Below are positions 1 to 64,000 of a DNA stretch of 64,000 bases, piece after piece. The first letter of the stretch is position 1, and every line of letters starts with the position of its first letter. Origin of the DNA: Minisyncoccota bacterium (lineage in GTDB: Bacteria; Patescibacteriota; Minisyncoccia; Minisyncoccales; RBG-13-42-11); the NCBI GenBank assembly GCA_028712445.1, contig JAQTPY010000001.1, positions 120,290 through 184,289 on the forward strand. Reading direction: 5' to 3'. The position numbers and the translations under genes are program-made. The notes beneath the pieces were generated by a model. That model was not told the origin of the DNA. It did not search any database and worked only from the letters and a program-made list of their open reading frames with translations.

Positions 1-68
1 GTTTGTTTTCAGCAATAACGAAATCATTTATAATGAGGGAATCATAAGCAATAAATTTTTTAAACAAA

Positions 69-983
69 ATGCGCAAACCAATTTCTCCTAAAATAATAGC
101 TCTATCCTTCGGAGTATTTGTCATATCCTTCTTGGCGGTATTTTATGTCGTTGCCTGGCAGGAGCCAACTCAGGCGCCGCCTTCAGGCAATACATATGCG
201 CCCCTTAACGTCGGTCCTGAAACCCAAACGAAAGCAGGCAGCTTGATTATCAATGCTTCAGGAACAGAAGAAAATGCTTTGGTTATAGGGCAAGGAAAGG
301 TTTGTATCGATAATGATTGTATAGAGAGTTGGCCGGAAGAAGGGGGAGCTGATACTACTTTCAAAATGACAGTCAGCAGTTATTGCGTTGGAAACTCAAA
401 ATTTTGTGGACAAAAAACAGCTTCTTACACCTGCCCTGATGGCGGCACCGCCGTTTTGGTGAATTGTCCCAGAACGCTGCTTTCAGGATCTTACGCAAAT
501 GATTTTTATGCATGTTCCTGTTCAACTAACGGAGGCACGGCCTCTGTTAAAGCATCTGCCATTATGAGTCAATCTTGCCCAAACTGGTATACAAGAGCCG
601 CCAGGGACGAATGCACCAGCTACACGACAAGTTGCACCAATGATTGCACTTCTTACGGCGTATGCGAGCTAACGTTTAAATGCGGAGTGGAAAATACAGT
701 TGGCAATTATACTCCGGAATCCTGCACGTTCGGCCCGACAGTGATAAGAACGGGTGCGGCATGCAATTCAGGGGAAGACGAAGCATATTGCCAGCAACAA
801 TGTTCTGGCGCTGGTTGGCAAAACAGCGAGGTGGCCAGCTGCAATGCTAATTTCCCCTACGAAAGTTGCAATTATTGGTCAATGTACGGATACGGCTGTG
901 GCGTCCGGTATGATCTGTGCAGTTGTTGGGATGGACGATGTTCTTACAGGGGCCATCAGGTAAGTTGCCATTGTTGGAATTAA
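69..983 (+). CDS. Cysteine-rich, N-terminally membrane-anchored surface/secreted protein (function unknown)
   Basis: ORF track, 304 aa. One N-terminal TM helix (IIALSFGVFVISFLAVFYVVAW), then a QEPTQAPPSGN..PLNVG motif. 26 Cys by my count, mostly in the C-terminal two thirds, ending CSCWDGRCSYRGHQVSCHCWN. No catalytic motif seen. Confidence 0.6.
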   Translation: MRKPISPKIIALSFGVFVISFLAVFYVVAWQEPTQAPPSGNTYAPLNVGPETQTKAGSLIINASGTEENALVIGQGKVCIDNDCIESWPEEGGADTTFKMTVSSYCVGNSKFCGQKTASYTCPDGGTAVLVNCPRTLLSGSYANDFYACSCSTNGGTASVKASAIMSQSCPNWYTRAARDECTSYTTSCTNDCTSYGVCELTFKCGVENTVGNYTPESCTFGPTVIRTGAACNSGEDEAYCQQQCSGAGWQNSEVASCNANFPYESCNYWSMYGYGCGVRYDLCSCWDGRCSYRGHQVSCHCWN

Positions 984-993
984 TCATATCCAT

Positions 994-1593
994 ATGTTTA
1001 ATAGAAACTTTGCAATTATTATTTCCTTATCTGTTTTCTCAGGCATTGTCTTGGGGCTTGGCGGTTCTTTTGCTTTTCAATATTGGCAGAAAAATCTGAC
1101 TCAAAAAGAGCAAGGAGCGACGCCAGAAGAGATTGAATTCCAGGAAGGGTTCGGAGGAGATTTTCCTTTGAATTTGGAAAAGACAGATGAAGGAGTTTTT
1201 CTTAGCTGGCCTTTAAAGGACATGAAAGTGACGCAGGTGAGGGTTTTTAATCTGGGAGATCCTAAAAACAGCAGAGATCATAAATTAGTTTTCTTTACTT
1301 CCAACTTTGAGACTGAAAAGGGAGCCGCAAACATTTTTATTCCCGAAGAACTAGAAAGAAATCTTCCCCAAACTCAGCCAAGCTTGTTTAGAAAAGTTTC
1401 AGACCCAGACGTTTTCATATCTTCCCCTTATAAAATAGGAGACGTTCCTGAAGGTTTTTACGACAACACTTATCCTAAGGCAGATTCTATTTTCGAAGAA
1501 AACCAGCATTATCTCATCGAAGTTGTTGGCGTCCAAGATGGAACCAGCATAAGGGCAGAATATTTCTTGATTTTTAATAAAAACAATGGATAA
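994..1593 (+). CDS. Hypothetical membrane-anchored protein
   Basis: ORF track, 199 aa. N-terminal hydrophobic helix (FAIIISLSVFSGIVLGLGGSFAF). Tightly packed between two other secreted-protein genes. No recognisable domain. Confidence 0.5.
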   Translation: MFNRNFAIIISLSVFSGIVLGLGGSFAFQYWQKNLTQKEQGATPEEIEFQEGFGGDFPLNLEKTDEGVFLSWPLKDMKVTQVRVFNLGDPKNSRDHKLVFFTSNFETEKGAANIFIPEELERNLPQTQPSLFRKVSDPDVFISSPYKIGDVPEGFYDNTYPKADSIFEENQHYLIEVVGVQDGTSIRAEYFLIFNKNNG

Positions 1594-2914
1594 TTTTTTA
1601 AAATTAAAAACATCGATCTTAATTGTCGGTGTTTGTTTGCTTTTCTTTTCCGTATATCCCTTTGATGCCAAAGCCGGAAGCGGAGACAATGTTTCGGGTT
1701 TTGCCTGGTCAGAAAACATAGGGTGGATTAATTTTAACGGCTCAAATTACGGAGTTAATATTAACTCTGACGGCACTTTTTCCGGCTATGCCTGGTCAGA
1801 AAACATCGGCTGGATTGATTTTGCCCCGGCAGGCCCCTACCCCTCTTCTCCGAATTATTCTGCTAAAGCGAATCTGGAGAGCGGCCAGCTTTCTGGTTGG
1901 GCAAGGGCTTTGGCATACGGTGGCGGCTGGGACGGGTGGATAAAACTGAGAGGGTCTAATTACGGAGTTTCGTTAGATGAAAATACCGGCGATTTTTCAG
2001 GATGGGCATGGTCAGATATGGTGATAGGATGGATCAGTTTCAATTGCGCAAACCAGGGGGTTTGCGGATCTTCAAATTATAAAGTCAATACCAGTTTTTC
2101 TTTCAATTATCCTCCTGAAAAACCCACTATTCCTCCGGAATATCAGCCTTCTGGGGTGTCCTGGAGCCAGGGATGCTCCTATTCAATGGCGATTCCCTCT
2201 TTTCATTGGAACTATTCTGATTCAGATAATGTTCCTCCAGGAACCGATCCCCAATCTTTTTATCAAATAAGGATAGGGACAGATTCTAATTTCCCGGTTG
2301 ATGGCGAAGGCGATCCTGTTCCGGAATCGTCAGAATTTAAATGTTCCGGTCAAATATGTTCAGCTGCCAGTCAATCAACTTCTTTTTCTCCGATAATCTC
2401 AGAATGGTTGTCCTGGTCAGATTTTAACACCACTTATTATTGGAAGGTCAGGGTGAAAGACAGCAATGACGATTGGTCTGAATGGTCAAATTCCGTTTCT
2501 TTCACTGCTCCCAGGAACACTTATCCTGAACCTGATTTTAATTTCTCCCCGACAGATCCTGCCCCGGGAGAAACAGTTTCTTTCACAGACATATCTATAT
2601 GCTATGACTCTGGCAATAATTCCTACGCTTGTAAAAATATTGCTTCAAACAGGTATATTTGGGATTTCGGTGATGGAACAACCTGCGACAGCAATACCAA
2701 TCCCCTCTGCCGGGGAAATGCCACTCATACTTACAGCATTGCTTCTGATTTTTCCGTTAGCTTGAGCGTGTCGGATACCCAAGGAGAATGTCAGATAGTA
2801 AAAGTTGTTTCTGGCAGCGAATCGTTGCCTGAATGGCAGGAGGTGCCGCCCTCGTCATTTCTAAAGAAAATGTTGTCAACGATATTTTTATTTTTTAAAG
2901 ACTTGATGTCTTAA
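1586..2914 (+). CDS. Secreted repeat protein with four GW-x-IGWI-x-F repeats, an FN3-like region and a PKD-like domain
   Basis: Signal peptide ending DAKA. Repeats GFAWSENIGWINF / GYAWSENIGWIDF / GGWDGWIKL / GWAWSDMVIGWISF. YYWKVRVKDSNDDWSEWS is FN3-like. VSFTD..YIWDFGDGT..HTY..VSLSVSD matches the PKD pattern. Confidence 0.6.
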   Translation: MDNFLKLKTSILIVGVCLLFFSVYPFDAKAGSGDNVSGFAWSENIGWINFNGSNYGVNINSDGTFSGYAWSENIGWIDFAPAGPYPSSPNYSAKANLESGQLSGWARALAYGGGWDGWIKLRGSNYGVSLDENTGDFSGWAWSDMVIGWISFNCANQGVCGSSNYKVNTSFSFNYPPEKPTIPPEYQPSGVSWSQGCSYSMAIPSFHWNYSDSDNVPPGTDPQSFYQIRIGTDSNFPVDGEGDPVPESSEFKCSGQICSAASQSTSFSPIISEWLSWSDFNTTYYWKVRVKDSNDDWSEWSNSVSFTAPRNTYPEPDFNFSPTDPAPGETVSFTDISICYDSGNNSYACKNIASNRYIWDFGDGTTCDSNTNPLCRGNATHTYSIASDFSVSLSVSDTQGECQIVKVVSGSESLPEWQEVPPSSFLKKMLSTIFLFFKDLMS

Positions 2915-2918
2915 AAAG

Positions 2919-3314
2919 ATGAAAAAGGTTTTTTGGGCAATAGTTTTTTCCTTAATAGTTTTGCCTCTTTTCACCCAGGCAGCTCCTTTGGTTCCCTGCG
3001 GAGGAGATGGCCAGGAAAAATGCACTTTTTGCCACCTTTTTGTTTTGGCTGACAATATAGTTGATTTTGTTTTGTTTAAAATAGTTCCCTGGATCGCTTT
3101 GGCTGTCACAGTCACTGGCGGCATTAATCTTTATTTTTCTTTAGGAAAACCGGAAGAGAGAAGCAGCGCTATAAAAAAACTAATTGCCGCTGCGGTCGGC
3201 TTTGTTATAGTCTATGCGTCTTTCCTTTTAATAGGTTATTTTTTTACAGTGATCGGGGTCAGCGAATGGACAGGCCTCGAAAACTGGTTTGAATACCCCT
3301 GTTTCCCGGAATAA
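2919..3314 (+). CDS. Small TrbC/VirB2-like (T4SS-pilin-like) membrane protein
   Basis: 131 aa. Signal peptide (..PLFTQA), a short Cys-containing head (PCGGDGQEKCTFC) and two long hydrophobic helices separated by a short polar loop. Same architecture as the ORFs at 32032 and 32590. Confidence 0.5.
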   Translation: MKKVFWAIVFSLIVLPLFTQAAPLVPCGGDGQEKCTFCHLFVLADNIVDFVLFKIVPWIALAVTVTGGINLYFSLGKPEERSSAIKKLIAAAVGFVIVYASFLLIGYFFTVIGVSEWTGLENWFEYPCFPE

Positions 3315-3354
3315 AAGCAGATTTCTGCCTACTCAGAAACTATTTTGACGGTTT

Positions 3355-3383
3355 TTGACAGAGAGGCAGTTTTTTGATAGAAT
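3355..3383 (+). promoter_or_regulatory. Sigma70-type promoter upstream of rny
   Basis: TTGACA (3355-3360), 17-nt spacer, TAGAAT (3378-3383). Implies a leader of about 160 nt before the rny ATG at 3553. Confidence 0.55.
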
Positions 3384-3552
3384 CTTAGTATAAATTATTT
3401 CGCAAAAAGATTAATCTTAATTTTGGATTTTGGAGGATAAGAACTTCCGTTTTCAACGGAGAACCTTGATCCTGAAGTATAATTTTAACCAATTCGCAAT
3501 TAAACAATGTTCATGAATAAAGTTTTTACAATCCAATCTTCCAATTTGAATT

Positions 3553-5082
3553 ATGAACCAGTTTCTTATTTTAGGTTTGACTATGGTGGCTCTGGCGATG
3601 GGAACCACTCTGGGATATTATGCTCGTCAATCAATCGCTAAAAAACAAGCAGGAACTCTAGAGGCCAAACTTCAGAAAAAAGTTGAAAAGGCCAAAGAAG
3701 ATTCAGAAGCTCTCCAGTCTGAAGCCAAAGCAAAGGCAGAAGGCATCTTGGAAAAAACAAAAAAAGAAATAGAATCCAGGAGATACGAACTCTTTAAAAC
3801 AGAAAGACTCTTGTTAAAAAGAGAGAACATTTTGGATCAAAAAATGTCTCATTTTGAGTCAGAAAAGAGTGATTTTCAGGGCAAGGTTGAGAAAGTCAGA
3901 GAGATAAAAGAAAATTTAGAAAAATTGAGACAAGAAGCCATAGTCGGTTTGGAAAAAGTGGCGAGCTTGTCTAAAGACGAAGCTAAATCCCAGCTTTTAG
4001 ACAATCTTGAAAAAGAGTGTCAGCAAGAGATTCTGGAAAGATTAAGAAAAATGGAAAATGAAGGATGGGAAAGATATGAAGAAAAAGCCCGGGACATCTT
4101 GGCTTTAGCTATTCAGAGATGCGGTTTGAGTCAAGCTCAGGAGTTAACAACAACAACCATTAATCTGCCCTCAGAAGAGATTAAAGGAAGAATTATCGGC
4201 AAGGAGGGAAGAAATATCAGGACTTTAGAAAGGCTTACCGGAACAGAGATTATTGTAGATGAAACTCCGGAGGCTGTTGTAATCTCGGGGTTTGATCCCG
4301 TAAGGAGGCAGATAGCTAAGGTTGCTTTGGAAAAATTGATTCAGGACGGCAGAATTCAACCTGCCAAGATTGAGGAACAGGTGCAGCTGGCGGAAGCAGA
4401 TATCGTTAAACAGATTAAAAATGCCGGAGAAGCGGCGGTTTATGACACAGGGGTGATTGGACTGGAGCCCAAGCTTGTCCAATTATTGGGCAGGCTCAAA
4501 TTCAGGACAAGCTTCGGCCAGAATGCTCTTTTACACTCAATTGAGGTAGCGCATTTGGCAGGGGCTTTGGCTGAAGAAGTGGGAGCTAATGCTCTTATAT
4601 GCAAAAAAGCAGGTCTTTTGCACGATGTCGGCAAAGCAGTTGATCATCAAGTCGAAGGTTCTCATGTTGATATCGGTATCAGGATTTTGGAAAAATTTGG
4701 TTCAGAAAAAGAAGTCATTAATGCCATGAAATCCCATCATGAGGAATATCCTTATGAAACATTGGAATCCATTCTTGTTCAGGTCGCCGATCAGATATCT
4801 GGCGCTAGACCGGGAGCCAGAAAAGATACTCTGGAAAATTATCTAAAAAGGTTGGGAGAGCTTGAAAACATCGCCACTACTTTTGAAGGAGTGGAAAAGG
4901 CATGGGCTTTGCAGGCAGGAAGAGAAATAAGGGTATTCGTAAAACCTGAAGAAGTATCTGATTTGGAAGCCAGAAATTTGGCAAAAAACATCGCCAGCCG
5001 CATTCAGGAAGAATTAAAATACCCAGGTGAGATCAAGGTTAATGTTATCAGAGAGCTAAGGGTGACAGAATACGCAAAGTAG
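3553..5082 (+). CDS. rny: Ribonuclease Y
   Basis: 509 aa. N-terminal TM anchor, long coiled coil, KH motif (GKEGRNIRTLERLTG) and HD domain (LLHDVGKA..HH). Typical RNase Y architecture. Confidence 0.9.
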   Translation: MNQFLILGLTMVALAMGTTLGYYARQSIAKKQAGTLEAKLQKKVEKAKEDSEALQSEAKAKAEGILEKTKKEIESRRYELFKTERLLLKRENILDQKMSHFESEKSDFQGKVEKVREIKENLEKLRQEAIVGLEKVASLSKDEAKSQLLDNLEKECQQEILERLRKMENEGWERYEEKARDILALAIQRCGLSQAQELTTTTINLPSEEIKGRIIGKEGRNIRTLERLTGTEIIVDETPEAVVISGFDPVRRQIAKVALEKLIQDGRIQPAKIEEQVQLAEADIVKQIKNAGEAAVYDTGVIGLEPKLVQLLGRLKFRTSFGQNALLHSIEVAHLAGALAEEVGANALICKKAGLLHDVGKAVDHQVEGSHVDIGIRILEKFGSEKEVINAMKSHHEEYPYETLESILVQVADQISGARPGARKDTLENYLKRLGELENIATTFEGVEKAWALQAGREIRVFVKPEEVSDLEARNLAKNIASRIQEELKYPGEIKVNVIRELRVTEYAK

Positions 5083-5104
5083 AAAAATCTAGGGATTTTA
5101 AAAG

Positions 5105-5131
5105 AAAAACGGAGGTCAGATCTCCGTTTTT
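5105..5131. terminator. Bidirectional rho-independent terminator
   Basis: AAAAACGGAG-gtcagat-CTCCGTTTTT. Perfect 10-bp stem flanked by an A-run and a T-run, between rny (+) and tRNA-Gly (-). Confidence 0.7.
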
Positions 5132-5135
5132 CTGT

Positions 5136-5210
5136 TGGAGCGGGCGAAGGGAGTCGAACCCTCGTCTGAACCTTGGAAGGGTTCCATAATAGCCGTTATA
5201 CGACGCCCGC
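5136..5210 (-). tRNA. tRNA-Gly(UCC), CCA encoded
   Basis: Manual cloverleaf: acceptor GCGGGCG/CGCCCGC, anticodon stem GAACC/GGTTC, loop CTTCCAA, T arm GAGGG-TTCGACT-CCCTT. Confidence 0.85.
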
Positions 5211-5279
5211 AAAGCAACTATACTTTACCAGAAAAAATCTGTTTTTTCAAGATTTATTTGAGAGTTTCTTTGTAGTGTG

Positions 5280-5350
5280 TCGGGGTGCTGAGAGTTGAAC
5301 TCAGGTCTCGTGTTCCCAAAACACGAATACTACCGTTGTACTACACCCCG
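5280..5350 (-). tRNA. tRNA-Pro(UGG)
   Basis: Manual cloverleaf: acceptor CGGGGTG/CACCCCG, anticodon stem CGTGT/ACACG, loop TTTGGGA, T arm CTGAG-TTCAACT-CTCAG. Confidence 0.85.
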
Positions 5351-5518
5351 AATAAAATCCCCCGACCCCTGGCTCAAAAAACCTTCGGTTTTTTGGCACG
5401 CTTCGCTCTCATTTTTTCCAATACGGGGGATTTTATTCTATCTGAATTTTGGGTTTGAGTCAATTTATCAATGTGATATAATAAACAAAGCTTTTATCTC
5501 TTAGAACGCGGTAAATGG

Positions 5519-6466
5519 ATGATTTTGAAAACCATAGCTGACCAATTAAATATTGCAGCTCAATGCAGAAAATATAATTTGTCTCTTTGGCAGTGCCCTC
5601 AGTTTATTTTTTTGGTAATGGGACTGATAATTATTTTTTCCAGTCTTTTTACTTATGCCATCGGCACCCGTTATATTTCCGATCCTTACATGGTGGCAAT
5701 AGTGGTTTTATTAGTAGCAAGCATCCTCTTTGTTTTATCGACAATCATTTCTCATAGTTTTGACAAGCTGGCTGAGGCCAGCAGAATGAAAACGGAGTTC
5801 GTTAATATCGTCTCTCATCAACTGAGAAGTCCCCTTTCTAATTTAAAATGGGTGATTGAATTATTATTTTCAGGAAGAATAGGCGCTGTTTCTGAAAAGC
5901 AGACAGAATACTTCAAGATTTTAAAAGAAAATAGTAGCCGGATGGAGGAACTTATCTCAGATTTACTCATTGTTTCCAGAATAGAACAGGGCAGATTTCC
6001 TCAACGGAAAGAGAAAATTTTCTTGAAAGACATAGTCCAAGGAGTAATTAAAAATAGTGAAATATTCGCACGCGCTTCAAACGTCCAAATTGAATTTAAA
6101 GCAGAGAACGATTTGCCCAGCGTATTTAACGACCCTTCCCAGGCAAAACTTATAGTTGAGAATCTTGTAGATAACGCCATTCGTTACACTAAGGAAAGAG
6201 GCAAAGTTGAAGTAAGTCTGGTGAAAAAGAAAAACCATCTCATTTTGTCTGTGAAAGACAGCGGGGTGGGAATCCCTAAAAATGATCAGAAATACATTTT
6301 TCAGAAGTTTTTTCGTTCAGCCAACGCTTTAAAGCACCAAACCGAAGGATCAGGACTGGGATTATATATAACCAGATCAATCATCGAAAAATTTAACGGC
6401 AGAATTAAATTTAACAGCCAGGAGGGTGTCGGGTCAACTTTCTTGGTCACCTTACCAATAAAATAA
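5519..6466 (+). CDS. Membrane sensor histidine kinase (HisKA + HATPase_c), no obvious periplasmic sensor domain
   Basis: 315 aa. Two TM helices. H-box FVNIVSHQLRSPL. N/G boxes DNAIRYT, DSGVGI, GSGLGL. Confidence 0.85.
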   Translation: MILKTIADQLNIAAQCRKYNLSLWQCPQFIFLVMGLIIIFSSLFTYAIGTRYISDPYMVAIVVLLVASILFVLSTIISHSFDKLAEASRMKTEFVNIVSHQLRSPLSNLKWVIELLFSGRIGAVSEKQTEYFKILKENSSRMEELISDLLIVSRIEQGRFPQRKEKIFLKDIVQGVIKNSEIFARASNVQIEFKAENDLPSVFNDPSQAKLIVENLVDNAIRYTKERGKVEVSLVKKKNHLILSVKDSGVGIPKNDQKYIFQKFFRSANALKHQTEGSGLGLYITRSIIEKFNGRIKFNSQEGVGSTFLVTLPIK

Positions 6467-6473
6467 TATCATT

Positions 6474-6845
6474 ATGACAAAAACAATTCTTTTTATCGAA
6501 GACGAATCTGCGCTCCAAAAAACTTTTGGAGAAGTTTTAACCCAGGAAGGATATTCAATGATCTCCGCTCTTGATGGAGAACTGGGACTAAGAATGGCTG
6601 AGTCAAAAAAGCCAGATTTGATCATTCTGGATTTAATCTTGCCAAGAATGAACGGATTCGAAGTCTTAAAATCTTTAAAAGAGAGCGAGGAAACAAAAAA
6701 CATACCGGTCATTGTTTTGACCAACCTGGGAAGCATGGAAGATGTTGATAAGGCCATATCTTTGGGGGCCACCACTTATTTGGTCAAAGCCGATTACAAG
6801 CTCGAGGAGGTTTTGGAAAAAATTGCAGCAATAATAAAACAGTAA
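6474..6845 (+). CDS. Stand-alone receiver-domain response regulator (CheY/PilH-like, no output domain)
   Basis: 123 aa. DE acidic pocket (IEDE), phospho-acceptor motif LIILDLILP, conserved T (VLTN) and K (KADY). Confidence 0.85.
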   Translation: MTKTILFIEDESALQKTFGEVLTQEGYSMISALDGELGLRMAESKKPDLIILDLILPRMNGFEVLKSLKESEETKNIPVIVLTNLGSMEDVDKAISLGATTYLVKADYKLEEVLEKIAAIIKQ

Positions 6846-6854
6846 ACTGCGTTT

Positions 6855-8609
6855 ATGCAAGTTGAATCGGAGCAGTTAAAGGCATTCCTTCTGGATGCCA
6901 AATTAATTGAGGAAGAGGATTTTGAGCGCGCCAGAAAGATTGCTCAAAAGAACAGCAAAAAAATTGATGATGTTTTGATTTCTGAAGGATTGGTTCCTCA
7001 GGATGCGCTAATTAAAATGAAGGCCTATATTTTAGGCATTCCTTTTGTCGATTTGGAAAAAGAAAAGATTGAAGAAGATATTTTAAAAATCATTCCCGAG
7101 CCCATAGCTCGTTCAAATAACATTGTCGCCTTCAGGAAAAAAGGAGATGATCTGGAGGTAGCCATGCTCGATCCGGACGATTTGAGAATGATTGAGTTTA
7201 TCAAGAAAACTTCTAATTTCAGGATTCTTCCGAGACTTACTACTCCCGAAAGCATCAAAAATGTTCTGCAGCAATATCAAAAAACTCTGCAGGCAGAATT
7301 CGGTGATATTATCAAAAAAGAAGCAGATGGAATAAAAGTGACAAAGGAAAGAGAAGGTTTTACCGAAGAGGAGGTAAATGATTTAAAGAAAATCGCTGAA
7401 GATTTGCCTGTGGTCAGAATAGTGGACACCCTTTTAAAGCACGCAATTTTAGAGAGATCTTCAGATGTTCATATTGAACCCACTAAAAAGGACGTCATTG
7501 TCAGATACAGGATTGACGGAGTTCTGAGGGATGCCATGACTTTGCCGAAACAGGCAGCTTCAGGCATTGTGGCCAGAATTAAAGTATTGTCCAATTTGAA
7601 GCTTGATGAACATCGTCTACCTCAAGACGGAAGGTTCAAGATCGAAACAGAAGATTATAAATACTCCGTCAGGGTTTCAATTTTGCCGGTTTTTGACGGG
7701 GAAAAGATCGTTTTAAGGCTTCTTTCAGAGACCGCTGAAGCTTACACTTTGGAACAATTGGGGTTATGGGATAAGTCTTTGGAAGATATTCAGTCAAATC
7801 TGAAAAAACCAGTGGGCATGATTTTAGTGACGGGTCCCACCGGATCAGGAAAGACGACCACTCTTTACTCAATGATGGAAATTTTGAATTGTCCCGGAGT
7901 CAACATTTCAACAATTGAAGATCCTGTTGAGTACAGGATGCCGAGAATCAATCAAACCCAGGTTAATCCAAAGATCGGGCTTACTTTTGCCTCAGGCCTG
8001 AGAGCTTTGGTGAGGCAAGATCCGAATGTCATTATGGTTGGGGAAATAAGAGACTCAGAGACAGCTTCTTTGGCAATAAATGCGGCTCTGACGGGCCATT
8101 TGGTTCTCTCTACTCTCCACACAACCTCAGCGGCCGGATCCATGCCCCGCTTGATCGACATGAAAGCAGAACCATTTTTAATTGCATCAACCCTAAATGT
8201 TATTTTAGCCCAGAGGCTGGTGAGGCGTCTCTGCGAGGAAAAAGAAAAATATAGTTTAAATGACGCTGAAATAAAAAATTTAAGGAAATATTGCGATCTA
8301 GACAGAATTATGGGAATACTTGAAGGAGAAAAATTGATTAAGCCTAAGCAATCAATCAAAGACATTGTTTTTTATCGGCCCAAGGCCTCAAAGTCTTCTC
8401 CTGAAGGATATAAGGGGAGAATAGGCATCTACGAAGTTTTGCCGGTCACAGAGACAATCAAAGAGTTAATCGTTAAAGAGGCGACTTCAGACCAAATTCA
8501 GGCTCAGGCTCAAAAGGAGGGAATGAGGACAATGATTGAAGATGGTTTTATTAAAGCGGTCCAGGGAGTCACTACCATAGAAGAAGTTTTAAGGGTTATC
8601 GCTGAGTAG
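6855..8609 (+). CDS. pilB: Type IV pilus / T2SS assembly ATPase (PilB/GspE family), set 1
   Basis: 584 aa. N-terminal T2SSE_N-like domain. Walker A GPTGSGKTTT, Asp box, Walker B/His box (VGEIRD, TGHLVLSTLHT). CxxC-type region reduced. Confidence 0.85.
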   Translation: MQVESEQLKAFLLDAKLIEEEDFERARKIAQKNSKKIDDVLISEGLVPQDALIKMKAYILGIPFVDLEKEKIEEDILKIIPEPIARSNNIVAFRKKGDDLEVAMLDPDDLRMIEFIKKTSNFRILPRLTTPESIKNVLQQYQKTLQAEFGDIIKKEADGIKVTKEREGFTEEEVNDLKKIAEDLPVVRIVDTLLKHAILERSSDVHIEPTKKDVIVRYRIDGVLRDAMTLPKQAASGIVARIKVLSNLKLDEHRLPQDGRFKIETEDYKYSVRVSILPVFDGEKIVLRLLSETAEAYTLEQLGLWDKSLEDIQSNLKKPVGMILVTGPTGSGKTTTLYSMMEILNCPGVNISTIEDPVEYRMPRINQTQVNPKIGLTFASGLRALVRQDPNVIMVGEIRDSETASLAINAALTGHLVLSTLHTTSAAGSMPRLIDMKAEPFLIASTLNVILAQRLVRRLCEEKEKYSLNDAEIKNLRKYCDLDRIMGILEGEKLIKPKQSIKDIVFYRPKASKSSPEGYKGRIGIYEVLPVTETIKELIVKEATSDQIQAQAQKEGMRTMIEDGFIKAVQGVTTIEEVLRVIAE

Positions 8610-8613
8610 TTTT

Positions 8614-9834
8614 ATGCCAAGTTATTCATACGTTGCCAAATCCATTTCCGGTGAAGAGAAAACCGGGAGCGCGGAGGCAAAAGATCTTCATCAACTGGCC
8701 AGGGCCTTAAGAGAGCAAGGTTTTATTTTGGTTCATGCTGTTTCTGAAAAAGAAAAAACTGCAGGAAGGAAAATCAGCTTTTCTATCCCATTTTTAGGAA
8801 GCGTGCCCTTGGAAGAAAAAATGATGTTTACTCGAAATCTTCAGGTGATGGTGGCTTCGGGTCTTTCTTTACCCAAAGCTTTGGCGGTTCTGTCTCTCCA
8901 AACAAAGAGCAATAAATTCAAAAAAGCGATAGATTCCATCAAGAATGAAGTAGTTGAGGGTAAAAATTTTTCTGATTCTCTGGCTGATCATTCCGAAATA
9001 TTCTCTGAGCTTTTTCAAAACATGATAAGAGTCGGAGAGGAAGCAGGAAATTTAGAGGAAGTTTTAACTGTTTTGGCCAGGCAAATGGAAAAAGAGCATG
9101 AACTGAAATCCAAAATACAGTCAGCTTTAATGTACCCCGCAGTTATAATTTCAGCGATGATCGGCATAGGCGTTTTAATGTTGATTATGGTTGTTCCAAA
9201 GCTCGCTGAAACTTTTGCTGAATTGGAAATAGAATTGCCTTTTACTACGCAACTTGTGATAAATGTCGGAGTTTTTCTGGCCACTAAGTGGTATTTCGGG
9301 TTGGCTTTGATTATAGCAATGGGAATTATTTTTTTATTGATTTCCAAAAGCATGGCTGGCAAGAAACTAATTGATGGTTTTGTTTTGCGCATTCCCATAG
9401 CATCGGTCCTCATCAAAAAATCAAATTCGGCTTCAACCATCAGAACTTTAAGCTCTCTGGTCGCGGCTGGCGTTCCCCTTGTCCGCTCTCTGGAGATAAT
9501 TTCAAACACACTTGGGAATGTATATTACAAAAAAGCAATTATTGAAGCTTCAGAAAAGGTAAAGAAAGGCGGGAGACTTTCCGAAGCGCTGGAACCCTAC
9601 GGAAATCTTTATCCAATAGTTGTTTTCCAGATGATTAAGGTGGGAGAAGAAACCGGGGAAACTGCAAAGATTCTATCGAAGCTTGCTGAATTTTTCGAAG
9701 AAGAAGTGGGAACCGCAGCCAGGAACTTGACCTCTATTATTGAGCCCGTTTTAATGCTGGTCATCGGCGTAGTTATAGGATTTTTTGCAATATCAATGGT
9801 CCAGCCAATGTATTCAATGCTAGATTCAGTTTAA
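8614..9834 (+). CDS. pilC: Type IV pilus / T2SS platform protein (PilC/GspF family), set 1
   Basis: 406 aa. Duplicated GspF domain pattern (FSRNLQVMV..GLSL.. and IRTLSSLVAAGVPL) with three TM segments. Confidence 0.85.
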   Translation: MPSYSYVAKSISGEEKTGSAEAKDLHQLARALREQGFILVHAVSEKEKTAGRKISFSIPFLGSVPLEEKMMFTRNLQVMVASGLSLPKALAVLSLQTKSNKFKKAIDSIKNEVVEGKNFSDSLADHSEIFSELFQNMIRVGEEAGNLEEVLTVLARQMEKEHELKSKIQSALMYPAVIISAMIGIGVLMLIMVVPKLAETFAELEIELPFTTQLVINVGVFLATKWYFGLALIIAMGIIFLLISKSMAGKKLIDGFVLRIPIASVLIKKSNSASTIRTLSSLVAAGVPLVRSLEIISNTLGNVYYKKAIIEASEKVKKGGRLSEALEPYGNLYPIVVFQMIKVGEETGETAKILSKLAEFFEEEVGTAARNLTSIIEPVLMLVIGVVIGFFAISMVQPMYSMLDSV

Positions 9835-11214
9835 ATGCAGACATCAAAAGGATTCAGTTTTATCGATGTTTTAGTGGGCATCTCCTTGATGCTTATTGTT
9901 TTTTTGGGAATTTTCGGGGCATACCAGCTGGGATTAAGAGTTATTCTCCAGTCAAAAAACAGGATTACAGCAACAGCTATTGCCAACCAGAAGATAGAGA
10001 TTATAAGAAATTTGCCATATAGAGACATTGGGACGACTCCTCATTCCATTGATGAGCCTGAAGGAAATATTTCTCAAACTGAAACAACAATCCGAAACAA
10101 TGTTGAATATTCAATAGAAACGAGAATAGCGTACGTTAATGACTGTTTTGATGGTCCGCAGAACAGCGAGTGTCCAACAGCGCCTTCGTCCGACAGTTGT
10201 CCGCGTGATTATAAGAGGGCGACTGTCGGGGTTTCTTGGCGCAATCCCAAACCAGGCAGCGTTTCTTTAACGACAGATATTTCTCCTAAAAGTCTAAATC
10301 AAGAGGAAGAGGAGTGCACCGGGGAAGCAGCGGGTGTCCTTTCAGTCACAGTTTTTAATGCTCTGGGCCAGGCAGTAGATTCTCCTTTAATTGAAATAAT
10401 TGATCCTGATTCAGAGATGGTGCTTTCTTTTTCCCAACCTATTTCGGGCAATCATGACTTTGTTTTTCCTTCAGGCACCTACAAAGTCAAAGTCAGCAAG
10501 AATAATTATAACACTTCCCAAACTTATGGCGCAGGTGATGTTTACCAGGGACAAATCATCGCAGAACCTTTAAAGTCCCACCCATCGGTTTATGAAGGAG
10601 ACCTTACTGAAATCGGTTTTAGTATTGATCAGGTGGGATCCTTCATGATTGAGACACGGGGAACTGCAGATCAAGGATATCCCCCTATTCACGATGTTCT
10701 TTTCCGCATGACGGGCAGCCAAACAGTAGGCAATAAAGAAGATGGCAGCCCGATCTATAAATATTCCGGGGATCATTTAACTAACGGCACAGCAGATATC
10801 ACCATAAGCGGTCTTGAATGGGATTCTTACAATTTTTTTGTTGATTCTTCCAGTTACGAACTGATAGGTTTTGAATCTCCCTTGGGATCCACGACTACCC
10901 AACCTGTGACACTTCTTCCTGATGAGAATAAGGAGCTAAGATTGATTTTGAAGGCAGAAAACACCCTTAATGCCACTGTCCGGGACGCCTCAAGCTCCCA
11001 GCCTGTTTTTGGGGCAGGAGTGAGATTATACCAAACTGGTTTAGGGTATGATGAAATTCAGCCCACCAATGCCAGCGGAACTACTCTCTTTTTGCCTCTC
11101 CAAGCCGAAATCTATAATTTTGAAATAGAGGCTTTAGGATACGCTAGCTCATCAGGATCGGTTTCTGTTTTGGGAGACGATGATTTAAATATTAATTTGA
11201 ATCCATTACCGTGA
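9835..11214 (+). CDS. Large pseudopilin-like protein with class III signal and beta-sandwich (CarboxypepD_reg-like) repeats
   Basis: 459 aa. N-terminus MQTSKG|FSFIDVLVGISLMLIVF, with D at +5 instead of E. Two or three segments match the G.V.D..G.P...A.V...Y.v.vs..GY pattern (e.g. LSVTVFNALGQAV..GTYKVKVSKNNY). Confidence 0.6.
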   Translation: MQTSKGFSFIDVLVGISLMLIVFLGIFGAYQLGLRVILQSKNRITATAIANQKIEIIRNLPYRDIGTTPHSIDEPEGNISQTETTIRNNVEYSIETRIAYVNDCFDGPQNSECPTAPSSDSCPRDYKRATVGVSWRNPKPGSVSLTTDISPKSLNQEEEECTGEAAGVLSVTVFNALGQAVDSPLIEIIDPDSEMVLSFSQPISGNHDFVFPSGTYKVKVSKNNYNTSQTYGAGDVYQGQIIAEPLKSHPSVYEGDLTEIGFSIDQVGSFMIETRGTADQGYPPIHDVLFRMTGSQTVGNKEDGSPIYKYSGDHLTNGTADITISGLEWDSYNFFVDSSSYELIGFESPLGSTTTQPVTLLPDENKELRLILKAENTLNATVRDASSSQPVFGAGVRLYQTGLGYDEIQPTNASGTTLFLPLQAEIYNFEIEALGYASSSGSVSVLGDDDLNINLNPLP

Positions 11215-11795
11215 GAAGAGCATTCACTTTGATAGAAACTTTGGTAACCATAGCTATTTTTGCTTTGACCATGGGAGTTGTTTCAACTTTTATTGTTTTG
11301 GGCTACAAAACTCAAAGTTATGCTTCTCAGCAGGCGGTAGCTATCGGGGAGGCGAGAAAAGGGATAGAAACTTTGGTTCGTGAAATAAGGGAGGCAAAAA
11401 GCGGCGAAGACGGTTCTTATGTTATCGAACAGGCAGATGATTATGAATTTATTTTTTATTCAAATATTGACGATGACTCCGCTTCCGAGAAAATAAGATA
11501 TTTTATTGACGGAACCAATTTTAAGAAAGGAGTCACTGATCCTTCGGGTTCTCCCCCGCAATATTTTCCTGCGTCTGAAAAAATCACTGTTTTGTCTGAG
11601 CACGTAGTAAACAGCCCCCCTGTTTTTCATTATTACGACGGAGATGGGCTGGAAATCGTCGAACTGCCGGCTCGTCCCAAGGATACGAAACTGATGAGGG
11701 TTTATCTGGTGGTTAACGTCGATCTTAGTAGGGCTCCCCAGAGCTATGAACTGGAATCTTCAGTTCAGATCAGAAATCTTAAAGATAATTTATAA
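11211..11795 (+). CDS. Prepilin-type N-terminal cleavage/methylation domain protein (minor pseudopilin)
   Basis: 194 aa. GTG start overlaps the upstream TGA. N-terminus MRRA|FTLIETLVTIAIFAL. Confidence 0.7.
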   Translation: MRRAFTLIETLVTIAIFALTMGVVSTFIVLGYKTQSYASQQAVAIGEARKGIETLVREIREAKSGEDGSYVIEQADDYEFIFYSNIDDDSASEKIRYFIDGTNFKKGVTDPSGSPPQYFPASEKITVLSEHVVNSPPVFHYYDGDGLEIVELPARPKDTKLMRVYLVVNVDLSRAPQSYELESSVQIRNLKDNL

Positions 11796-11805
11796 TTCCA
11801 CAAAT

Positions 11806-13191
11806 ATGTGGAAACCTTTTGAATTAAATTCAATGAAAAACAAAGGATCTATAATTACTTTAGTTCTGGTGTTCGGCTCGGTGTTTTTAATACTTTTATC
11901 AGGATTGCTGGGTTTTATTCTGATTCAGCACAGGCAGTCTCTTCAAAAAGTAGCGTGGAATGAAGCTTTGAATATAGCTGAAGCAGGCATAAATTATGCC
12001 AAATGGCATCTTTTGCATTCTCCGGAAGATTATGATTTTGAGGGAGCTCAAGAATATGCGGATATCGGTCAGTTTCAGCTTGATATTATTTCTCCTTCAG
12101 GCTGCGATCAGGCAGCTCAGATTACTTCCACGGGTTTTGCTTCCAGTTTTCCTCAAACGCAAAGAAAAGTAAGGATAAAATATTCCAAACCCTCTCTGTC
12201 TCAATATGCTTTCTTAACTGATACCAACGTCTGGTTTGGAGAAGAAGAGTCTTTAAAAGGGCCGGTTCACTCAAACGGAGGAATCAGAATGGATGGGAAT
12301 CAGAATTCTCTTTTTACGTCAGATGAAGAAAATTATCTTTGCGGGTCAGAACATGGTTGTGACCCGGCAGAGTATAAGCCGGGAATATGGGGAGCTGGAC
12401 AGGGACAATATGAGGGGCTTTGGCAGTTTCCGGTTCCAACGGTTGATTTTGATTTAATTACTCAGGATTTAGACACGTTGAAAGCTGAAGCATTGGCTTC
12501 GGGCATATATATCACCCAGCCAGTCGATCACGGATATCATATCAGGTTTAACGCCAACGGAACCATGGATGTTTTTCGGGTAAAAGGCGTTAAGCAAAAA
12601 GTTTGGGGATGGAATGGTGTAGATTGGGTTTATGAATCAAATGATATTGATAATGAGGAATGGCAGGCAAATTACGTTCTTCCGGTAAACTGTTCTCCGA
12701 TTTTCGTTGAGAATAATGTTTGGGTGGATGGAACCGTTAACGGAAGAGCTGTTCTGGTCGCAGCCGAATTGCCTGAAAAGTCTCAAAAAATGAAAAAAAT
12801 CATCATCAATGGGAACATAGACTACGCTGATTCCGGCTCATCTCTGGGGCTGATTAGTCAAAGCGATGTTTTGATTCCTCTTTATTCTCCCGATAATTTA
12901 TCAATAAGCGCAGCCATGCTTGCTCAGAATGGCCATGTTTTCAGGTATTATTATCCTGATTGGTCATCAGAACCTTATAATACTTATGCCTTAAGGAATT
13001 CAATTACAACTTACGGTTCGATAATAACAAAGATGTTTTGGACTTTCAGCTGGGTAGACGACGAAGAAGATGTAACATCCGGTTATCAAAACACAGATAT
13101 GAATTATGATCCAAGGCTGACCTATAGCCCGCCTCCTCGTTTTCCAACCAGCGGAGAATATGAATTCCTGGAGTGGGAAGAGGTAAAATAA
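11806..13191 (+). CDS. Large PilX-like / tip-associated pilus protein (hypothetical)
   Basis: The track ORF starts at 11746 and overlaps the previous gene. I prefer ATG 11806 (or 11833, MKNKGSIITLVLVFGSVFLILL), just after the upstream stop. One N-terminal hydrophobic helix followed by about 430 aa of unknown fold. Confidence 0.5.
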   Translation: MWKPFELNSMKNKGSIITLVLVFGSVFLILLSGLLGFILIQHRQSLQKVAWNEALNIAEAGINYAKWHLLHSPEDYDFEGAQEYADIGQFQLDIISPSGCDQAAQITSTGFASSFPQTQRKVRIKYSKPSLSQYAFLTDTNVWFGEEESLKGPVHSNGGIRMDGNQNSLFTSDEENYLCGSEHGCDPAEYKPGIWGAGQGQYEGLWQFPVPTVDFDLITQDLDTLKAEALASGIYITQPVDHGYHIRFNANGTMDVFRVKGVKQKVWGWNGVDWVYESNDIDNEEWQANYVLPVNCSPIFVENNVWVDGTVNGRAVLVAAELPEKSQKMKKIIINGNIDYADSGSSLGLISQSDVLIPLYSPDNLSISAAMLAQNGHVFRYYYPDWSSEPYNTYALRNSITTYGSIITKMFWTFSWVDDEEDVTSGYQNTDMNYDPRLTYSPPPRFPTSGEYEFLEWEEVK

Positions 13192-13193
13192 AA

Positions 13194-13211
13194 GACCCTC
13201 ATATGAGGGTC
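13194..13211. terminator. Bidirectional terminator hairpin between convergent genes
   Basis: Perfect palindrome GACCCTCA-TA-TGAGGGTC, immediately after the stop at 13191 and before the minus-strand stop at 13219. Confidence 0.55.
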
Positions 13212-13218
13212 GCGCCTA

Positions 13219-13707
13219 TTAATTCTTCATATTCCGAGAAAAGAAATCCGTAGGCACTTGAACTTGGAATATTTTCTTTTGGGTATCTATTCCTCTAATC
13301 CAGAGCAATTCTCCAGGAGAGAGAGCGTCAAAGAATTGATCTGATGAAAACTCCACTCTTCTGTTGTGCTTACCTTCTCTGTAGAAGAATACGGTAGTGG
13401 CATCGATGGAGATAACGGGTTGGAGGGCTCCCGTACTGTAAGTAAAGCTTTTCGACTCCTTGTTTATATCTTTTACATAACCACTATAATGGTAACCGTA
13501 ATAAAGATCGATTGTTGCGGGCAACGTTCTCCACCCTTCGTAGCTTGTCGTTCTGGCTGGAGCAACTTGCGAGACGAGAGGCGGAGTCACTTCGCTGCCG
13601 GGGTTTCCTCCTGGCGGACCGCCAATTGGAGCTCCGACACCTCCTGCCCCCATGACAATTAGAATCAGTGCGACAATGAGAAGGAATGCGAATTTAGCTT
13701 TTTTCAA
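13219..13707 (-). CDS. Hypothetical membrane-anchored/secreted protein
   Basis: 162 aa. N-terminal helix FAFLLIVALILIVMGAGG, then a Gly/Pro-rich linker. No recognisable domain. It is the only minus-strand gene inside pilus set 1. Confidence 0.5.
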   Translation of the reverse strand: MKKAKFAFLLIVALILIVMGAGGVGAPIGGPPGGNPGSEVTPPLVSQVAPARTTSYEGWRTLPATIDLYYGYHYSGYVKDINKESKSFTYSTGALQPVISIDATTVFFYREGKHNRRVEFSSDQFFDALSPGELLWIRGIDTQKKIFQVQVPTDFFSRNMKN

Positions 13708-13804
13708 TTTCTCACCTCCTAAATTTCTGATTTTAAAGATATATTATATGAATATAAAAATCAAGCCCTGGGCTATTTTGCTTCATTTTAGTATAATATT
13801 ATAA

Positions 13805-14899
13805 ATGTTTAATTTTTTAGAGTTAGAGCCGGAATCTTTCGGTTTAGATTTTTCAGACTCTTATTTAAGAATAGTAAAACTTGAAAAGAAAAGAGATGGT
13901 TTTGACGTAGCCTCCTATGCGGAACGAAAGATTGATCCGGATATCATAAAAAATGGAGAAGTAAAAAAAGAAGAAGAATTGGCTAAAGCTATCAGAGAAA
14001 CAGTAAACGCTGCAAAGGGGAAAAAGGTTCGCACAAATTACGTTGTTGCTTCTCTTCCTGAAAACAAATCTTTTCTTCAAGTTATCCAGATGCCCTTGAT
14101 TTCAAAGGAAGATTTGAAGGCAGCTGTTGTTTATGAGGCGGAAAATTACATTCCACTGCCCATAGAAGAAGTATATTTTGATTCTGAAATTGTCACTCCA
14201 ATAGAAAACCATCTTAATCATTATGATGTTTTAATTTCTGCTTTGCCTAAGAAAACTGTGAATCTTTATCTTTCTTCTCTAGAGAAGGCTGGCTTAAGGC
14301 CTCTTGCTCTGGAAACAGAATCTTTTTCAATAACCAGAGCTTTGGTCAAAAATCAGACTGCGCCATCCCCCGTTGCAATAATTGATTTTGGGCAGACAAA
14401 AACAATGGTTATTATTTTCTCAGGAAAATCATTAAGGTTTTCTTTTTGCGCTCCGGTGGGAGCATATGATTTTGATGAAGTTATATCTAAGGCGTTGAAA
14501 GTTAATTTGAAAGAAGCAGAATATCTGCGAGCGCAGTACGGTTTGGAGCAAAAAGAAAATAAAGGAAAGGAGGTTTTCGAAGCCCTTTATCCTGCCCTTA
14601 GCGTTTTGGCTGATGAAATCAAAAAATATATTGACTATTATGAAAACCATTCTGCCCACGAACATCTTTCAACTTCGGGAAAAAAGATATCAAAGATTCT
14701 TTTGTCCGGGCCAGGAGCTGACATTAAAGGTGTGACAAAATATTTTTCCGAAAGATTTTTAACAAAGGCTGAAATTGGCGATCCCTGGGTTAATGTTTTA
14801 ACCGACAAGCAGAGAAAATTTATAGAGCCCTCATTCAAGGGGTCAATAAATTTTGCTTCAGCTTTGGGACTGGCCCTGAGGGGGGTAAAAAATAAGTAA
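13805..14899 (+). CDS. pilM: Type IV pilus assembly protein PilM (actin-like ATPase fold), set 1
   Basis: 364 aa. Starts FGLDFSDSYLRIVKL. Length and position (followed by PilN/PilO-like genes) match PilM. Paralogous to the ORF at 42017, which has the same length. Confidence 0.8.
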   Translation: MFNFLELEPESFGLDFSDSYLRIVKLEKKRDGFDVASYAERKIDPDIIKNGEVKKEEELAKAIRETVNAAKGKKVRTNYVVASLPENKSFLQVIQMPLISKEDLKAAVVYEAENYIPLPIEEVYFDSEIVTPIENHLNHYDVLISALPKKTVNLYLSSLEKAGLRPLALETESFSITRALVKNQTAPSPVAIIDFGQTKTMVIIFSGKSLRFSFCAPVGAYDFDEVISKALKVNLKEAEYLRAQYGLEQKENKGKEVFEALYPALSVLADEIKKYIDYYENHSAHEHLSTSGKKISKILLSGPGADIKGVTKYFSERFLTKAEIGDPWVNVLTDKQRKFIEPSFKGSINFASALGLALRGVKNK

Positions 14900-14911
14900 A
14901 GATTGTTTTAA

Positions 14912-15451
14912 ATGATAAATCTGCTTCCACAATTAAAAAAAGAAGAGCTGCGACAAGAGGAAAACTGGAAACTGATAATTGTCTTGGGGATTTTTGCTTT
15001 GTTTTTCTTGATATCTTTGTCTTTGATTTTTTTCTCAATAGAGAACTATATTTTAGGTGAATCAAAAGTTCAAAAAATAATATTAAGTCAGAAAGAAAAA
15101 GAATTCGAGAATTCCAACATCAAAGATTTAAATGAAAAATTAATCAATTTCAATCAGACTGTCTCTCGATTAGATTATTTTTATGGCAATCAGAAAAAGA
15201 TCGGTGACATTTTGAGTAAAATTTCCGAAACTGTTCCTTTAGGAGTAGTAATAAACAATCTTTCACTAGGTCTGAAAAGCAAAAAATTTACTTGCGGTAT
15301 TAGCGGTTCTTCTCCGAATAGAGAATTGCTTCTGGAGTTTAAAGAAAATTTGGAGGAAAATGAGAGTTTTAAAGATATTAATTTCCCACCGGGGAGTTGG
15401 GTTGAGTCAAAAGATATAGATTTCGCTTTAAGTTTTAGCGTAGATGAATAA
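14912..15451 (+). CDS. pilN: PilN-like bitopic pilus alignment protein, set 1
   Basis: 179 aa. Conserved N-terminal INLLP motif, then a single TM helix and a coiled-coil/ferredoxin-like tail. Confidence 0.7.
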   Translation: MINLLPQLKKEELRQEENWKLIIVLGIFALFFLISLSLIFFSIENYILGESKVQKIILSQKEKEFENSNIKDLNEKLINFNQTVSRLDYFYGNQKKIGDILSKISETVPLGVVINNLSLGLKSKKFTCGISGSSPNRELLLEFKENLEENESFKDINFPPGSWVESKDIDFALSFSVDE

Positions 15452-15462
15452 TATAAATAAAA

Positions 15463-15984
15463 ATGTTGCTAAACAATAAAATTAAGATATCTGTCGCCTT
15501 AATTGTTTTTTTGGCAGTAATAATGGCAGTTTTCCTTGTCCGTCCGATTTTAAGCGGAATTAAAGCCAGCTCGGAAGAATTGAAAAAACAAAGGGAAGAG
15601 TCTTACATGATTGAAAGTAAAATATCCAGTCTCGAAGATTTTAGAACCATTTACAATGGCTTGGAAGGTTTTCTTGAAGAAATCGACGGTTTATTTGTTG
15701 ATTCAGACGTGCCCATCGTTTTTATCAATTTTCTCGAGAACAAGGCCAAAGATTCAAATCTTGAAATTAAAATTTCTTCTAATGTCACAAAAACAGATAA
15801 AAAAGATTTCTGGCCTTTCCTCGTTTTCCAGATCAATGCAAAGGGTTCATTTGTTAATTATTTAAAATTTTTGCACAAGATAGAAAACGGTTCTTATCTG
15901 GCAGAGGTGGAGAATGTTAATGTTTTAAGAAGCGGAGAAGATAATGTTTCGGCCAGTTTTTCCGTAAAGGTATTTGCAAAGTGA
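15463..15984 (+). CDS. pilO: PilO-like bitopic pilus alignment protein, set 1
   Basis: 173 aa. One N-terminal TM helix, a coiled coil, and its position after pilN. Confidence 0.6.
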   Translation: MLLNNKIKISVALIVFLAVIMAVFLVRPILSGIKASSEELKKQREESYMIESKISSLEDFRTIYNGLEGFLEEIDGLFVDSDVPIVFINFLENKAKDSNLEIKISSNVTKTDKKDFWPFLVFQINAKGSFVNYLKFLHKIENGSYLAEVENVNVLRSGEDNVSASFSVKVFAK

Positions 15985-15991
15985 AAAAGAA

Positions 15992-16276
15992 ATGATTAAG
16001 GTAAGATTTAAATTTAAAAAAGTTGCATTTAAAAGGAATCTAAGCGCGATTGTCAGAAATCTTTTCAGGTCCTTTATTGCGATCTTTTTTGCCTCTCTTT
16101 TTATAGGAAGCATGGTTTTTTATCAGTATGTTTTAAAGCCAAATAATGAAAGCCCCAAGATTTCAGAAGAGGTAATAAAGTTTGACGAAAAAACATTCCA
16201 GAGGGTTTTGGAAAAACTGCAGGAGAGAAATGAAAAATTAAAAACAGAAAGATCAGATTATCACAGCCCCTTCTAA
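15992..16276 (+). CDS. Small bitopic protein closing pilus set 1 (PilP-like position)
   Basis: The track ORF starts at TTG 15974, overlapping pilO. ATG 15992 (MIKVRFKF) is preferred. One TM helix (FIAIFFASLFIGSMVFY). C-terminus ..DYHSPF. Confidence 0.5.
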   Translation: MIKVRFKFKKVAFKRNLSAIVRNLFRSFIAIFFASLFIGSMVFYQYVLKPNNESPKISEEVIKFDEKTFQRVLEKLQERNEKLKTERSDYHSPF

Positions 16277-16286
16277 TTTGCTTTAA

Positions 16287-16315
16287 TTGACGAGAGGGGA
16301 TTTTTAAGTTATAAT
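16287..16315 (+). promoter_or_regulatory. Sigma70-type promoter for tRNA-Arg(UCU)
   Basis: TTGACG (16287-16292), 17-nt spacer, TATAAT (16310-16315). The tRNA starts at 16332. Confidence 0.6.
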
Positions 16316-16331
16316 TTGAGCACAATAAAAC

Positions 16332-16403
16332 GCCCCCGTAGTTCAATGGATAGAATAGGAACCTTCTAAGTTCTAGATCGAGGTCCGATTCCTCGCGGGG
16401 GCA
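16332..16403 (+). tRNA. tRNA-Arg(UCU)
   Basis: Acceptor GCCCCCG/CGGGGGC, anticodon stem GGAAC/GTTCT, loop CTTCTAA, T arm CGAGG-TCCGATT-CCTCG. The T-loop has C at position 55. Confidence 0.8.
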
Positions 16404-16473
16404 CACTTCGACTCGCCTTGGGCTCGCTGGCTAGGGAGGTGAAGTGCCCTGAGTTTATTCGAAGGGCTACCTT

Positions 16474-17499
16474 CTACTTTTTTTCGTCGAGTTTTGCCTT
16501 GAGAGTGACTTCTTTTTTGCCCCTCAATACTTTAAGAGAGATTTCTTTGTTTATTTCCAGTTTTTCTAAAATATGGGAAAGAGGATTCTCCTCGGTGATT
16601 TTTTCTCCGCTACATTCCAAAATGATGTCGAATTCTTTTATTCCCGCTTTTTCAGCCGCGCTGTCTTTGATTACGGGCGGTTCTCCCAGGTTTTCCCTTA
16701 CAACCAAGGCACCGTTAAAAACCGGCAGTTTATTCTTTTTTGATATTTCTTCGTTGAGAACTATGTATTTTACTCCTAAAAATGCTCTTTTTAATCTTCC
16801 ATATTTTCTGACTTCTTCGAGATCTTTTTTAACGTAGTTTATGGGTATGGCAAAACCTATATTTTGAGCACCCATAACGACGGCTGTATTTACCCCGATT
16901 ACTTTTCCCTCAATGTTTACCAGGGGACCCCCGCTATTTCCAGGATTGATTGCCGCGTCAGTTTGTATTAATCCCCTCAGCATAGATGACTGCTGGTTGT
17001 ATCCTGAAAAAGCGGTAATAAATCTGCTCAATCCTGAAACCACCCCGGTGCTTACCGTATCGCTGAATTCTCCAAGAGAGTTTCCGACGGCAATCACGCT
17101 TTCGCCCAATTCGAGGGTGTCTGAATCGCCGAGCTCCAGATAATCTATATCTTTTGCATCGATTTTCAGGATAGCGATGTCGTTTATCGGGTTTCTGGCT
17201 ATGACCTTGGCAGGGAATTTTTTTTCTGGTTCATAAATTATGGTGTAATCAGCGGCAGTGTCTCCAACCACATGACAGCTGGTAATTATGAAACCATCGG
17301 GAGATATTATGAATCCTGATCCCCCGCCGACTTTAGTCTTTTCCATTTTATGGTTGTTGACCTTAGGCATCATCATCTTTTCGCCTCCATAGGGCAAAAA
17401 ATAAAACCCTTCCACCCGTGGAAGATCTTTTGAAATGACGACTGTAATTACTGCGGGGCAAACCCTTTTTGCCACTTCAATGATTGGAGATTTTTCCAT
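16474..17499 (-). CDS. HtrA/DegP-family serine protease with C-terminal PDZ domain
   Basis: 341 aa. Catalytic His (TSCHVV), Asp (NDIAILKI) and Ser (GNSGGPL). PDZ-like tail. No N-terminal signal or TM helix in the longest ORF. Confidence 0.85.
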   Translation of the reverse strand: MEKSPIIEVAKRVCPAVITVVISKDLPRVEGFYFLPYGGEKMMMPKVNNHKMEKTKVGGGSGFIISPDGFIITSCHVVGDTAADYTIIYEPEKKFPAKVIARNPINDIAILKIDAKDIDYLELGDSDTLELGESVIAVGNSLGEFSDTVSTGVVSGLSRFITAFSGYNQQSSMLRGLIQTDAAINPGNSGGPLVNIEGKVIGVNTAVVMGAQNIGFAIPINYVKKDLEEVRKYGRLKRAFLGVKYIVLNEEISKKNKLPVFNGALVVRENLGEPPVIKDSAAEKAGIKEFDIILECSGEKITEENPLSHILEKLEINKEISLKVLRGKKEVTLKAKLDEKK

Positions 17500-17582
17500 A
17501 AAATTTTTGTTTAAAATTTTCCAGGACTCCCGCTCAAAGCGGGAAAGATAATTTTATTCATTTATCATATCATCAATTAACC

Positions 17583-17611
17583 TTGCCAACAAGCAAAAAA
17601 ACTGTTAAAAT
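17583..17611 (+). promoter_or_regulatory. Sigma70-type promoter for tRNA-Arg(CCU)/acyltransferase
   Basis: TTGCCA (17583-17588), 17-nt spacer, TAAAAT (17606-17611). Confidence 0.55.
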
Positions 17612-17646
17612 TTCTTTATCTGTCAGAGTTAAGATTCTGCGAAACA

Positions 17647-17718
17647 GCCCCCATAGTTCAATGGACAGAACAATCCCGTCCTAAGGGATAAATGTGTGTT
17701 CGACTCACGCTGGGGGCA
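17647..17718 (+). tRNA. tRNA-Arg(CCU)
   Basis: Acceptor GCCCCCA/TGGGGGC, anticodon stem ATCCC/GGGAT, loop GTCCTAA, T arm GTGTG-TTCGACT-CACGC. Confidence 0.8.
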
Positions 17719-17775
17719 CAGGATAAAGATCTTTTAATTAATCTATATCGTCTTTTTGCAGAAAGGAGGGAAAAA

Positions 17776-18636
17776 TTGGAAACGATAAATGTAAGAAAGG
17801 AAGAAATCCTTGTAATCAATAAATTCCTGCTTTTCTTGTTAAAGTACGTGGGAAGTCCGATAATCTGCGTGTTCCTCTTGCTTCTGGAAGCGCCGCCGTT
17901 AAAAAGAATAGAATTTAAGCATTACGAGAGATTGCCTCTCTGGGAAGGGAATGTGATAATTTTCCCTAACCATAGAAGCTGGTGGGACGTTGTCGTTACT
18001 CCTCATCTTTATTTTCCTTGGTGGTTTAGAGAGCTGAAAGAAGATTTAATCGATCTTTTAAAGGAAACGATCTCCGCTGTCCATAGGATACTGCACTGGA
18101 TAATTGATGAAAGAATAAGGATTAAGATTGGTAATGGCCAAAGCGTGTTTTCCAAGGACGTTCCGATTACCGCTGCCGACAAGCATAATCTTCGGGCATT
18201 TCCTTGGCTGGAAGGTATAATTTTCCGGGTAAATCGGGAAAAGAACGGAGGGACGCCTTCTGAAAGAGCTGTTTCTGCCAGATATGCTCAGCGCGTCTTA
18301 AAAAAGAACGGTCGGGTTGTAATTTTTGCTGAAGGAGGAATGCTCGGCAGTGTTGGAGATGAAGAGAAAATATTTGATGTCGCCACAAAAGAGCCCATAC
18401 TTAGGTTAATAGAGCCAGGGTTTTGCAGGCTGGTATCCATGACCGGCTCAAAGGTGATAATTGTGATTGAAAGAGGAACTGATAAGGTTTTGCCGCGCGG
18501 CTCCTATTTTCCTCGCTTGTGGCGAAAAGTTACAATAAGCATCGGAGAACCGCTGGTTTTCCCGATAGGTACTGATCCGGAGTTAATAAGAAACACTATA
18601 GATAAAGCCAGATTAGATCTTTATTACAGCGATTAG
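17776..18636 (+). CDS. PlsC-like acyltransferase (1-acyl-sn-glycerol-3-phosphate acyltransferase family)
   Basis: The track ORF starts at ATG 17692, inside tRNA-Arg. In-frame TTG 17776 is preceded by GAAAGGAGGG (17761-17770). HX4D-type motif NHRSWWD. Later FAEGG motif. Confidence 0.6.
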   Translation: METINVRKEEILVINKFLLFLLKYVGSPIICVFLLLLEAPPLKRIEFKHYERLPLWEGNVIIFPNHRSWWDVVVTPHLYFPWWFRELKEDLIDLLKETISAVHRILHWIIDERIRIKIGNGQSVFSKDVPITAADKHNLRAFPWLEGIIFRVNREKNGGTPSERAVSARYAQRVLKKNGRVVIFAEGGMLGSVGDEEKIFDVATKEPILRLIEPGFCRLVSMTGSKVIIVIERGTDKVLPRGSYFPRLWRKVTISIGEPLVFPIGTDPELIRNTIDKARLDLYYSD

Positions 18637-18661
18637 GCAAAGTATATTTGCCTACTTTTAT

Positions 18662-18732
18662 GGGCCCGTAGTATACCGGCAACACGCCTCCATGGCATGG
18701 AGGAGTAAGGGGTTCAATTCCCCTCGGGTCCA
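18662..18732 (+). tRNA. tRNA-Ala(GGC)
   Basis: Acceptor GGGCCCG/CGGGTCC with the G3:U70 Ala identity pair. Anticodon stem CCTCC/GGAGG, loop ATGGCAT. Confidence 0.8.
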
Positions 18733-18745
18733 CTGTATTTATCCT

Positions 18746-18833
18746 GGAGGGGTACCGAAGAGGCCATAACGGGGCGGTCTCGAAAACCGCTGTTCTCGCA
18801 AGAGACACGTGGGTTCGACTCCCACCCCCTCCG
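18746..18833 (+). tRNA. tRNA-Ser(CGA)
   Basis: Acceptor GGAGGGG/CCCCTCC, anticodon stem GCGGT/ACCGC, loop CTCGAAA, long variable arm, T arm GTGGG-TTCGACT-CCCAC. Confidence 0.8.
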
Positions 18834-18864
18834 CTCTACACTTAACAATTATTTAAAGTTTTAC

Positions 18865-19251
18865 ATGTTTAAATTTTCAAGAAAGAAAAAAGAAGAGCCC
18901 CGAGACATCAAAGAGGTATTAAAAGAATTCGGGGATCTGAAAGAAAAATTTGAAAATCTTTCAGAAGAAATAAAAAATGTAAAAAAGCGGCAGACAGACT
19001 CAGTTCAAAAAGTAGGGCTGGTTAGATATAATCCTTTTAAAGAAGTTGGCGGAGATCAAAGTTTTTCTTTAGCTCTTTTGGATGACAATGATTCAGGGGC
19101 AGTGGTTACAAGCCTTTATTCGAGAGAAGAAAACAGGGTTTACGGAAAACCGGTGACGAGAGGCGAATCAGAATACACTTTGTCTATAGAAGAAAAGAAA
19201 GCGATTGATAAAGCGAAAGGAATTAATGACGAAGAAAAGAAAAAACACTAA
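18865..19251 (+). CDS. DUF4446-like small protein
   Basis: 128 aa. Core VGLVRYNPFKEVGGDQSFSLALLDDNDSGAVVTSLYSRE resembles the DUF4446 signature as I remember it. Recalled from memory, not searched. Confidence 0.45.
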   Translation: MFKFSRKKKEEPRDIKEVLKEFGDLKEKFENLSEEIKNVKKRQTDSVQKVGLVRYNPFKEVGGDQSFSLALLDDNDSGAVVTSLYSREENRVYGKPVTRGESEYTLSIEEKKAIDKAKGINDEEKKKH

Positions 19252-19264
19252 TCTATAATTGAGA

Positions 19265-20785
19265 ATGGCAGAAGATAATAATAAAATAAATATTCCCAAT
19301 GGAGTAAAAAGGCCGCCAGTGGTCGTGGTGATGGGACATGTTGACCATGGGAAAAGTTCTTTATTGGAAGCAATAAAGGATTTTAAAATTACTTCCAAAG
19401 AATCAGGAGGAATCACCCAGCATATTGGCGCCTATCAGGTTGAAGAGCAGGGCAAAAAAATAACTTTTCTTGACACTCCGGGCCACGAAGCTTTTTCCCA
19501 AATGCGAGGTCGGGGGGCAAGAGTGGCAGATATAGCCATTCTGGTTATTGACGCTTCTGAAGGAATTCAGGCCCAGACAAAAGAGGTTTTGTCTTTGATA
19601 AAGAAAGTCAGCATCCCGACTGTTTTAGTTTTGAATAAGATTGATAAACCTGAAGCTGATCCCGAAAGAGTTAAAAGAGAGCTGGTAAAAGAGGATTTTT
19701 TAGTTGAAAGTCTTGGAGGAAAGATTCCTTCTGTGAACGTTTCAGCAAAAACCAAGAAAGGCATACCCGAATTGCTAGACATGATTAATTTGGTATCTGA
19801 TATTGAGGATTTGAACGCTGACCCCGATGCTCCGGCAGAAGGAGTGATTATTGAGTCATATCTTGATAATCAAAGAGGCCCTACGGCTACCCTGTTGGTT
19901 TCCAACGGTACTTTGAGAAGCGGAGATATAATCGGCACCTCTTCAGCATTTACTAAAATCAAAAGTCTGGAAAGTTTCCAAGGAAAGCCTATCGAGGAAG
20001 CATTGCCCTCCACTCCGGTCATTGTTTTCGGATTCAATCAGGTCCCAGGAGTTGGAGAGAAGTTTAAAACTTTTAATACAGTTGAAGAGGCAGAAAATAA
20101 TTCGCGAGTATTAAGGAATGCGCCCGGCGCAACGGGTAAAAGAGAAGAAAAAGCGCCCGAGGTTTCAGAGGGGCAAAGAGTTCTGGAGATTATTTTAAAA
20201 GCAGATGTTTTGGGATCCCTTGAGGCCGTAGAAGGCATACTCAAGTCTTTGCCTCAGGAGCGGGTGATAATAAGGATTATCAAAGCCGAAGCAGGAAATA
20301 TTAACGAATCAGACGTTAAGCTGGCTAGCGGCGGCAAAGCCATAATTCTTGGATTCAAGGTTAAGATTGATTCTCAGGCTAAGATATTGATGGAAAGAGA
20401 TAAGGTAAAAGCACTGACTTTTGATATTATTTATGAGTTGGTTGAAGCCGTCAGAAATTTTATGGAAAGGATTGCGATATCTGAGGAAGTAAGAACAGTT
20501 GTGGGAAGAATGAAGGTGTTGGCCAAATTTTTAGCTGAAAAAAATCGCCAAATTATTGGCGGAAAAGTCATTGAGGGTGAGATCAGAAGAGGAGTGCAGA
20601 TCGATGTTTTAAGAAATGATGAGAAGATTGGTTCAGGAAGAATGATTAACTTACAGAGAAATAAAAAAGATATCAATTCTGTTTCCAAAGGAGAGGAATG
20701 CGGAATACTTTTTGAGGGGAACGTCAAAATAGAGGAAGGAGACATTCTCGAGTTCTATATCGAGGAAAAGAAAAAAGTCATTTAA
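19265..20785 (+). CDS. infB: Translation initiation factor IF-2 (short form lacking the N-terminal extension)
   Basis: The track ORF starts at TTG 19259; ATG 19265 (MAEDNN) is more likely. GTPase motifs [17 protein letters not shown], followed by the IF-2 domains. Confidence 0.9.
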
Positions 20786-20792
20786 ATTTTTT

Positions 20793-21137
20793 ATGGCAAG
20801 AAGAATTCCCCAGGTTAACCAATTTATAAAAAAAGAACTTGCAAAAATTATTCTCCGAGAAATTGATTTTCCTCAAGGAGTTCTTGTGACTTTAACAAGA
20901 GCAGAGGTTACGGCTAATTTTCAGGAATGCAAGGTTTATTTTAGTGTTTTGCCGGAAACGAGAGCTAAAGACATATTGTCCATTCTGAGAAAATTGGTTT
21001 ATTTTCTTCAAAAGAAATTAGACGAAAGACTTAAAATGCGTCCTGTTCCTAAAATAATGTTTTTTGTGGAAACGGGGACGGTTGAAGCCGGAGAAATAGA
21101 AAATATCCTGGAAAAATTAAAAAAAGAGGAAAAATAA
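20793..21137 (+). CDS. rbfA: Ribosome-binding factor A
   Basis: 114 aa, immediately downstream of infB (conserved synteny). RbfA-like pattern ..VTLTRAEVTANFQECKVYFSVL.. Confidence 0.8.
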   Translation: MARRIPQVNQFIKKELAKIILREIDFPQGVLVTLTRAEVTANFQECKVYFSVLPETRAKDILSILRKLVYFLQKKLDERLKMRPVPKIMFFVETGTVEAGEIENILEKLKKEEK

Positions 21138-21162
21138 GAACCTTTCACTTTGTTCAAAAACC

Positions 21163-21191
21163 TTGAAATAGCGCTTATTTTAAGTTAGAAT
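21163..21191 (+). promoter_or_regulatory. Sigma70-type promoter for tRNA-Cys/tRNA-Leu
   Basis: TTGAAA (21163-21168), 17-nt spacer, TAGAAT (21186-21191). tRNA-Cys starts at 21202. Confidence 0.6.
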
Positions 21192-21201
21192 ATTTATACT
21201 C

Positions 21202-21273
21202 GGCCAGGTAGCCAAGTAGTAAGGCAACTGTCTGCAAAACAGTTACACGTGGGTGCAATTCCCGCCCTGGCCT
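21202..21273 (+). tRNA. tRNA-Cys(GCA)
   Basis: Acceptor GGCCAGG/CCTGGCC, anticodon stem ACTGT/ACAGT, loop CTGCAAA, T arm GTGGG-TGCAATT-CCCGC. The T-loop has G at position 55. Confidence 0.75.
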
Positions 21274-21283
21274 CAAGACATGA

Positions 21284-21365
21284 GGGCGAGTGGCGAAACG
21301 GCATACGCACAACACTTAAAATGTTGCGGTCTTAGACCATGAGGGTTCGATTCCCTCCTCGCCCA
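21284..21365 (+). tRNA. tRNA-Leu(UAA)
   Basis: Acceptor GGGCGAG/CTCGCCC, anticodon stem CAACA/TGTTG, loop CTTAAAA, long variable arm, T arm GAGGG-TTCGATT-CCCTC. Confidence 0.8.
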
Positions 21366-21370
21366 CTAAT

Positions 21371-21400
21371 AAAAAACCCGCTTTTGGCGGGATTTTGTTC
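21371..21400. terminator. Rho-independent terminator after the tRNA pair, convergent with the minus-strand gene
   Basis: AAAAAACCCGC-ttttg-GCGGGATTTTGTTC. Confidence 0.6.
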
Positions 21401-21416
21401 TTTTTATTAAGAATTT

Positions 21417-21947
21417 TTAACTGCCTAAAATTTCGATGTATGTTCTTTGGGCGCCAAACTCCTTGGCTTCTTTATATGAAGGAAACCAGACATCAACGTG
21501 ATATTTGCCCTTTCTGATATGCATTCTATCTTCCACTGTGAATATCTTGTTTCCATAGATTTCAGGAATTCTGACTTTGGTTCCGAAGGGCAGGCTGTTA
21601 ATGGCTATAATTCCGTCTCTGACATAAGTATTGGCAGCCGTTATTAAGGGGCTGTCATCGGTTTCCCATATTGAGCTTGAGTAAGCGGTTATGATAACAT
21701 TGATTTTTCTTGCCACCTTGGGTTCGGGAGCTGAAGGATCGGAAAGCGGCAAGACAGCATTTTCATTAACATATGCCAAGCTTCCTGGCTGGAGACTTTG
21801 GCTTGCTTTCTCCATGATTGCCCCTTGATTTATTTGAAGGAAATTTATATTCAAAACGGGCAGAATGGCCATCATTACGCTGGCCATAAAATAGGCGTAT
21901 TTTCCCGGTTTTTTCTCTAAAGAATTTTTATCGGTATAGTTTTCCAT
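21417..21947 (-). CDS. 3D-domain (RlpA/MltA-like double-psi beta-barrel) protein, putative cell-wall-binding or lytic
   Basis: 176 aa. N-terminal TM helix. C-terminal ..ITAYSSSIWETDDSPLITAANTYVRDGIIAIN..PFGTKVRIP..FTVEDRM.. matches the 3D-domain pattern. Confidence 0.65.
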   Translation of the reverse strand: MENYTDKNSLEKKPGKYAYFMASVMMAILPVLNINFLQINQGAIMEKASQSLQPGSLAYVNENAVLPLSDPSAPEPKVARKINVIITAYSSSIWETDDSPLITAANTYVRDGIIAINSLPFGTKVRIPEIYGNKIFTVEDRMHIRKGKYHVDVWFPSYKEAKEFGAQRTYIEILGS

Positions 21948-22027
21948 ACAAAAACCCCTTTACAGGGGTAATATCATATCCTATATCAAAAAGACTGTTT
22001 TGTCAAGACTGGGAGGAGAAAAATTAA

Positions 22028-22102
22028 TGGAGCGGATGAAGGGAGTCGAACCCTCTTCTCAACCTTGGCAAGGTTGCATAATGGCCGTTATACGACACCC
22101 GC
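22028..22102 (-). tRNA. tRNA-Gly(GCC), CCA encoded
   Basis: Acceptor GCGGGTG/CATCCGC (one G-U pair), anticodon stem CAACC/GGTTG, loop TTGCCAA. Confidence 0.8.
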
Positions 22103-22118
22103 AAGGGTAATTTTATTG

Positions 22119-22190
22119 TGCCTGGGGGGAGAATTGGACTCCCGACCTAACGATTTTCAGTCGCTCGCTCTACCACTGAGCTACCCAGGC
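22119..22190 (-). tRNA. tRNA-Phe(GAA)
   Basis: GCCTGGGTAGCTCAGTGGTAGAGC.., anticodon loop CTGAAAA, acceptor 3' strand CCCAGGC plus discriminator A. Confidence 0.85.
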
Positions 22191-22240
22191 TCGTTTGGGT
22201 TATAAACCTTAAACATTAGAAAGGTTTAAGGTTTTCTCGG

Positions 22241-22312
22241 TGGACGGTATAGGATTCGAACCTATAACCACTGCGATGTAAACGCAATGCTCTACCGTTG
22301 AGCTAACCGTCC
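22241..22312 (-). tRNA. tRNA-Val(UAC)
   Basis: Acceptor GGACGGT/ACCGTCC, anticodon stem TTGCG/CGCAG, loop TTTACAT, T arm ATAGG-TTCGAAT-CCTAT. Confidence 0.8.
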
Positions 22313-22316
22313 TTTC

Positions 22317-22401
22317 TGGTGCGCGAGAGAGGACTCGAACCTCCACGCCTTGCGGCACTAGCACCTCAAGCTAGCCTGGCTACCGATTACAGCACTCGCG
22401 C
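22317..22401 (-). tRNA. tRNA-Leu(GAG), CCA encoded
   Basis: Acceptor GCGCGAG/CTCGCGC, anticodon stem CTAGC/GCTAG, loop TTGAGGT, long variable arm. Confidence 0.8.
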
Positions 22402-22414
22402 ATTGTGTCGCGAC

Positions 22415-22810
22415 CTATTTTGGCTCGGTTTCCGTAGGGTTTTCTTCCGTAGCAGTTTTTACAGTTTCTCTGTTTTTTAATCTTGCTTTCTTGCCTTTAG
22501 CTCCCCTTAAATAGTAAAGCTTAGCTCTTCTGACTTTCCCCCTTTTTATAACTTCTATTTTAGCCAACGAGGGGGAGTGAATAGGAAAAACTCTTTCCAC
22601 TCCTATTCCCGAGATTATTTTCCTGACAGTAATTGTGGCATTTATTCCCTTGCCGTGTTTTTTGGCTATTACCACGCCTTCAAAAACCTGAATTCTTTCC
22701 TTGTCTTTTTCTTTTATCTTCTGATGAACTTCAACGGTGTCGCCAGGGCTGATTTCAGATAAGCCCGGTTTTATTTGAATTTTATTGAATTTTTCTGCTA
22801 AATTAATCAT
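22415..22810 (-). CDS. rplS: 50S ribosomal protein L19
   Basis: 131 aa. [28 protein letters not shown]...TITVRK...[13 protein letters not shown] is the L19 signature pattern. Confidence 0.9.
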
Positions 22811-23435
22811 GTTGTTCTTCGAGATTATTTAATGCTTTTTGTAAGTCTTCTGCCAAAGGAGAAGTAAATTCTTTTGTTTCTCCGTTCAGCAAGGTTATTT
22901 TTAAGTATCCTGCATGAAGAAATTGCCTTGTTAATCCTTTTGGCGTCGGTTGGTTTTTGAACCCGTATAATTTATCTCCAGCAAGAGGGTGATTTAAATA
23001 AGTAAAATGAGCCCTGATTTGATGTTTTCTGCCTGTCTTGGGTTCAACCTCAATCAAATCATAATTTTTGAATTTTTGCAATACCTTGTATCGGGTAATG
23101 GCCTCTCTTTTTCCCGAGGCATCGGGGCTTCCGGCAAGGTAAGCTTTCTGCCTTCTTCGGTCTTTGGGAGCTCTTCCTAAAAGGGTTTTAATTTCTCCTT
23201 CATCATCTTTTAAATGACCGACAATCAAGGCCGTATATTTCTTTTTTACCTTTCTGTTTTTAAACTGTTTTTGAAGAAATTCCAGTGATTCGTCGTCCTT
23301 CGCTATCAAGAGCGCTCCGGAAGTATCTTTGTCTAGTCGATGGACTCTTTTTGGAAAAGCGTCTGAATTCATTCCCGAGGGTTTATCTATCACTAGAACC
23401 CTTTCGTCCTCGTAGATTTTTTTTGGTTCTGTCAT
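22803..23435 (-). CDS. RluA-family pseudouridine synthase (no S4 domain)
   Basis: 210 aa. Catalytic motif [12 protein letters not shown] and downstream KxYxALV and HQIR motifs. Confidence 0.85.
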
Positions 23436-23448
23436 TTATGTTGATTTG

Positions 23449-23520
23449 TGGGCTCAGCAGGAATCGGACCTGCGGTCTCGTCGATGTCAACGACGCGTTT
23501 TACCACTAAACTATAAGCCC
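23449..23520 (-). tRNA. tRNA-Val(GAC)
   Basis: Acceptor GGGCTTA/TGAGCCC, anticodon stem CGTCG/CGACG, loop TTGACAT. Confidence 0.8.
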
Positions 23521-23559
23521 TTTCAGGGTTTTGATTTCCTCACGGAAATTAAGCCTTTG

Positions 23560-23597
23560 TGGGCGCAGATGGACTCGAACCATCGACCCCAGCTTTA
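23560..23597 (-). pseudogene. Exact copy of the 3' part (position 36 to discriminator) of tRNA-Ile(UAU)
   Basis: TAAAGCTGGGGTCGATGGTTCGAGTCCATCTGCGCCCA, 38/38 identical to 23685-23648. No 5' partner directly upstream. Confidence 0.85.
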
Positions 23598-23647
23598 AGA
23601 TTTTGCTTTTAGCAAAAACTGCCGATGGATTTTATTAAGGCTCTAAG

Positions 23648-23721
23648 TGGGCGCAGATGGACTCGAACCATCGACCCCAGCTTTATAAGAGCTGTGCTCT
23701 AACCAACTGAGCTATGCGCCC
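23648..23721 (-). tRNA. tRNA-Ile(UAU), intact cloverleaf
   Basis: GGGCGCA TA GCTC AGTTGGTTA GAGC A CAGCT CTTATAA AGCTG GGGTC GATGG TTCGAGT CCATC TGCGCCC A. All stems are Watson-Crick. The body is Ile-like. Confidence 0.8.
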
Positions 23722-23748
23722 ACCTAGAGCTGTAAATTATCCATCGTC

Positions 23749-23785
23749 ATAAGAGCTGTGCTCTAACCAACTGAGCTATGCGCCC
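23749..23785 (-). pseudogene. Exact copy of the 5' part (nt 1-37, through the anticodon) of tRNA-Ile(UAU)
   Basis: GGGCGCATAGCTCAGTTGGTTAGAGCACAGCTCTTAT, 37/37 identical to 23721-23685. Begins 6 nt after the ftsH stop codon. Confidence 0.85.
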
Positions 23786-23791
23786 GATTCT

Positions 23792-25726
23792 TCAAATCTG
23801 TTTCAATTTCAATTTGGCAATTTTTACAGATTTTCTGATGATTCTGACTGGCACCTCGACAGCGGTTTTTTCCTTTGCTTGTCCAGGGTTCCGCTTTCGG
23901 GACGAGGAAGAGGTTCTGATCATTTCTTCAAACTCCTCCCGCTCTATTACTTCTTTTTCAATTAACCTTAAAGCAATTTTTGTTAAAATGTTTCCTTTCT
24001 TGACCAGAATTTTTTCAGCTCTTTTTTCAGCTTCTTTGATGAATTTTTCCACCTCTCCGTCTATCTGGGCCGCCACTTTTTCTGAATAATTCCTCTGTTC
24101 GGAGATTTCTTTTCCCAAGAATACCATTTCTTCTTTCTCTCCATAAGATACGGGCCCCAAAGAAGACATCCCATATTCTTTTACCAGTTTTCTGGCTAAT
24201 TGTGAAGCTTTTTCCAGATCATTTGAAGCTCCGGTGGTAATTTCCTTGAATTTTATTCTTTCGGCAATATATCCTCCGAGCAAAGTAGCCATTTCTCCTA
24301 AAAATTCAGACTTGGCTTTAATGCTCTTTTCTTCCCTAGGCATTTTAATAGTATAACCTGCGGCAAATCCCCTGGAAACTATTGATATTTTTCTCACTGG
24401 CTCTGCCTCAGGCACAAAGGTGGAAACCACGGCGTGACCGGCTTCGTGATAAGCTGCTATCTCCTTTTCTTTTTTGGATAAAATATGGCTTTTCCTTTCA
24501 GGACCCAAAAGCACTTTTTCTATTGATTCCAATAATTCAGCCTGGAAAACCTGGTGCTTATTTCTTCTGGCAGCCAGAATAGCAGCTTCATTAACTACAT
24601 TAGCCAAATCAGCGCCTGAAAATCCAGGTGTTCTTTCAGCTATTTCCCTTATTTCTATATCTGAGGCCAGAGGTTTTCCCTTGCAATGGATTTTTAATAT
24701 CTCTTCTCTTTCATTGACGTCTGGAAGATCTAAAATTACTCTTCGATCAAATCTTCCCGGCCTTAGTAGCGCAGGGTCTAAAACATCAGGTCTGTTGGTG
24801 GCAGCAGTGACGATTACATTAGTGTCTCTTTCAAAACCATCCATTTCCACTAAAATTTGGTTCAATGTCTGCTCTCTTTCATCATGCCCTCCTCCCAAAC
24901 CTGCTCCTCTGTGGCGGCCTATGGCGTCGAGTTCGTCAATGAAGATTATGGCGGGAGCCGCTTTTTTGGCTGTATTAAAAAGATCTCTTACCCTGCCTGC
25001 TCCAACTCCGACAAACATTTCAACAAATTCGGATCCTGAAATGTGGAAGAAAGGAACGTGGGCCTCTCCTGCCACCGCTCTGGCCAACAATGTCTTTCCT
25101 GTTCCCGGGGGACCCATCATTAAAAGTCCTCTCGGTATCCTTGCTCCCATTTGAAGGAATTTGGCGGGATTTTTCAAGAAATCAACGATTTCCATGAGCT
25201 CCGATTTGGCTTCCTGCGAACCGGCAACGTCTTTGAATGTGATTCTTTCTTTAGTGTGCCCCTCGGCTCCAAAAAGTCTGGCTTTAGCTTTAGTAAAATC
25301 AAAAGCTTGCATGGCCCCTGTTTTGGCTTGGCGGAAAATCAGGAAGAAGAAACCGGCTATAGCTAAAATTGGAAGCAGGGACAACAATAAAGGCCAAAGC
25401 CAGGAACCTGTTCCGTTTGCTTCCTGGGTTTCCACTTCCACTCCCTTTAGTTTTTGCTGATCTGCCCCATAGTTGATTAAAGATTGGGAAAGAGCGCTGT
25501 CAGTTTCTTTTCTCGAAACGGCTTTGGTTTCATCCTGGTATAAAATCTGGAGGTCGTCGCCCTGGATTGATATCTTTTTAATCTTTCCTCCATTGATATC
25601 ATCTACCAGTTGGGTTAAGGAAATCTTATTTTCTTTTTCAAAGGGACTTGAAATAAATGTAAAGACAGTTGAAATTAATAAAAACAGCAGAATGATTGTA
25701 AGAAAATTCCTAAACAAATTTTTCAT
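23792..25726 (-). CDS. ftsH: ATP-dependent zinc metalloprotease FtsH
   Basis: 644 aa. Two TM helices. AAA+ motifs [16 protein letters not shown] and SRH. Zn site HEAGHAV. Confidence 0.95.
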
Positions 25727-25804
25727 TAGGTTTTTGTTGAAAATTAACGTTCAATATATCTTAAGAATACCAGAAAAAATAGTCTAAATCAAGATAAAAA
25801 ATGA

Positions 25805-25832
25805 GCCCCTGTTAGCGTGAGCCAACAGGGGC
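25805..25832 (-). terminator. Rho-independent terminator of the 25856-26878 gene
   Basis: 9-bp stem GCCCCTGTT/AACAGGGGC, followed on the minus strand by TCATTTTTTATC. Confidence 0.7.
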
Positions 25833-25855
25833 GAATTGTCTTTCGACAATCCTTG

Positions 25856-26878
25856 TTATTTCTTCCTCCAGCCATCTACCATGGCCTTAGGAATACTTGA
25901 AAGAGCTCTGCAGGTTGCGTCTGCTATTCCCCTTGGATCTTGTTTTGTGAATTCCTCTTTTGTAAGGGGGAAAGCTTTGCTGCCGCAAAGGATCAGGCCG
26001 AAGGATTTATGGAGGAACCAGCCAGGGATTCCCTCTATGGTATTCTTAATCCTTAGGTTTTTGCCGTTGATGGGGATTCTGCGGATACTGGCCTCCCGAC
26101 TTCTCAGAGTTGCTGCCACCACATCGAGCCCGAGCTTTCCATTCAACTTTCGATTCCGTTGAATTACTACATAAAATTTGCCTGCTCCCCTTGCCTCTGT
26201 TCCAACCATAACGTCAATTCCCGTCTCAAATGCTGCCTCCCTAAGGTTAAGTTTCCAGAAAAGGGAGGCGACTCTCAGGCCATTGGGGAGAAGTCGGATT
26301 TCAGCTGACCTCCTGAACTCTGCTCGGCTTCTTATTCTCTGCTCCTCTTGGTTAAAGACGATATCGAAGAGTTCAAATACGCGTTCTTGTATTTTCTCCC
26401 AGTCCGGTCCTCTTTCGGTTTTATATTCCTTTTTCCGCGGAAGACCTTCAATTATGTAATGGATTGACGTGGCAGGCAATACTCCGATGTTGTCTACTGT
26501 ATTTGTCAACTCGACGAGAGATGTTAATCCTGGCCATTTGGTCAGCCACCCCATTTTATCGACAAAGAGAGCAAAACTGCTTCTTTTGTCGTTCTCGTCA
26601 TTATGGTTATCATATTCTCCACCGCCGGTGTCGAAGTGAAGGACCGACTCATCGTCATCGGTTTCCAGCGATTCACCCGCTCTGACAAAGACAATTTCCG
26701 CTTCCTGGGCTTTTTCGATGAATTTCTTTGCTGCCCAGAGACAGGCCCAAACATCGGTGTCCGGGAAAGTATGACCCACCAGTTTTTTGATTGATGGCTG
26801 AGACTGACCTAATGCCGCTTCAACGATTCTGTTCACCAAATCCATTTCCCTTCTTGGATCCATTTTTATTGTGGACAT
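25856..26878 (-). CDS. Hypothetical protein with DHH/MYG1-like metal-binding motifs (putative phosphoesterase/nuclease)
   Basis: The track ORF starts at 26887, but AAGGAGG abuts that ATG. The second ATG (26878) has a 9-nt spacing. Motifs GHTFPDTD and HFDTGGGEYDNH resemble DHH / UPF0160 motifs I-III. The rest of the protein is unrecognised. Confidence 0.4.
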   Translation of the reverse strand: MSTIKMDPRREMDLVNRIVEAALGQSQPSIKKLVGHTFPDTDVWACLWAAKKFIEKAQEAEIVFVRAGESLETDDDESVLHFDTGGGEYDNHNDENDKRSSFALFVDKMGWLTKWPGLTSLVELTNTVDNIGVLPATSIHYIIEGLPRKKEYKTERGPDWEKIQERVFELFDIVFNQEEQRIRSRAEFRRSAEIRLLPNGLRVASLFWKLNLREAAFETGIDVMVGTEARGAGKFYVVIQRNRKLNGKLGLDVVAATLRSREASIRRIPINGKNLRIKNTIEGIPGWFLHKSFGLILCGSKAFPLTKEEFTKQDPRGIADATCRALSSIPKAMVDGWRKK

Positions 26879-26930
26879 TTCGTCCATCCTCCTTGTAAAA
26901 ATACTCGTGATTCCTGATCACGGTAATTAA

Positions 26931-26959
26931 TTTATATCATAATTAATAGATTTTGTCAA
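26931..26959 (-). promoter_or_regulatory. Sigma70-type promoter of the DHH-like gene, followed by a palindromic operator-like site
   Basis: Minus strand: TTGACA (26959-26954), 17-nt spacer, TATAAA (26936-26931). The palindrome CGTGAT-N5-ATCACG (26906-26922) lies between the -10 box and the SD. Confidence 0.55.
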
Positions 26960-26961
26960 CT

Positions 26962-26993
26962 GTAAACCAAAACGGCTATATATCATTAGCCGT
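26962..26993 (-). terminator. Rho-independent terminator of rpsA
   Basis: Minus strand: ACGGCTA-atgatata-TAGCCGT followed by TTTTGGTTT. Located 28 nt after the rpsA stop. Confidence 0.65.
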
Positions 26994-27020
26994 TAGAAAT
27001 ATTGAAAATAATTTTTTGAA

Positions 27021-28088
27021 TTACTTTTCTTCGGTTGCCAGTTTCAGACTCATTCTGTGCTCAGCAGGTTCAAGAGAAATAATTTTAAAGTCATATTCCT
27101 TTCCTATTTCCAAAGATGATTCCATTTTGGCCTTGGTTCCGAATTCTGAAATGTGGCAGAGCCCTTGAATTTTGGGAGCAATCTGGATGAAGGCGCCGTA
27201 AGGATTGAATTTGGTGACTTTTCCTTTGACAGTGTCACCCTTCTTGTACTTTTCTTCAATCCCTGCCCAGGGATCTTTTTTTAAGGATTTTAAGGAAAGA
27301 GAGACCTTATCGTCAACGATTGAAATTATTTTAGCTTTTACTTTGTCTCCCAGTTTTACTATATCAGTGGGATTCTCAATAAGCTGCCAGTCAAGTTCAG
27401 AAATATGGATTAAACCTTCCAGTTCCTCTTCTTTTTTTCCAAACTTCATAAAGACTCCAAAATCAGTTATGCCGGTTATCTCCCCCTCAATCACATCGCC
27501 CACTTTATATTCTTCAAGGATTTTCCTTATCTTTTCTGATTCTTTTGCTCTTTCAGACAATATGAGCTTATTCTCTCTCGGGTCCAAATCAAATATTTTA
27601 ACCTCAAGGTCTTTCCCGACAAAGTTCTGCAGTTTACTTAATATTTTAGCTGATTCAGCTCCTTCTACCCGTGGATAATGCTCGGGAGCGAGCTGGGAAA
27701 CAGGCAGGAAGGCCTGGATTCCCGAAACTTCAGCCAAAAGTCCGCCTTTGTTGGCGCCTACAATTTTAACTGAAAGTTTTTCTCCCTTTTCTTTCTTTTC
27801 TTTTAGATTGTCCCAGGTAAGCTCGTTCGAAGCCTGATTCAAAGAAAGCTCAATGTAACCTTCGTCATTCTCGAGGTCAACAACTTTTGCAAAAACGCTG
27901 TCCCCTTCATTCAGCTTCTTTAAATTTTCCTTGGCATCCTGGTATTCTTTGCCGTAGATTATCCCGGTTCCATAAATGCCTAAGTCAAGATAGAGAGCAG
28001 ATCTCCCTTTGCCGACAACCTTCCCTTCCACGATTTTTCCCGTCTGGAGGGGCTTTAATAAATTACTTTTTTCTGCAACGTCTTTCAT
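27021..28088 (-). CDS. rpsA: 30S ribosomal protein S1 (four S1 domains)
   Basis: Repeated S1 motifs (G..V.G.V......G.f.....G..G..H.SE). The track start at 28154 adds an implausible hydrophobic leader, so ATG 28088 (MKDVAEKS) is preferred. Confidence 0.8.
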   Translation of the reverse strand: MKDVAEKSNLLKPLQTGKIVEGKVVGKGRSALYLDLGIYGTGIIYGKEYQDAKENLKKLNEGDSVFAKVVDLENDEGYIELSLNQASNELTWDNLKEKKEKGEKLSVKIVGANKGGLLAEVSGIQAFLPVSQLAPEHYPRVEGAESAKILSKLQNFVGKDLEVKIFDLDPRENKLILSERAKESEKIRKILEEYKVGDVIEGEITGITDFGVFMKFGKKEEELEGLIHISELDWQLIENPTDIVKLGDKVKAKIISIVDDKVSLSLKSLKKDPWAGIEEKYKKGDTVKGKVTKFNPYGAFIQIAPKIQGLCHISEFGTKAKMESSLEIGKEYDFKIISLEPAEHRMSLKLATEEK

Positions 28089-28322
28089 GAATTCTAATGT
28101 ATCATAAGTTGAATATTTTTTCAATAATACACAAAATAAACAGTTGATAGCCAAAGTCGTTTATGGTAAAATTATATAAGCTATATCACTCGGAATCCCA
28201 ATTCGGAGATGGGTCGGAAGAACTTATCAGTTCTTCCGATTAGGAAAACAGCCCGCAGGCGTTAGAAACCGCGGGTTTCTAAAGAGTGAGCATTAGCGAA
28301 CGATAAAACTTGAATTACCACT

Positions 28323-28982
28323 ATGAACATTACATGGCACGGTCAGTCGTGTTTTCAAATTGTTTCGAGTCAGGGCAAAGATAGCGCAGTAAGGATAGTT
28401 ATTGATCCTTTTGATCAGACTTTGGGGCTCAAGGTTCCAAAACTTGAAGCAGATATTTTGCTTGTCACTCATTCTCATCACGATCACAACAACGTTAAAG
28501 CTGTTTCCGGCAATCCTTTTGTAATCGATATGCCTGGCGAGTTTGAAATAAAAGGAGCTTTTGTTCAAGGAATACCCTCATTTCATGATTCAAAATCAGG
28601 GACAGAGAGAGGACTAAACACCATTTACGTAATTGAAACTGAAGACATGAGAATCTGTCACTTGGGGGATTTGGGCCAGAAAGAATTGACTTCAGAACAA
28701 ATAGAAGAAATAGGAGACATAGACGTTTTAATGGTGCCTGTCGGAGGAGTTTTTACTCTTGAAGTTGCAGATGCAGTAAAAGTAATATCTCAGATTGAGC
28801 CCTCGATCACCATTCCCATGCACTACGACCTGCCGGGCTTGAAAACCTCTTCAAAACTTGAAGGAGCAGAAAAGTTTTTAAAGTCTATGGGCGTGAAATC
28901 AGGAGAAACTTTGCCTAAGCTTTCTGTAAAAAAGAAAGACATATCTGCCGAGGAGGCAAAGATAATAGTTTTGAGCAATTAG
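28323..28982 (+). CDS. MBL-fold metal-dependent hydrolase (UPF0173-like)
   Basis: 219 aa. HxHxDH motif (THSHHDHNN), later His/Asp ligands, and a length typical of stand-alone beta-lactamase-fold hydrolases. Confidence 0.75.
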   Translation: MNITWHGQSCFQIVSSQGKDSAVRIVIDPFDQTLGLKVPKLEADILLVTHSHHDHNNVKAVSGNPFVIDMPGEFEIKGAFVQGIPSFHDSKSGTERGLNTIYVIETEDMRICHLGDLGQKELTSEQIEEIGDIDVLMVPVGGVFTLEVADAVKVISQIEPSITIPMHYDLPGLKTSSKLEGAEKFLKSMGVKSGETLPKLSVKKKDISAEEAKIIVLSN

Positions 28983-28991
28983 TTTAAAAAA

Positions 28992-31493
28992 ATGGAAGAG
29001 AAAAAGAATCCGCCTGCGGGCGGAAAGAACAACAATCCAATAGGCCAGATCAAGGCAAGAGAGATTGTCGAGGAAATGCAGGAGTCATACATTGATTATG
29101 CGATGTCTGTTATCGTTGCCCGCGCCTTGCCCGACGTCAGAGACGGGTTAAAACCCGTTCATCGCAGAATTTTATATACAATGCTTGAGGAGGGTTTGAA
29201 GCATTCTGCCAAATACAGAAAATCAGCTACCGTTGTCGGAAGCTGTCTTGGACGATACCATCCGCATGGAGATATGGCGGTTTATGATTCTTTGACCAGA
29301 ATGGCTCAGGATTTCTCTTTGCGTTATCCTTTGGTTGATGGCCAAGGGAACTGGGGATCAATTGACGGAGATGGGGCAGCAGCCATGAGATATACGGAAT
29401 GTCGTCTCTCAAAAGAAGGAGAGGAAATGTTAAGAGACATTGACAGCGACACGGTCAATTTCATTGAAAACTTTGACGGGACAAGGAAAGAGCCCACGGT
29501 TCTTCCTTCTCCTCTTCCCCAACTTTTATTAAACGGCTCTTTGGGAATTGCCGTCGGAATGATGACGAACATCCCTACTCACAACCTTTCTGAAGTTTGC
29601 GATGCTTTGATTTATTCGCTTGAAAATCCTAAAGCTGAGACAGAAGACTTTTTTAAATTCATTCAGGGGCCTGATTTCCCGACAGGAGGCATAATTTATA
29701 ATCAGAAAGAAATAATTCAGGCTTATTCTCAGGGCAAGGGGCCCATTGTCACCAGAGGCAAGGCAGAAATTCAAGAACAGGAGAAGTCGGGCAAATTGAG
29801 AATCATAATTTCTGAAATTCCTTTTCAGGTGCAGAAATCAACCTTAATTGAGCAGTTTGCTAATTTGGTTCAGGAAAAGAAGATAGACGGAATCAAAGAC
29901 ATCAGAGACGAATCAGACAAAGACGGAATGAGAATCGTCATTGAACTTTCTAAAGATGCTTATCCTCAAAAAGTTTTAAATCGTTTGTATAAATTTACTG
30001 ATCTTCAAAGAACTTTTCATTTGAACATGCTGGCTTTGGTTGACGGCATTCAGCCCAGAGTTTTGAATCTGGCTGAGATGCTTTCATATTTTATTTCCCA
30101 CAGGGTAGAAGTTATCACGAGGAGAATCCAGTATGATTTGATGAAGGCCAAGGAAAGAGCCCATATTTTAGAGGGTTTGCACAAGTGCCTAGCCAACATC
30201 GACGAAGTAATCAGGATAATCAAAAAATCAGAAAGCAGAGAAGATGCTCAGAAGAATTTAATGAAGCGCTTCGGTTTGACTGAGATTCAGGCCAATGCCA
30301 TTCTTGAGACGAAATTGGCAGCCCTAGCCAAACTCGAGAGAGAGAAGATAGAAAACGAATTAAAGGAACTTCAGGAAAAGATCAAAGAATTAACAGCCAT
30401 TTTAAAGAGTCCTCAAAAGATAAGGGGTGTGGTCAAAAAAGAATTGGTTGAGCTGAAAGCTAACTTTGGAGATGAAAGGAAGACCAAAGTTCATGTCCAG
30501 GGAATAGGAGAGATTGCCGAAGAAGACCTTATTCCTCAAGAGGAAACGATAATCACTTTGACTCATGGAGGATATATCAAAAGGATTAATCCCAAAACCT
30601 ATAAGATTCAAAAGAGGGGCGGCAAGGGAATTTGCGGAATGAAGACCATGCAGGACGATATTGTTGAGCACTTCTTATCAGCCCAGACCCATGACTCCCT
30701 GCTCTTTTTTACCGATTCAGGCAAGGTTTTCAGGACGCCTGTTTATGAGATTCCTGAGGGCCAGAGAGTGGCCAGAGGACGCGGCTTGTTAAACTTCCTG
30801 GAAATGACTCCTGAAGACAAAGTTTTATCTTTGAGGACTTTGAGCAAAAAAGATGAGGAGGAAGGAATTAAATATCTGGTTATGGCAACCAAAAATGGTA
30901 TAATCAAGAAAACTCCTTTGGAAGATTTTGAAAATATCAGAAGATCAGGCCTCATTGCCATTACCTTAAAGAAGGGCGATGAAGTGTGCAATGTTCAGAA
31001 AACCACGGGTAACGACGATATTGTGCTTGTAACCAAAAAAGGCCAGTCAATCCGCTTTAAAGAAAAGGATTTAAGACCCATGGGAAGGCAGGCAGCCGGT
31101 ATAAGAGGAATAAGGCTAAAGAAGGGCGATGAAGTGATTTCTCTTGATGTTGTCAGGGCAGCCAAGGAGGCTGAAAAAGGGCAGAAGAAAGAAATTTATC
31201 TCTTGGTTGTTTCTGAAAACGGCTTTGGGAAAAGAACGGATGTCAAAGAATACAAGGTCCAGGGAAGAGGAGGATCCGGAATTAAAACTTCAAACATCAC
31301 TCCTAAAACCGGAGACCTGGCTGGAGCATCAATTTTGACAGGAGAAGAGGAAGACTTGATCGTTATTTCAAGAAAGGGGCAGGTGATCAGGACTCAAATT
31401 TCCCAGATTGCCAAGCTCAATCGTTCAACCCAGGGAGTCAGATTAATGAGACTTGATTCTGGAGACAAAGTAGCGTCATCTATTACCATGTAA
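28992..31493 (+). CDS. gyrA: DNA gyrase subunit A
   Basis: 833 aa. DGLKPVHRR, the active-site region AAMRYTE, GyrA-box-like QGRGG and C-terminal beta-pinwheel repeats. Confidence 0.95.
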
Positions 31494-31494
31494 T

Positions 31495-32010
31495 ATGGAA
31501 GGATTTTTAAACCCAAACGAAATTTTAAAGCAGGTGGATCTTAAGGAAAGCCAGCGCGCAGCTGATTTTGGCGCGGGCTCTGGCGGCTGGGTAATCCCTT
31601 TAGCTAAAAAACTGGAAGACGGAAAAGTTTTTGCATTGGATATTTTAGAGGAACCTTTGTCTGCCTTGAAAGCTAAAATGAAACTGGAAAAAGTTTCTAA
31701 TATCGAGACGATTGTGGCAGACATTGAAAAAGGAACCAGAATTTTAAGCGAAACTCTGGATTTGGTCTTAATGACCAATCTTTTATTTGAATGCCAGGAT
31801 AAGAAATCTGTCCTTTCTGAAGGAAAGAGGGTTTTAAGGAACGGAGGGAAGATTTTGATTATAGACTGGAAAAAAGAGTCTCTTTTTGGCCCCAAGGGGG
31901 AAAGAGTTTCAACAGAAGACTTAAAGAGAATGACCCAGGAGCTGGGAATGGCTGTGGAAAAGGAGTTTGACGCCGGGGCCTACCATTATGGCCTGATTTT
32001 GGTAAAATAA
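31495..32010 (+). CDS. Class I SAM-dependent methyltransferase
   Basis: 171 aa. Motif I DFGAGSGGW and motif post-I ALDI. Starts 1 nt after the gyrA stop. Confidence 0.75.
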   Translation: MEGFLNPNEILKQVDLKESQRAADFGAGSGGWVIPLAKKLEDGKVFALDILEEPLSALKAKMKLEKVSNIETIVADIEKGTRILSETLDLVLMTNLLFECQDKKSVLSEGKRVLRNGGKILIIDWKKESLFGPKGERVSTEDLKRMTQELGMAVEKEFDAGAYHYGLILVK

Positions 32011-32031
32011 TTTAATCTTGAATTTTTAAAC

Positions 32032-32472
32032 ATGTCTAGATTATTTTTAATCGGATTAGCGGCTGTTATTGTTTTTTTTGCTTTTCCTCCCTTGCGGGCC
32101 AATGCTGATTGTTCTGTAGCTGGAGAGGGCTGCGATGATTTTATCGGCGAAAGCTGTTGCAACGGTTATACTTGCGGCCCTGGCAATATTTGCGTAGCAA
32201 AGAATAGCGCAGAAGGCATTCAAAATCCTTTAAAATGGGATAATTTTGATCAGTTGGTTGATGCCATCCTTAGGTTCCTTTTGATAGCAGGTTTTGTGAT
32301 CGCCCCCATACTCTTCGGGGTGGCGGGTGTAATGATTGTGACATCGAGCGGGAATGAAAAGCAGGTGACTCAGGCAAGGAATATTATAATTTATACAGCC
32401 ATAGGATTAACAGTGATTCTTTTAGCTAAAGCTCTGGTATCTGTAATAGAAAAGGCAATAGGTGTAGAATGA
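32032..32472 (+). CDS. TrbC/VirB2-like (T4SS-pilin-like) protein with a knottin-like Cys-rich head
   Basis: 146 aa. Signal peptide (..LRANA). Head is DCSVAGEGCDDFIGESCCNGYTCGPGNICV. Two hydrophobic helices are separated by SSGNEKQVTQARN. Confidence 0.55.
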   Translation: MSRLFLIGLAAVIVFFAFPPLRANADCSVAGEGCDDFIGESCCNGYTCGPGNICVAKNSAEGIQNPLKWDNFDQLVDAILRFLLIAGFVIAPILFGVAGVMIVTSSGNEKQVTQARNIIIYTAIGLTVILLAKALVSVIEKAIGVE

Positions 32473-32589
32473 TAATATAAAAATTGTGCAAAGGTCGAGT
32501 ATCTTTCAGAAATAAAATATGAAAATCAAGAAAAAATTATAAGAATCCCCGCTTTCAGCGGAAAATCTTGTAAATTTTTTCAAAAAACC

Positions 32590-33018
32590 ATGAAAAAATT
32601 ATTAGCTTCATTATTCTTATTAAGCTTTGTTGCAGTATTGATTTTTCCGCTGGTCGCCAGCGCTGATGTTAGTGTTCCTACTCCAAATTCATGCAAAATG
32701 AAAAGGACGGTGACAATAGGTGGGGGTGATGGTGCCGGTGGCGTAACCTGCACGAACGGCACATCCTATGCGATTGACGGAGACAAATCGATCTGTTGCG
32801 TAATGAACACAATCTATAATTTCACTGATTGGTTCTTCGTTATTCTGGTAGGAATAGCCACCATCTTTATTATCGTAGGAGCCATGAACATTATCTTTGG
32901 CGCAGGGTCTGGGAAGATGGATTCTGGCAGAAATTACATAATGTATGCCGCTATCGGTTTGGCAGTAGCCTTCATAGCAAGAGCTATCCCCGGACTGATC
33001 GTCAGAATAATTCAGTAA
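32590..33018 (+). CDS. TrbC/VirB2-like (T4SS-pilin-like) protein, second tandem paralogue
   Basis: 142 aa. Signal peptide (..LVASA). Cys-containing head (C..TC..ICC). Two hydrophobic helices are separated by GAGSGKMDSGRN. Confidence 0.55.
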   Translation: MKKLLASLFLLSFVAVLIFPLVASADVSVPTPNSCKMKRTVTIGGGDGAGGVTCTNGTSYAIDGDKSICCVMNTIYNFTDWFFVILVGIATIFIIVGAMNIIFGAGSGKMDSGRNYIMYAAIGLAVAFIARAIPGLIVRIIQ

Positions 33019-33066
33019 TGTCTTGTTTGGTAATTAAATCAGCCTTGTTTGGGAAACCAAGCGGGG

Positions 33067-33095
33067 TTGATTTTTTTTGAAAAAATCGTTAAAAT
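33067..33095 (+). promoter_or_regulatory. Sigma70-type promoter for tRNA-Leu(UAG)
   Basis: TTGATT (33067-33072), 17-nt spacer, TAAAAT (33090-33095). The tRNA starts at 33104. Confidence 0.6.
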
Positions 33096-33103
33096 TTAGA
33101 TGC

Positions 33104-33186
33104 GCGGACGTGGTGAAACTGGCAGACACGTAGGATTTAGGATCCTATGCCTTAAAGGCGTGTGGGTTCGATTCCCTCCGTCCGCA
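33104..33186 (+). tRNA. tRNA-Leu(UAG)
   Basis: Acceptor GCGGACG/CGTCCGC, anticodon stem TAGGA/TCCTA, loop TTTAGGA, long variable arm, T arm GTGGG-TTCGATT-CCCTC (one mismatch in this T stem). Confidence 0.8.
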
Positions 33187-33215
33187 CAGTTATTATATTT
33201 GTCTTGGGAAACAAA

Positions 33216-33241
33216 ATCTCCCCCGATAGGGGGAGATTTTT
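33216..33241. terminator. Bidirectional rho-independent terminator
   Basis: AAAATCTCCCCC-gata-GGGGGAGATTTTT, between tRNA-Leu (+) and the hsp20 gene (-). Confidence 0.75.
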
Positions 33242-33278
33242 AATTGCAGAATATTTTATTTCAAAGCAGCAATCCTGC

Positions 33279-33995
33279 TTAACTTGTGACAACGATTTTC
33301 CTTTTCTTTTCTCTTAAAATCTTTGGCATTCTGATCGTCAGGATTCCATCCTGCATTTTGGCTCTGACTTTGTCAGGATCAATTTCTGAAGGAAGTATAA
33401 TTTCTCTTGAAAAAGCTCCCCAATAGCATTCCTGCGCAAAATAGTCTCCGTTTTCCTGATGAGGATTTTCTCTCCTTCCTTTAATGGACATAACATCTCT
33501 TTCTAGGGAAATGTCCAGGTTTTCCATTCTTACTCCGGCAATTGCAGATTGAACTATTAATTCGTTGGTTGTTTGGAAAATATCAATAGCCAATTGCCCT
33601 TCGGGTTCAAACCAGTTTTTATCTTCAGAGGAATGGCTTACTTTAATTAAATTCTCAGAAGAATCTTCAACGGAGGGTTCGGCAACTTCAATTTCTATTG
33701 ATTTTTTCTCATCATCATTTTCTTCAGGAGTTTCTTCTTCTGGTTCCTCTGGTTCTTCGGGCTCTTCTGATTCTTCTGGCTTTTCCTCTGTTTTTGTTGG
33801 TTCTTCTAAAACAGGTTCAATTTTTTTAACCTTCAGGACCCTTTTCTTTTTGGCCTGCTTCTTTTCTGTAATTTTATTTTTTGTTTCCTCGTCCTCTTCG
33901 GCTTCGATCTCAGGGAGAGGATCTTCCATTTTTGGCTCTTCTGTCATCTCCTCTACTCCCATGCCCTTTTTAAGTTTTTCAAAAAAAGATACCAT
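33279..33995 (-). CDS. Hsp20/alpha-crystallin small heat-shock protein with a long acidic/Lys-rich N-terminal extension
   Basis: 238 aa. C-terminal alpha-crystallin pattern (QLAIDIFQT..ELIVQSAIAGV....L.ISLE.DV..I.G.R......F.R.I.LP..ID.DK..A....GIL.I..PK). PEEPEEPEE repeats in the N-terminal half. Confidence 0.8.
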   Translation of the reverse strand: MVSFFEKLKKGMGVEEMTEEPKMEDPLPEIEAEEDEETKNKITEKKQAKKKRVLKVKKIEPVLEEPTKTEEKPEESEEPEEPEEPEEETPEENDDEKKSIEIEVAEPSVEDSSENLIKVSHSSEDKNWFEPEGQLAIDIFQTTNELIVQSAIAGVRMENLDISLERDVMSIKGRRENPHQENGDYFAQECYWGAFSREIILPSEIDPDKVRAKMQDGILTIRMPKILREKKRKIVVTS

Positions 33996-34043
33996 GTTTT
34001 AATTTAATAATTTTTATTAAGAATTAATTTTTATTTAAAGCAA

Positions 34044-34757
34044 TCAGGATTCTTCCCGAGGATACGGGAAAGTCCTTATTTTCGCTAACCTTTTTAAGGC
34101 GAAAGCGAGATAAATAGCTAAAGAAAGCAATATTATTGCAGGGATCAAAAATGAAAACGCTCCCTTTATTCCAATGATAGAAGAATTATAGATTCCATGC
34201 AAGAGGGTGACGATTAACAGCCCTTTTACGAAGAGAAAGGTGTTCTTTTGGCAAATGGACAGAGCGAGAAAATATCCCAGGGTTCCTGAGCAAAGAGCGT
34301 GCAAAAAGGTGGCTCCCAAAAACCTGAAGGCGCTTATGGATAATGTTTCCCGGAGGAAAAACTCAGGTCCCAAAGAAAAGAGAATCAAAATATTTTCAAT
34401 GGCGGCAAAGCCCATGGCTACCGTAATCATGTATATTATGGCATCGATGGGTTCGTCGAATTCACGGTGATTCAGTGCCTTTTCTCTGACCACCAAGTAT
34501 TTTATAAACTCCTCAACGAATGCCACGCCAAGGACCATATTAAGGATTGAGGTTGCCAAAAAAGGAAGGTTGAATTCTCCGATGAATTTTATTATGCCCA
34601 TTTCAATTAAAACCACAGGTAGGGCAATGATCATGCCGTAAAAAAAGATTTTCAAAATCATCCTCTTTGGCTCAGGATGAACATCTTTCCTTAAAAAGAA
34701 AATCAGCCACAAGAAACTGGGTAGTGTTCCAAAGATTATATATAGAAAGTAAGACAT
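34044..34757 (-). CDS. PrsW-family intramembrane metalloprotease
   Basis: 237 aa, polytopic. EEFIKY (ExxK) motif and FLHALCSG / HGIYN His motifs typical of PrsW/CPBP-like proteases. Confidence 0.7.
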   Translation of the reverse strand: MSYFLYIIFGTLPSFLWLIFFLRKDVHPEPKRMILKIFFYGMIIALPVVLIEMGIIKFIGEFNLPFLATSILNMVLGVAFVEEFIKYLVVREKALNHREFDEPIDAIIYMITVAMGFAAIENILILFSLGPEFFLRETLSISAFRFLGATFLHALCSGTLGYFLALSICQKNTFLFVKGLLIVTLLHGIYNSSIIGIKGAFSFLIPAIILLSLAIYLAFALKRLAKIRTFPYPREES

Positions 34758-34779
34758 TATTGCGGGTCAGCAAATTTAC

Positions 34780-36825
34780 TTATTTTGGCCAATCTTCAAC
34801 CATTAAACACTCTTTTTTGTTTTCCAGGGGAAGTTTTTGGTAAATTTCTTCAGTGACAAAGGGAATAAAAGGATGGAGCAGTTTAAGGGAGGAAAGCAGA
34901 GTGCAGATCAGTATTTTCTGAGTCTTTTCGTCTTTCTGGGCTTTAGATTCCTCAATATAGGTGTCGCAGAAATCATGCCAGAAGAAGTCATAAAGAGTTT
35001 TGGTTGCGTCTCCGAATTCATATTTTTCAATGTTTTTATTTACGGCTTTTATTGTTTTATTCAAAGCGTTGAATACTTTTTCATCAGCTTTCGTTAATTT
35101 ATCCTTCTTCGTCAAAACTGCGGGAGACTCATTGATCTGTCCAAGGACAAATCGGCTCGCATTCCAGATCTTATTGCAGAATTTTTTCCCCATTAAAATA
35201 TTATCCTCGGTGAATCTTATATCCTGTCCGCCGGTGATCTGCCAGGTTAATCCAAAGCGGGTGGCATCGGCTCCGTATTTATCAATTAATTGCAAGGGGT
35301 CAATTCCTGTTCCCAACGATTTGGACATTCTTTTTCCTTCCCTTGTCAAAACCGTGGCGTGGCCGTAGTAATTGCCGAAAGGTTCCTTTCCCATGAATTC
35401 AAATCCTGAGAATGTCATTCTGGCTATCCAAAGATTGATAATGTCCCTGGCTGAGGTGATGAAGTTTGTAGGGTAGAAGGTTTTTAAATCATCTGTTTTC
35501 TCAGGCCAACCCAAGGCGGCAAACGGCCAGAGAGCGGAAGAAAACCAGGTGTCTAAAACATCGGTCTCTCCTTCCAAAGGAATTTTGTGGCCCCACCAGA
35601 TTTGGCGGGAAATGCACCAGTCTTTAATGTTGCCCAGCCAGTCAAAATAGATTTTCTCGAAGTTTTTAGTGGCGAACTTCACTTTCTTTGATTTTACGGC
35701 CTTGATTGCCGCCTTGGCCAGGATACCCATTTTCAAGAACCACTGCTTTGAAGCAATAGGTTCTATGACGGAGTTGCAGCGATAGCAATGGGGAACCGAA
35801 TGAGTGTAATCTTCGATTTTTTCAATCAGATTGTTTTTCGTTAATTCTTCAATGACTTTTTCCCTGCATTCCGAAGGCAGAGCCCCTTGGCAGATTACAG
35901 ATTCTTTTGTCATTCTTCCTCTTTCGCTGATCACCTGGATAACTTCAAGATTATGGCGGAGACCTATTTCCCAGTCAGTCAAATCGTGGGCAGGAGTGAC
36001 TTTCACTGCTCCCGTTCCGAAACTCATATCTACGGCCAAGTCTCCTATTATAGGAATTTCCCTGTTTAAAATGGGGAGAACTGCCTTTTTTCCGATTAAA
36101 TCTTTGTATCTCTTGTCTTTTATATTCACTGCTACTGCGGTATCTCCCAGCATGGTTTCGGGTCTGGTTGTGGCAACAACAATGTATCTTTCTTTGTTTT
36201 CTTTCAGGGGATAGCGGAGGTGCCACAATTTACCAGTTTCTTCCTTATATTCCAATTCCAAATCAGAAAGACTGGTCTGGCATTTAGGACACCAGTTAAC
36301 TACCCTTTTTCCCTGATAAATCCATCCTTTCTCGTAATAATGCTTGAAAGCCGTTTCAACTGCTTTCACATACTTTTCATCCATGGTGAAGCGGGTTCGA
36401 GACCAGTCTGAAGAAATACCGAGCTTCTTTAATTGTTCCAGGATTATATTCCCGTACTTCTCCTTCCATTGCCAGATTCTTTCTATGAATTTTTCTCTGC
36501 CTAAATCAAAACGGGAAATCCCCTCTTTTCTTAGTTCTTTTTCAACGACATTCTGAGCGGCGATGCCAGCATGATCAATCCCTGGCAGAAAAAGCGTTTT
36601 ATATCCTCTCATGCGGTGATATCTTATTAAAATGTCAGCTAGAGTATTCTCTAAGGCATGGCCCATATGGAGGGATCCTGTAATGTTGGGAGGGGCCATC
36701 ATGATCGTGTAAGGTTTTCCATTTCCCTTAGGAAGGTTGTTCGGATTAAAAAAACCGCTCTTTAGCCAGAGTTGATATATCTTTTCCTCCGTTTCTTTGG
36801 GATTGTAAGCTTTTGCAAGTTCCAT
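34780..36825 (-). CDS. valS: Valine--tRNA ligase (compact form without C-terminal coiled coil)
   Basis: 681 aa. PPNITGSLHMGHA (HIGH), KMSKSLGTG (KMSKS), and the CP1 editing motif TTRPETMLGDTAVAV. Confidence 0.9.
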   Translation of the reverse strand: MELAKAYNPKETEEKIYQLWLKSGFFNPNNLPKGNGKPYTIMMAPPNITGSLHMGHALENTLADILIRYHRMRGYKTLFLPGIDHAGIAAQNVVEKELRKEGISRFDLGREKFIERIWQWKEKYGNIILEQLKKLGISSDWSRTRFTMDEKYVKAVETAFKHYYEKGWIYQGKRVVNWCPKCQTSLSDLELEYKEETGKLWHLRYPLKENKERYIVVATTRPETMLGDTAVAVNIKDKRYKDLIGKKAVLPILNREIPIIGDLAVDMSFGTGAVKVTPAHDLTDWEIGLRHNLEVIQVISERGRMTKESVICQGALPSECREKVIEELTKNNLIEKIEDYTHSVPHCYRCNSVIEPIASKQWFLKMGILAKAAIKAVKSKKVKFATKNFEKIYFDWLGNIKDWCISRQIWWGHKIPLEGETDVLDTWFSSALWPFAALGWPEKTDDLKTFYPTNFITSARDIINLWIARMTFSGFEFMGKEPFGNYYGHATVLTREGKRMSKSLGTGIDPLQLIDKYGADATRFGLTWQITGGQDIRFTEDNILMGKKFCNKIWNASRFVLGQINESPAVLTKKDKLTKADEKVFNALNKTIKAVNKNIEKYEFGDATKTLYDFFWHDFCDTYIEESKAQKDEKTQKILICTLLSSLKLLHPFIPFVTEEIYQKLPLENKKECLMVEDWPK

Positions 36826-36853
36826 ATATGGAGATTATATCATGAAATGAAAT

Positions 36854-37705
36854 TCATTGAATAACTAATTTTTCGTATTTTTGCAAATCTTCTGCATAAT
36901 GCTGAATAATTTCCGAAGAAGATAGCGCCTTGCTGTAAATTCGCGGCTCATCAATGGAGCCAGAGAATCGGCCGATAAGCAGATTGCCAAAACTTGAATT
37001 ATTTATCAGAGCTCCAGTTATATTTCTTTCTCTTTTTTTATCGCCATTAACATAAAAAGCCATTAAATTTCCATTTTTTACTCCGACTATGTGGTACCAA
37101 GTATTTGTTTGAAAATCCATCAAGCTGTGCACTCCCTCGTGGCCAATCCAGGAAGAGTCGCTGCTTACATCGTTGCTTGTTTTAAAAAGGAAATACAATT
37201 TATCTCCCGCCCAATCGCCTCGATGAAAAATTTGATAGAGGCCGTTATTCAACAATTCTTCATTCGCAGACCAGGAATTTGCCTTAAACCAGAATTCAAT
37301 TGTTATATCGCCGACAATATTTAATTCTGCTCCGTTACCGCAATTGACGTACTGACTGCTTCCGCTAAAACTCAAAGCATTTCCAAGAGTTCCTGTGGCG
37401 GTGACGGCGCCGTTGATAAATCCGTTATTTCCATATCCTGAGGCATCATAGGCCGTGGAGCCCGAGGTCTCATCAAAACTCCACATCCCAACCGCTTCAA
37501 CTCCTAATGCATGCCGAAGCCTGGCTGAGAATTCGAGGTTCTTGGCTATTCTGGCTTTTTCTCTTGATCCTTGAGTGGCAACCAAAACGATTGAAGACAA
37601 AAGACCTATAATTGATATTACTACCAGAAGCTCAATGAGGGTGAATCCCCTTAGAAGATTTTTGCTGGGCCTTATGTTGCCGGATGCGGCCCTTAATGAT
37701 TTCAT
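36854..37705 (-). CDS. Type IV pilin-like protein with a C-terminal LamG/concanavalin-A-like domain
   Basis: 283 aa. Long leader, then G|[22 protein letters not shown]-terminal pattern ..W.HIVGV.NG..M.FYVNG......G.IDEPRIYSKALSSSEI is typical of Laminin_G_3. Confidence 0.7.
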   Translation of the reverse strand: MKSLRAASGNIRPSKNLLRGFTLIELLVVISIIGLLSSIVLVATQGSREKARIAKNLEFSARLRHALGVEAVGMWSFDETSGSTAYDASGYGNNGFINGAVTATGTLGNALSFSGSSQYVNCGNGAELNIVGDITIEFWFKANSWSANEELLNNGLYQIFHRGDWAGDKLYFLFKTSNDVSSDSSWIGHEGVHSLMDFQTNTWYHIVGVKNGNLMAFYVNGDKKRERNITGALINNSSFGNLLIGRFSGSIDEPRIYSKALSSSEIIQHYAEDLQKYEKLVIQ

Positions 37706-37727
37706 TTAAGATTATTGTATCTTTTTC

Positions 37728-37756
37728 TTGATATTTTTCAAATTTTAAGCTAAAAT
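37728..37756 (+). promoter_or_regulatory. Sigma70-type promoter for tRNA-Glu and the abutting GT2 gene
   Basis: TTGATA (37728-37733), 17-nt spacer, TAAAAT (37751-37756). The tRNA starts at 37764. Confidence 0.6.
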
Positions 37757-37763
37757 CTTACTT

Positions 37764-37841
37764 GACCCTATCGTCTAGCCTGGTCTAGGACGCCAGGTTT
37801 TCATCCTGGCAACCGGGGTTCAAATCCCCGTAGGGTCGCCA
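37764..37841 (+). tRNA. tRNA-Glu(UUC), CCA encoded; the terminal A is the A of the next ATG
   Basis: Acceptor GACCCTA/TAGGGTC, anticodon stem CCAGG/CCTGG, loop TTTTCAT, T arm CGGGG-TTCAAAT-CCCCG, then G-CCA. Confidence 0.85.
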
Positions 37842-39376
37842 TGGTTTCTGAGGAAAATTACCTTAATATCACTCGCGCTTCAGACCTTTCTAATCCGAAA
37901 GAAAGAGCGCTTTATCGTTTTTTTGAGACCCTCCCTGCTCTGCTTTCTTTGGGCACATTGTTGGGGGCCCTGATTTTCTCCTGGATAATTCCTGTCTCTG
38001 TAGCTTTTTTTATTATTGTTTTTGATTTCTTCTGGTTTTTAAGAATTTTTTATTTGGCCTTTCATCAAACCTCAAGCTTCAGGCAGATGAAAAGAAACCT
38101 GAAAGTTAATTGGCTAGAAAAGTTGGAAAAAGAAAATCCTGACTGGCAAAGGGTTTATCACCTAATCATTCTGCCTTCCTGCAGAGAAAGTAAAGAGATA
38201 ATCAAATCTTCTTTGGAATCTTTGATTGTTTCAAATTATCCTAAAGAAAAAATGATTGTCGCTTTGGCTATTGAAGAAAGAATGGGGGAAAATGATTTTA
38301 AGGAAGCCAAAGAAATAGAAGAGGATTTCAAGGGAAAGTTTTTTAAATTCATTGTCACCTCTCATCCGGAAGATATGCCGGGTGAAATTGCAGGGAAGGG
38401 GTCAAATGTGGCTTTTGCCTTAAATGAGGTAAAAGATAAAATAGTCGATCCTCTTGGTATTCCCTACGAAAACATCGTTGTTTCCAGTTTTGATATCGAC
38501 ACCAAACCCTACCCTTATTATTTTGCCAATTTAACCTGGAATTATCTTAATAATCCCAATCCCTTTCGTTCAAGTTATCAACCCATACCTGTTTACAACA
38601 ATAATGTCTGGGAAGCCCCGGCCTTTTCCAGAGTGATCGCCACTTCAGGCACTTTCTGGCAAATGATGCAGCAGGAGAGGCCGGAACAGTTGGTCACATA
38701 TTCGGCTCACGCCTTCCCTTTTAAAGTTTTTATTGAGGCGGGTTATCCTTCAAATATAGTGGCTGACGATTCCCATGTTTTTTGGAAAGCATATTTTAAA
38801 TACGACGGGGATTATAAAGTAGTTCCCCTTTATTATCCTATTTCGATGGATGCAGTTCTGGCTGAAAGTTTAAAGAGAACGGCGATAAACCAATACAAGC
38901 AGCAAAGGAGGTGGGCCTGGGGGTGCGTTGAAATTCCTTATCTGCTCTTTAATTTTTTGAAACGAAAAAAAATTCCTATGGCTGAAAAAATCCGCCATTC
39001 CTTCACCATTATTGACGGTTTCTGGTCCTGGGCCACTTCTTCCCTTTTGGTTTTTATTTTGGGCTGGCTTCCTCTTTGGCTGGGAGGCGATGAATTCCAA
39101 AAAAGCCTTCTTTCATATAATCTTCCTAAAATCACAAGCTATATTATGAGTTTTGCAATGATCGGAATGTTGGCCTCGGCCATTACCAGCCTTGCAATTT
39201 TGCCTCCGAAACCGGCAACGTACGGAAAATTTAAAAAATTATCCATGGTTTTCCAATGGTTCTTATTACCGATAACTTTGATTGTTTTCGGCAATCTTCC
39301 GGCTCTGGACGCCCAGATAAGATTGCTTTTAGGAAAATATATGGGCTTTTGGGTGACAGAGAAACACCGTAAATAA
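37841..39376 (+). CDS. Processive family-2 glycosyltransferase (cellulose/chitin-synthase-like, membrane-integrated)
   Basis: 511 aa. N- and C-terminal TM helices. DxD-like SSFDIDT. The QQRRWAWG motif (QxxRW) is characteristic of processive GT2 enzymes. Confidence 0.7.
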   Translation: MVSEENYLNITRASDLSNPKERALYRFFETLPALLSLGTLLGALIFSWIIPVSVAFFIIVFDFFWFLRIFYLAFHQTSSFRQMKRNLKVNWLEKLEKENPDWQRVYHLIILPSCRESKEIIKSSLESLIVSNYPKEKMIVALAIEERMGENDFKEAKEIEEDFKGKFFKFIVTSHPEDMPGEIAGKGSNVAFALNEVKDKIVDPLGIPYENIVVSSFDIDTKPYPYYFANLTWNYLNNPNPFRSSYQPIPVYNNNVWEAPAFSRVIATSGTFWQMMQQERPEQLVTYSAHAFPFKVFIEAGYPSNIVADDSHVFWKAYFKYDGDYKVVPLYYPISMDAVLAESLKRTAINQYKQQRRWAWGCVEIPYLLFNFLKRKKIPMAEKIRHSFTIIDGFWSWATSSLLVFILGWLPLWLGGDEFQKSLLSYNLPKITSYIMSFAMIGMLASAITSLAILPPKPATYGKFKKLSMVFQWFLLPITLIVFGNLPALDAQIRLLLGKYMGFWVTEKHRK

Positions 39377-39377
39377 G

Positions 39378-41585
39378 TTATTCCAAGTGAATCCTTTTGG
39401 TAAACTCCTGCAATCTTTCCCGCAAAGCGGGATATTTTTTTAATTGAGGGTCTTGGCTTAAAATTTCTTTTGCCTCATTTCTGGCTTCAGAAACCATGAC
39501 TGTATCTGACAATGACGCCATGGCCAAGTCGGGAAGTCCCCATTGGCGCTGGCCGGTAAAATCGCCAGGGCCCCTGATCTGAAGATCTTTTTCAGCCAGT
39601 TCAAAACCGTTATCGCAACTTACCAGGGCTTTTAATCTTCTGTTGGTGACAAATCCTGGTTCATTAGTAAAAAGAAAACAATAAGATTGCCATTCAGCTC
39701 TCCCCACTCTTCCGCGGAACTGGTGCAATTGGGCCAATCCGAATTTTTCAGAACCCTCGATCATCATCACTGAAGCGTTGGGCACATCGACTCCGACCTC
39801 AATCACGGAAGTGGAAACTAGAATGTCCAACACTTTTTCTTTGAATTCCCACATCACATTTTCTTTTTCCTTTGATTTCATTTTTCCATGGAGCATTCCT
39901 ATTCTTAAATCAGGGAATATTTTTTTTGAAAGTTTTTCATATTCCTGCTTGACCGCCTTAACGTCCATCCACGACAAGCTTCTTTCGTCTAACAAGGGGG
40001 CTTGCCCCTCCATAGCCCCGCCTTGCGGGGCGGAGGGTGGCTCTATCCTTGGACAAATGACAAATGCCTGCCTGCCCTCTTTGATTTGTTCCCGGATGAA
40101 TTCGTAGGCAGACTCTTTTTCATGAGGCTGGATTATTTTTGTGATTATCTTCTTTCTTCCTTTGGGCATCTCATCAATAACAGACAGATCCAAGTCTCCG
40201 TAAACCGTTAGAGAAAGGGTTCGTGGTATCGGGGTCGCAGTCATAGATAATAAATGAGGAATGAAATCTTTCTGCCTGCAAAGCTTCGCTCTCTGTTCCG
40301 TTCCGAAGCGGTGCTGCTCGTCTATGACAACCAGAGCCAGCTTACTAAACTGCAAAGGAGTTTTCTTAGCAGTGGAGGGGTCGGTGTCCTGGATTATGGC
40401 ATGTGTTCCGATTATGATGTCTGCCTCATTTTTCCTTATCTTTTCCAAAAGTTTTTTTCTTTCAATTTTTTCTTCTTCAAAGTAGCTTTCCTTGCCGGTG
40501 ATCAGTGCCACTTTTAAATCAAAATTCTTTAAGACTTCGTTTATTGTTTTGAAATGCTGTTTTGCCAGTATTTCTGTGGGAGCCAAAAAAGCAGTTTGAT
40601 AGCCCGATTGAGCCACATTGAGAGCGGCTATGGCCGAGACAACTGTTTTGCCTGAGCCCACGTCTCCTTCAAGAAGCCTGTTCATGGGCCTGGATTTTTC
40701 CAGATCTTTCAGTATTTGCCAGGCGCATTTTCTTTGGGCATCAGTCAGTTTGAAAGGAAGGTTTTCAGTGAATTTTTTTATTAGACCTACATTTATAGGT
40801 ATGTCTCTTGCGTTTTCCTTGGCTAGCTTTAACCTCTCTTTAAGGACAAAAAGAGAAAGATTAAAGAGTTCCTCAAAAGAAAATTTTTTCCTTGCTTCCT
40901 CAGCTTCCTTTAAAGAATCAGGAAAGTGTATTTTCCAGAGAGCGTCTTTTATTGAAAGGAACTCGTATTTTTCAGATATCTTTTTAGGAAGAGAATCCGG
41001 CAATTCGTTTTCAGGGCGGATCAGGCTTGCTAAGATCGGCTTTATAATAAAGCGCAGCCATTTTGAAGACAGTCCTTCTGTTTCAGGATAAACCGGGATT
41101 AAGCCGGCAGTATGAGTGAGGTCTGCTTTTTCTTCTTTGAAGTTTTCGGGCAGTTTCTCATAAGCTGGGCTTGATAGATATTTTGAACTCTTTTTGCCCC
41201 TTATTTTTCCTGCCAAGCAAACAAAAGTTCCTTTCTTTAAGGTGTTTACCAAATATGGCTGGTTGAACCAGAGAGCTTTTATCTTTCCTGTTTCGTCCGC
41301 GATCTCGGCCTGAGTGAGCATCATCCTTTTTCGGAATGCCCTGAAAACCCGAATGTCTGTTATCTGTCCCTGAATGCAAAAAGGCTTGCCCGCCATAGCT
41401 TCAATGAAGGCAGGGCCGCCTTCGTGGAGGTCAGCAATTTTTACCAGGTTTGAGAAATCTTCGTAACGATGAGGAAAATGAAAGAGGAGCTGGCCTACAG
41501 TTTTGATTCCCAATCTCTTTAATCTTTTCTGATATTGGGGTCCGATTCTGGGAATGTTTTCAACTGAAGTGGAAATGAAATCCAT
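39378..41585 (-). CDS. recG: ATP-dependent DNA helicase RecG
   Basis: 735 aa. N-terminal wedge/OB domain. Helicase motifs GDVGSGKT, DEQHRFG, SMTATPIPRT, QLHQFRGRVGR. Confidence 0.9.
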   Translation of the reverse strand: MDFISTSVENIPRIGPQYQKRLKRLGIKTVGQLLFHFPHRYEDFSNLVKIADLHEGGPAFIEAMAGKPFCIQGQITDIRVFRAFRKRMMLTQAEIADETGKIKALWFNQPYLVNTLKKGTFVCLAGKIRGKKSSKYLSSPAYEKLPENFKEEKADLTHTAGLIPVYPETEGLSSKWLRFIIKPILASLIRPENELPDSLPKKISEKYEFLSIKDALWKIHFPDSLKEAEEARKKFSFEELFNLSLFVLKERLKLAKENARDIPINVGLIKKFTENLPFKLTDAQRKCAWQILKDLEKSRPMNRLLEGDVGSGKTVVSAIAALNVAQSGYQTAFLAPTEILAKQHFKTINEVLKNFDLKVALITGKESYFEEEKIERKKLLEKIRKNEADIIIGTHAIIQDTDPSTAKKTPLQFSKLALVVIDEQHRFGTEQRAKLCRQKDFIPHLLSMTATPIPRTLSLTVYGDLDLSVIDEMPKGRKKIITKIIQPHEKESAYEFIREQIKEGRQAFVICPRIEPPSAPQGGAMEGQAPLLDERSLSWMDVKAVKQEYEKLSKKIFPDLRIGMLHGKMKSKEKENVMWEFKEKVLDILVSTSVIEVGVDVPNASVMMIEGSEKFGLAQLHQFRGRVGRAEWQSYCFLFTNEPGFVTNRRLKALVSCDNGFELAEKDLQIRGPGDFTGQRQWGLPDLAMASLSDTVMVSEARNEAKEILSQDPQLKKYPALRERLQEFTKRIHLE

Positions 41586-41590
41586 AATAG

Positions 41591-41662
41591 TGTCCCCAGA
41601 GGGAATCGAACCATCATTTCAGCCTTCGCAGGGCTGCGCTCTATCCGTTGAGCTATGGGGAC
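41591..41662 (-). tRNA. tRNA-Arg(GCG)
   Basis: Acceptor GTCCCCA/TGGGGAC. D arm GCTC-AACGGATA-GAGC, with A20 as expected for Arg. Anticodon stem CAGCC/GGCTG, loop CTGCGAA. One mismatch in the T stem (GATGG/CCCTC). Confidence 0.7.
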
Positions 41663-41712
41663 GTGACGGATTAATTTTAACACAAAATAGTTTAATTTCA
41701 ACCGGAATCAAA

Positions 41713-41741
41713 TTGACTTTAGGGAGTTTTAAAGATAAAAT
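41713..41741 (+). promoter_or_regulatory. Sigma70-type promoter for the tRNA-Ser pair
   Basis: TTGACT (41713-41718), 17-nt spacer, TAAAAT (41736-41741). The tRNA starts at 41754. Confidence 0.6.
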
Positions 41742-41753
41742 ATGAAGGAATAC

Positions 41754-41840
41754 GGAGAGGTGGCTGAGTGGCCGAAAGCGGCACGCTGCTAATGTGTTAA
41801 GGTAGCAATACCTTCGTGGGTTCGAATCCCACCCTCTCCG
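41754..41840 (+). tRNA. tRNA-Ser(GCU)
   Basis: Acceptor GGAGAGG/CCTCTCC, anticodon loop CTGCTAA, long variable arm, T arm GTGGG-TTCGAAT-CCCAC. Confidence 0.8.
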
Positions 41841-41863
41841 CATTTTTAACAAAGCAATGCTTT

Positions 41864-41955
<92 letters not shown>

Positions 41956-41956
41956 G

Positions 41957-41977
41957 CTCCCTTTAAGGGAGTTTTTT
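41957..41977 (+). terminator. Rho-independent terminator after the tRNA-Ser pair
   Basis: CTCCCT-tta-AGGGAG followed by TTTTTT. Confidence 0.6.
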
Positions 41978-42016
41978 GTTTGTTAAAGATTTTTCTTATG
42001 ATACAATGGAATAATT

Positions 42017-43111
42017 ATGTTTAACTTTTTGCAGATTTTCCTTCCTCAAAGATTTTTGGGAATAGACGTCGGGACATCTTTTCTTAAAATTGCAGAAGTT
42101 TCAAGATTCGGAAACCGGAGGAAGCTAGAAAACTACGGCTTTCTTTCAGCTCAGGTGTTATATGAGAAGCCTTTCAGGACTTTTGACAAAAATACTCTTC
42201 TTCTTTCAAGCGATGATGTAAGCCGAGCCATAAGAGCAATAATGGAGGAAGCTAAAATCAAAACCAATCAGGTTGTTTTTTCGATTCCTGATTTTTCAAC
42301 TTTCTTCACTAATTTTGAACTGCCCCAAATGACCAAGGAGGAATTGCCCGAAGCTGTGCGTTATGAGGCCAAGCAGCACATTCCCTTTCCATTAAGCGAG
42401 ATGACGTTGGATTGGAAACTGGTTCACGATAAGGCCGTGTTGCAGAAAGGAGAAAATTTAAAAATCCTTCTGGCCGCCGTCCCCAACGAAGTGATCAATC
42501 AATATAATTCAATAGCCGAAAAAGCCAATTTGAAGCTTTATGCTCTGGAAGCGGAAGTTTTCAGCTTAATAAGGTCTCTGGTCAGCGAGGATGAAAAATT
42601 ACCATTGGCCATAATCGATATTGGAGCTCAAAGCACCACTTGCAGCATAATTGTTAAGAGAAGTCTTTATGGTTCTCACAGTTTTAATATGTCAGGAAGC
42701 AACCTTATTGCCGCTGTTTCCAAGGGTTTAAGCATTGACTATAACAAGGCGCAGGAATTGGTGATAAAATTCGGAATAAGTTCCGGGGAAATTCAAAATG
42801 AAAATAATCCCAGAGAAATTCTTCTTCCTTTAATAGATGTTATTTTAAGCGAGACAGATTCTGTTTTAAATAATTTCCGTAAAGAGAAAAATCTGCCAGC
42901 AGAAGGAATTTCAAAAGTCATAATTGCCGGAGGAATGGCATTGATACCCGGCTTAAAAGAATATTTCGCTGAGCATTTGAAAGCAGAGACAGTAATTGCC
43001 AATCCTTTTACCCACCTTTTTTACCCCCCGATTTTAGAAAATAATCTTCAGGAAAAAGGCCCCTCTTTTTCCATAGCGGTGGGAGCAGCCCTTCGCGGCT
43101 TGGAATATTAG
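42017..43111 (+). CDS. pilM: Type IV pilus assembly protein PilM, set 2
   Basis: 364 aa. LGIDVGTSFLKIAEV start. Same length and layout as the ORF at 13805. Followed by PilN/PilO-like genes. Confidence 0.8.
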   Translation: MFNFLQIFLPQRFLGIDVGTSFLKIAEVSRFGNRRKLENYGFLSAQVLYEKPFRTFDKNTLLLSSDDVSRAIRAIMEEAKIKTNQVVFSIPDFSTFFTNFELPQMTKEELPEAVRYEAKQHIPFPLSEMTLDWKLVHDKAVLQKGENLKILLAAVPNEVINQYNSIAEKANLKLYALEAEVFSLIRSLVSEDEKLPLAIIDIGAQSTTCSIIVKRSLYGSHSFNMSGSNLIAAVSKGLSIDYNKAQELVIKFGISSGEIQNENNPREILLPLIDVILSETDSVLNNFRKEKNLPAEGISKVIIAGGMALIPGLKEYFAEHLKAETVIANPFTHLFYPPILENNLQEKGPSFSIAVGAALRGLEY

Positions 43112-43128
43112 GTATATAATATTTAAAT

Positions 43129-43689
43129 ATGGCAGTTGATATCATTCCAACAGAAACAAGCAGGATGCCGAAATGGATAAACTACATGTTTTATTCTTTT
43201 CTCGGGCTTTTGGCAATTTCGTTATTTTGTTTTTTTATCCTGAACAATATTTTCAACAATTCCCGGCAGGAATTAAAAGAACTCGAAGATGCCTTAAACA
43301 ATCAAAGTTGGGAGGTCAGCCCTGGACTGGAAAGCAGCATTCTGGCCAAAAAAGAAAAAATAGATAATTTTAAGACGTTAATCAGTAATCGGAAAACAGT
43401 TTCAGAGATTTTTTCAATTCTTCAGGAGATATCCCATCCTAAAGTTTGGTTTTCTTCCTTTGAACTAAAATCAGAAGAAAATTCCATTGGTCTTGTGGGG
43501 CAAGCCAAGGATTTTGAAAGCCTTGGCCAGCAGATTTTTATTCTTAAATCTGAAAATCTCATTGAAAGTTTTGATTTGCAATCAATTTCAATATCTAAAG
43601 AGGGAAGAATCAACTTCAATTTATCTTTAAGTTTAGACCCTCAAGTTTATAATGTAACTCAGGAATCCTCGGAGGGAAATTATGAATAA
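43129..43689 (+). CDS. PilN-like bitopic protein, set 2
   Basis: 186 aa. One TM helix (YMFYSFLGLLAISLFCFFIL), a coiled coil, and its position after pilM. Confidence 0.6.
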   Translation: MAVDIIPTETSRMPKWINYMFYSFLGLLAISLFCFFILNNIFNNSRQELKELEDALNNQSWEVSPGLESSILAKKEKIDNFKTLISNRKTVSEIFSILQEISHPKVWFSSFELKSEENSIGLVGQAKDFESLGQQIFILKSENLIESFDLQSISISKEGRINFNLSLSLDPQVYNVTQESSEGNYE

Positions 43690-44233
43690 ACAGAATATTT
43701 TCAAGATAACCAATTTCATACCCATTATTGCTTTAGGTTCTTTAATGATCACCCTTTTTCTTTGGGCTGGAGCAATGATTCCTAAAATCAACGAACTGGC
43801 AAAAATTCAAAAAGATATCAAAGAAAAAGGATCTTTGATTACCCGGGAAAAAGAGCATTTTACCAATTTAAAAGAAATAGACCAGAAGCTGGCTGAAAAG
43901 GGAGAAGAAATGGCAAAGATAGGCCTTGCTCTACCCGATTCCCCCGATATTCCATCCCTTTTTGATTTCATTCAAAAAACAGCTTCCTATTCGGGAATGG
44001 TTTTGGAGGGTCTTGGGGACTACACCGTATCTAATTCGTTGCAAGGGGAAAAAATAAGGGAGACTGTTTTCAGTATTCAGGTTTCGGGTTCCTACGAAGA
44101 TTTCAAGAATTTCCTTTCTTCTCTTGAAAATTCATCCAGACTAATTAACGTAGACAGCATTTCTTTCAACGCAAAAGAAGAAGAGGAGAATAACTTCAGT
44201 TTCAATTTAAGCTTGGAAACCTTCAGCAATTAG
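43682..44233 (+). CDS. PilO-like bitopic protein, set 2
   Basis: 183 aa. One TM helix, a coiled coil and a C-terminal alpha/beta region. Overlaps the upstream gene by 8 nt. Confidence 0.6.
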   Translation: MNKQNIFKITNFIPIIALGSLMITLFLWAGAMIPKINELAKIQKDIKEKGSLITREKEHFTNLKEIDQKLAEKGEEMAKIGLALPDSPDIPSLFDFIQKTASYSGMVLEGLGDYTVSNSLQGEKIRETVFSIQVSGSYEDFKNFLSSLENSSRLINVDSISFNAKEEEENNFSFNLSLETFSN

Positions 44234-44243
44234 TTTTCAAAAC

Positions 44244-44576
44244 ATGGAGCACAATTTTGTTCAGCAGCAAAAAAATCAGCGAAATTTAATCATAGTTTTT
44301 ATTTCTGTCATCATTGTCACTGGTTTTATTTTCTGGTTCGGTTTTTTAAGGAAAGATTCGGGTTCGTCCTCCCAGGAAGGACCAGCAACTATCACAGAAC
44401 CAGAAACCATGGGGCAATCTGTTTTTTCAGAAAATGAGATATATCTTGATTTTGCAACTCTCAATGATCCCATTTTTCAAACCTTAATTTCCTTTTCCCC
44501 TATTTTGCCTCCAAGCACTTCAACGGGACTTGAAATAGGAAGGGAAAATCCGTTTATTCCATTTAAAAGCAAATAA
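44244..44576 (+). CDS. Small bitopic protein in the PilP-like position, ending GRENPFIPF
   Basis: 110 aa. One TM helix (LIIVFISVIIVTGFIFWFGF), a Ser/Thr/Pro-rich linker and a C-terminal GRENPF motif. Confidence 0.5.
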   Translation: MEHNFVQQQKNQRNLIIVFISVIIVTGFIFWFGFLRKDSGSSSQEGPATITEPETMGQSVFSENEIYLDFATLNDPIFQTLISFSPILPPSTSTGLEIGRENPFIPFKSK

Positions 44577-44586
44577 TCATTCAAAA

Positions 44587-46314
44587 ATGTCGCTGATAAA
44601 GCAATTAGCAGAAAAGGGATTAATAGATCAGGAAAAAGCCAAGGTTCTGGAAGAGGAGGCCAAGAAAGGCAAGGAAGAGGAAGTAATCTTGAATTCAGGA
44701 GCGGTTCCTGAAGAGGTTTTATTTAAAATCAAGAGCGAGAATCTTAGTATTCCCTTAAAAGAGGTAGACGTTGAGAAAGTCACTTTAAAGGCCCTAGAAC
44801 TGATTCCTGAAGAAACAGCCAAGTTTTATCAAATGATTCCTTTGGAAAAAACAGAGAAGACTTTGGAAGTGGGAATGGTTTATCCTGAAGACCTTAAAGC
44901 TCAGGAAGTGTTGAAATTCTGGGCAAGACAGAAAAATTTCAACTACACAGTTTTTTTAATCACTCCCGATACTCTAAAAAAATTATTGAGCCAGTATCGA
45001 ACCTTAAAAGAGGAGGTAGGCCAAGCTTTAGAGGAGCTTGAAGGAGAGTTAAAAGAGGAAAAAATAAAAGGAAGGACAGAGGAAGACTACGAAAAAATTG
45101 CCGAGGACGCCCCCATTACCAAAATTGTCGCTGTTATTTTAAGGCATGCCGTTGAAGGTTCAGCCTCAGATATTCATATTGAACCCACCCGCACCAAACT
45201 GAGAATTAGATTCAGATTTTTAGGAGAGCTGCATTCCTCAATATTTCTTCCCATAAAAATCCATTCTGCGGTAGTGGCCAGAATAAAAATTCTTTCCAAT
45301 CTCAAGATTGATGAAACCAGGATCCCCCAGGACGGCAGATTTTCAACCAATGTTGCAGGCAAGATAATTGATTACAGAGTCTCTACTTTTCCAACTTCTT
45401 TAGGGGAAAAGGTGGCAATCAGAGTTTTGGATCCGGAAGCAAGCATAAAGACTTTTGAGGATTTGGGACTGAGGGGAAGAAACTTGGAAATAGTTAAAGA
45501 AAAGATAAAAAAGCCATACGGTTTGATTCTGGTGACTGGTCCCACCGGTTCGGGAAAAACAACAACCCTTTATGCTGTTCTTAAGTTATTAAACAAAGAT
45601 GAATCCAATATCGTCACCCTTGAAGACCCCGTAGAGTATCTTATTGACGGTATTAATCAGTCTCAGGTGAGGCCGGAAATAGAATACACTTTTGCATCGG
45701 GATTAAGGCATATTTTAAGGCAGGATCCTAACGTAATCATGGTTGGAGAAATCCGCGATGAGGAAACAGCCACCCTGGCCATTCATGCCGCTTTAACAGG
45801 CCATATAGTATTATCCACTCTTCATACAAACAATGCCTTGGGTGTTGTTCCCCGTCTGATTGATATGGGAATTAAACCCTACCTTCTTCCTCCGACTCTT
45901 CAGGTGGCTATCGCTCAGAGGCTTGTCAGAAAACTTTGCAAGGAGTGCCGGAAAAAAGTGAAACCGACAGCAGAGGTGAAGGAGTTGATTTTAAAGAAAA
46001 TAGCAAACATGCCGGATTCTTATAAATCTGAAGCTAAACTGGGCGGCAAAACCCAGAAGGAAATATATGTTTATGAGCCAGTGGGTTGTTCTAAATGCGC
46101 TCAAACAGGTTTTTCAGGCAGAATAGCTCTTTTTGAAGTTTTTTCCTCCAGCCCGGCTATAATTCAGGAAATCTCCAAAGATCTTTCAGAGGCAAATCTT
46201 TTAAAGAAAGCCAGGGAAGAAGGAATGATGACCATAGACCAAGACGGGATTTTAAAGGCCTTGGAGGGTCTGACAACCATAGAAGAAGTATTAAGAGTAA
46301 CCGAAGAAAGATAA
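44587..46314 (+). CDS. pilB: Type IV pilus assembly ATPase PilB, set 2
   Basis: 575 aa. T2SSE_N-like N-terminus. Walker A GPTGSGKTTT, VGEIRD, TGHIVLSTLHT. Tetracysteine motif (CKEC..C..C) present. Confidence 0.9.
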   Translation: MSLIKQLAEKGLIDQEKAKVLEEEAKKGKEEEVILNSGAVPEEVLFKIKSENLSIPLKEVDVEKVTLKALELIPEETAKFYQMIPLEKTEKTLEVGMVYPEDLKAQEVLKFWARQKNFNYTVFLITPDTLKKLLSQYRTLKEEVGQALEELEGELKEEKIKGRTEEDYEKIAEDAPITKIVAVILRHAVEGSASDIHIEPTRTKLRIRFRFLGELHSSIFLPIKIHSAVVARIKILSNLKIDETRIPQDGRFSTNVAGKIIDYRVSTFPTSLGEKVAIRVLDPEASIKTFEDLGLRGRNLEIVKEKIKKPYGLILVTGPTGSGKTTTLYAVLKLLNKDESNIVTLEDPVEYLIDGINQSQVRPEIEYTFASGLRHILRQDPNVIMVGEIRDEETATLAIHAALTGHIVLSTLHTNNALGVVPRLIDMGIKPYLLPPTLQVAIAQRLVRKLCKECRKKVKPTAEVKELILKKIANMPDSYKSEAKLGGKTQKEIYVYEPVGCSKCAQTGFSGRIALFEVFSSSPAIIQEISKDLSEANLLKKAREEGMMTIDQDGILKALEGLTTIEEVLRVTEER

Positions 46315-46325
46315 TTAATAAATTT

Positions 46326-46706
46326 ATGGCAAACACAAAAAAGAAAACAATCTTATTGGTAGAAGACGACCCCTTTTTAATCGATATTTATTCAACTAAG
46401 TTTTTAGAAAGCGGTTTCTCGGTAGAAATAATCAAATCTGGGGATTTGATTCTGCCCAGACTCGAAGAAATAACCCCTGATTTAATAGTTTTGGACATAG
46501 TCCTCCCTCAAATGGACGGCTGGGAAATTTTAAGAAGAATAAAATCAGAAAAACGTTTCAAAGATTTAAAGGTGATAATTCTCTCCAATCTCGGCCAGAA
46601 AGAAGAGGTGGAAAAAGGCATGAAGCTGGGGGCAACCAAATATTTAATCAAAGCCCACTTCACTCCGAGCCAGATTGCCGAAGAGGTGAAAAAGATTTTG
46701 GATTAA
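46326..46706 (+). CDS. Stand-alone receiver-domain response regulator (PilH/CheY-like)
   Basis: 126 aa. VEDD acidic pocket, LIVLDIVLP phospho-acceptor, ILSN, KAHF. No output domain. Confidence 0.85.
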   Translation: MANTKKKTILLVEDDPFLIDIYSTKFLESGFSVEIIKSGDLILPRLEEITPDLIVLDIVLPQMDGWEILRRIKSEKRFKDLKVIILSNLGQKEEVEKGMKLGATKYLIKAHFTPSQIAEEVKKILD

Positions 46707-46724
46707 ATTTTACATATAACTCTT

Positions 46725-47789
46725 ATGAATAATTACCAAGAAAGAATAAAAGAATTGCTTGAATTGACATTCAAGGAACAGGCTTCAGACCTTCATCTCT
46801 CTGTGGGCCACAGCCCGATTTTGAGAGTGGCAGGAGAGCTGATCCCCTTGGTTAAAAAAAAGGTTCTTGAAGCAGACGATACCAGAGGAATGGCAGAGGC
46901 CTTAATGTCTCCCGAACAATTTAAAAAGCTTTTTGAAGAAAAAGAACTGGATTTTTCCCACAACGTGGCGGGAGAGGGGCGCTTCAGGGTGAATGTTTTT
47001 TTCCAGCAGGGAAATATTTCAATCGCTTTCAGGTTAATCTCAGACAAGATAAAAACCATTGATGAGTTGAATTTGCCTCCTATCATCAAAGAATTTACTG
47101 AAGCTTCCCAAGGTTTTGTCATTATCACCGGCCCTTCTGGCTCAGGCAAATCAACCACCCTGGCTGCTTTAATTGATCAGATAAACCACACAAGAAAAGA
47201 TCACATAATCACCATTGAAGATCCGGTAGAATTCATTTTCGAGGATGACAGAAGTATTATTGACCAAAGAGAGGTTCAGCAGGATACCCTTTCTTTTGCG
47301 CGAGCTCTCAGGGCCACTTTCAGGCAAGATCCCAATGTTATTATGGTTGGGGAAATGAGAGATCCTGAAACAATATCCACAGCCATTACCGCTGCTGAAA
47401 CCGGTCATTTGGTATTTGCCACTCTTCATACTAATTCAGCCAGCCAAACGATTCACCGCATAGTGGATTCTTTCCCTTCCGACCAGCAGGAGCAGATAAG
47501 AGCCCAGCTCTCGTCTTCCCTGCTCGGAGTTGTTTCCCAGAGGCTGATTCCAAGGATTAAAGGAGGCCTTATTCCTGCCTGCGAGGTGATGATAGCTACT
47601 CCCGCCATTTCAAATCTTATCAGGGAGAATAAAGTGCACGAGCTTCCTTTAGTAATTGAAACGTCAAACGAATTAGGAATGGTTTCCTTAAACAGATCTT
47701 TGGCTAATTTAGTCAGAAGAAAAGAAATTGCCCTGGAGAGCGCTCTGAATTTTTCTCTTAATCCCAAAGAATTGCAGATGTTAATGTAG
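46725..47789 (+). CDS. pilT: Type IV pilus retraction ATPase PilT
   Basis: 354 aa. ASDLHL start. Walker A GPSGSGKSTT, VGEMRD, TGHLVFATLHT. AIRNLIRE-like motif (AISNLIRENK). Confidence 0.9.
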   Translation: MNNYQERIKELLELTFKEQASDLHLSVGHSPILRVAGELIPLVKKKVLEADDTRGMAEALMSPEQFKKLFEEKELDFSHNVAGEGRFRVNVFFQQGNISIAFRLISDKIKTIDELNLPPIIKEFTEASQGFVIITGPSGSGKSTTLAALIDQINHTRKDHIITIEDPVEFIFEDDRSIIDQREVQQDTLSFARALRATFRQDPNVIMVGEMRDPETISTAITAAETGHLVFATLHTNSASQTIHRIVDSFPSDQQEQIRAQLSSSLLGVVSQRLIPRIKGGLIPACEVMIATPAISNLIRENKVHELPLVIETSNELGMVSLNRSLANLVRRKEIALESALNFSLNPKELQMLM

Positions 47790-47834
47790 ATGAAGTTTAA
47801 TTATGATTCCCGCAAGCGGGTCCCTATTAATTAA

Positions 47835-49037
47835 ATGAAATTTAATTATCAAGCGAGAACGAAAGATGGAGACACTCAGGCAGGCCAAGTGGAAGCTTCT
47901 TCAAAGGAGGCCGCTGTTAATTTACTGCAGCAGCATAGCCTTTACGTCACTTTTCTCCAGGAAGCAAAACCTCCCTTATATGCTTTGAAATTAAATCTTT
48001 TCGGGAATATTTCCAGAAAGGAAATAGTTCTTTTTTCACGTCAGCTAAGCATAATGTTTAAATCCAAAGTTTCTTTGATTGAAGCTTTGAGATCCATAGG
48101 CAGTCAAACAAAAAATGCTGATTTAAAAGAAAAGATATTTCATATTTCCGAAGAAGTGGAAGGGGGAACCTCTTTTTCTAAGGCAATTTCAAATTACCCC
48201 AAACTCTTCTCCCCCTTTTACGTGGCAATGGTAAAATCCGGGGAGGTTTCAGGAAAGCTGTCTCAGGCCCTGAATTATTTGGCCGATCATTTAGAGAGAG
48301 AGTATTATCTTATTTCTAAAGCCAAGGGGGCTTTGGTTTACCCTTCCCTTATACTCGTCGTGGTAGTAGGAGTCCTTCTGATGATGACTTATTTCGTTCT
48401 TCCCAACCTTAGCCAGGTCTTATTAAGCAGCGGAGTTGATCTTCCCCTGATTACCAAAATTGTTTTGAAAATGGGAGATTTTATAAGAAAGGCGGGCTGG
48501 GTGCTGATTCTTCTTTCTGGAGTAGCAGCTTTTCTTTTTTCCAAATTTTATCGGAGCCCTAAAGGGAAAGAGGTGTGTGACAGATGGATTCTTAATTTTC
48601 CTCTTGCGGGAAATCTGATAAAAATGATTAATGTCAGCCGTTTTGCTGAAAATCTTGCCACCTTGATTTCCGGAGGCCTCCCCATTACGCAGGCATTGGG
48701 AATTACCGGAGACATAATCGATAACATTTCTTACAAGAAAATAATCTTTAAAGCGCGGGACGACGTTAAAAAAGGAGAGCCCATATCGTCTGTGCTGGAG
48801 GGGGCGCCAGTTCTCTTTCCCCCTATTTTTACTCAGATGGTCAGAGTCGGGGAAAGAACGGGAACTCTCGATGTAACCTTATTGGAAATAGTTGAATTTT
48901 TTCAAAAAGATATAGAAAGATCAATAGACGGCCTGATCGGTGTTCTGGAACCGGTTTTGATAATCTTCTTGGGAGGATTGGTGGGAGGAATGCTGCTCTC
49001 GGTTCTTATGCCTCTTTATCAGACAATATCAATGTAA
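47835..49037 (+). CDS. pilC: Type IV pilus platform protein PilC, set 2
   Basis: 400 aa. Duplicated GspF domains and three TM segments. Confidence 0.85.
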   Translation: MKFNYQARTKDGDTQAGQVEASSKEAAVNLLQQHSLYVTFLQEAKPPLYALKLNLFGNISRKEIVLFSRQLSIMFKSKVSLIEALRSIGSQTKNADLKEKIFHISEEVEGGTSFSKAISNYPKLFSPFYVAMVKSGEVSGKLSQALNYLADHLEREYYLISKAKGALVYPSLILVVVVGVLLMMTYFVLPNLSQVLLSSGVDLPLITKIVLKMGDFIRKAGWVLILLSGVAAFLFSKFYRSPKGKEVCDRWILNFPLAGNLIKMINVSRFAENLATLISGGLPITQALGITGDIIDNISYKKIIFKARDDVKKGEPISSVLEGAPVLFPPIFTQMVRVGERTGTLDVTLLEIVEFFQKDIERSIDGLIGVLEPVLIIFLGGLVGGMLLSVLMPLYQTISM

Positions 49038-49124
49038 AAGTTTTTAATTGAGTTTTCCACATACCCTCCCTTGCCTTCTTGTGCTAATATTACTTAATTA
49101 AAGGTCATTATTAATAAAAAAAAT

Positions 49125-49610
49125 ATGATGAATATTGATAAAGAAAAAAAAGGCTTCACCTTGATTGAATTATTGGTGGTGATTGCCATTATCGGCTTGC
49201 TATCTTCGATTGTTTTAGTGGCAGTGGGGCCGGCCAGAGCCAAAGCCAGAGACGCCAAAAGACAATCAGATATCAGACAAATTTCTTCAGCCATGGAAAT
49301 GGCAATGTCTGACAGTGTCGTGAGCCAATACCCTGCAGTTACAGCGGCGAGCGGCAAGCTGTCCAGCGTTGCTTCTCCATTCGCAACTTATATGCCGTCT
49401 CTTCCTCAGGATCCTGGAGGAGGTTCGGGAGCTTGCACTACTGATGACAGCTCAGAGACAGCAGCCGGAGGCTACTGCGCTTATTCTAGCAGTGCTGGAT
49501 CAGAGTTTTGCATTTATGCCAAACTTTCGACCGGAGACTGGATTGTGGCCAGCGAGAAGGGAGTGTCTACGATGACTACTTACCCCGCAACAATGTCAGC
49601 TTGCCCCTAG
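49125..49610 (+). CDS. Type IV (major-type) pilin 1
   Basis: 161 aa. [10 protein letters not shown]|[34 protein letters not shown] helix. C-terminal Cys pair. Confidence 0.85.
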
Positions 49611-49694
49611 AGTTTGATAGTAAATATATTTTTAGCAAAGGTCGATTAGATAACGATTCCGTTCCGCAAATCAGCGAACGGCGAAAGAATAAAT

Positions 49695-50156
49695 ATGCAA
49701 TTATTTGAAAAGAAAAATCGTGGCTTCACCTTGATTGAATTATTGGTGGTGATTGCCATTATCGGAATTTTAGCATCAATCGTTTTAGTTTCTTTGGGTG
49801 GAGCAAGAGCTAAAGCCAGAGATGCTCAAAGGCAGTCGGATATGAGACAGATTGTGACAGCTCAAGAAATGTATTACGGAGACAGCTCAGTTTATTTTCA
49901 ATCAGGAGCCACTGCCGGCACAAGCACTTTTTCTGGGATTACAGGTTATTTGGATGCCATTGATGATCCTCAGCCGACAACCAAAGATTACATTTGGGTA
50001 AACAACGATTACGACATCACAGACTGCACTCAGGGAGATTACTTTTGTGCTTACGCCGCCCTGGAGGGAGGAAATTATTTTGCCGCTTCCGAGAAGGGAA
50101 CTAAAACAGTATCTGCGCTTCCTGAATACGGCTCTTCAGATTGCGTTTGCTGGTAG
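49695..50156 (+). CDS. Type IV (major-type) pilin 2
   Basis: 153 aa. MQLFEKKNRG|[21 protein letters not shown]. Same helix motif as pilin 1, divergent C-terminal globular part with Cys residues. Confidence 0.85.
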   Translation: MQLFEKKNRGFTLIELLVVIAIIGILASIVLVSLGGARAKARDAQRQSDMRQIVTAQEMYYGDSSVYFQSGATAGTSTFSGITGYLDAIDDPQPTTKDYIWVNNDYDITDCTQGDYFCAYAALEGGNYFAASEKGTKTVSALPEYGSSDCVCW

Positions 50157-50308
50157 AGCACACATTATCTAAAAGCAAAAAGGCGTTTCCGAACTGGAGC
50201 GCTTTTTTGTTTGGGCAACTTTGAAAGAATGTTGAATTTAGAATATAGTATATAGAATGAGAATAGAGAATTGAGAGAATCCTTATTCAAGATTCCAAAT
50301 TCTATTTT

Positions 50309-51085
50309 ATGCAGATATATTTTAGCATTGCCACATTCCTCTTGGGTCTTATAGTCGGTTCCTTTTTAAACTGCGTGATTTATAGAATGGAGGAGGGAAA
50401 GAGTTTTTTGAAAGGCCGTTCTTTTTGTCCTTATTGCAAACACGAGCTTTCTTGGCGTGATTTAATTCCTATTTTCAGTTTTCTTTTATTGAGAAGAAAA
50501 TGCAGATATTGCAAAAAGCCCATATCTTGGCAATATCCCCTGGTGGAACTGGGAACAGGAATCCTATTTGTTTTAGGATTGCTTTTTGTTTTTAATTCAG
50601 GGATTTGGGATTTTATTTGTTATTTGCTTGTTTCTTCTTTTTTTGTTTTAATCTTTGTCTTTGATTTAAAACATTATATTATTCCCGATAGATTGGTCTG
50701 GCCGGCAATTTTAATTGCTTTTTTATATCAGTGGAATTTATATCAATGGAATTTTTTGGAAATGAAAAATCTGGCATTGGGAGTGCTGCCGGCTTTCTTT
50801 ATTCTGGCCATTATAATTGTTTCTCGCGGCAAATGGATGGGTTTGGGTGATTTTAGTCTGACAATATTAATGGGCCTTTTCCTCGGCTTTCCTAAAATCC
50901 TTGTAGCTTTGTTTTTTGCATTCTTTCTGGGTGCTATAATAGGAATAAGCTTGATGATTTTCAAAGGAAAAACTTTAAAATCAGAGATTCCTTTCGGCCC
51001 CTTTTTAATAACGGCAACCTTTATTTCTTTTTTTTGGGGCCAGCAGATAATTAACGGGTATCTTCGTTTTCTGTTTAATCCATGA
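50309..51085 (+). CDS. pilD: Prepilin peptidase (A24 family) PilD
   Basis: 258 aa. N-terminal CxxC..CxxC zinc motif (CPYC..CRYC). Polytopic. Conserved Asp-containing motifs (FDLKHYIIPD, GLGDF). Confidence 0.85.
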   Translation: MQIYFSIATFLLGLIVGSFLNCVIYRMEEGKSFLKGRSFCPYCKHELSWRDLIPIFSFLLLRRKCRYCKKPISWQYPLVELGTGILFVLGLLFVFNSGIWDFICYLLVSSFFVLIFVFDLKHYIIPDRLVWPAILIAFLYQWNLYQWNFLEMKNLALGVLPAFFILAIIIVSRGKWMGLGDFSLTILMGLFLGFPKILVALFFAFFLGAIIGISLMIFKGKTLKSEIPFGPFLITATFISFFWGQQIINGYLRFLFNP

Positions 51086-51582
51086 ACAAAGCTTTCACTT
51101 TGATAGAATTAATGGTCGTGACGGCCCTGATTGCTCTCGTGAGCATTTTGATCATGCCCAATTTCAGAAGCGGAGAAAATCAGTTGGCAGTCAAAAGAGA
51201 AACCTATAAACTGTCTCAGAATATAAGGAGAGTACAAGAAATGGCCATTTCCGCCAAAGAATTTGAGGGAGCAGTGCCCGGTGGCTACGGAGTCTATTTT
51301 AAAAAAACGGAGCCCGCTCATTTTATTATTTTTGCCGACATTGATAACGACAAGACATATTCGTCTCTAGACAATGTTGTAGAAGATGTTTTATTGGAGG
51401 AAATTGAAATCAGCAGTCTTTCTTCGGGAACGAAACTAACAATTGTTTTTACTTCGCCGGATCCGACAGTGACCATTACTCCTTCATCTGAATCAGCTGC
51501 GATTAATCTGAAGAGGGTGGGTTCTGAGCAGGATGTTTCTTCAGTTACCATTAACAAAGTCGGTTTAATAACCATAGATTAG
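51082..51582 (+). CDS. Minor pilin (GspH/FimT-like)
   Basis: 166 aa. MNKA|FTLIELMVVTALIAL. ATGA start/stop overlap with pilD. Confidence 0.7.
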   Translation: MNKAFTLIELMVVTALIALVSILIMPNFRSGENQLAVKRETYKLSQNIRRVQEMAISAKEFEGAVPGGYGVYFKKTEPAHFIIFADIDNDKTYSSLDNVVEDVLLEEIEISSLSSGTKLTIVFTSPDPTVTITPSSESAAINLKRVGSEQDVSSVTINKVGLITID

Positions 51583-51585
51583 CGC

Positions 51586-52212
51586 ATGAAGAACGGGTTT
51601 ACTTTAATTGAGGTAGTGATAGCTATTTTTTTCCTGACAGTTGGCGTAGGCGGCTGTTTTGCCTTAATTCAGCAGGTATCAGCTTCCAACTCTCTGAATA
51701 AGTCAAAGTTTGAAGCTTTTTATTTGGCTCAGGAAGGAGTTGAAATAGTCAGAAACATCAGGGATAACAATTGGCTGGAAAGCAGAGATGATCCCGGCAT
51801 TCTTTGGACCGAGGGAATTGTTTCAGCTTCGGGCTGTCTTTCTTTGAGGATTTCACCCTGCGATTCTTACGGAGACGTAAATTTTGACGGCGTAGTGAGC
51901 GACAAAGACAGCGATCTTGTTTCAGATTATATATCAGGTTTCGGGTCATTGAGTGCAGAAGAATTAAAAAGAGCAGATGTTAATGGTGACGGAGACGTAA
52001 ACAATCTTGACTTAACAGCTTTTGAAAATTATATAGGGTGCGCGCCTGCCTATAATTTGCCAATCTGTTCTCTTGCGGGAAAATTCCAAAGAGAGACGAT
52101 CGTTATCCAGATTGACAGCAACAACATAGATGTTTTAAGCAGAATATATTGGCAGGAGAGAGGGGCAACCCATGAGGTTGAAGTCGTAAACCAATTATCA
52201 AACTGGAAATGA
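51586..52212 (+). CDS. Minor pilin (PilV-like) carrying an internal dockerin-like double EF-hand module
   Basis: 208 aa. MKNG|FTLIEVVIAIFFL. Residues ~95-150 read GDVNFDGVVSDKDSDLVSDYI ... ADVNGDGDVNNLDLTAFENYI, i.e. two dockerin type I-like repeats. Confidence 0.65.
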   Translation: MKNGFTLIEVVIAIFFLTVGVGGCFALIQQVSASNSLNKSKFEAFYLAQEGVEIVRNIRDNNWLESRDDPGILWTEGIVSASGCLSLRISPCDSYGDVNFDGVVSDKDSDLVSDYISGFGSLSAEELKRADVNGDGDVNNLDLTAFENYIGCAPAYNLPICSLAGKFQRETIVIQIDSNNIDVLSRIYWQERGATHEVEVVNQLSNWK

Positions 52213-52772
52213 AAAAAGGAGGTTTTACTTTAATTGAAATATGTGTTGCTGTAGCTATTTTCTCGTTGGCCATTACAGCTTTGTTTGGTTTTTTAAACCA
52301 AACCACCAAGACCCAGGAAAGATCATTGATAATGGGGCGCATGATAGACAATACATCCTATGTTTTAGAATACATGAGCCGTGCCTTAAGAATGGCAAAA
52401 AAGGATGATTTGGGAGGAGTTAATTGCTTAGTCGGGAATAAGGTAAATTATGAAATTACCCGGGCAGGCCAGGGGATAAAGTTTAGAAACTATAAAGATG
52501 AATGCCAGGAGTTTTTTTTGGAATCAGACAAACTGAAAGAATGGAAAAACACAGGAGGAATTCAGGCAGAGAATTTTTTCACGCCATCGAATATTGAAAT
52601 AGGTGATTTTAAAATAGGACCCTCCGACACCTGGGACCAAAACGACGATCAGCAGCCTCGCGTCACTCTTTATTTAAAGGCCGTATATTCAGAGGGGTAT
52701 TGGTCAAACTCCCCTCTTTTATTAGACGTCCAGACAACTGTTTCTCAGAGGAACTTAGATGTTAGAAGATAA
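52209..52772 (+). CDS. Minor pilin (PilW-like)
   Basis: 187 aa. MKKGG|FTLIEICVAVAIFSL. Overlaps the upstream stop. Confidence 0.7.
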   Translation: MKKGGFTLIEICVAVAIFSLAITALFGFLNQTTKTQERSLIMGRMIDNTSYVLEYMSRALRMAKKDDLGGVNCLVGNKVNYEITRAGQGIKFRNYKDECQEFFLESDKLKEWKNTGGIQAENFFTPSNIEIGDFKIGPSDTWDQNDDQQPRVTLYLKAVYSEGYWSNSPLLLDVQTTVSQRNLDVRR

Positions 52773-53118
52773 AAAAGAAAAACAAAAAGGCACGTCAATA
52801 TTGTTTGCTGTTTTAGTGTTGAGTCTTGTTTTATCTGTCAGTTTTGGCATAGCAAACATTTTAATGTTTCAAATAAAAATATTAAAGGAGGTTGGGCATT
52901 CGGTGGCGGCTTTCTACGCGGCTGACGCAGGGATTGAAAAAGTTTTAATGGAAAGGCATTCTCCTCAGAATCTGGAAGAAAATCTTTCTAATGGCGCAAG
53001 CTTTAGAGTTATTGTGACTGCCGGAGGATCGGGAAATTGTCCTGAAAGTATTAATTTTTGCATAAAATCAATAGGATCTTTCGGGGGAACAAGGAGAGCC
53101 ATAGAAATAAAATATTAA
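52759..53118 (+). CDS. PilX-like small pilus protein
   Basis: 119 aa. N-terminal KGTSILFAVLVLSLVLSVSF hydrophobic helix without the FTLIE motif. Last gene of pilus set 2. Confidence 0.55.
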   Translation: MLEDKKEKQKGTSILFAVLVLSLVLSVSFGIANILMFQIKILKEVGHSVAAFYAADAGIEKVLMERHSPQNLEENLSNGASFRVIVTAGGSGNCPESINFCIKSIGSFGGTRRAIEIKY

Positions 53119-53141
53119 CAGATCGTTCTTCGGTTAAACAG

Positions 53142-53166
53142 AATCCGCTGGTGCGGATTTTTTTGT
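53142..53166 (+). terminator. Rho-independent terminator closing pilus set 2
   Basis: AATCCGC-tggt-GCGGATT followed by TTTTTTGTTTT. Confidence 0.7.
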
Positions 53167-53214
53167 TTTACAGGCAACAATTTATTTATTTTCTGCTATA
53201 ATTAGCAAAAGAGG

Positions 53215-53249
53215 CATGTGCTAGGTCCGACCCCGCACATCCCTTAGTT
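53215..53249 (+). repeat. REP-like hairpin repeat, copy 1
   Basis: CATGTGCTAGGTCCGACCCCGCACATCCCTTAGTT. Stem ATGTGC/GCACAT around TAGGTCCGACCCC. Confidence 0.75.
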
Positions 53250-53269
53250 AATAAGTAATTTGCACTTTA

Positions 53270-53986
53270 ATGAGAAAAAAGAAACAATTTTCAGAAGGTC
53301 ATATATATCACATATACAATCGCGGCGTAGCAAAGAATTTAATTTGCGCAAAAGAAGACGATCTTTGGCGTTTTCTTCAGGGGCTTTGCCTGTTCAACGA
53401 TAAAAACAATGCAGCAAATGTATTATGGAAATTAGCCAGAAGCCGAGGCGAGTTAAATCTAAACATATTAAAAGAATACATTGCAGAGAACAAAAAAGAA
53501 CCCTTGGTGCGCATTCTTGCATACTGTATTATGGATAATCACTTTCATCTGTTGGTTGAGGAAATCCAGGAAGGCGGAATCGTTAGGTTTATGCAGAGGC
53601 TCGGCACGGGGTATGCCCGTTATTTTAACAATAAACACAAAAGAGTCGGCCCTCTTTTTCAAGGCAGATTTAAGACGGTTTTAGTGAAGGAAGACATGCA
53701 TCTTTTATATCTTTTGGCCTACATTAACGTTATTAATCCCGGCCAATTTATTCAGCCCAAACTGAAAGAAGAGGGAGCAAAGGACATAAAGAAGATTTTA
53801 GACGGTGTTGAGAAATATCCCTGGTCAAGTCATCTGGACTATTTGGGAAAAAGGGAGTCAATCATTATCGAGAAGGGATTATTCAGCAAAATGCTGCCCA
53901 CCCCCAAGTATTATCAGGATTTAGTCAGGAACGTTTTGGAGGAGAGGAAATATCAGCAAATTTCCCATCTTGCTATCGAGCAATAA
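53270..53986 (+). CDS. REP-associated tyrosine transposase (IS200/IS605 Y1 HUH family)
   Basis: 238 aa. HIYNRG start, HUH motif HFHLLV, and GYARYFNNKHKRVGPLFQGRFK typical of RAYT/IS200-like transposases. Confidence 0.75.
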   Translation: MRKKKQFSEGHIYHIYNRGVAKNLICAKEDDLWRFLQGLCLFNDKNNAANVLWKLARSRGELNLNILKEYIAENKKEPLVRILAYCIMDNHFHLLVEEIQEGGIVRFMQRLGTGYARYFNNKHKRVGPLFQGRFKTVLVKEDMHLLYLLAYINVINPGQFIQPKLKEEGAKDIKKILDGVEKYPWSSHLDYLGKRESIIIEKGLFSKMLPTPKYYQDLVRNVLEERKYQQISHLAIEQ

Positions 53987-53998
53987 ACATGTGCTGGG

Positions 53999-54033
53999 GA
54001 TGTGCTAGGTCCGACCCCGCACATCCCTTAGTT
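53999..54033 (+). repeat. REP-like hairpin repeat, copy 2
   Basis: GATGTGCTAGGTCCGACCCCGCACATCCCTTAGTT, 34/35 identical to copy 1. Preceded by the partial extra arm CATGTGCTGGG (53988-53998). Confidence 0.75.
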
Positions 54034-54056
54034 TTAAATTCCTAGAGTGGGGGGGA

Positions 54057-56097
<2,041 letters not shown>

Positions 56098-56102
56098 TAT
56101 TT

Positions 56103-57203
56103 ATGCTTTCTGCCTTAAAACGTTTAGACTGGATACTTGTTGGCGCAGCCGTGTTATTGACCGGTTTTGGCCTTTTTTCAGTTTATAGCTCCTCTGCTGA
56201 CGGTGAAATAACTAATTTCTATAAGCAGATTGCTTTTTTGGCAATTGGCTTGTTGGCCATGGTTTTTCTGAGTTTTATTGATTGGAGGGTTTTCCGGGAG
56301 AATTCATACTTGATTTTGTTTCTTTATCTTGCTTGCCTTTTGCTTCTTTTGGGCTTGTTTTTCTGGGCGCCGGAAATCAGGGGAGTTAAGAGTTGGTACA
56401 GATTTGGGCTGTTTTCAGTCGATCCGATAGAGTTTACAAAGATTATTTTGATCATTATACTAGCAAAATATTTCTCAAAAAGGCATGTAGAAATATTTCA
56501 AATAAGGCACATAGTCTTGTCTGGTTTTTATGTTTTCCTGCCCGTTTTTTTAACGTTCTTTCAGCCCAATATGGGTTCAGTGATTATCCTGGTTGCGCTA
56601 TGGATAGGAGTTCTTATTGTTTCTGGAATCAAAATTCCTCACTTTTTAGCTCTTCTCCTGACCGGAATCCTAGTTTTGGCCTTCAGCTGGAGCTTCTTGC
56701 TCAAAGATTACCAGAAAAACAGGATTATTAGCTTTGTGGAGCCCAGTGACCCTCTGGGGCTCAGTTGGAGCCAAAATCAGGCCAAAATAGCCGTAGGGTC
56801 AGGCGGGCTTCTTGGAAAGGGGTTTGGATCCGGTTCCCAGACTCAGTACGGGTTTCTGCCTGAATCCCAGAATGATTTCATATTTGCAGCCATAGCTGAA
56901 GAAACCGGTCTTGCGGGTTGTTTCCTGCTTTTCAGTCTTTTTGCTCTTCTTTTCTGGCGCATTTTCAAAATTCTTCTTTCCTGCCAGAACAATTTTTCCC
57001 GGCTTTTTGCCACGGGTTTTGCAATAATCCTGATTGTTCAGATTTTTATTAATATCGGCATGAATTTAGGGTTAATGCCGATCATTGGAATCTCTTTGCC
57101 TTTTGTCAGTTATGGAGGAAGCGGTTTAATAGCTGTTTTCTGCGCGCTGGGAATTCTTCAAAGCATCAAAATGAGCGGAGCGAATTCTAGCAACAGTGCT
57201 TAA
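56103..57203 (+). CDS. SEDS-family peptidoglycan glycosyltransferase (FtsW/RodA)
   Basis: 366 aa, polytopic. Motifs SVDPIEFTKI, PNMGS, QTQYGFLPE..NDFIFA and PFVSYGGS. Confidence 0.85.
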   Translation: MLSALKRLDWILVGAAVLLTGFGLFSVYSSSADGEITNFYKQIAFLAIGLLAMVFLSFIDWRVFRENSYLILFLYLACLLLLLGLFFWAPEIRGVKSWYRFGLFSVDPIEFTKIILIIILAKYFSKRHVEIFQIRHIVLSGFYVFLPVFLTFFQPNMGSVIILVALWIGVLIVSGIKIPHFLALLLTGILVLAFSWSFLLKDYQKNRIISFVEPSDPLGLSWSQNQAKIAVGSGGLLGKGFGSGSQTQYGFLPESQNDFIFAAIAEETGLAGCFLLFSLFALLFWRIFKILLSCQNNFSRLFATGFAIILIVQIFINIGMNLGLMPIIGISLPFVSYGGSGLIAVFCALGILQSIKMSGANSSNSA

Positions 57204-57243
57204 ATAGGTAAAAAAACCGATACCCGATACCTCTCTGATTTAT

Positions 57244-57275
57244 CCACAGTTTTACCCATTGACTGTGGTTTTTAT
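57244..57275 (+). terminator. Rho-independent terminator after the SEDS gene
   Basis: CCACAGT-tttacccattg-ACTGTGG followed by TTTTTATTT. Confidence 0.6.
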
Positions 57276-57321
57276 TTAAGGGAAAATAACATAATATTTC
57301 ATACATATATCGGGTATCGCT

Positions 57322-60300
57322 ATGGAGGGTAGTTTTAAGGAGTATATATCGCTACAAGAAGCAACAAAATTCTGTAATTATTCTCAGGAGTATTTATCAT
57401 TGAGAGCCCGCAATGGAAAATTAAAAGCCGTAAAATTTGGTCGGAATTGGGTGACGAAAAAAGACTGGCTGGAAGAATATTTATCTAAAGTTGAAGAATA
57501 TAATGGTTCTGTCGGGGCGAATGGCAATTCAAACAATAATCACGTTTTGCAAATTGAAAAAGAAGTCAAAGATTTTTTTCAGAAGAAAGTATCAGCTACT
57601 CCAGAAAATTTACCGACCGAAAATAATTTTGCAAAAATTACATTTTCTTTCCGGAAATATTTTGCTGAAAAATTTCAGACGATATCCTCAGTTGCAATTC
57701 CAAGCATATTAAAACCAAGGATTCTGCAAGGCAGGGTTCTTGCAATATATCTGATGGTTGGATTGCTTTTTGTTGGCAACAGTGTTTTAGGGAAAGAATC
57801 TTTTAAAAATGTATTTAATGATTTTGAACCCTACGTTAATGCTGTCGGTTTAGCCGGGGATCAAATCATTCAGCAATTGGCAGATGATTTTAAAGAAGGA
57901 TATGAGTCGGCTTCCTTGTTAACCTTCGAAATCAATGAAAATTTAAACAAAGGAATTGATGTTGTGAATTTTGAAATTAGAAATCAAAATTCCCAAATGA
58001 GAAATTTAATTGGAGATTCCCTTGCCTTTAATATTTCTCTTCCTAAATTATCTTTCGGTGAAAAGTGGAATATTTTCGGATTAATGAAAGAAGGAGCAGA
58101 TATTATACTGGCAGATGTTTCAAATGGTTTTCAAAAAAGAATAAACAAGGCGAATGATTTTGCTTTCAGTGTGGGGTCGGCGGGAGACATAATTACAGAA
58201 GGATTTAAAAATTTCGTGGTGGGAAATTTTGTAGACAAGAATTACCAAACGGCTGACGTTAATGATGCAGCAAGTTTCAGCCAGGGAAGCACGATAGGAA
58301 ATCTTGCTAAAACCGTAAAAAGAATTCCGACTAATTTTTCTGAAGGATATAGTTTTGTAAACAATGCTTTAGAGGAAAAGATACAGGAGGGTTATAAAAA
58401 AGCAACAGCTCCAATCAATAATCTTTTTAAGGCGATTGTTTCTCCTTGGAGGAAAACCCCCTCAGAAGAATTCGCCTTTGAAGAAAAAAAAGAAGAAATA
58501 AAAGAGGAACCGCAGGAAGATAAAAAGGATCAGCCAAAACAGGTGACACAGGTGACTAATGTTCAGCCCATAAAGGAAATTGTCAGAGAAACAACAGTGA
58601 TTAAGCCGGATGAGGAAAGCATAAAAAAGATATGGTCTGATATTGGTGAAATACAGGCAGATCTTGCCAACCGCCTTTACGCTCCTGGCGGGGTGATCAC
58701 TCAGCAGATATATGTCACCCAGCCCGTGGCTTCCCCCAAGATATATCAGGAGAATGGAGACATAGTTTTGCAGACCGCAGGTTCAGGCAACGTCATTCTT
58801 TCTGCAGCAACCGGAATGCAGATCTCAGGCCAGCAGGTGGTAATTGATTCCACATCTGTGCTGAATCCTTTAATTTACATTGCCGATAAAGCCAAGATTG
58901 CGGGCGATACTGAAATTGAAGGAACAGTGACGGCCCGCGGATTGGTTCTCAGCGCTGCCGGCGGAGCAGGCAAGGTGATAAATGTGATCAGGAGCGGATC
59001 TTCAATGTTTTCTTTAACCGATGATGGCCAGGTTTCTTTGGTTGGAAATTTTTCGCTCTCCACCACTTCAAGCGAAACTGCGCTTTCTATAAATCAATCG
59101 GGCACAGGAAATATAGTTGATATTAAAGACGGCGGCACTTCCGTTCTTTCCATCGCTGATGGAGGTTATGCCACTTTCGCAGTGGCGGCCTCAACCACAC
59201 CTTCATTTTTAATTAAAGAACCTGGCATATCCTGGACAGGAGCTTCTTCAACTTATTTAGCGCTTACGGCCAGCTCTTCTTTTGACGGAAGATTCATTGA
59301 TATCCAGACCGGAGGTTCAAGTGTCTTCTATATCGACGGTTCGGGAAATACAGTTATAGGAGGAACTCTTTCAGTTTCAACCACAACAAGCAGATTTACG
59401 GGAGATATCGTGGTTGAAGGGAATATTACGCCTTCCACTACCACCGTTTATAGTTTGGGATCTTCCGCGTACAACTGGAATAATGTATATACAGCCAATA
59501 TCTTGTCTGCAGCCAATCTCACTTTTTCAGCTTCAAACACAGAAGCAATGAGAATAGATGGCGACACTAATTTTGTCGGTATTGGCACTACCACTCCTTC
59601 TTCCAATCTCGAGATTGCAGATAATGATGCTTCCACCGCTCTCACTCTTACTGTAGCCACAGACTCCGCTCTTTATGACCCAAGCATAATTTTCAGAAAC
59701 GGGGGAACGGTTCCTACAACCAGATTCATTATGGGAGTGGATTCCTCTGCTTTAAATAACTTTAAAATTTCAACATCTTCAATAGGGACAGATGATTTAT
59801 TCGTAATAGACAATATTTCAGGGAATGTGGCCATAGGTTCTTCCACTGCCTCCACTCTTTTCTCTGTGGCCACCTCATCTGACATCTTCAATGTCACCTC
59901 AGGAGGAAGAGTTGGTATTGGCACCAGCACGCCCGATTCCACTTTAGGGGTTTGGGGAACTTCCACTTTCATGGGCGGCAACGTGGGTATAGGAGTCATA
60001 GATCCCACTCATTCTTTGTCTGTTAACGGTAGATTAAGAGTGGATACCACGGGCCATACTTACGTAGGATCAACCACAGCGACGGTTGGTGAAAAAACAA
60101 TGCTTACTGTCCAGGAAGTGGTGAAAATTGCTGACGATGAGGAATATACAGGAATAACGTCTCAGGTATTGGCTCAGAAAACCACAGCTCCTTATTCGGG
60201 AATCGTAATGGGTATTCTGGGGAGGGCTATTTTGTGGGGCGGAAATACCCAGGATTGGACCAGTAGCTTAGGGTTGATTGGTGTGGATGGTGGCATAAAG

Positions 60301-63300
60301 ACGTGGGCGGGGGCTACCGGTACAGTCAGCAATGCGATTTCCCTTCTTGCTCAGGGAGATTTTTCCGCGTCCAACGCAACGGTCACTAATTGGTACGGTC
60401 TTTACATTCAAGGTGCTAGCGGATCAGGTCGCAAGCCGGTCAATGAATACGGAATATATTTACAAGACAGGACCGGCGGCACATCCAACAACTATGCTGT
60501 TTATTCTGTTGGAGGAACCAACTACTTTGGAGGAAAAATGGGTATTGCCACAAGCTCTCCCACAGAAATGCTTTCAATTAAAGCTTCTTCCACCAACGCA
60601 ATCTTAGGTCTCTATTCCTCCTCATCTGCCCCAGTATTATATGTAGCTGAAAACGGCAACATGGTAGTGGGTTCTTCCACTGCCTCCACTCTTTTCTCTG
60701 TGGCCACCTCATCTGACATCTTCAATGTCACAAGCGGAGGCAATGTCGGAATCGGCACCACTTCTCCTGAATACACTCTGTCTGTAGTGGGCAATGTCTA
60801 TGGTTCAGGCAATGCAATTTTTAACCAGAACTTAACTGTTTCTGGAACATCAAGCTTTATAGGAACTAGCACATTCTCAGGCAATGTGGGGATAGGGACA
60901 ACAACTCCTCAAGGAACACTTGATGTTAATGGGAATATAGTGATTAACAAGGTTGGCACGGGTTGGACGAGTGAAATAGGATGGATAAGGGACAATGTTG
61001 AATTGTCCTGGATACAGCTTGACCAAGACAATATAATGTATGTTTATGCCACCAGCGGGCTTAGAATAGTGGCGCCAAGCGGAGAGATAGCCAGGTTTAC
61101 TGAAGACAGGAAGCTCGGTGTCGGCATAACCGGTCCTTCAGAAGTTCTTACTGTTAAAGGATTTTCTACCAATGCCATCTTCGGAGCTTATTCTTCTTCT
61201 TCAGTGCCTGCTATATATGTGGCAGCAAATGGCAACATGGTTGTGGGTTCTTCCACAGCAGCCACATTATTCTCAGTCGCTACTTCATCTGACATATTTA
61301 ACGTGACTTCCGGGGGCAAGGTGGGTATTGGCACCACTTCACCTTCTGAAGCATTAACCATTAATGGAAACATTTACGGCTCGGGCAATGCTGTGTTTAA
61401 AGGAACTCTTGAAGTTAGCACAACTACTATTTTAGCTGACGTTATTGTTAAGGGAAATCTTGTGCCGTACGATGCCGACGATAGCAATTATGTCGGAACC
61501 GGTTCGCCTGAGATCAGGTGGGATTATGGTTATTTTGGCGAAATGAATATTCTGCATTTAGCCGCTGCTTCAACTTCAATCAGCGGAACTGAGTCTCAGA
61601 CATTCACCGTGAACAGTGATGCTGGGGGCGATGAGAATTCTTACTTAGAGTTCTACAGAGGAAATGCTCTTAATTCTGCTGCAATCTCCTGGATTGCCGA
61701 CAGCGACAGATTTTCTTTTAACTTCCCTGTGCGTCTTTCAGCTTCAGGCACAATCTCATCTGCAAACGACATGTATTTTAATGTTGGGGATGCTGACAGA
61801 ATGTTCATTTCAAGCACAACAGGCAATGTGGCTATAGGCACTACTTCTTCAGCCACTCTCTTCTCTGTTGCCACCTCTTCAGACATATTCAATGTCACCT
61901 CAGGAGGCAACGTAGGAATCGGCACCACTTCACCTGCTTACACCCTTTCTGTTGTAGGAAATATCTATGGATCAGGAAACGCAATCTTTGGAGGAACCCT
62001 TACTTCTGCCGGCACTACTTCTTTTGGCACCACCACCATTGCAGGAAACTTGATTCCCTCAACAGATGCTACATATCTCCTGGGTTCTTCCACTGCCAGA
62101 TGGGCAAATCTCTACACCGCCACAGCCACCATTGGAGGAACAATCACCGTTAACTCAACAGACATTGCAGGATCAGGAGCTTTGAACCTAACTGCCGCAA
62201 CCAACTTGACTGCTTCCTCAACCAATGACTTGATATTTGTGACAAATGGGTCTGAAAGAATGAGGATAGATGACGAAACGGGATATATAGGAATGGGAAC
62301 AACGACTCCAAGCTCACCTCTGCACATCATATCTTCGGCTGACAGTATATTAAGGTTGCAGCAGTCAGATACTTCCACCTGGAATTACATTGAGTGGTAC
62401 GATCCCACTTCGAGGCAGTTCTGGACAGGGATAGACGGAACAGGAAACTTTGCATTGAATCCGCAGAGTGGAACAGGCTTGATCATGGCTACCAGCAGCG
62501 AGATCGGAATAGGAACAGGCGCACCTGCAGAAAAACTTGATATCGCAGGAAATGTCAGATTCGGTTCAGCTCCTCCCACTTTCACTGCTTTAAGCGAAGC
62601 AATCTCGGCCACTTCTACTGTGATCCCCGTAAATTCGACCTCCAGCTATCCTTCGAGAGGAACTTTGCTTATTGATTCTGAAGCAATCACTTATACCAGC
62701 ATAGGATCATCTTCATTTATCGGAGCTTCGAGAGGGAAGCTAGGAACCGTATCAGCAGCCCATTCTTCCGGAACAACAGTCAAAAACTACATTTTAACAG
62801 GATTGGGGTATAGCCAAAGCTATCCTAAATTCGTAGTTTTAGGAGATGGGAGCTTGGCTATTTCGACTTCCACGCCTTTAGAAAGTCTTACTGTTTGGGG
62901 AGGGCTTTATGTCGGGACTTCCACGGTTCCTAATTTATATGTGGCTTCAACTTCAGGCAACGTAGGAATCGGCACCACTTCACCTGCTTACACCCTTTCT
63001 GTTGTAGGAAATATCTATGGATCAGGAAACGCAATCTTTGGAGGAACCCTTACTTCTGCCGGCACTACTTCTTTTGGCACCACCACCATTGCAGGAAACT
63101 TGATTCCTTCAACAGATGCTACATATATACTGGGATCTTCCACAAACAGATGGGCAAATCTCTACACCGCCACAGCCACCATTGGAGGAACTATCACCGT
63201 TAACTCAACTGATATTGCAGGATCAGGAGCTTTGAACCTAACTGCCGCAACCAACTTGACTGCTTCCTCAACCAATGACTTGATATTTGTGACAAATGGG

Positions 63301-64000
63301 TCTGAAAGAATGAGGATAGATGACGAAACGGGATCTGTGTCTGTAGGAACATCAACCTTTGCAGGCCTTTTCAATGTGGCCACTTCCAGCCCCATATTAT
63401 ATGTAGGAACTAATGGGAATGTGGCAATCGGAACAACAAGCGCAAGCAGTAAATTGGAAATATGGAAAGGGGATAATTCTGGCGGAACAGTTGGCTTAAA
63501 ATTATTCTCTGACTATAGTGGTTCCGGAGCTCCGGGATCAGGATTGGAATTGTATACTTCCCACGTGGGCGGCAATGTGAGTTTCATTGCTACAAGAGAC
63601 AATCTGGGATATCTCGATTTTGCCACAGTAAAGAGTGGAGCCACCTCTACAAGACTTCGTATTACAAACGATGGTCTTGTTGGCATCGGCACATCCACTC
63701 CCGCTCAGATGCTAACAATCAGGGCCACTTCTTCGAATGCTATTTTGGGAGTATATTCCTCCTCTTCTGCTCCCGCTTTGTATGTGGCAGCCAGCGGCAA
63801 TGTGGGGATTGGAACTTCGGCTCCGACTTCAACCTTTGAAATAGCATCCGGCAAAACCATTAATTTAAATTCGAGCCCCGTCAGTTATCTTACTCTGGGC
63901 ACGGCAATGAATGCCAATTACCAGCAGATAAACAACGTTGACATGCAGTATGTAAACTACACCAATCTGCTGGAGAACGGAGACATGGAAACCGGCAATC
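57322..64000 (+). CDS. Giant (more than 2226 aa, 3'-incomplete) protein: N-terminal excisionase-type HTH, one TM helix, tail-fibre-like repeat region
   Basis: Not in the ORF track. I read frame 1 codon by codon from ATG 57322 (in-frame stops upstream at 57277 and 57292) to 64000 with no stop. N-terminus is LQEATKFCNYSQEYLSLRARNGKLKAVKFGRNWVTKKDWLEEYL. TM helix is VLAIYLMVGLLFVGNSVL (57736-57789). GNVGIGTTSP..L.V.G repeats recur. Confidence 0.85.
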   Translation, partial: MEGSFKEYISLQEATKFCNYSQEYLSLRARNGKLKAVKFGRNWVTKKDWLEEYLSKVEEYNGSVGANGNSNNNHVLQIEKEVKDFFQKKVSATPENLPTENNFAKITFSFRKYFAEKFQTISSVAIPSILKPRILQGRVLAIYLMVGLLFVGNSVLGKESFKNVFNDFEPYVNAVGLAGDQIIQQLADDFKEGYESASLLTFEINENLNKGIDVVNFEIRNQNSQMRNLIGDSLAFNISLPKLSFGEKWNIFGLMKEGADIILADVSNGFQKRINKANDFAFSVGSAGDIITEGFKNFVVGNFVDKNYQTADVNDAASFSQGSTIGNLAKTVKRIPTNFSEGYSFVNNALEEKIQEGYKKATAPINNLFKAIVSPWRKTPSEEFAFEEKKEEIKEEPQEDKKDQPKQVTQVTNVQPIKEIVRETTVIKPDEESIKKIWSDIGEIQADLANRLYAPGGVITQQIYVTQPVASPKIYQENGDIVLQTAGSGNVILSAATGMQISGQQVVIDSTSVLNPLIYIADKAKIAGDTEIEGTVTARGLVLSAAGGAGKVINVIRSGSSMFSLTDDGQVSLVGNFSLSTTSSETALSINQSGTGNIVDIKDGGTSVLSIADGGYATFAVAASTTPSFLIKEPGISWTGASSTYLALTASSSFDGRFIDIQTGGSSVFYIDGSGNTVIGGTLSVSTTTSRFTGDIVVEGNITPSTTTVYSLGSSAYNWNNVYTANILSAANLTFSASNTEAMRIDGDTNFVGIGTTTPSSNLEIADNDASTALTLTVATDSALYDPSIIFRNGGTVPTTRFIMGVDSSALNNFKISTSSIGTDDLFVIDNISGNVAIGSSTASTLFSVATSSDIFNVTSGGRVGIGTSTPDSTLGVWGTSTFMGGNVGIGVIDPTHSLSVNGRLRVDTTGHTYVGSTTATVGEKTMLTVQEVVKIADDEEYTGITSQVLAQKTTAPYSGIVMGILGRAILWGGNTQDWTSSLGLIGVDGGIKTWAGATGTVSNAISLLAQGDFSASNATVTNWYGLYIQGASGSGRKPVNEYGIYLQDRTGGTSNNYAVYSVGGTNYFGGKMGIATSSPTEMLSIKASSTNAILGLYSSSSAPVLYVAENGNMVVGSSTASTLFSVATSSDIFNVTSGGNVGIGTTSPEYTLSVVGNVYGSGNAIFNQNLTVSGTSSFIGTSTFSGNVGIGTTTPQGTLDVNGNIVINKVGTGWTSEIGWIRDNVELSWIQLDQDNIMYVYATSGLRIVAPSGEIARFTEDRKLGVGITGPSEVLTVKGFSTNAIFGAYSSSSVPAIYVAANGNMVVGSSTAATLFSVATSSDIFNVTSGGKVGIGTTSPSEALTINGNIYGSGNAVFKGTLEVSTTTILADVIVKGNLVPYDADDSNYVGTGSPEIRWDYGYFGEMNILHLAAASTSISGTESQTFTVNSDAGGDENSYLEFYRGNALNSAAISWIADSDRFSFNFPVRLSASGTISSANDMYFNVGDADRMFISSTTGNVAIGTTSSATLFSVATSSDIFNVTSGGNVGIGTTSPAYTLSVVGNIYGSGNAIFGGTLTSAGTTSFGTTTIAGNLIPSTDATYLLGSSTARWANLYTATATIGGTITVNSTDIAGSGALNLTAATNLTASSTNDLIFVTNGSERMRIDDETGYIGMGTTTPSSPLHIISSADSILRLQQSDTSTWNYIEWYDPTSRQFWTGIDGTGNFALNPQSGTGLIMATSSEIGIGTGAPAEKLDIAGNVRFGSAPPTFTALSEAISATSTVIPVNSTSSYPSRGTLLIDSEAITYTSIGSSSFIGASRGKLGTVSAAHSSGTTVKNYILTGLGYSQSYPKFVVLGDGSLAISTSTPLESLTVWGGLYVGTSTVPNLYVASTSGNVGIGTTSPAYTLSVVGNIYGSGNAIFGGTLTSAGTTSFGTTTIAGNLIPSTDATYILGSSTNRWANLYTATATIGGTITVNSTDIAGSGALNLTAATNLTASSTNDLIFVTNGSERMRIDDETGSVSVGTSTFAGLFNVATSSPILYVGTNGNVAIGTTSASSKLEIWKGDNSGGTVGLKLFSDYSGSGAPGSGLELYTSHVGGNVSFIATRDNLGYLDFATVKSGATSTRLRITNDGLVGIGTSTPAQMLTIRATSSNAILGVYSSSSAPALYVAASGNVGIGTSAPTSTFEIASGKTINLNSSPVSYLTLGTAMNANYQQINNVDMQYVNYTNLLENGDMETGN
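61906..62284 (+). repeat. Intragenic long direct repeat, copy 1
   Basis: 379 bp starting GGCAACGTAGGAATCGGCACCACTTCACCTGC. Nearly identical to 62956-63334, offset exactly 1050 bp (350 codons, in frame). Confidence 0.85.
62956..63334 (+). repeat. Intragenic long direct repeat, copy 2
   Basis: Differs from copy 1 at about a dozen positions (e.g. CTC>ATA, TGC>AAA, and single C>T, T>A and A>T changes). Confidence 0.85.

Follow-up and report, generated by a model that had tools for sequence, protein, structure and literature searches.

The 64,000-nucleotide stretch of Minisyncoccota DNA analysed here (the window) carries two sets of type IV pilus genes. One of them, set 1 at positions 5519–16276, forms a second machine in its own right: it is intact, it diverged from set 2 long ago, and it is no degenerate copy of that set. 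Set 1 is probably a machine of the type IVa pilus (T4aP) type that has its own PilI/J/K-like initiation and tip complex. In the model that we propose, set 1 would be a complete, functional second T4aP-type assembly machine of a monoderm-style Patescibacteria cell.

Set 1 is flanked by two tRNA genes: tRNA-Pro(TGG) on the reverse strand upstream (5279–5350; ARAGORN, Rfam) and tRNA-Arg(TCT) on the forward strand downstream (16332–16404; ARAGORN). Gene calls from Pfam and NCBIfam profile searches bear out the content and order given by the first-pass annotation: a histidine kinase (HK), a REC-only response regulator (RR), PilB, PilC, three proteins with class III signals (459, 194 and 452 residues), a reverse-strand ORFan, PilM, PilN, PilO and a small bitopic protein. 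Every gene of the locus is intact, without frame breaks and with tight or overlapping junctions; 11 of them are conserved. As that annotation also stated, PilT, a prepilin peptidase, a short pilin and a secretin are absent from the locus, and the Pfam Secretin profile matched none of the scanned window ORFs of at least 100 residues. Upstream, 37 bp before the HK start, a consensus scan found a promoter-like site on the forward strand (TTGAGT-16-(TG)TATAAT, 5455–5482), a pattern match at 10 of 12 consensus positions with an extended −10 element.

The reverse ORFan (13219–13707, reverse strand, 162 residues) has an N-terminal transmembrane or signal segment and a Gly/Pro-rich linker. Its sole match among 5.8 billion proteins searched is itself. 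It is missing from 79 of 80 related loci, and in one locus (L018) an ORF dissimilar in sequence occupies the equivalent position. The ORFan is an accessory-slot gene outside the conserved system. Between it and the convergent P452 gene lies a palindromic GC-rich hairpin (13194–13211), a pattern match that looks like a bidirectional terminator.

The two sets of the window are widely diverged. Identity between them is 45% for PilB, 30% for PilC, 30% for PilM and 25% for PilN. For PilB1, the match to PilB2 scores 463 bits and that to Myxococcus xanthus PilB 411 bits; PilB2 is 38–46% identical to 58 PilB1-type sequences, which are 41–100% identical among themselves. The core order PilB1-PilC1-P459-P194-P452-PilM1-N1-O1 is kept in about 80 inspected loci with median gaps of 0–27 bp, and a P452 relative is encoded in 361 species genomes. 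The operon is found across Patescibacteria, under record titles that include Nealson-, Gribaldo-, Portnoy-, Wildermuth-, Kuenen-, Kerfeld- and Falkowbacteria, Paceibacter normanii and Microgenomatus. The divergence of the paralogues and the recurrence of the operon across related genomes agree with the earlier proposal of a second machine.

They contradict the possibility, raised at the same time, that set 1 is a recent degenerate duplicate of set 2. A redundant or decaying copy with no separate function might be expected from the missing PilT, PilD and shaft pilin and from the lost zinc-binding cysteines of PilB1. However, the conserved genes are all intact and tightly coupled, their paralogues are only 25–45% identical, the ATPase motifs of PilB1 are preserved, half of its orthologues have the CCCC motif, and hundreds of species with reduced genomes have retained the operon. 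We find this reading hardly credible.

The machine components of set 1 are recognizable from their profiles and positions. PilB1, the extension ATPase (6855–8609, forward strand; Pfam T2SSE 9e-125 plus MshEN, and NCBIfam), combines an MshEN-like N-domain with a T2SSE domain. Walker A, Walker B and His box are intact in the alignment; the tetracysteine zinc motif, which half of the PilB1 orthologues keep, is lost. The platform protein PilC1 (8614–9834, forward strand) has two T2SSF domains (Pfam, 1e-57; NCBIfam). Actin-like PilM1 (13805–14899, forward strand) matches Pfam PilM_2 (7e-41) and scores 178.7 bits against TIGR01175, for which the cutoff is 133. PilN1 (14912–15451, forward strand) has a weak Pfam PilN match (1.6e-3), a position conserved in 60 loci and the N-terminus MINLLP, a motif of the PilM-binding type. 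PilO1 (15463–15984, forward strand) is identified by a weak full-length PilO match (E=0.042), a BLASTP match to PilO2 (3.9e-6) and its conserved position. The operon ends with a small basic bitopic protein of 100 residues (15974–16276, forward strand), an orthologue of which is found after PilO1 in at least 14 loci.

These components bear on whether set 1 builds a pilus at all. The first-pass annotation had listed a pseudopilus or secretion device among its options, and this one is disfavoured. Such a device would resemble a type II secretion system (T2SS) without a secretin, in which three large pilins without a long shaft push proteins or a cap through the wall or S-layer. The major pilin and retraction ATPase are indeed missing from the operon, here and in about 80 related loci, the cap is GspK-like, and in NCBIfam the score of PilB1 for GspE is almost as high as that for PilB. 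To our knowledge, however, a T2SS operon always includes genes for the major pseudopilin, GspG, and for GspC, D, L and M, whereas set 1 has PilM and PilN as separate proteins, as in T4aP, no GspL, and none of GspG, C and D. Moreover, in a PDB search with PilB1 including its N-domain, PilB of M. xanthus, a T4aP protein, ranks first with 411 bits, clearly ahead of GspE (338 bits) and BfpD (103 bits). Related set-1 loci have housekeeping genes as neighbours and no linked secretion substrate genes, and we know of no secretin-less T2SS in monoderms. A secretion piston is improbable.

Between PilC1 and the reverse ORFan lie three tip-type pilins. The first, P459 (9835–11214, forward strand), is a modular minor pilin with the class III signal KG↓FSFID and a C-terminal CarboxypepD_reg domain (Pfam). 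Its AF2 model (pLDDT 89.7) has a pilin domain of about 150 residues and three β-sandwich domains of the CnaB/CarboxypepD_reg-like type, with best Foldseek matches to the Bacillus anthracis TIE protein, SdrD B repeats, BcpA, PitA and SpaA. As modelled, P459 is a pilin with three CnaB-like stalk domains. Family members share a conserved N-terminal 60% and differ in the number of C-terminal domains.

The start of the second minor pilin, P194 (11211–11795, forward strand), overlaps the P459 stop by 4 bp. P194 has the class III signal RA↓FTLIE with Glu5 and matches Pfam N_methyl and TIGR02532; a profile search of the PDB matched its N-terminal helix only. Its cleavage context is the same as that of a set-2 minor pilin at 51082–51582 (KA↓FTLIE).

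The third, P452 (11833–13191, forward strand), belongs to an ORF that opens at 11746, and its orthologues and the NCBI annotation place the start at MKNKG↓SIITLV (11833). It lacks the acidic residue at position 5 and matches no Pfam or NCBIfam family above threshold. The AF2 model (pLDDT 87.5) has an N-terminal helix, a four-stranded pilin sheet, a β-solenoid insert of about 300 residues (127–424) and a final strand (444–450). By Foldseek its best match is ComZ (6QVI, E=8.9e-9, with low TM-scores of 0.27). The next matches, from E of about 0.1, are ice-binding proteins, which are also the relatives reported for the ComZ solenoid (PMC6561018). ComZ is again the best PDB sequence match in a broad-profile search, where it is marginal (E=0.056); the alignment spans the AEAG motif and the pilin sheet. 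On its predicted fold, P452 resembles a GspK/PilK-type cap similar to Thermus ComZ, a DNA-binding tip pilin. What had earlier been called giant pseudopilins are thus large class III-signal proteins, as described, and are better specified as a PilI/J/K-type tip or initiation trio with a ComZ/GspK-like cap and a pilin bearing a CnaB-like stalk. Set 1 has these three minor pilins only, with no clear GspH/FimU-like linker.

By score ratios across loci, P194 and P452 are conserved as strongly as PilC1, and both are 50–75% identical across lineages. P459, by contrast, diverges fast. Among 27 P452 sequences, the block H146 S147 N148 G149 G150 I151 R152 D154 G155 Q157 N158 is invariant, as are four cysteines. 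Such invariance could point to a glycan- or wall-degrading enzyme on the pilus tip, breaching host envelopes or extracellular polymers, and β-solenoids are typically hydrolases or lyases, as remarked in the ComZ paper (PMC6561018). But P452 matches no enzyme family in Pfam, NCBIfam or the PDB, and the invariant block sits in the first solenoid coils beside the pilin domain, where it might just as well form a contact surface for P194 or P459. We consider a tip-borne enzyme quite improbable.

Set 2 (42017–53118) encodes, by Pfam, PilM/N/O, PilB, a REC-only RR, PilT, PilC, two short pilins, PilD and four minor pilins. The window has a single A24 peptidase, the PilD of set 2 (50309–51085, forward strand). 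The short major-type pilins of set 2 (161 and 153 residues; 49125–50156, forward strand) have the highest GAST content among the pilus proteins scored (0.44 and 0.35). An orphan pilin of 283 residues is encoded at 36854–37705 on the reverse strand. Its N-terminus is of the major-pilin type (RG↓[14 protein letters not shown]), and it also has a ConA-like lectin domain. The first-pass annotation had assigned PilT, the peptidase and short pilins to set 2 only; set 1 does lack them, but with this orphan, pilins are not confined to set 2. The set-2 short pilins are candidate shaft subunits for either machine, and the orphan lectin pilin is a candidate subunit for either filament.

Related loci resemble set 1 in what they lack. 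In 66 of 68 loci, the 10 kb on either side contain no further pilin-like ORF with a class III signal, and only one of the two exceptions (L032) has a genuine short pilin; neither PilT nor an A24 peptidase occurs among 115 neighbouring genes. Because the set-1 system has no PilT, PilD or short pilin of its own in the inspected loci, the natural reading is that set 1 depends in trans on functions encoded elsewhere. We infer the sharing of PilD and a shaft pilin from absence, in data that cover a 64-kb window of a 197-kb contig.

In our assembly model, PilB1 would be the motor, PilC1 the platform, and PilM1-N1-O1 with the small bitopic protein the alignment complex. By analogy with GspI-J-K, PilI-J-K and Thermus PilA2-ComZ, P452 would act as a PilK/GspK/ComZ-type cap. 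Its solenoid is predicted to interrupt the pilin sheet ahead of the last strand, so that P452 itself would provide the closing strand in cis. The folded cap would be joined by P194 and P459 into a trimer, by analogy, and this trimer would then license polymerization on PilC1, driven by PilB1. A licensing-complex model of this kind has been described, as have PilK homologues in which a large insertion precedes the C-terminal strand (PMC13533445). The operon lacks both a shaft pilin and a prepilin peptidase, in this window as in related genomes, and these two proteins would have to come in trans: PilD of set 2, probably processing the set-1 pilins, and either the set-2 short pilins or the orphan lectin pilin. 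The set-1 filament would differ from the set-2 pilus mainly at the tip, with a solenoid cap that is rigid and highly conserved and a CnaB-like stalk that varies, and would have no dedicated retraction ATPase.

How might this motor be controlled? The HK (5519–6466, forward strand; HisKA 8e-15, HATPase_c 5e-29 in Pfam) has two N-terminal transmembrane helices joined by a loop of about seven residues and followed directly by HisKA and HATPase_c, with no PAS or HAMP domain. Judged from its sequence, this architecture is of the intramembrane-sensing type. The CheY-like RR (6474–6845, forward strand) matches Pfam Response_reg only (1.5e-23), and its acidic pocket E9/D10, D53, T83 and K105 are all present; its nearest solved relative is the stand-alone Thermotoga maritima regulator RR468, and it shares 39% identity with RR2, the REC-only regulator of set 2. 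The HK–RR pair stands directly upstream of PilB1 in 22–27 of about 80 related loci and is missing from the more distant half. The two-component head thus belongs to a closer sub-clade only and is not general to the set-1 system. In that sub-lineage, the HK would phosphorylate the RR encoded directly before pilB1, and the adjacency of the genes suggests that the RR may switch the PilB1 motor or the platform on and off post-translationally.

Which ligand the tip binds is a more tentative matter. Extracellular DNA is our single best guess, by analogy with ComZ, though we hold it with less than even confidence. Three observations count against DNA capture: all three set-1 pilins are strongly acidic (net charges −30, −10 and −30; family medians −15, −9 and −27); none of ComEC, ComEA, DprA and RecA adjoins the operon in related loci; and the closest precedent for set 1, the PilT-less T4P-2 of the Saccharibacteria strain TM7x, promotes host binding, not competence (PMC11623550). 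TM7x assembles this second, thin pilus from a machine locus without PilT and PilD, with the major pilin encoded elsewhere (PMC11623550).

Attachment to a host cell surface is nearly as likely as DNA capture. The same machine and tip would then serve a filament comparable to the Saccharibacteria T4P-2, with the P459 stalk and the solenoid cap as adhesin. The C-terminal domains of P459 match stalk domains of Gram-positive adhesins and pilins, and they vary in number and evolve fast: P459 ranges from 221 to 1526 residues in related loci and retains about 8% of its score in distant ones, versus about 32% for P452 and PilC1. Related loci also have an Ig-like (Big_3_5) surface protein inserted into the same operon, and β-solenoids are common adhesin folds. 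However, the 50–75% identity of P452 and P194 across lineages with presumably different hosts would be unusual for a host-specific adhesin, the only characterized structural relative of the P452 cap is a DNA receptor, and CnaB-like domains usually serve as stalks and not as binding modules.

On either reading of the ligand, set 1 gives an ultrasmall bacterium a second pilus motor with its own tip complex, encoded in an operon that is common to hundreds of related species.

The pilus operon at 5519-16276, hereafter set 1, lies between tRNA-Pro (5279-5350, minus strand) and tRNA-Arg (16332-16404, plus strand) on a 197-kb contig of a metagenome-assembled genome (MAG) named 'Candidatus Pacebacteria bacterium' at NCBI (locus tags PHW72_00715-00730). 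Its gene content is as listed in the first-pass annotation: a HisKA/HATPase_c kinase (HK), a REC-only response regulator (RR1), PilB1, PilC1, three proteins with class III signals named here by their length in residues (P459, 9835-11214; P194, 11211-11795; P452, 11833-13191), a reverse ORF, PilM1, PilN1, PilO1 and a 100-residue bitopic protein were all found. The gene junctions are tight or overlapping. A promoter scan places a promoter-like match, the second-best plus-strand match of the region, 37 bp 5' of the kinase gene. Between the P452 gene and the convergent reverse ORF lies a palindromic hairpin; the reverse ORF is an ORFan whose sole match in a homology search among 5.8 billion proteins is itself.

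The set-1 locus encodes no PilT, no major pilin and no prepilin peptidase. All three are present in set 2, the other pilus locus of the window (42017-53118), which comprises PilM/N/O, PilB (PilB2), a second REC-only regulator (RR2), a single PilT, PilC, two short pilins, PilD and four minor pilins. The earlier statement that neither set has a secretin is borne out, with no Secretin domain on any window ORF scanned; a missing PilQ is what is expected for a monoderm-type envelope. The idea that the pilins are encoded in set 2 only needs correcting for an orphan pilin of 283 residues (36854-37705, minus strand), which sits alone beside LeuRS, between the two pilus sets. Its N-terminus (RG followed by 22 residues) is almost the same as in the set-2 major pilins. 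At the C-terminus it carries a Laminin_G_3/ConA-like lectin domain (E=1e-20), a build reminiscent of the modular pilins with lectin domains in Streptococcus sanguinis.

Other surface-related genes are scattered through the window. One set-2 minor pilin (51586-52212, plus strand) includes a type I dockerin domain (E=2e-12), a module that pilins do not usually have, and directly 3' of the last set-2 pilin gene is an IS200-like Y1 transposase gene (53270-53986, plus strand). Three small plus-strand genes encode T4SS_pilin domains (PF18895; 2919-3314, 32032-32472 and 32590-33018), the first of them following a PKD-domain protein (1586-2914). An ORF of at least 2,226 residues (57322-64000, plus strand) runs past the window end with no significant Pfam domain and a sub-threshold N-terminal HTH_17; it is probably a giant surface protein of the kind typical in Patescibacteria. 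The plus-strand ORFs at 69-983, 994-1593 and 37841-39376 (304, 199 and 511 residues) have no Pfam match. The 64 kb hold 19 tRNA genes, several of them beside the pilus loci, and across the window no rRNA or other Rfam family besides tRNA reached the gathering threshold.

Set 1 had been taken for a second machine in its own right and not for a recent, degenerate duplicate of set 2. This stands. The paralogues share 45% identity for PilB, 30% for PilC, 30% for PilM, 25% for PilN and 39% for the regulators, values that together with the intact set-1 genes lead us to reject a degenerate recent copy. The Walker A, Walker B and His-box motifs are kept in PilB1, which scores 463 bits against PilB2 and scarcely lower, 411 bits, against Myxococcus PilB.

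PilB1 contains T2SSE (9e-125) and MshEN (5e-16) Pfam domains and finds its best PDB matches in the type IVa pilus (T4aP) PilB proteins of M. xanthus and Geobacter (397-411 bits), while falling under the TIGR02538 equivalog cutoff (537 versus 676). PilM1 is above the TIGR01175 cutoff; PilN1 and PilO1, with weak HMM support, are also backed by position, topology and a MINLLP motif. Set 1 therefore has the PilC platform and separate PilM, PilN and PilO of a T4aP-type machine. We place both PilBs as T4aP-type rather than GspE-, BfpD-, TadA- or ComGA-type proteins, an assignment from HMM and PDB bit scores and identity ranges that shows deep divergence and is no proof of PilB1 monophyly.

Other machine classes were considered and rejected. 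A type II secretion system does not fit a locus in which no GspG, GspC, GspD secretin, fused GspL or GspM was found, and in which PilM/N/O are present instead. Type IVb pili are rejected on scores (PilB1 gives 103 bits for BfpD against 411 for PilB), as are Tad pili (41.6 bits for the TadA family, cutoff 373). The Com (ComG) pilus is closer in outline, being monoderm-type, free of secretin and retraction ATPase, and devoted to what is a candidate function of set 1, DNA capture. Unlike set 1, however, Com systems lack PilM/N/O, their ComGA is short and has no N-terminal domain, and their operon includes the ComGC major pilin. A Com identity for set 1 is rejected because PilB1 scores 257.5 (ComGA cutoff 300) and PilC1 139.5 (ComGB cutoff 240), PilMNO are present and a short pilin is missing. 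The c-di-GMP-binding motif of MshEN domains is RLGxx(L/V/I)(L/V/I)xxG(L/V/I)(L/V/I)xxxxLxxxLxxQ. Control of PilB1 by this route is also rejected, with NF053729 reaching 20.8 bits where the cutoff is 38; on visual inspection of residues 7-31, the Arg and the two Gly of the motif are substituted.

The set-1 operon is widespread. P452 has more than 1,700 relatives in a 90%-clustered collection, the best 120 at 50-75% identity, and a P452 profile retrieved 339 cluster representatives at E<=1e-30 from a 50%-identity representative library. When one genome per species was scanned, 361 species genomes proved to encode a P452 relative. The record titles of the species matched include Nealson-, Gribaldo-, Portnoy-, Wildermuth-, Kuenen-, Kerfeld- and Falkowbacteria, Paceibacter normanii and one Microgenomatus. 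Several operon-bearing MAG records (among them L014, L033, L037, L038 and L041) are titled 'uncultured Gammaproteobacteria', 'Candidatus Saccharibacteria' or 'Omnitrophota'; these look like placeholder names or mis-binned records and are unfit for a taxonomic distribution.

Across the 80 related loci that we fetched, the order PilB1-PilC1-P459-P194-P452-PilM1-PilN1-PilO1(-small protein) is held, with median gaps of 0-27 bp. All but one of 57 locus PilBs are closer in score to PilB1 than to PilB2, the exception (L050) being a contig-end fragment. No PilT or A24 peptidase is encoded within 10 kb on either side of any of the 80 loci. An extra ORF with a class III pattern occurs in 2 of 68 loci; one is a genuine short pilin (L032) and the other a 32-residue fragment. 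The neighbours are housekeeping genes such as MraY, an HtrA-like protease and RNase Y, and there are no DNA-uptake genes among the 115 genes neighbouring related operons.

The P452-PilM1 junction, home of the reverse ORF in the window, is an accessory-gene slot. Its gap exceeds 300 bp in 10 of 71 loci. Six related loci (L010, L012, L014, L016, L022 and L025) carry a forward gene for a membrane-anchored protein of about 300-336 residues; the one scanned, from L010 (11374-12336, 320 residues), has a Big_3_5 Ig-like domain. A close relative, L018, has a minus-strand slot ORF (11411-11971) encoding a transmembrane segment and a Gly-rich region, a make-up like that of the reverse ORFan of the window, to which it showed no sequence similarity on comparison.

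The predicted structure of P452 (pLDDT 87.5) consists of a long N-terminal helix (residues 2-62), a four-strand sheet, a beta-solenoid of about 300 residues (127-424) and a last strand (444-450). The N-terminus reads KNKG/SIITLVLVF, with Glu5 missing. Searching the PDB with this model by Foldseek returned a sole strong match, Thermus thermophilus ComZ (E=8.9e-9, probability 1.0, TM-score only 0.27), followed by ice-binding proteins at E of about 0.1, which are relatives reported for the ComZ solenoid too (PMC6561018). By profile the link is fainter. A close-homologue P452 profile matched nothing meaningful among PDB sequences; a broader one placed ComZ on top at a marginal E=0.056, with the pilin sheet and the AEAG motif both inside the aligned stretch.

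ComZ, a cap pilin of the GspK-like kind, lacks Glu5 and has a large triangular beta-solenoid inserted ahead of its last strand (Salleh et al. 2019, PMC6561018; PDB 6QVI). P452 shares with it a pilin N-terminal helix lacking Glu5 and a pilin sheet, and would have a large solenoid placed in a similar way: the order of secondary structure in the model, with the solenoid before the final strand, fits the ComZ/GspK layout. P452 may also, as is predicted for ComZ, sit at the tip beside a minor pilin as its partner. ComZ binds both DNA and the minor pilin PilA2 (PMC6561018), whereas P452, at a net charge of -30, is very acidic and only a candidate DNA binder.

P452 is encoded with two further pilin-like proteins. 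In P459 (model pLDDT 89.7) a pilin domain leads into three beta-sandwich domains. These match CnaB-type stalk domains known from MSCRAMMs and Gram-positive pilins, and the number of domains differs among P459 relatives. P194 is a canonical Glu5 pilin with an Ala-Phe cleavage context, as in a set-2 minor pilin; its profile matched only the generic N-terminal pilin helix in the PDB, with no detectable relative of the globular part. Across loci P194 and P452 retain score about as well as PilC1, and P459 diverges much faster.

These three proteins may form an initiation complex of the GspI-GspJ-GspK or PilI-PilJ-PilK kind. It has been proposed that a PilI-PilJ dimer recognizes the folded PilK-type pilin, whose final sheet strand is given in cis or in trans, and that the trimer then licenses polymerization; Tad pili and the competence pili of Thermus and Vibrio have PilK homologues with large insertions ahead of the last strand (Ellison et al. 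2026, PMC13533445). Set 1 likewise encodes its minor-pilin trio together, and P452 shares with K-type pilins the lack of Glu5 and, as predicted, a large insertion followed by a closing strand in cis. The I and J roles are suggested for P459 and P194 by their size, order and signal peptide. Unlike GspIJK/PilIJK systems set 1 has no H-type linker pilin, and unlike I and J pilins P459 bears three extra beta-sandwich domains. We propose that set 1 would combine a machine (PilB1, PilC1, PilM1N1O1) with its own I/J/K-like trio, in which P452 would be the solenoid-bearing cap with its closing strand in cis, and that this trio, like GspIJK/PilIJK, could be expected to template polymerization. Prepilin processing and the shaft subunit would come from elsewhere, the in-window candidates being PilD for processing and the two short pilins or the orphan lectin pilin for the shaft.

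The operon is headed by a two-component pair, HK and RR1. HK has two transmembrane helices with about 7 loop residues between them and lacks a sensor domain in the cytoplasm, which points to an intramembrane-sensing architecture. HisKA and HATPase_c domains were found by Pfam, and an H-box (SHQLRSP) can be read in the sequence. RR1 has the residues D10, D53, T83 and K105, including the phospho-acceptor Asp, and its closest PDB relative is RR468. Because RR1 has no output domain and its gene lies directly 5' of pilB1, we infer that it controls the motor or platform post-translationally. CheY-like regulators of type IV pilus motors include PilG/PilH of the Pseudomonas Chp system and the cyanobacterial PilG/PixG-type proteins. 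In those systems, as in set 1, a single-domain REC is genetically linked to motor genes and presumed to act post-translationally. They differ in the partner, a CheA-based chemosensory pathway in Chp-type systems and a putative minimal membrane HK853/RR468-type pair in set 1.

The HK-RR head is confined to a closer sub-clade of 22-27 loci, and its distribution coincides with the loss of a tetracysteine zinc motif (CCCC) from the motor. This motif is lost in PilB1 and kept in PilB2. We compared 50 PilB1 orthologues with enough upstream sequence: CCCC is kept in 23, all without an upstream regulator gene; 22 have a regulator directly upstream, all without CCCC; and five have neither. This may be one clade-level event rather than repeated co-evolution, and we therefore treat the coincidence as a lead only. 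Set 2 contains no kinase gene; its regulator RR2 (46326-46706, plus strand) is wedged between PilB2 and PilT. At the level of speculation, the set-1 kinase might serve both regulators, switching between two machines.

The nearest published counterpart of set 1 is T4P-2 of Nanosynbacter lyticus TM7x, a thin pilus (Grossman et al. 2024, PMC11623550). It too is a second T4aP-type machine locus in a Patescibacteria genome (there PilB2, PilC2, PilM2, N2 and O2); by gene content it also lacks PilT and PilD, depends on genes elsewhere and coexists with a complete, PilT-containing system. The two differ at the tip and at the head. The major and minor pilins of T4P-2 are encoded in a separate locus, whereas three tip pilins lie inside the set-1 machine operon; the T4P-2 tip candidate PilX2 is a beta-propeller, whereas the set-1 cap is a ComZ-like solenoid; and the T4P-2 locus has recA/recX and no two-component pair. 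The T4P-2 locus is not conserved even across Saccharibacteria (PMC11623550).

What might the set-1 pilus bind? We regard DNA as a possible ligand, though short of a probable one. The relationship to ComZ favours it, as does the fact that the cap is strongly conserved between lineages whose hosts presumably differ. The apparent lack of a dedicated retraction ATPase would fit as well, since Com pili do without one and the Thermus model needs none. The Thermus system is otherwise rather different: its host is diderm with a PilQ secretin, one machine (PilF, PilC, PilMNO) serves both pilus types, and its four competence pilins adjoin the major pilin gene. Against DNA capture, set 1 is not linked to com genes, the variable CnaB-like stalk of P459 has an adhesin-like look, and all three set-1 pilins are strongly acidic, though ComZ is also without positive patches (PMC6561018). 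The PilT-less system of TM7x, which promotes host binding and not competence (PMC11623550), counts against it too. Host attachment by the set-1 pilus, nearly as likely as DNA capture, is our tentative second reading, and small shares of likelihood go to a pseudopilus piston or a tip enzyme.

The DNA-capture reading can be extended. Set 1 would then be a dedicated nucleic-acid capture pilus of Patescibacteria, T4aP-derived, secretin-less and PilT-less, whose solenoid cap would act as an extracellular DNA receptor feeding ComEC; in Paceibacteria-type lineages an envelope-sensing kinase would signal through a CheY-like regulator to a PilB whose zinc finger had been traded for regulator control. 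We consider this full scheme unlikely as it stands. If true, it would make the P452 cap the long-sought DNA receptor in organisms unable to make nucleotides.

That a second Patescibacteria pilus machine can lack PilT and PilD and use genes elsewhere is already published for Saccharibacteria. In the searchable literature, itself incomplete, we found no paper describing the set-1 operon, its spread in non-Saccharibacteria lineages, its tip proteins and ComZ-like cap family or its two-component head, and none connecting ComZ with Patescibacteria; the tip proteins belong to no Pfam or NCBIfam family. Patescibacteria make up perhaps a quarter of bacterial diversity and depend on hosts and on nucleotide import, and the few surface machines conserved in them include pili. 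To our knowledge, experimental pilus work in these organisms has been limited to Saccharibacteria. The set-1 operon encodes a pilus system of its own, deeply conserved among lineages of the Parcubacteria, ABY1 and Microgenomates types, and its P452 cap, I/J-like partners and HK-RR switch offer targets for learning how Patescibacteria capture DNA or hosts. Sets 1 and 2 probably share one peptidase and shaft pilin and have distinct initiation complexes. Two machines so arranged bear on the role of the tip complex in the specificity of type IV filament machines.

Follow-up and report, generated by a model that had tools for sequence, protein, structure and literature searches.

The analysis of a 64,000-nucleotide stretch of DNA (hereafter, the window) from an ultra-small, uncultivated Patescibacterium has disclosed a type IV minor pilin of 208 amino acids in which sequence comparison and structure prediction confirm a genuine and complete dockerin, whose binding of calcium is predicted. 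The alignments and the predicted models show that the module represents a lineage-specific insertion in the α/β loop (residues 84-161 of 208). The gene and the parts of its product are located in the window as follows:

51586..52212, + strand: dockerin-bearing minor pilin gene (208 aa); its stop codon and the start codon of the following pilin gene share the ATGA at 52209
51586..51597, + strand: class III leader MKNG, with predicted cleavage after Gly4, giving a mature F+1 and E+5 (sequence)
51604..51783, + strand: N-terminal α1 helix, the pilin polymerisation helix, aa 7-66 (AF2 model)
51835..52068, + strand: Cys-clasped dockerin cassette, aa 84-161 (C84, C92 ... C152, C161; alignment)
51868..52035, + strand: Pfam Dockerin_1 (PF00404) match, aa 95-150 (HMM, solved dockerins, fold)
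51874..51909, + strand: Ca loop 1 DVNFDGVVSDKD, aa 97-108, followed by helix 1 (106-117) (regex, AF2, alignment)
51976..52011, + strand: Ca loop 2 DVNGDGDVNNLD, aa 131-142, followed by helix 3 (140-150) (regex, AF2, alignment)
52084..52200, + strand: C-terminal three-stranded antiparallel β-sheet of the pilin fold, aa 167-205 (AF2 model)

A sequence-only reading of the same DNA had pointed to a dockerin-like double EF-hand at 51868-52035 and had proposed a search with dockerin models. The match obtained is far beyond chance: PF00404 aligns to residues 95-150 over positions 1-56 of its 57, scoring 47.3 bits (E 2.3e-12) against a cutoff of 22.9. A phmmer search with the module matched the solved dockerins 1OHZ, 2CCL, 4FL4, 3UL4, 1DAQ, and 8X39. 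The prediction of the structure, likewise proposed, gave a confident AlphaFold (AF2) model (pLDDT 88.6 for the pilin and 90-96 over the module), in which helices at 106-117, 124-130, and 140-150 form the three-helix dockerin fold. When this predicted model was compared with the PDB using Foldseek, dockerins were the sole significant matches (target-normalised TM 0.8-0.95, rmsd 0.6-1.6 Å), the best being 1OHZ_B (TM 0.95, rmsd 0.6 Å), with 2CCL_B at 0.92. The profile, the matches to solved dockerins, and the predicted fold thus bear out the original proposal of a dockerin.

The module consists of two tandem F-hand segments with D/N ligands at loop positions 1, 3, 5, 9, and 12. The first repeat (GDVNFDGVVSDKDSDLVSDYI) and the second one (ADVNGDGDVNNLDLTAFENYI) are separated by 13 residues, rather than by the approximately 10 first estimated; the bracketing of the repeats by cysteines holds, with Cys84 and Cys92 preceding the module and Cys152 and Cys161 following it. 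C92 and C161 are the counterparts of the two cysteines (the clasp) that are invariant in the module family. A six-frame regular-expression search for D-x-[ND]-x-D-G loops, covering all 64 kb of the window, retrieved just two sites, both embedded in this module. The conservation of the calcium ligands in orthologues, which had been suggested as a further check, is complete for repeat 1 (D1, N3, and D5, together with G6, in 15/15 sequences) and extensive for repeat 2 (13-15 of 15; D1 in 13/15 and D/E12 in 15/15), D1 of repeat 2 being lost in the homologue P0013. Of the three outcomes named at the start as refuting the idea, the two that concern the dockerin HMM match and the ligand conservation did not occur. 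Four other homologues (P0010, P0012, P0014, and P0015) contain a Cys-rich sequence in place of helix 1. The canonical contact positions (10, 11, 17, and 18) are hypervariable among homologues and, within the pilin, dissimilar between repeats 1 and 2. Given these hypervariable contacts and the degenerate helix 1 or repeat 2 of some homologues, a cohesin-type binding is not obviously conserved.

As for the pilin body, the N-terminus of the product (MKNG/FTLIEVV, the slash marking the predicted cleavage site; MKNG/FTLIEVVIAIFFL; MKNG/FTLIEVVIAIFFLTVGVGG) displays the hallmarks of type IV pilins, i.e., a leader ending in Gly, F/M at +1, Glu at +5, and a hydrophobic stretch of about 20 residues. 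TIGR02532 recognises it with 17.1 bits, above its cutoff of 16.3, and the Pfam N_methyl model scores 18.8 bits, just under its cutoff of 21.2. The α1 helix is the best-conserved portion of the family, and in the AF2 model it is combined with C-terminal antiparallel strands (167-177, 180-191, and 194-205) in the lollipop arrangement of pilins. The same C-terminal strands are present in the model of a dockerin-less orthologue, with which Foldseek retrieved no solved pilins. As to the earlier assignment of the protein as PilV-like, TIGR02523 (PilV) matches its N-terminal 55 residues alone (E 1.4e-5, 25.6 bits, under the cutoff of 52.2), and one homologue bears the NCBI name "PilV family". Since a PDB profile search with the pilin body matched the α1 of major pilins and nothing beyond, not confirming PilV/GspI, and Foldseek gave no match, the class relies on gene order, which, together with the sub-threshold TIGR02523 match, implies that the protein occupies the PilV/GspI position.

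The gene belongs to a larger set of co-directional genes, arranged as follows:

42017..49037, + strand: pilus assembly genes (Pfam, synteny), i.e., PilM, PilN, PilO, a 110-aa unknown, PilB ATPase, a response regulator, PilT ATPase, and an ORF in the PilC slot
49125..50156, + strand: two genes for candidate major pilins, of 161 and 153 aa (family models)
50309..51085, + strand: prepilin peptidase (A24_N_bact + Peptidase_A24; Pfam)
51082..51582, + strand: minor pilin 1, GspH/FimU-like (TIGR01708 over 4-160 of 169, below cutoff)
52209..52772, + strand: minor pilin 3, with a GspI/GspJ-like N-terminus (family models), PilW/GspJ-like by position
52759..53118, + strand: small fourth subunit, PilX/GspK-like by position

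PilM, PilN, PilO, PilB, PilT, and the A24 peptidase were recognised by Pfam within a single cluster (42017-53118), and the ORF in the PilC slot (47835-49037, 400 aa) was assigned through the T2SSF matches of the syntenic gene, of about 400 aa, in relatives. The presence of an apparently complete type IV pilus operon around the 208-aa pilin is thus supported, with PilC placed by synteny, and family models and gene context agree with the initial view of the protein as a prepilin-type minor pilin. It is the second gene in a set of four minor pilins (H-I-J-K / FimU-PilV-PilW-PilX order), whose order after the prepilin peptidase is conserved in relatives. The fourth subunit has a hydrophobic N-terminus (…KG/TSILFAV…) without Glu5, and no family match was found for it in the Pfam/TIGR model scans. 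The Neisseria_PilC/PilY1 tip-adhesin domain was found in none of the 37 window ORFs that were scanned, a set comprising the majority of the ORFs for which an N-terminal hydrophobic segment is predicted and the majority of the pilus-cluster genes. NCBI labels the Patescibacterium harbouring the operon as Candidatus Pacebacteria. The same window also encodes further modular pilins, with the binding modules Laminin_G_3 and CarboxypepD_reg (PF13385 and PF13620); these are the two commonest modular-pilin classes in a published catalogue (PMC8179133).

The comparison of the homologues discloses how the module is distributed. Full-length orthologues of about 165 aa lack it, and both a dockerin-less protein (P0033) and dockerin-bearing ones (P0015 and P0005) are encoded at the identical operon position. 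Clustered at 90% identity, the carriers fall into about 15 groups, and at 50% into about 7, and a precomputed PF00404 annotation is found on 11 among the homologues listed; the dockerin is present in 1 of the best 80 species-representative loci, i.e., it is rare and patchy. In other orthologues, the place of the module is taken by a loop, either simple or with four cysteines, and in P0129 the ancestral loop has been kept and the module inserted after it, representing a second insertion architecture. A single origin of the insertion was not recovered, the dockerin-bearing proteins not being monophyletic in a neighbour-joining tree of 116 body columns, a crude tree too weak to decide. The GC content of the module (40.6%) equals that of the gene (41.5%); hence, the module is not a recent arrival, and a recent horizontal transfer was rejected. 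The rarity and patchiness of the module, the lack of a clean clade of dockerin-bearers in the crude tree, and the degeneration of repeat 2 or helix 1 in a few homologues might suggest a decaying or neutral passenger, that is, a mobile dockerin cassette lodged without function in a tolerant loop. However, the ligands of repeat 1, G6, and C92/C161 have remained invariant in proteins that are overall 41-54% identical, and this, together with the age of the insertion indicated by its GC content and the existence of two insertion architectures, makes such an explanation very improbable.

The clasped subtype (C92...C161) is also found outside pilins, in tandem arrays of surface proteins, two of which are labelled by NCBI as belonging to DPANN archaea. 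The pilin module is 44-46% identical to the clasped repeats of one of these arrays, in the surface protein P0122 of a Woesearchaeota archaeon, the SPC...FPxC flanks being shared as well. In other proteins, the clasped module is appended to papain-like protease, metallopeptidase, or Kazal inhibitor domains, like cellulosomal dockerins on enzymes. None of the ten clasped-dockerin proteins checked contains a cohesin. Searches of a word-indexed protein database with the module alone and with a 22-module profile returned short fragments only, carrying no taxonomic or cohesin information.

It is quite possible, if somewhat short of probable, that the dockerin in the inserted loop of this pilin is presented at the pilus tip and acts as a Ca-dependent docking plug for a cohesin-like partner. 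The four co-encoded minor pilins would form a priming complex ending at the tip, and one of them would carry, in a predicted exposed α/β loop, a self-contained, disulfide-clasped, Ca2+-binding dockerin. Since the gene order after the prepilin peptidase is H/I/J/K-like, the module would be displayed at the tip in about one copy and not along the filament, which corrects the display on the filament envisaged at first. The plug would couple the retractile pilus to a cohesin-like socket, borne either by an adhesin or enzyme of the bacterium itself or by a surface protein of the cell to which it attaches; since the two repeats are unlike at the contact positions, binding would be expected in a single orientation, unlike the dual mode of cellulosomal dockerins. 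Cohesin-dockerin pairs are among the mechanically strongest protein interactions known, and such strength would suit a retracting filament. A bolder version of the proposal, which is quite doubtful, is that the plug forms a mechanically very strong, Ca-dependent lock with a cohesin-like socket on the host or on an exchangeable adhesin or enzyme, making the tip modular and swappable, and that the clasped cassette might belong to a horizontally exchanged attachment toolkit of ultra-small CPR and DPANN episymbionts.

A docking partner is plausible but unproven, because no cohesin (PF00963) was found in the 37 window ORFs, nor within about 10 kb of the related loci, namely four dockerin-pilin loci and two clasped multi-dockerin genes. 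The window does not have the make-up of a cellulosome locus either, the scanned ORFs containing no glycoside hydrolase and the 64 kb a single dockerin pair. The giant downstream ORF (57295 to beyond 64000) was discarded as a candidate cohesin scaffold, because it contains no Pfam domain and is composed of Ser/Thr/Gly-rich "GNVGIGTTSP" repeats, unlike cohesins. The corresponding downstream position is occupied in the syntenic relatives examined by an unannotated 1,237-aa protein (L001) or by a TPR protein (L006). A partner encoded in the operon was also rejected, the sizes of the genes being alike with or without the dockerin, with no extra domain of about 140 aa. According to papers citing Peer et al. 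2009, many non-cellulosomal dockerins have no known partner; proteins with cohesins and dockerins have been reported to be expressed in another CPR lineage, and a role in the contact between cells of ANME consortia has been proposed for dockerin/cohesin.

The failure to find a cohesin in the scanned ORFs would also fit a purely structural or regulatory Ca2+ module, rigidifying the loop or making the stability of the tip complex, or extension and retraction, dependent on calcium with no external partner, by analogy with PilY1, which has an EF-hand-like Ca site, and with the calcium sites present in T2SS pseudopilins. A Ca-dependent function of a tip protein is established for PilY1 (PMC8833165, PMC3248442), the calcium ligands and the clasp cysteines are conserved, unlike the helix 1 and helix 3 surface, and other orthologues have their own 4-Cys or simple loop in the same place. 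Nevertheless, most orthologues work without the module, so that it is not required for assembly; a complete, independently folding domain of 70 aa would be a costly loop stabiliser, and its reuse on proteases and in surface tandem arrays suits an interaction module better. This explanation is consequently considered somewhat unlikely.

We know of no dockerin shown experimentally to bind anything except cohesin, and the module is small, without an obvious ligand pocket; both points speak against a direct adhesin, in which the tip module itself would attach, Ca-dependently, to a component of the host envelope such as a glycan, the S-layer, or a cell-wall polymer. This alternative, which we regard as unlikely, is in line with the hypervariable surface residues, which fit a host-specific recognition, and with the precedent of modular pilins, where the added domain adheres directly (PilB vWA, PilC lectin; PMC8179133). 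Moreover, an adhesin role has been suggested for the arrays of non-cellulosomal dockerins that giant ORFs contain (PMC10066038), and an essential dockerin-domain protein of a Saccharibacterium has been speculated to target host glycans (PMC10633639).

Compared to the cellulosomal type I dockerins (C. thermocellum Xyn10B, 1OHZ_B/2CCL_B; the double dockerin Clo1313_0689, 8X39), the pilin module shares the duplicated 22-residue F-hand, the full-length PF00404 match, and the three-helix fold, to within 0.6-1.6 Å in the model. It differs in sitting inside another domain, whereas theirs is C-terminal; in having a Cys...Cys clasp that closes it (C92-C161, with C84/C152 in addition); in the asymmetry of the repeats at positions 10, 11, 17, and 18, for which no dual mode is expected; and in its context, the scanned ORFs of this Patescibacterium containing no cohesin, scaffoldin, or CAZyme. 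Non-cellulosomal dockerins of DPANN, Omnitrophota giant proteins, and ANME are also without known partners, and the P0122 repeats are similar to the pilin module; however, these dockerins are arranged in tandem or appended to enzymes, within large membrane-anchored proteins, whereas the pilin has a single module.

The protein corresponds to a modular pilin sensu Raynaud et al. 2021, i.e., a pilin plus an extra module, and, like S. sanguinis PilB-vWA and PilC-lectin (PMC8179133), it carries an extra binding domain predicted to be exposed at the tip. Its module lies between α1 and the β-sheet, as an insertion in the middle of the fold, whereas in that catalogue the graft is C-terminal, through a linker, and the added domain is a lectin or vWA adhesin instead of a docking/adapter domain. 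In its style of insertion, it is closer to the T2SS GspK, with an α-domain in the pilin fold; GspK, ETEC CofB-CofJ, and V. cholerae TcpB are likewise tip minor pilins with an extra domain, which may recruit a protein (PMC8179133), but the inserted domains are unrelated, and the carrier here is the small subunit in the GspI/PilV position and not that in the GspK/PilX one. The Ca-dependent tip function proposed here recalls that of the PilY1/PilC tip adhesins, which act with four minor pilins (PMC8833165), PilY1 being, in contrast, a large non-pilin β-propeller with a single 9-residue loop, where the pilin has a two-site F-hand pair.

The module had been presented as a pilus feature not previously described. 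No paper discussing a dockerin in a pilin emerged from literature searches in which dockerin was combined with pilin, Patescibacteria, or DPANN. The feature is nevertheless not wholly undescribed, since an NCBI label and a 2021 catalogue entry precede this work. The exact 208-aa protein is named "dockerin type I domain-containing protein" by NCBI. The other record involves the accession IPR002105, the dockerin repeat. In Raynaud et al. 2021 (PMC8179133), the architecture IPR012902-IPR002105(-IPR002105) is entered in Dataset S1 for 3 of 1,219 proteins, without discussion. The pilin is, thus, a rare, unstudied version of the known modular-pilin idea.

The insertion in the loop represents a second route to modular pilins, besides C-terminal grafting, and the finding defines a disulfide-clasped dockerin subtype also present in proteins that NCBI assigns to DPANN archaea. 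Its practical weight is reduced by its rarity, the carriers being a few uncultivated lineages, and by the missing partner. In cultivated Patescibacteria, few machines have been demonstrated to be important for host attachment; type IV pili are one of them, yet little is known of the tip molecules by which a pilus recognises its partner. A dockerin at the tip, if true, would provide a defined, small, and independently folding handle, which might be expressed and serve as bait for the ligand of the pilus.

The dockerin-bearing pilin is encoded within a complete type IV pilus gene cluster, in which all the genes are co-directional:

42017 (+): PilM, first of a PilM, PilN, PilO run; after PilO come, in order, a small unknown gene, the PilB ATPase, a response regulator and PilT
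After PilT (+): 400-aa ORF in the PilC slot, candidate PilC through the T2SSF matches of its syntenic counterpart
49125 and 49695 (+): two major-pilin candidates
50309 (+): prepilin peptidase
51082 (+): minor subunit 1, GspH/FimU-like
51586-52212 (+): minor subunit 2, the dockerin-bearing prepilin, 208 aa, starting MKNG|FTLIEVVIAIFFLTVGVGG
aa 97-108 of minor subunit 2 (+): Ca-type loop 1, 12 residues, DVNFDGVVSDKD
aa 131-142 of minor subunit 2 (+): Ca-type loop 2, 12 residues, DVNGDGDVNNLD
52209 (+): minor subunit 3, with a GspI/J-like N-terminus
52759 (+): minor subunit 4, with a hydrophobic N-terminus without Glu5

The four small subunits following the prepilin peptidase show the H-I-J-K / FimU-PilV-PilW-PilX order, and minor pilins in this order prime assembly and stay at the tip (PMC8833165, PMC8179133). 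On the basis of this gene order, the pilus tip probably carries about one copy of the module, which would not be displayed along the shaft as the sequence-only reading had proposed. A class III signal peptide and a TIGR02532 score above the cutoff mark the protein as a prepilin-type subunit; its match to the PilV family model is weak and sub-threshold, and structural comparison yielded no confirmation of the PilV/GspI class. No PilY1-type domain was found among the scanned window ORFs. An IS200-like Y1 transposase gene (53270-53986, +) lies between the minor-pilin genes and ligA; since ligA directly follows the pilin genes in the related loci L001 and L006, this transposase looks like a local insertion.

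The analysis of the ORF translation revealed that residues 95-150 correspond exactly to nt 51868-52035. Both Ca-type loops run into a helix-forming stretch with a Y-I end, the two segments quoted in the sequence-only reading are separated by 13 residues, and the module is bracketed by Cys84 and Cys92 on the N-terminal side and by Cys152 and Cys161 on the C-terminal one. In a six-frame scan, these two were the only Ca-loop motif sites of the 64-kb window. The earlier description of two Ca repeats, their Cys bracketing and their coordinates is thus correct in all details, and the identification of the module as a dockerin was borne out by the Pfam HMM, PDB sequence matches and the predicted fold.

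By all the tests available, the inserted module is a dockerin. Pfam Dockerin_1 (PF00404) aligns aa 95-150 with model positions 1-56 of 57 (E 2.3e-12, 47.3 bits; gathering cutoff 22.9 bits), and a phmmer search of PDB sequences matched the solved dockerins 8X39, 4FL4, 1CLC/4CJ0, 3UL4, 6KG9, 1DAQ, 2MTE, 1OHZ and 2CCL. The AlphaFold2 model of the pilin, built with 26 homologues as input (mean pLDDT 88.6; 90-96 over the module), has the dockerin topology, i.e., loop, helix 106-117, linker helix 124-130, loop, helix 140-150. The high-probability PDB matches of this model in Foldseek are dockerins only, the 1OHZ_B match having a target-normalised TM of 0.95 and an rmsd of 0.6 A, followed by 2CCL_B (TM 0.92), 4FL4_J (0.82) and 4UYQ_B (0.81).

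The dockerin module is a domain insertion in the pilin. It is present in about 15 clusters among 420 homologues, most of the others being pilins of 155-200 aa aligned over the full alpha1 and beta-sheet, with a short unrelated loop or a 4-Cys loop at the module site. The dockerin-less homologue P0033 (166 aa) occupies the identical operon slot, with ligA and ftsW next in line, just as they are in the window, and so do the dockerin-bearing P0015 and P0005; the model of a dockerin-less orthologue (AF2, pLDDT 90.8) shows two short strands at the module site and shares the three long C-terminal strands of the dockerin-bearing model. In another homologue, P0129, the ancestral loop is kept and the module is inserted after it, a second architecture that could have been acquired separately or could be an intermediate. 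The GC content of the module is the same as that of the whole pilin gene. The full pilin plus dockerin arrangement is found in only about seven clusters at 50% identity (hmmsearch, 1.84 billion cluster representatives). When the GTDB species-representative genomes were scanned, relatives were encoded in 172 matched stretches; of the 80 loci kept, nearly all labelled as Patescibacteria lineages, a single one, that of a Nealsonbacteria MAG, has the module, and a second dockerin within 10 kb is absent in all 80. A crude tree is compatible with one gain of the module or with several.

The Ca ligands, whose conservation in orthologues the earlier reading had left to be checked, are conserved in 15 module-bearing homologues (41-54% overall identity), and the loops would be expected to bind Ca. 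In repeat 1, D1, N3, D5, G6 and S/T9 are each found in 15/15, and position 12 is D in 12/15 and Glu in one more; in repeat 2, the counts are 13/15 for D1, 14/15 for N/D3, 14/15 for D/N/S5, and 15/15 for both the polar position 9 and D/E12. Positions 10, 11, 17 and 18, the cohesin contacts in cellulosomal type I dockerins (1OHZ), are hypervariable across the same 15 homologues and unlike between the repeats (D-K/S-D vs. N-L/E-N). Hence, the pilin module lacks the internal symmetry required for a dual binding mode, unlike cellulosomal type I dockerins, whose repeats are symmetric and bind in two ways. In the homologues P0010, P0012, P0014 and P0015 (L001 8541-9131), a Cys-rich stretch, e.g., CYGKAAAGLCVRYDLNGSG, replaces the first dockerin helix and the linker while Ca loop 1 is intact, giving a remodelled half-dockerin.

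Many of the top profile matches are large proteins that cover profile positions ~84-162 alone, several times each, with repeats of the form [SP]PC-x2-[YF]GD-x-N-x-DG ... RADV-x-x-DG ... TFP-x-C; they are the same cassette as the pilin module, flanks included. Both flanking cysteines, corresponding to pilin C92 and C161, are invariant in a 22-module alignment. A C92-C161 disulfide would join the N- and C-termini of the module, thus forming a closed cassette suited to loop insertion, and C84 and C152 would constitute a second, pilin-specific putative pair. In the large proteins, the clasped module is found alongside a papain-like protease, a metallopeptidase with a PG-binding domain, Kazal inhibitors, Kre9/KNH Ig-like domains or RCC1 repeats. 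The two clasped proteins with taxon names both carry NCBI labels of DPANN archaea (Woesearchaeota MBI2663984.1 and Micrarchaeia MFA5246998.1); the Woesearchaeota repeats share 44-46% identity with the pilin module, being about as close to it as the modules of distant pilin orthologues. The proteins with the clasped subtype (SPC-x2-YGD...TFPxC), arranged as tandem arrays or enzyme appendages, are P0122, P0139, P0142, P0145, P0150, P0195, P0214, P0215 and P0223. The orphan prepilin P0154 (L089 10001-11422; 473 aa) ends instead in an array of several dockerins that lack the clasp, and its gene lies among housekeeping genes, adjoining an anaerobic ribonucleotide reductase.

Cohesin (PF00963) had no match in the 37 scanned window ORFs, which take in the majority of the ORFs predicted to start with a hydrophobic segment, even at permissive thresholds; none was present in the precomputed annotations ~10 kb each side of the examined related loci, within 10 kb of P0154, or in the clasped-dockerin proteins examined. 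This, together with the few homologues in which helix 1 or repeat 2 is degenerate, keeps alternative explanations alive: that the module is purely structural or Ca-sensing appears unlikely, that it binds a non-cohesin host ligand directly somewhat more so, and that it is a neutral passenger very improbable. With Ca sites and clasp conserved and the cassette reused on enzymes, the best-supported reading, tentative as it is, is a docking plug: the dockerin would sit at the pilus tip, would act as a Ca-dependent plug for the cohesin-like socket of a putative protein partner, and would couple the retractile pilus to that partner in a single orientation. Elsewhere, the expression of cohesin and dockerin proteins has been reported for a CPR Shapirobacterales MAG (10.1101/2021.08.21.457207), a cultivated Saccharibacterium has an essential envelope protein with a dockerin domain (PMC10633639), and a role as adhesins has been suggested for the dockerin arrays of giant ORFs in Omnitrophota (PMC10066038). 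In ANME consortia, dockerin/cohesin pairs have been proposed for cell-cell contact, with the caveat that finding such pairs does not by itself show what they do (PMC9012536).

The window harbors a second, separate type IV pilus-like cluster (6474-15984, +). It includes a response regulator and two ORFs, of 584 aa (6855) and 406 aa (8614), which their size and position alone make candidate PilB-like and PilC-like proteins. A pilin-like protein of 459 aa that ends in a CarboxypepD_reg domain (9835-11214, +) comes next, then a pilin of 194 aa, a protein of 481 aa with a hydrophobic N-terminus and no family match, and finally PilM, PilN and PilO. Three small secreted proteins matching the T4SS_pilin family (PF18895; 2919-3314, 32032-32472 and 32590-33018, +) are a sign that another part of the genome encodes a conjugation-type or type IV secretion-like system. 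A 304-aa membrane-anchored protein with an extremely Cys-rich C-terminal half and no family match (69-983, +) and its neighbour, a secreted protein of 442 aa that has PKD/Ig-like domains (1586-2914, +), may form a surface-protein cluster. The giant open frame 57295-64000 (+) runs past the window end (>2,235 aa, no Pfam domain); it has an excisionase/HTH-like stretch at the N-terminus and a single hydrophobic segment around aa 150-165, and the Ser/Thr/Gly-rich repeats that follow, with a recurring 'GNVGIGTTSP...L.V.G' unit, suggest a fibre or beta-helix-like surface protein. One of the 19 tRNA genes in the 64 kb (ARAGORN) is a tRNA-Ile with anticodon UAU (23647-23721, -), which is uncommon, since in bacteria AUA is usually read by a lysidine-modified CAU tRNA. 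In an orphan modular pilin (36854-37705, -), a prepilin N-terminus (RGFTLIELL) is fused with a Laminin_G_3 / concanavalin-like lectin domain (E 1e-20); no other architecture is as common in the published catalogue of modular pilins.

The sequence-only reading was aware of no earlier description of a dockerin on a pilus. The protein identical to ours is labelled by NCBI 'MAG: dockerin type I domain-containing protein [Candidatus Pacebacteria bacterium]', and IPR002105 is the entry of the dockerin type I repeat. Modular pilins, with grafted functional modules predicted to be tip-exposed, are especially common in CPR phyla, and Dataset S1, listing 1,219 of them, contains IPR012902-IPR002105-IPR002105 (n=2) and IPR012902-IPR002105 (n=1) without comment (PMC8179133). 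The architecture had therefore been recorded, and what is new is the anatomy, i.e., the loop insertion in a PilV-position minor pilin, the putative disulfide clasp and the two insertion architectures, as well as the tie to clasped dockerin arrays in proteins that NCBI assigns to DPANN archaea and the explicit tip-plug hypothesis. The dockerin pilin, rare, confined to uncultivated lineages and already machine-annotated, is real and mechanistically suggestive, docking being the hypothesis that it raises.
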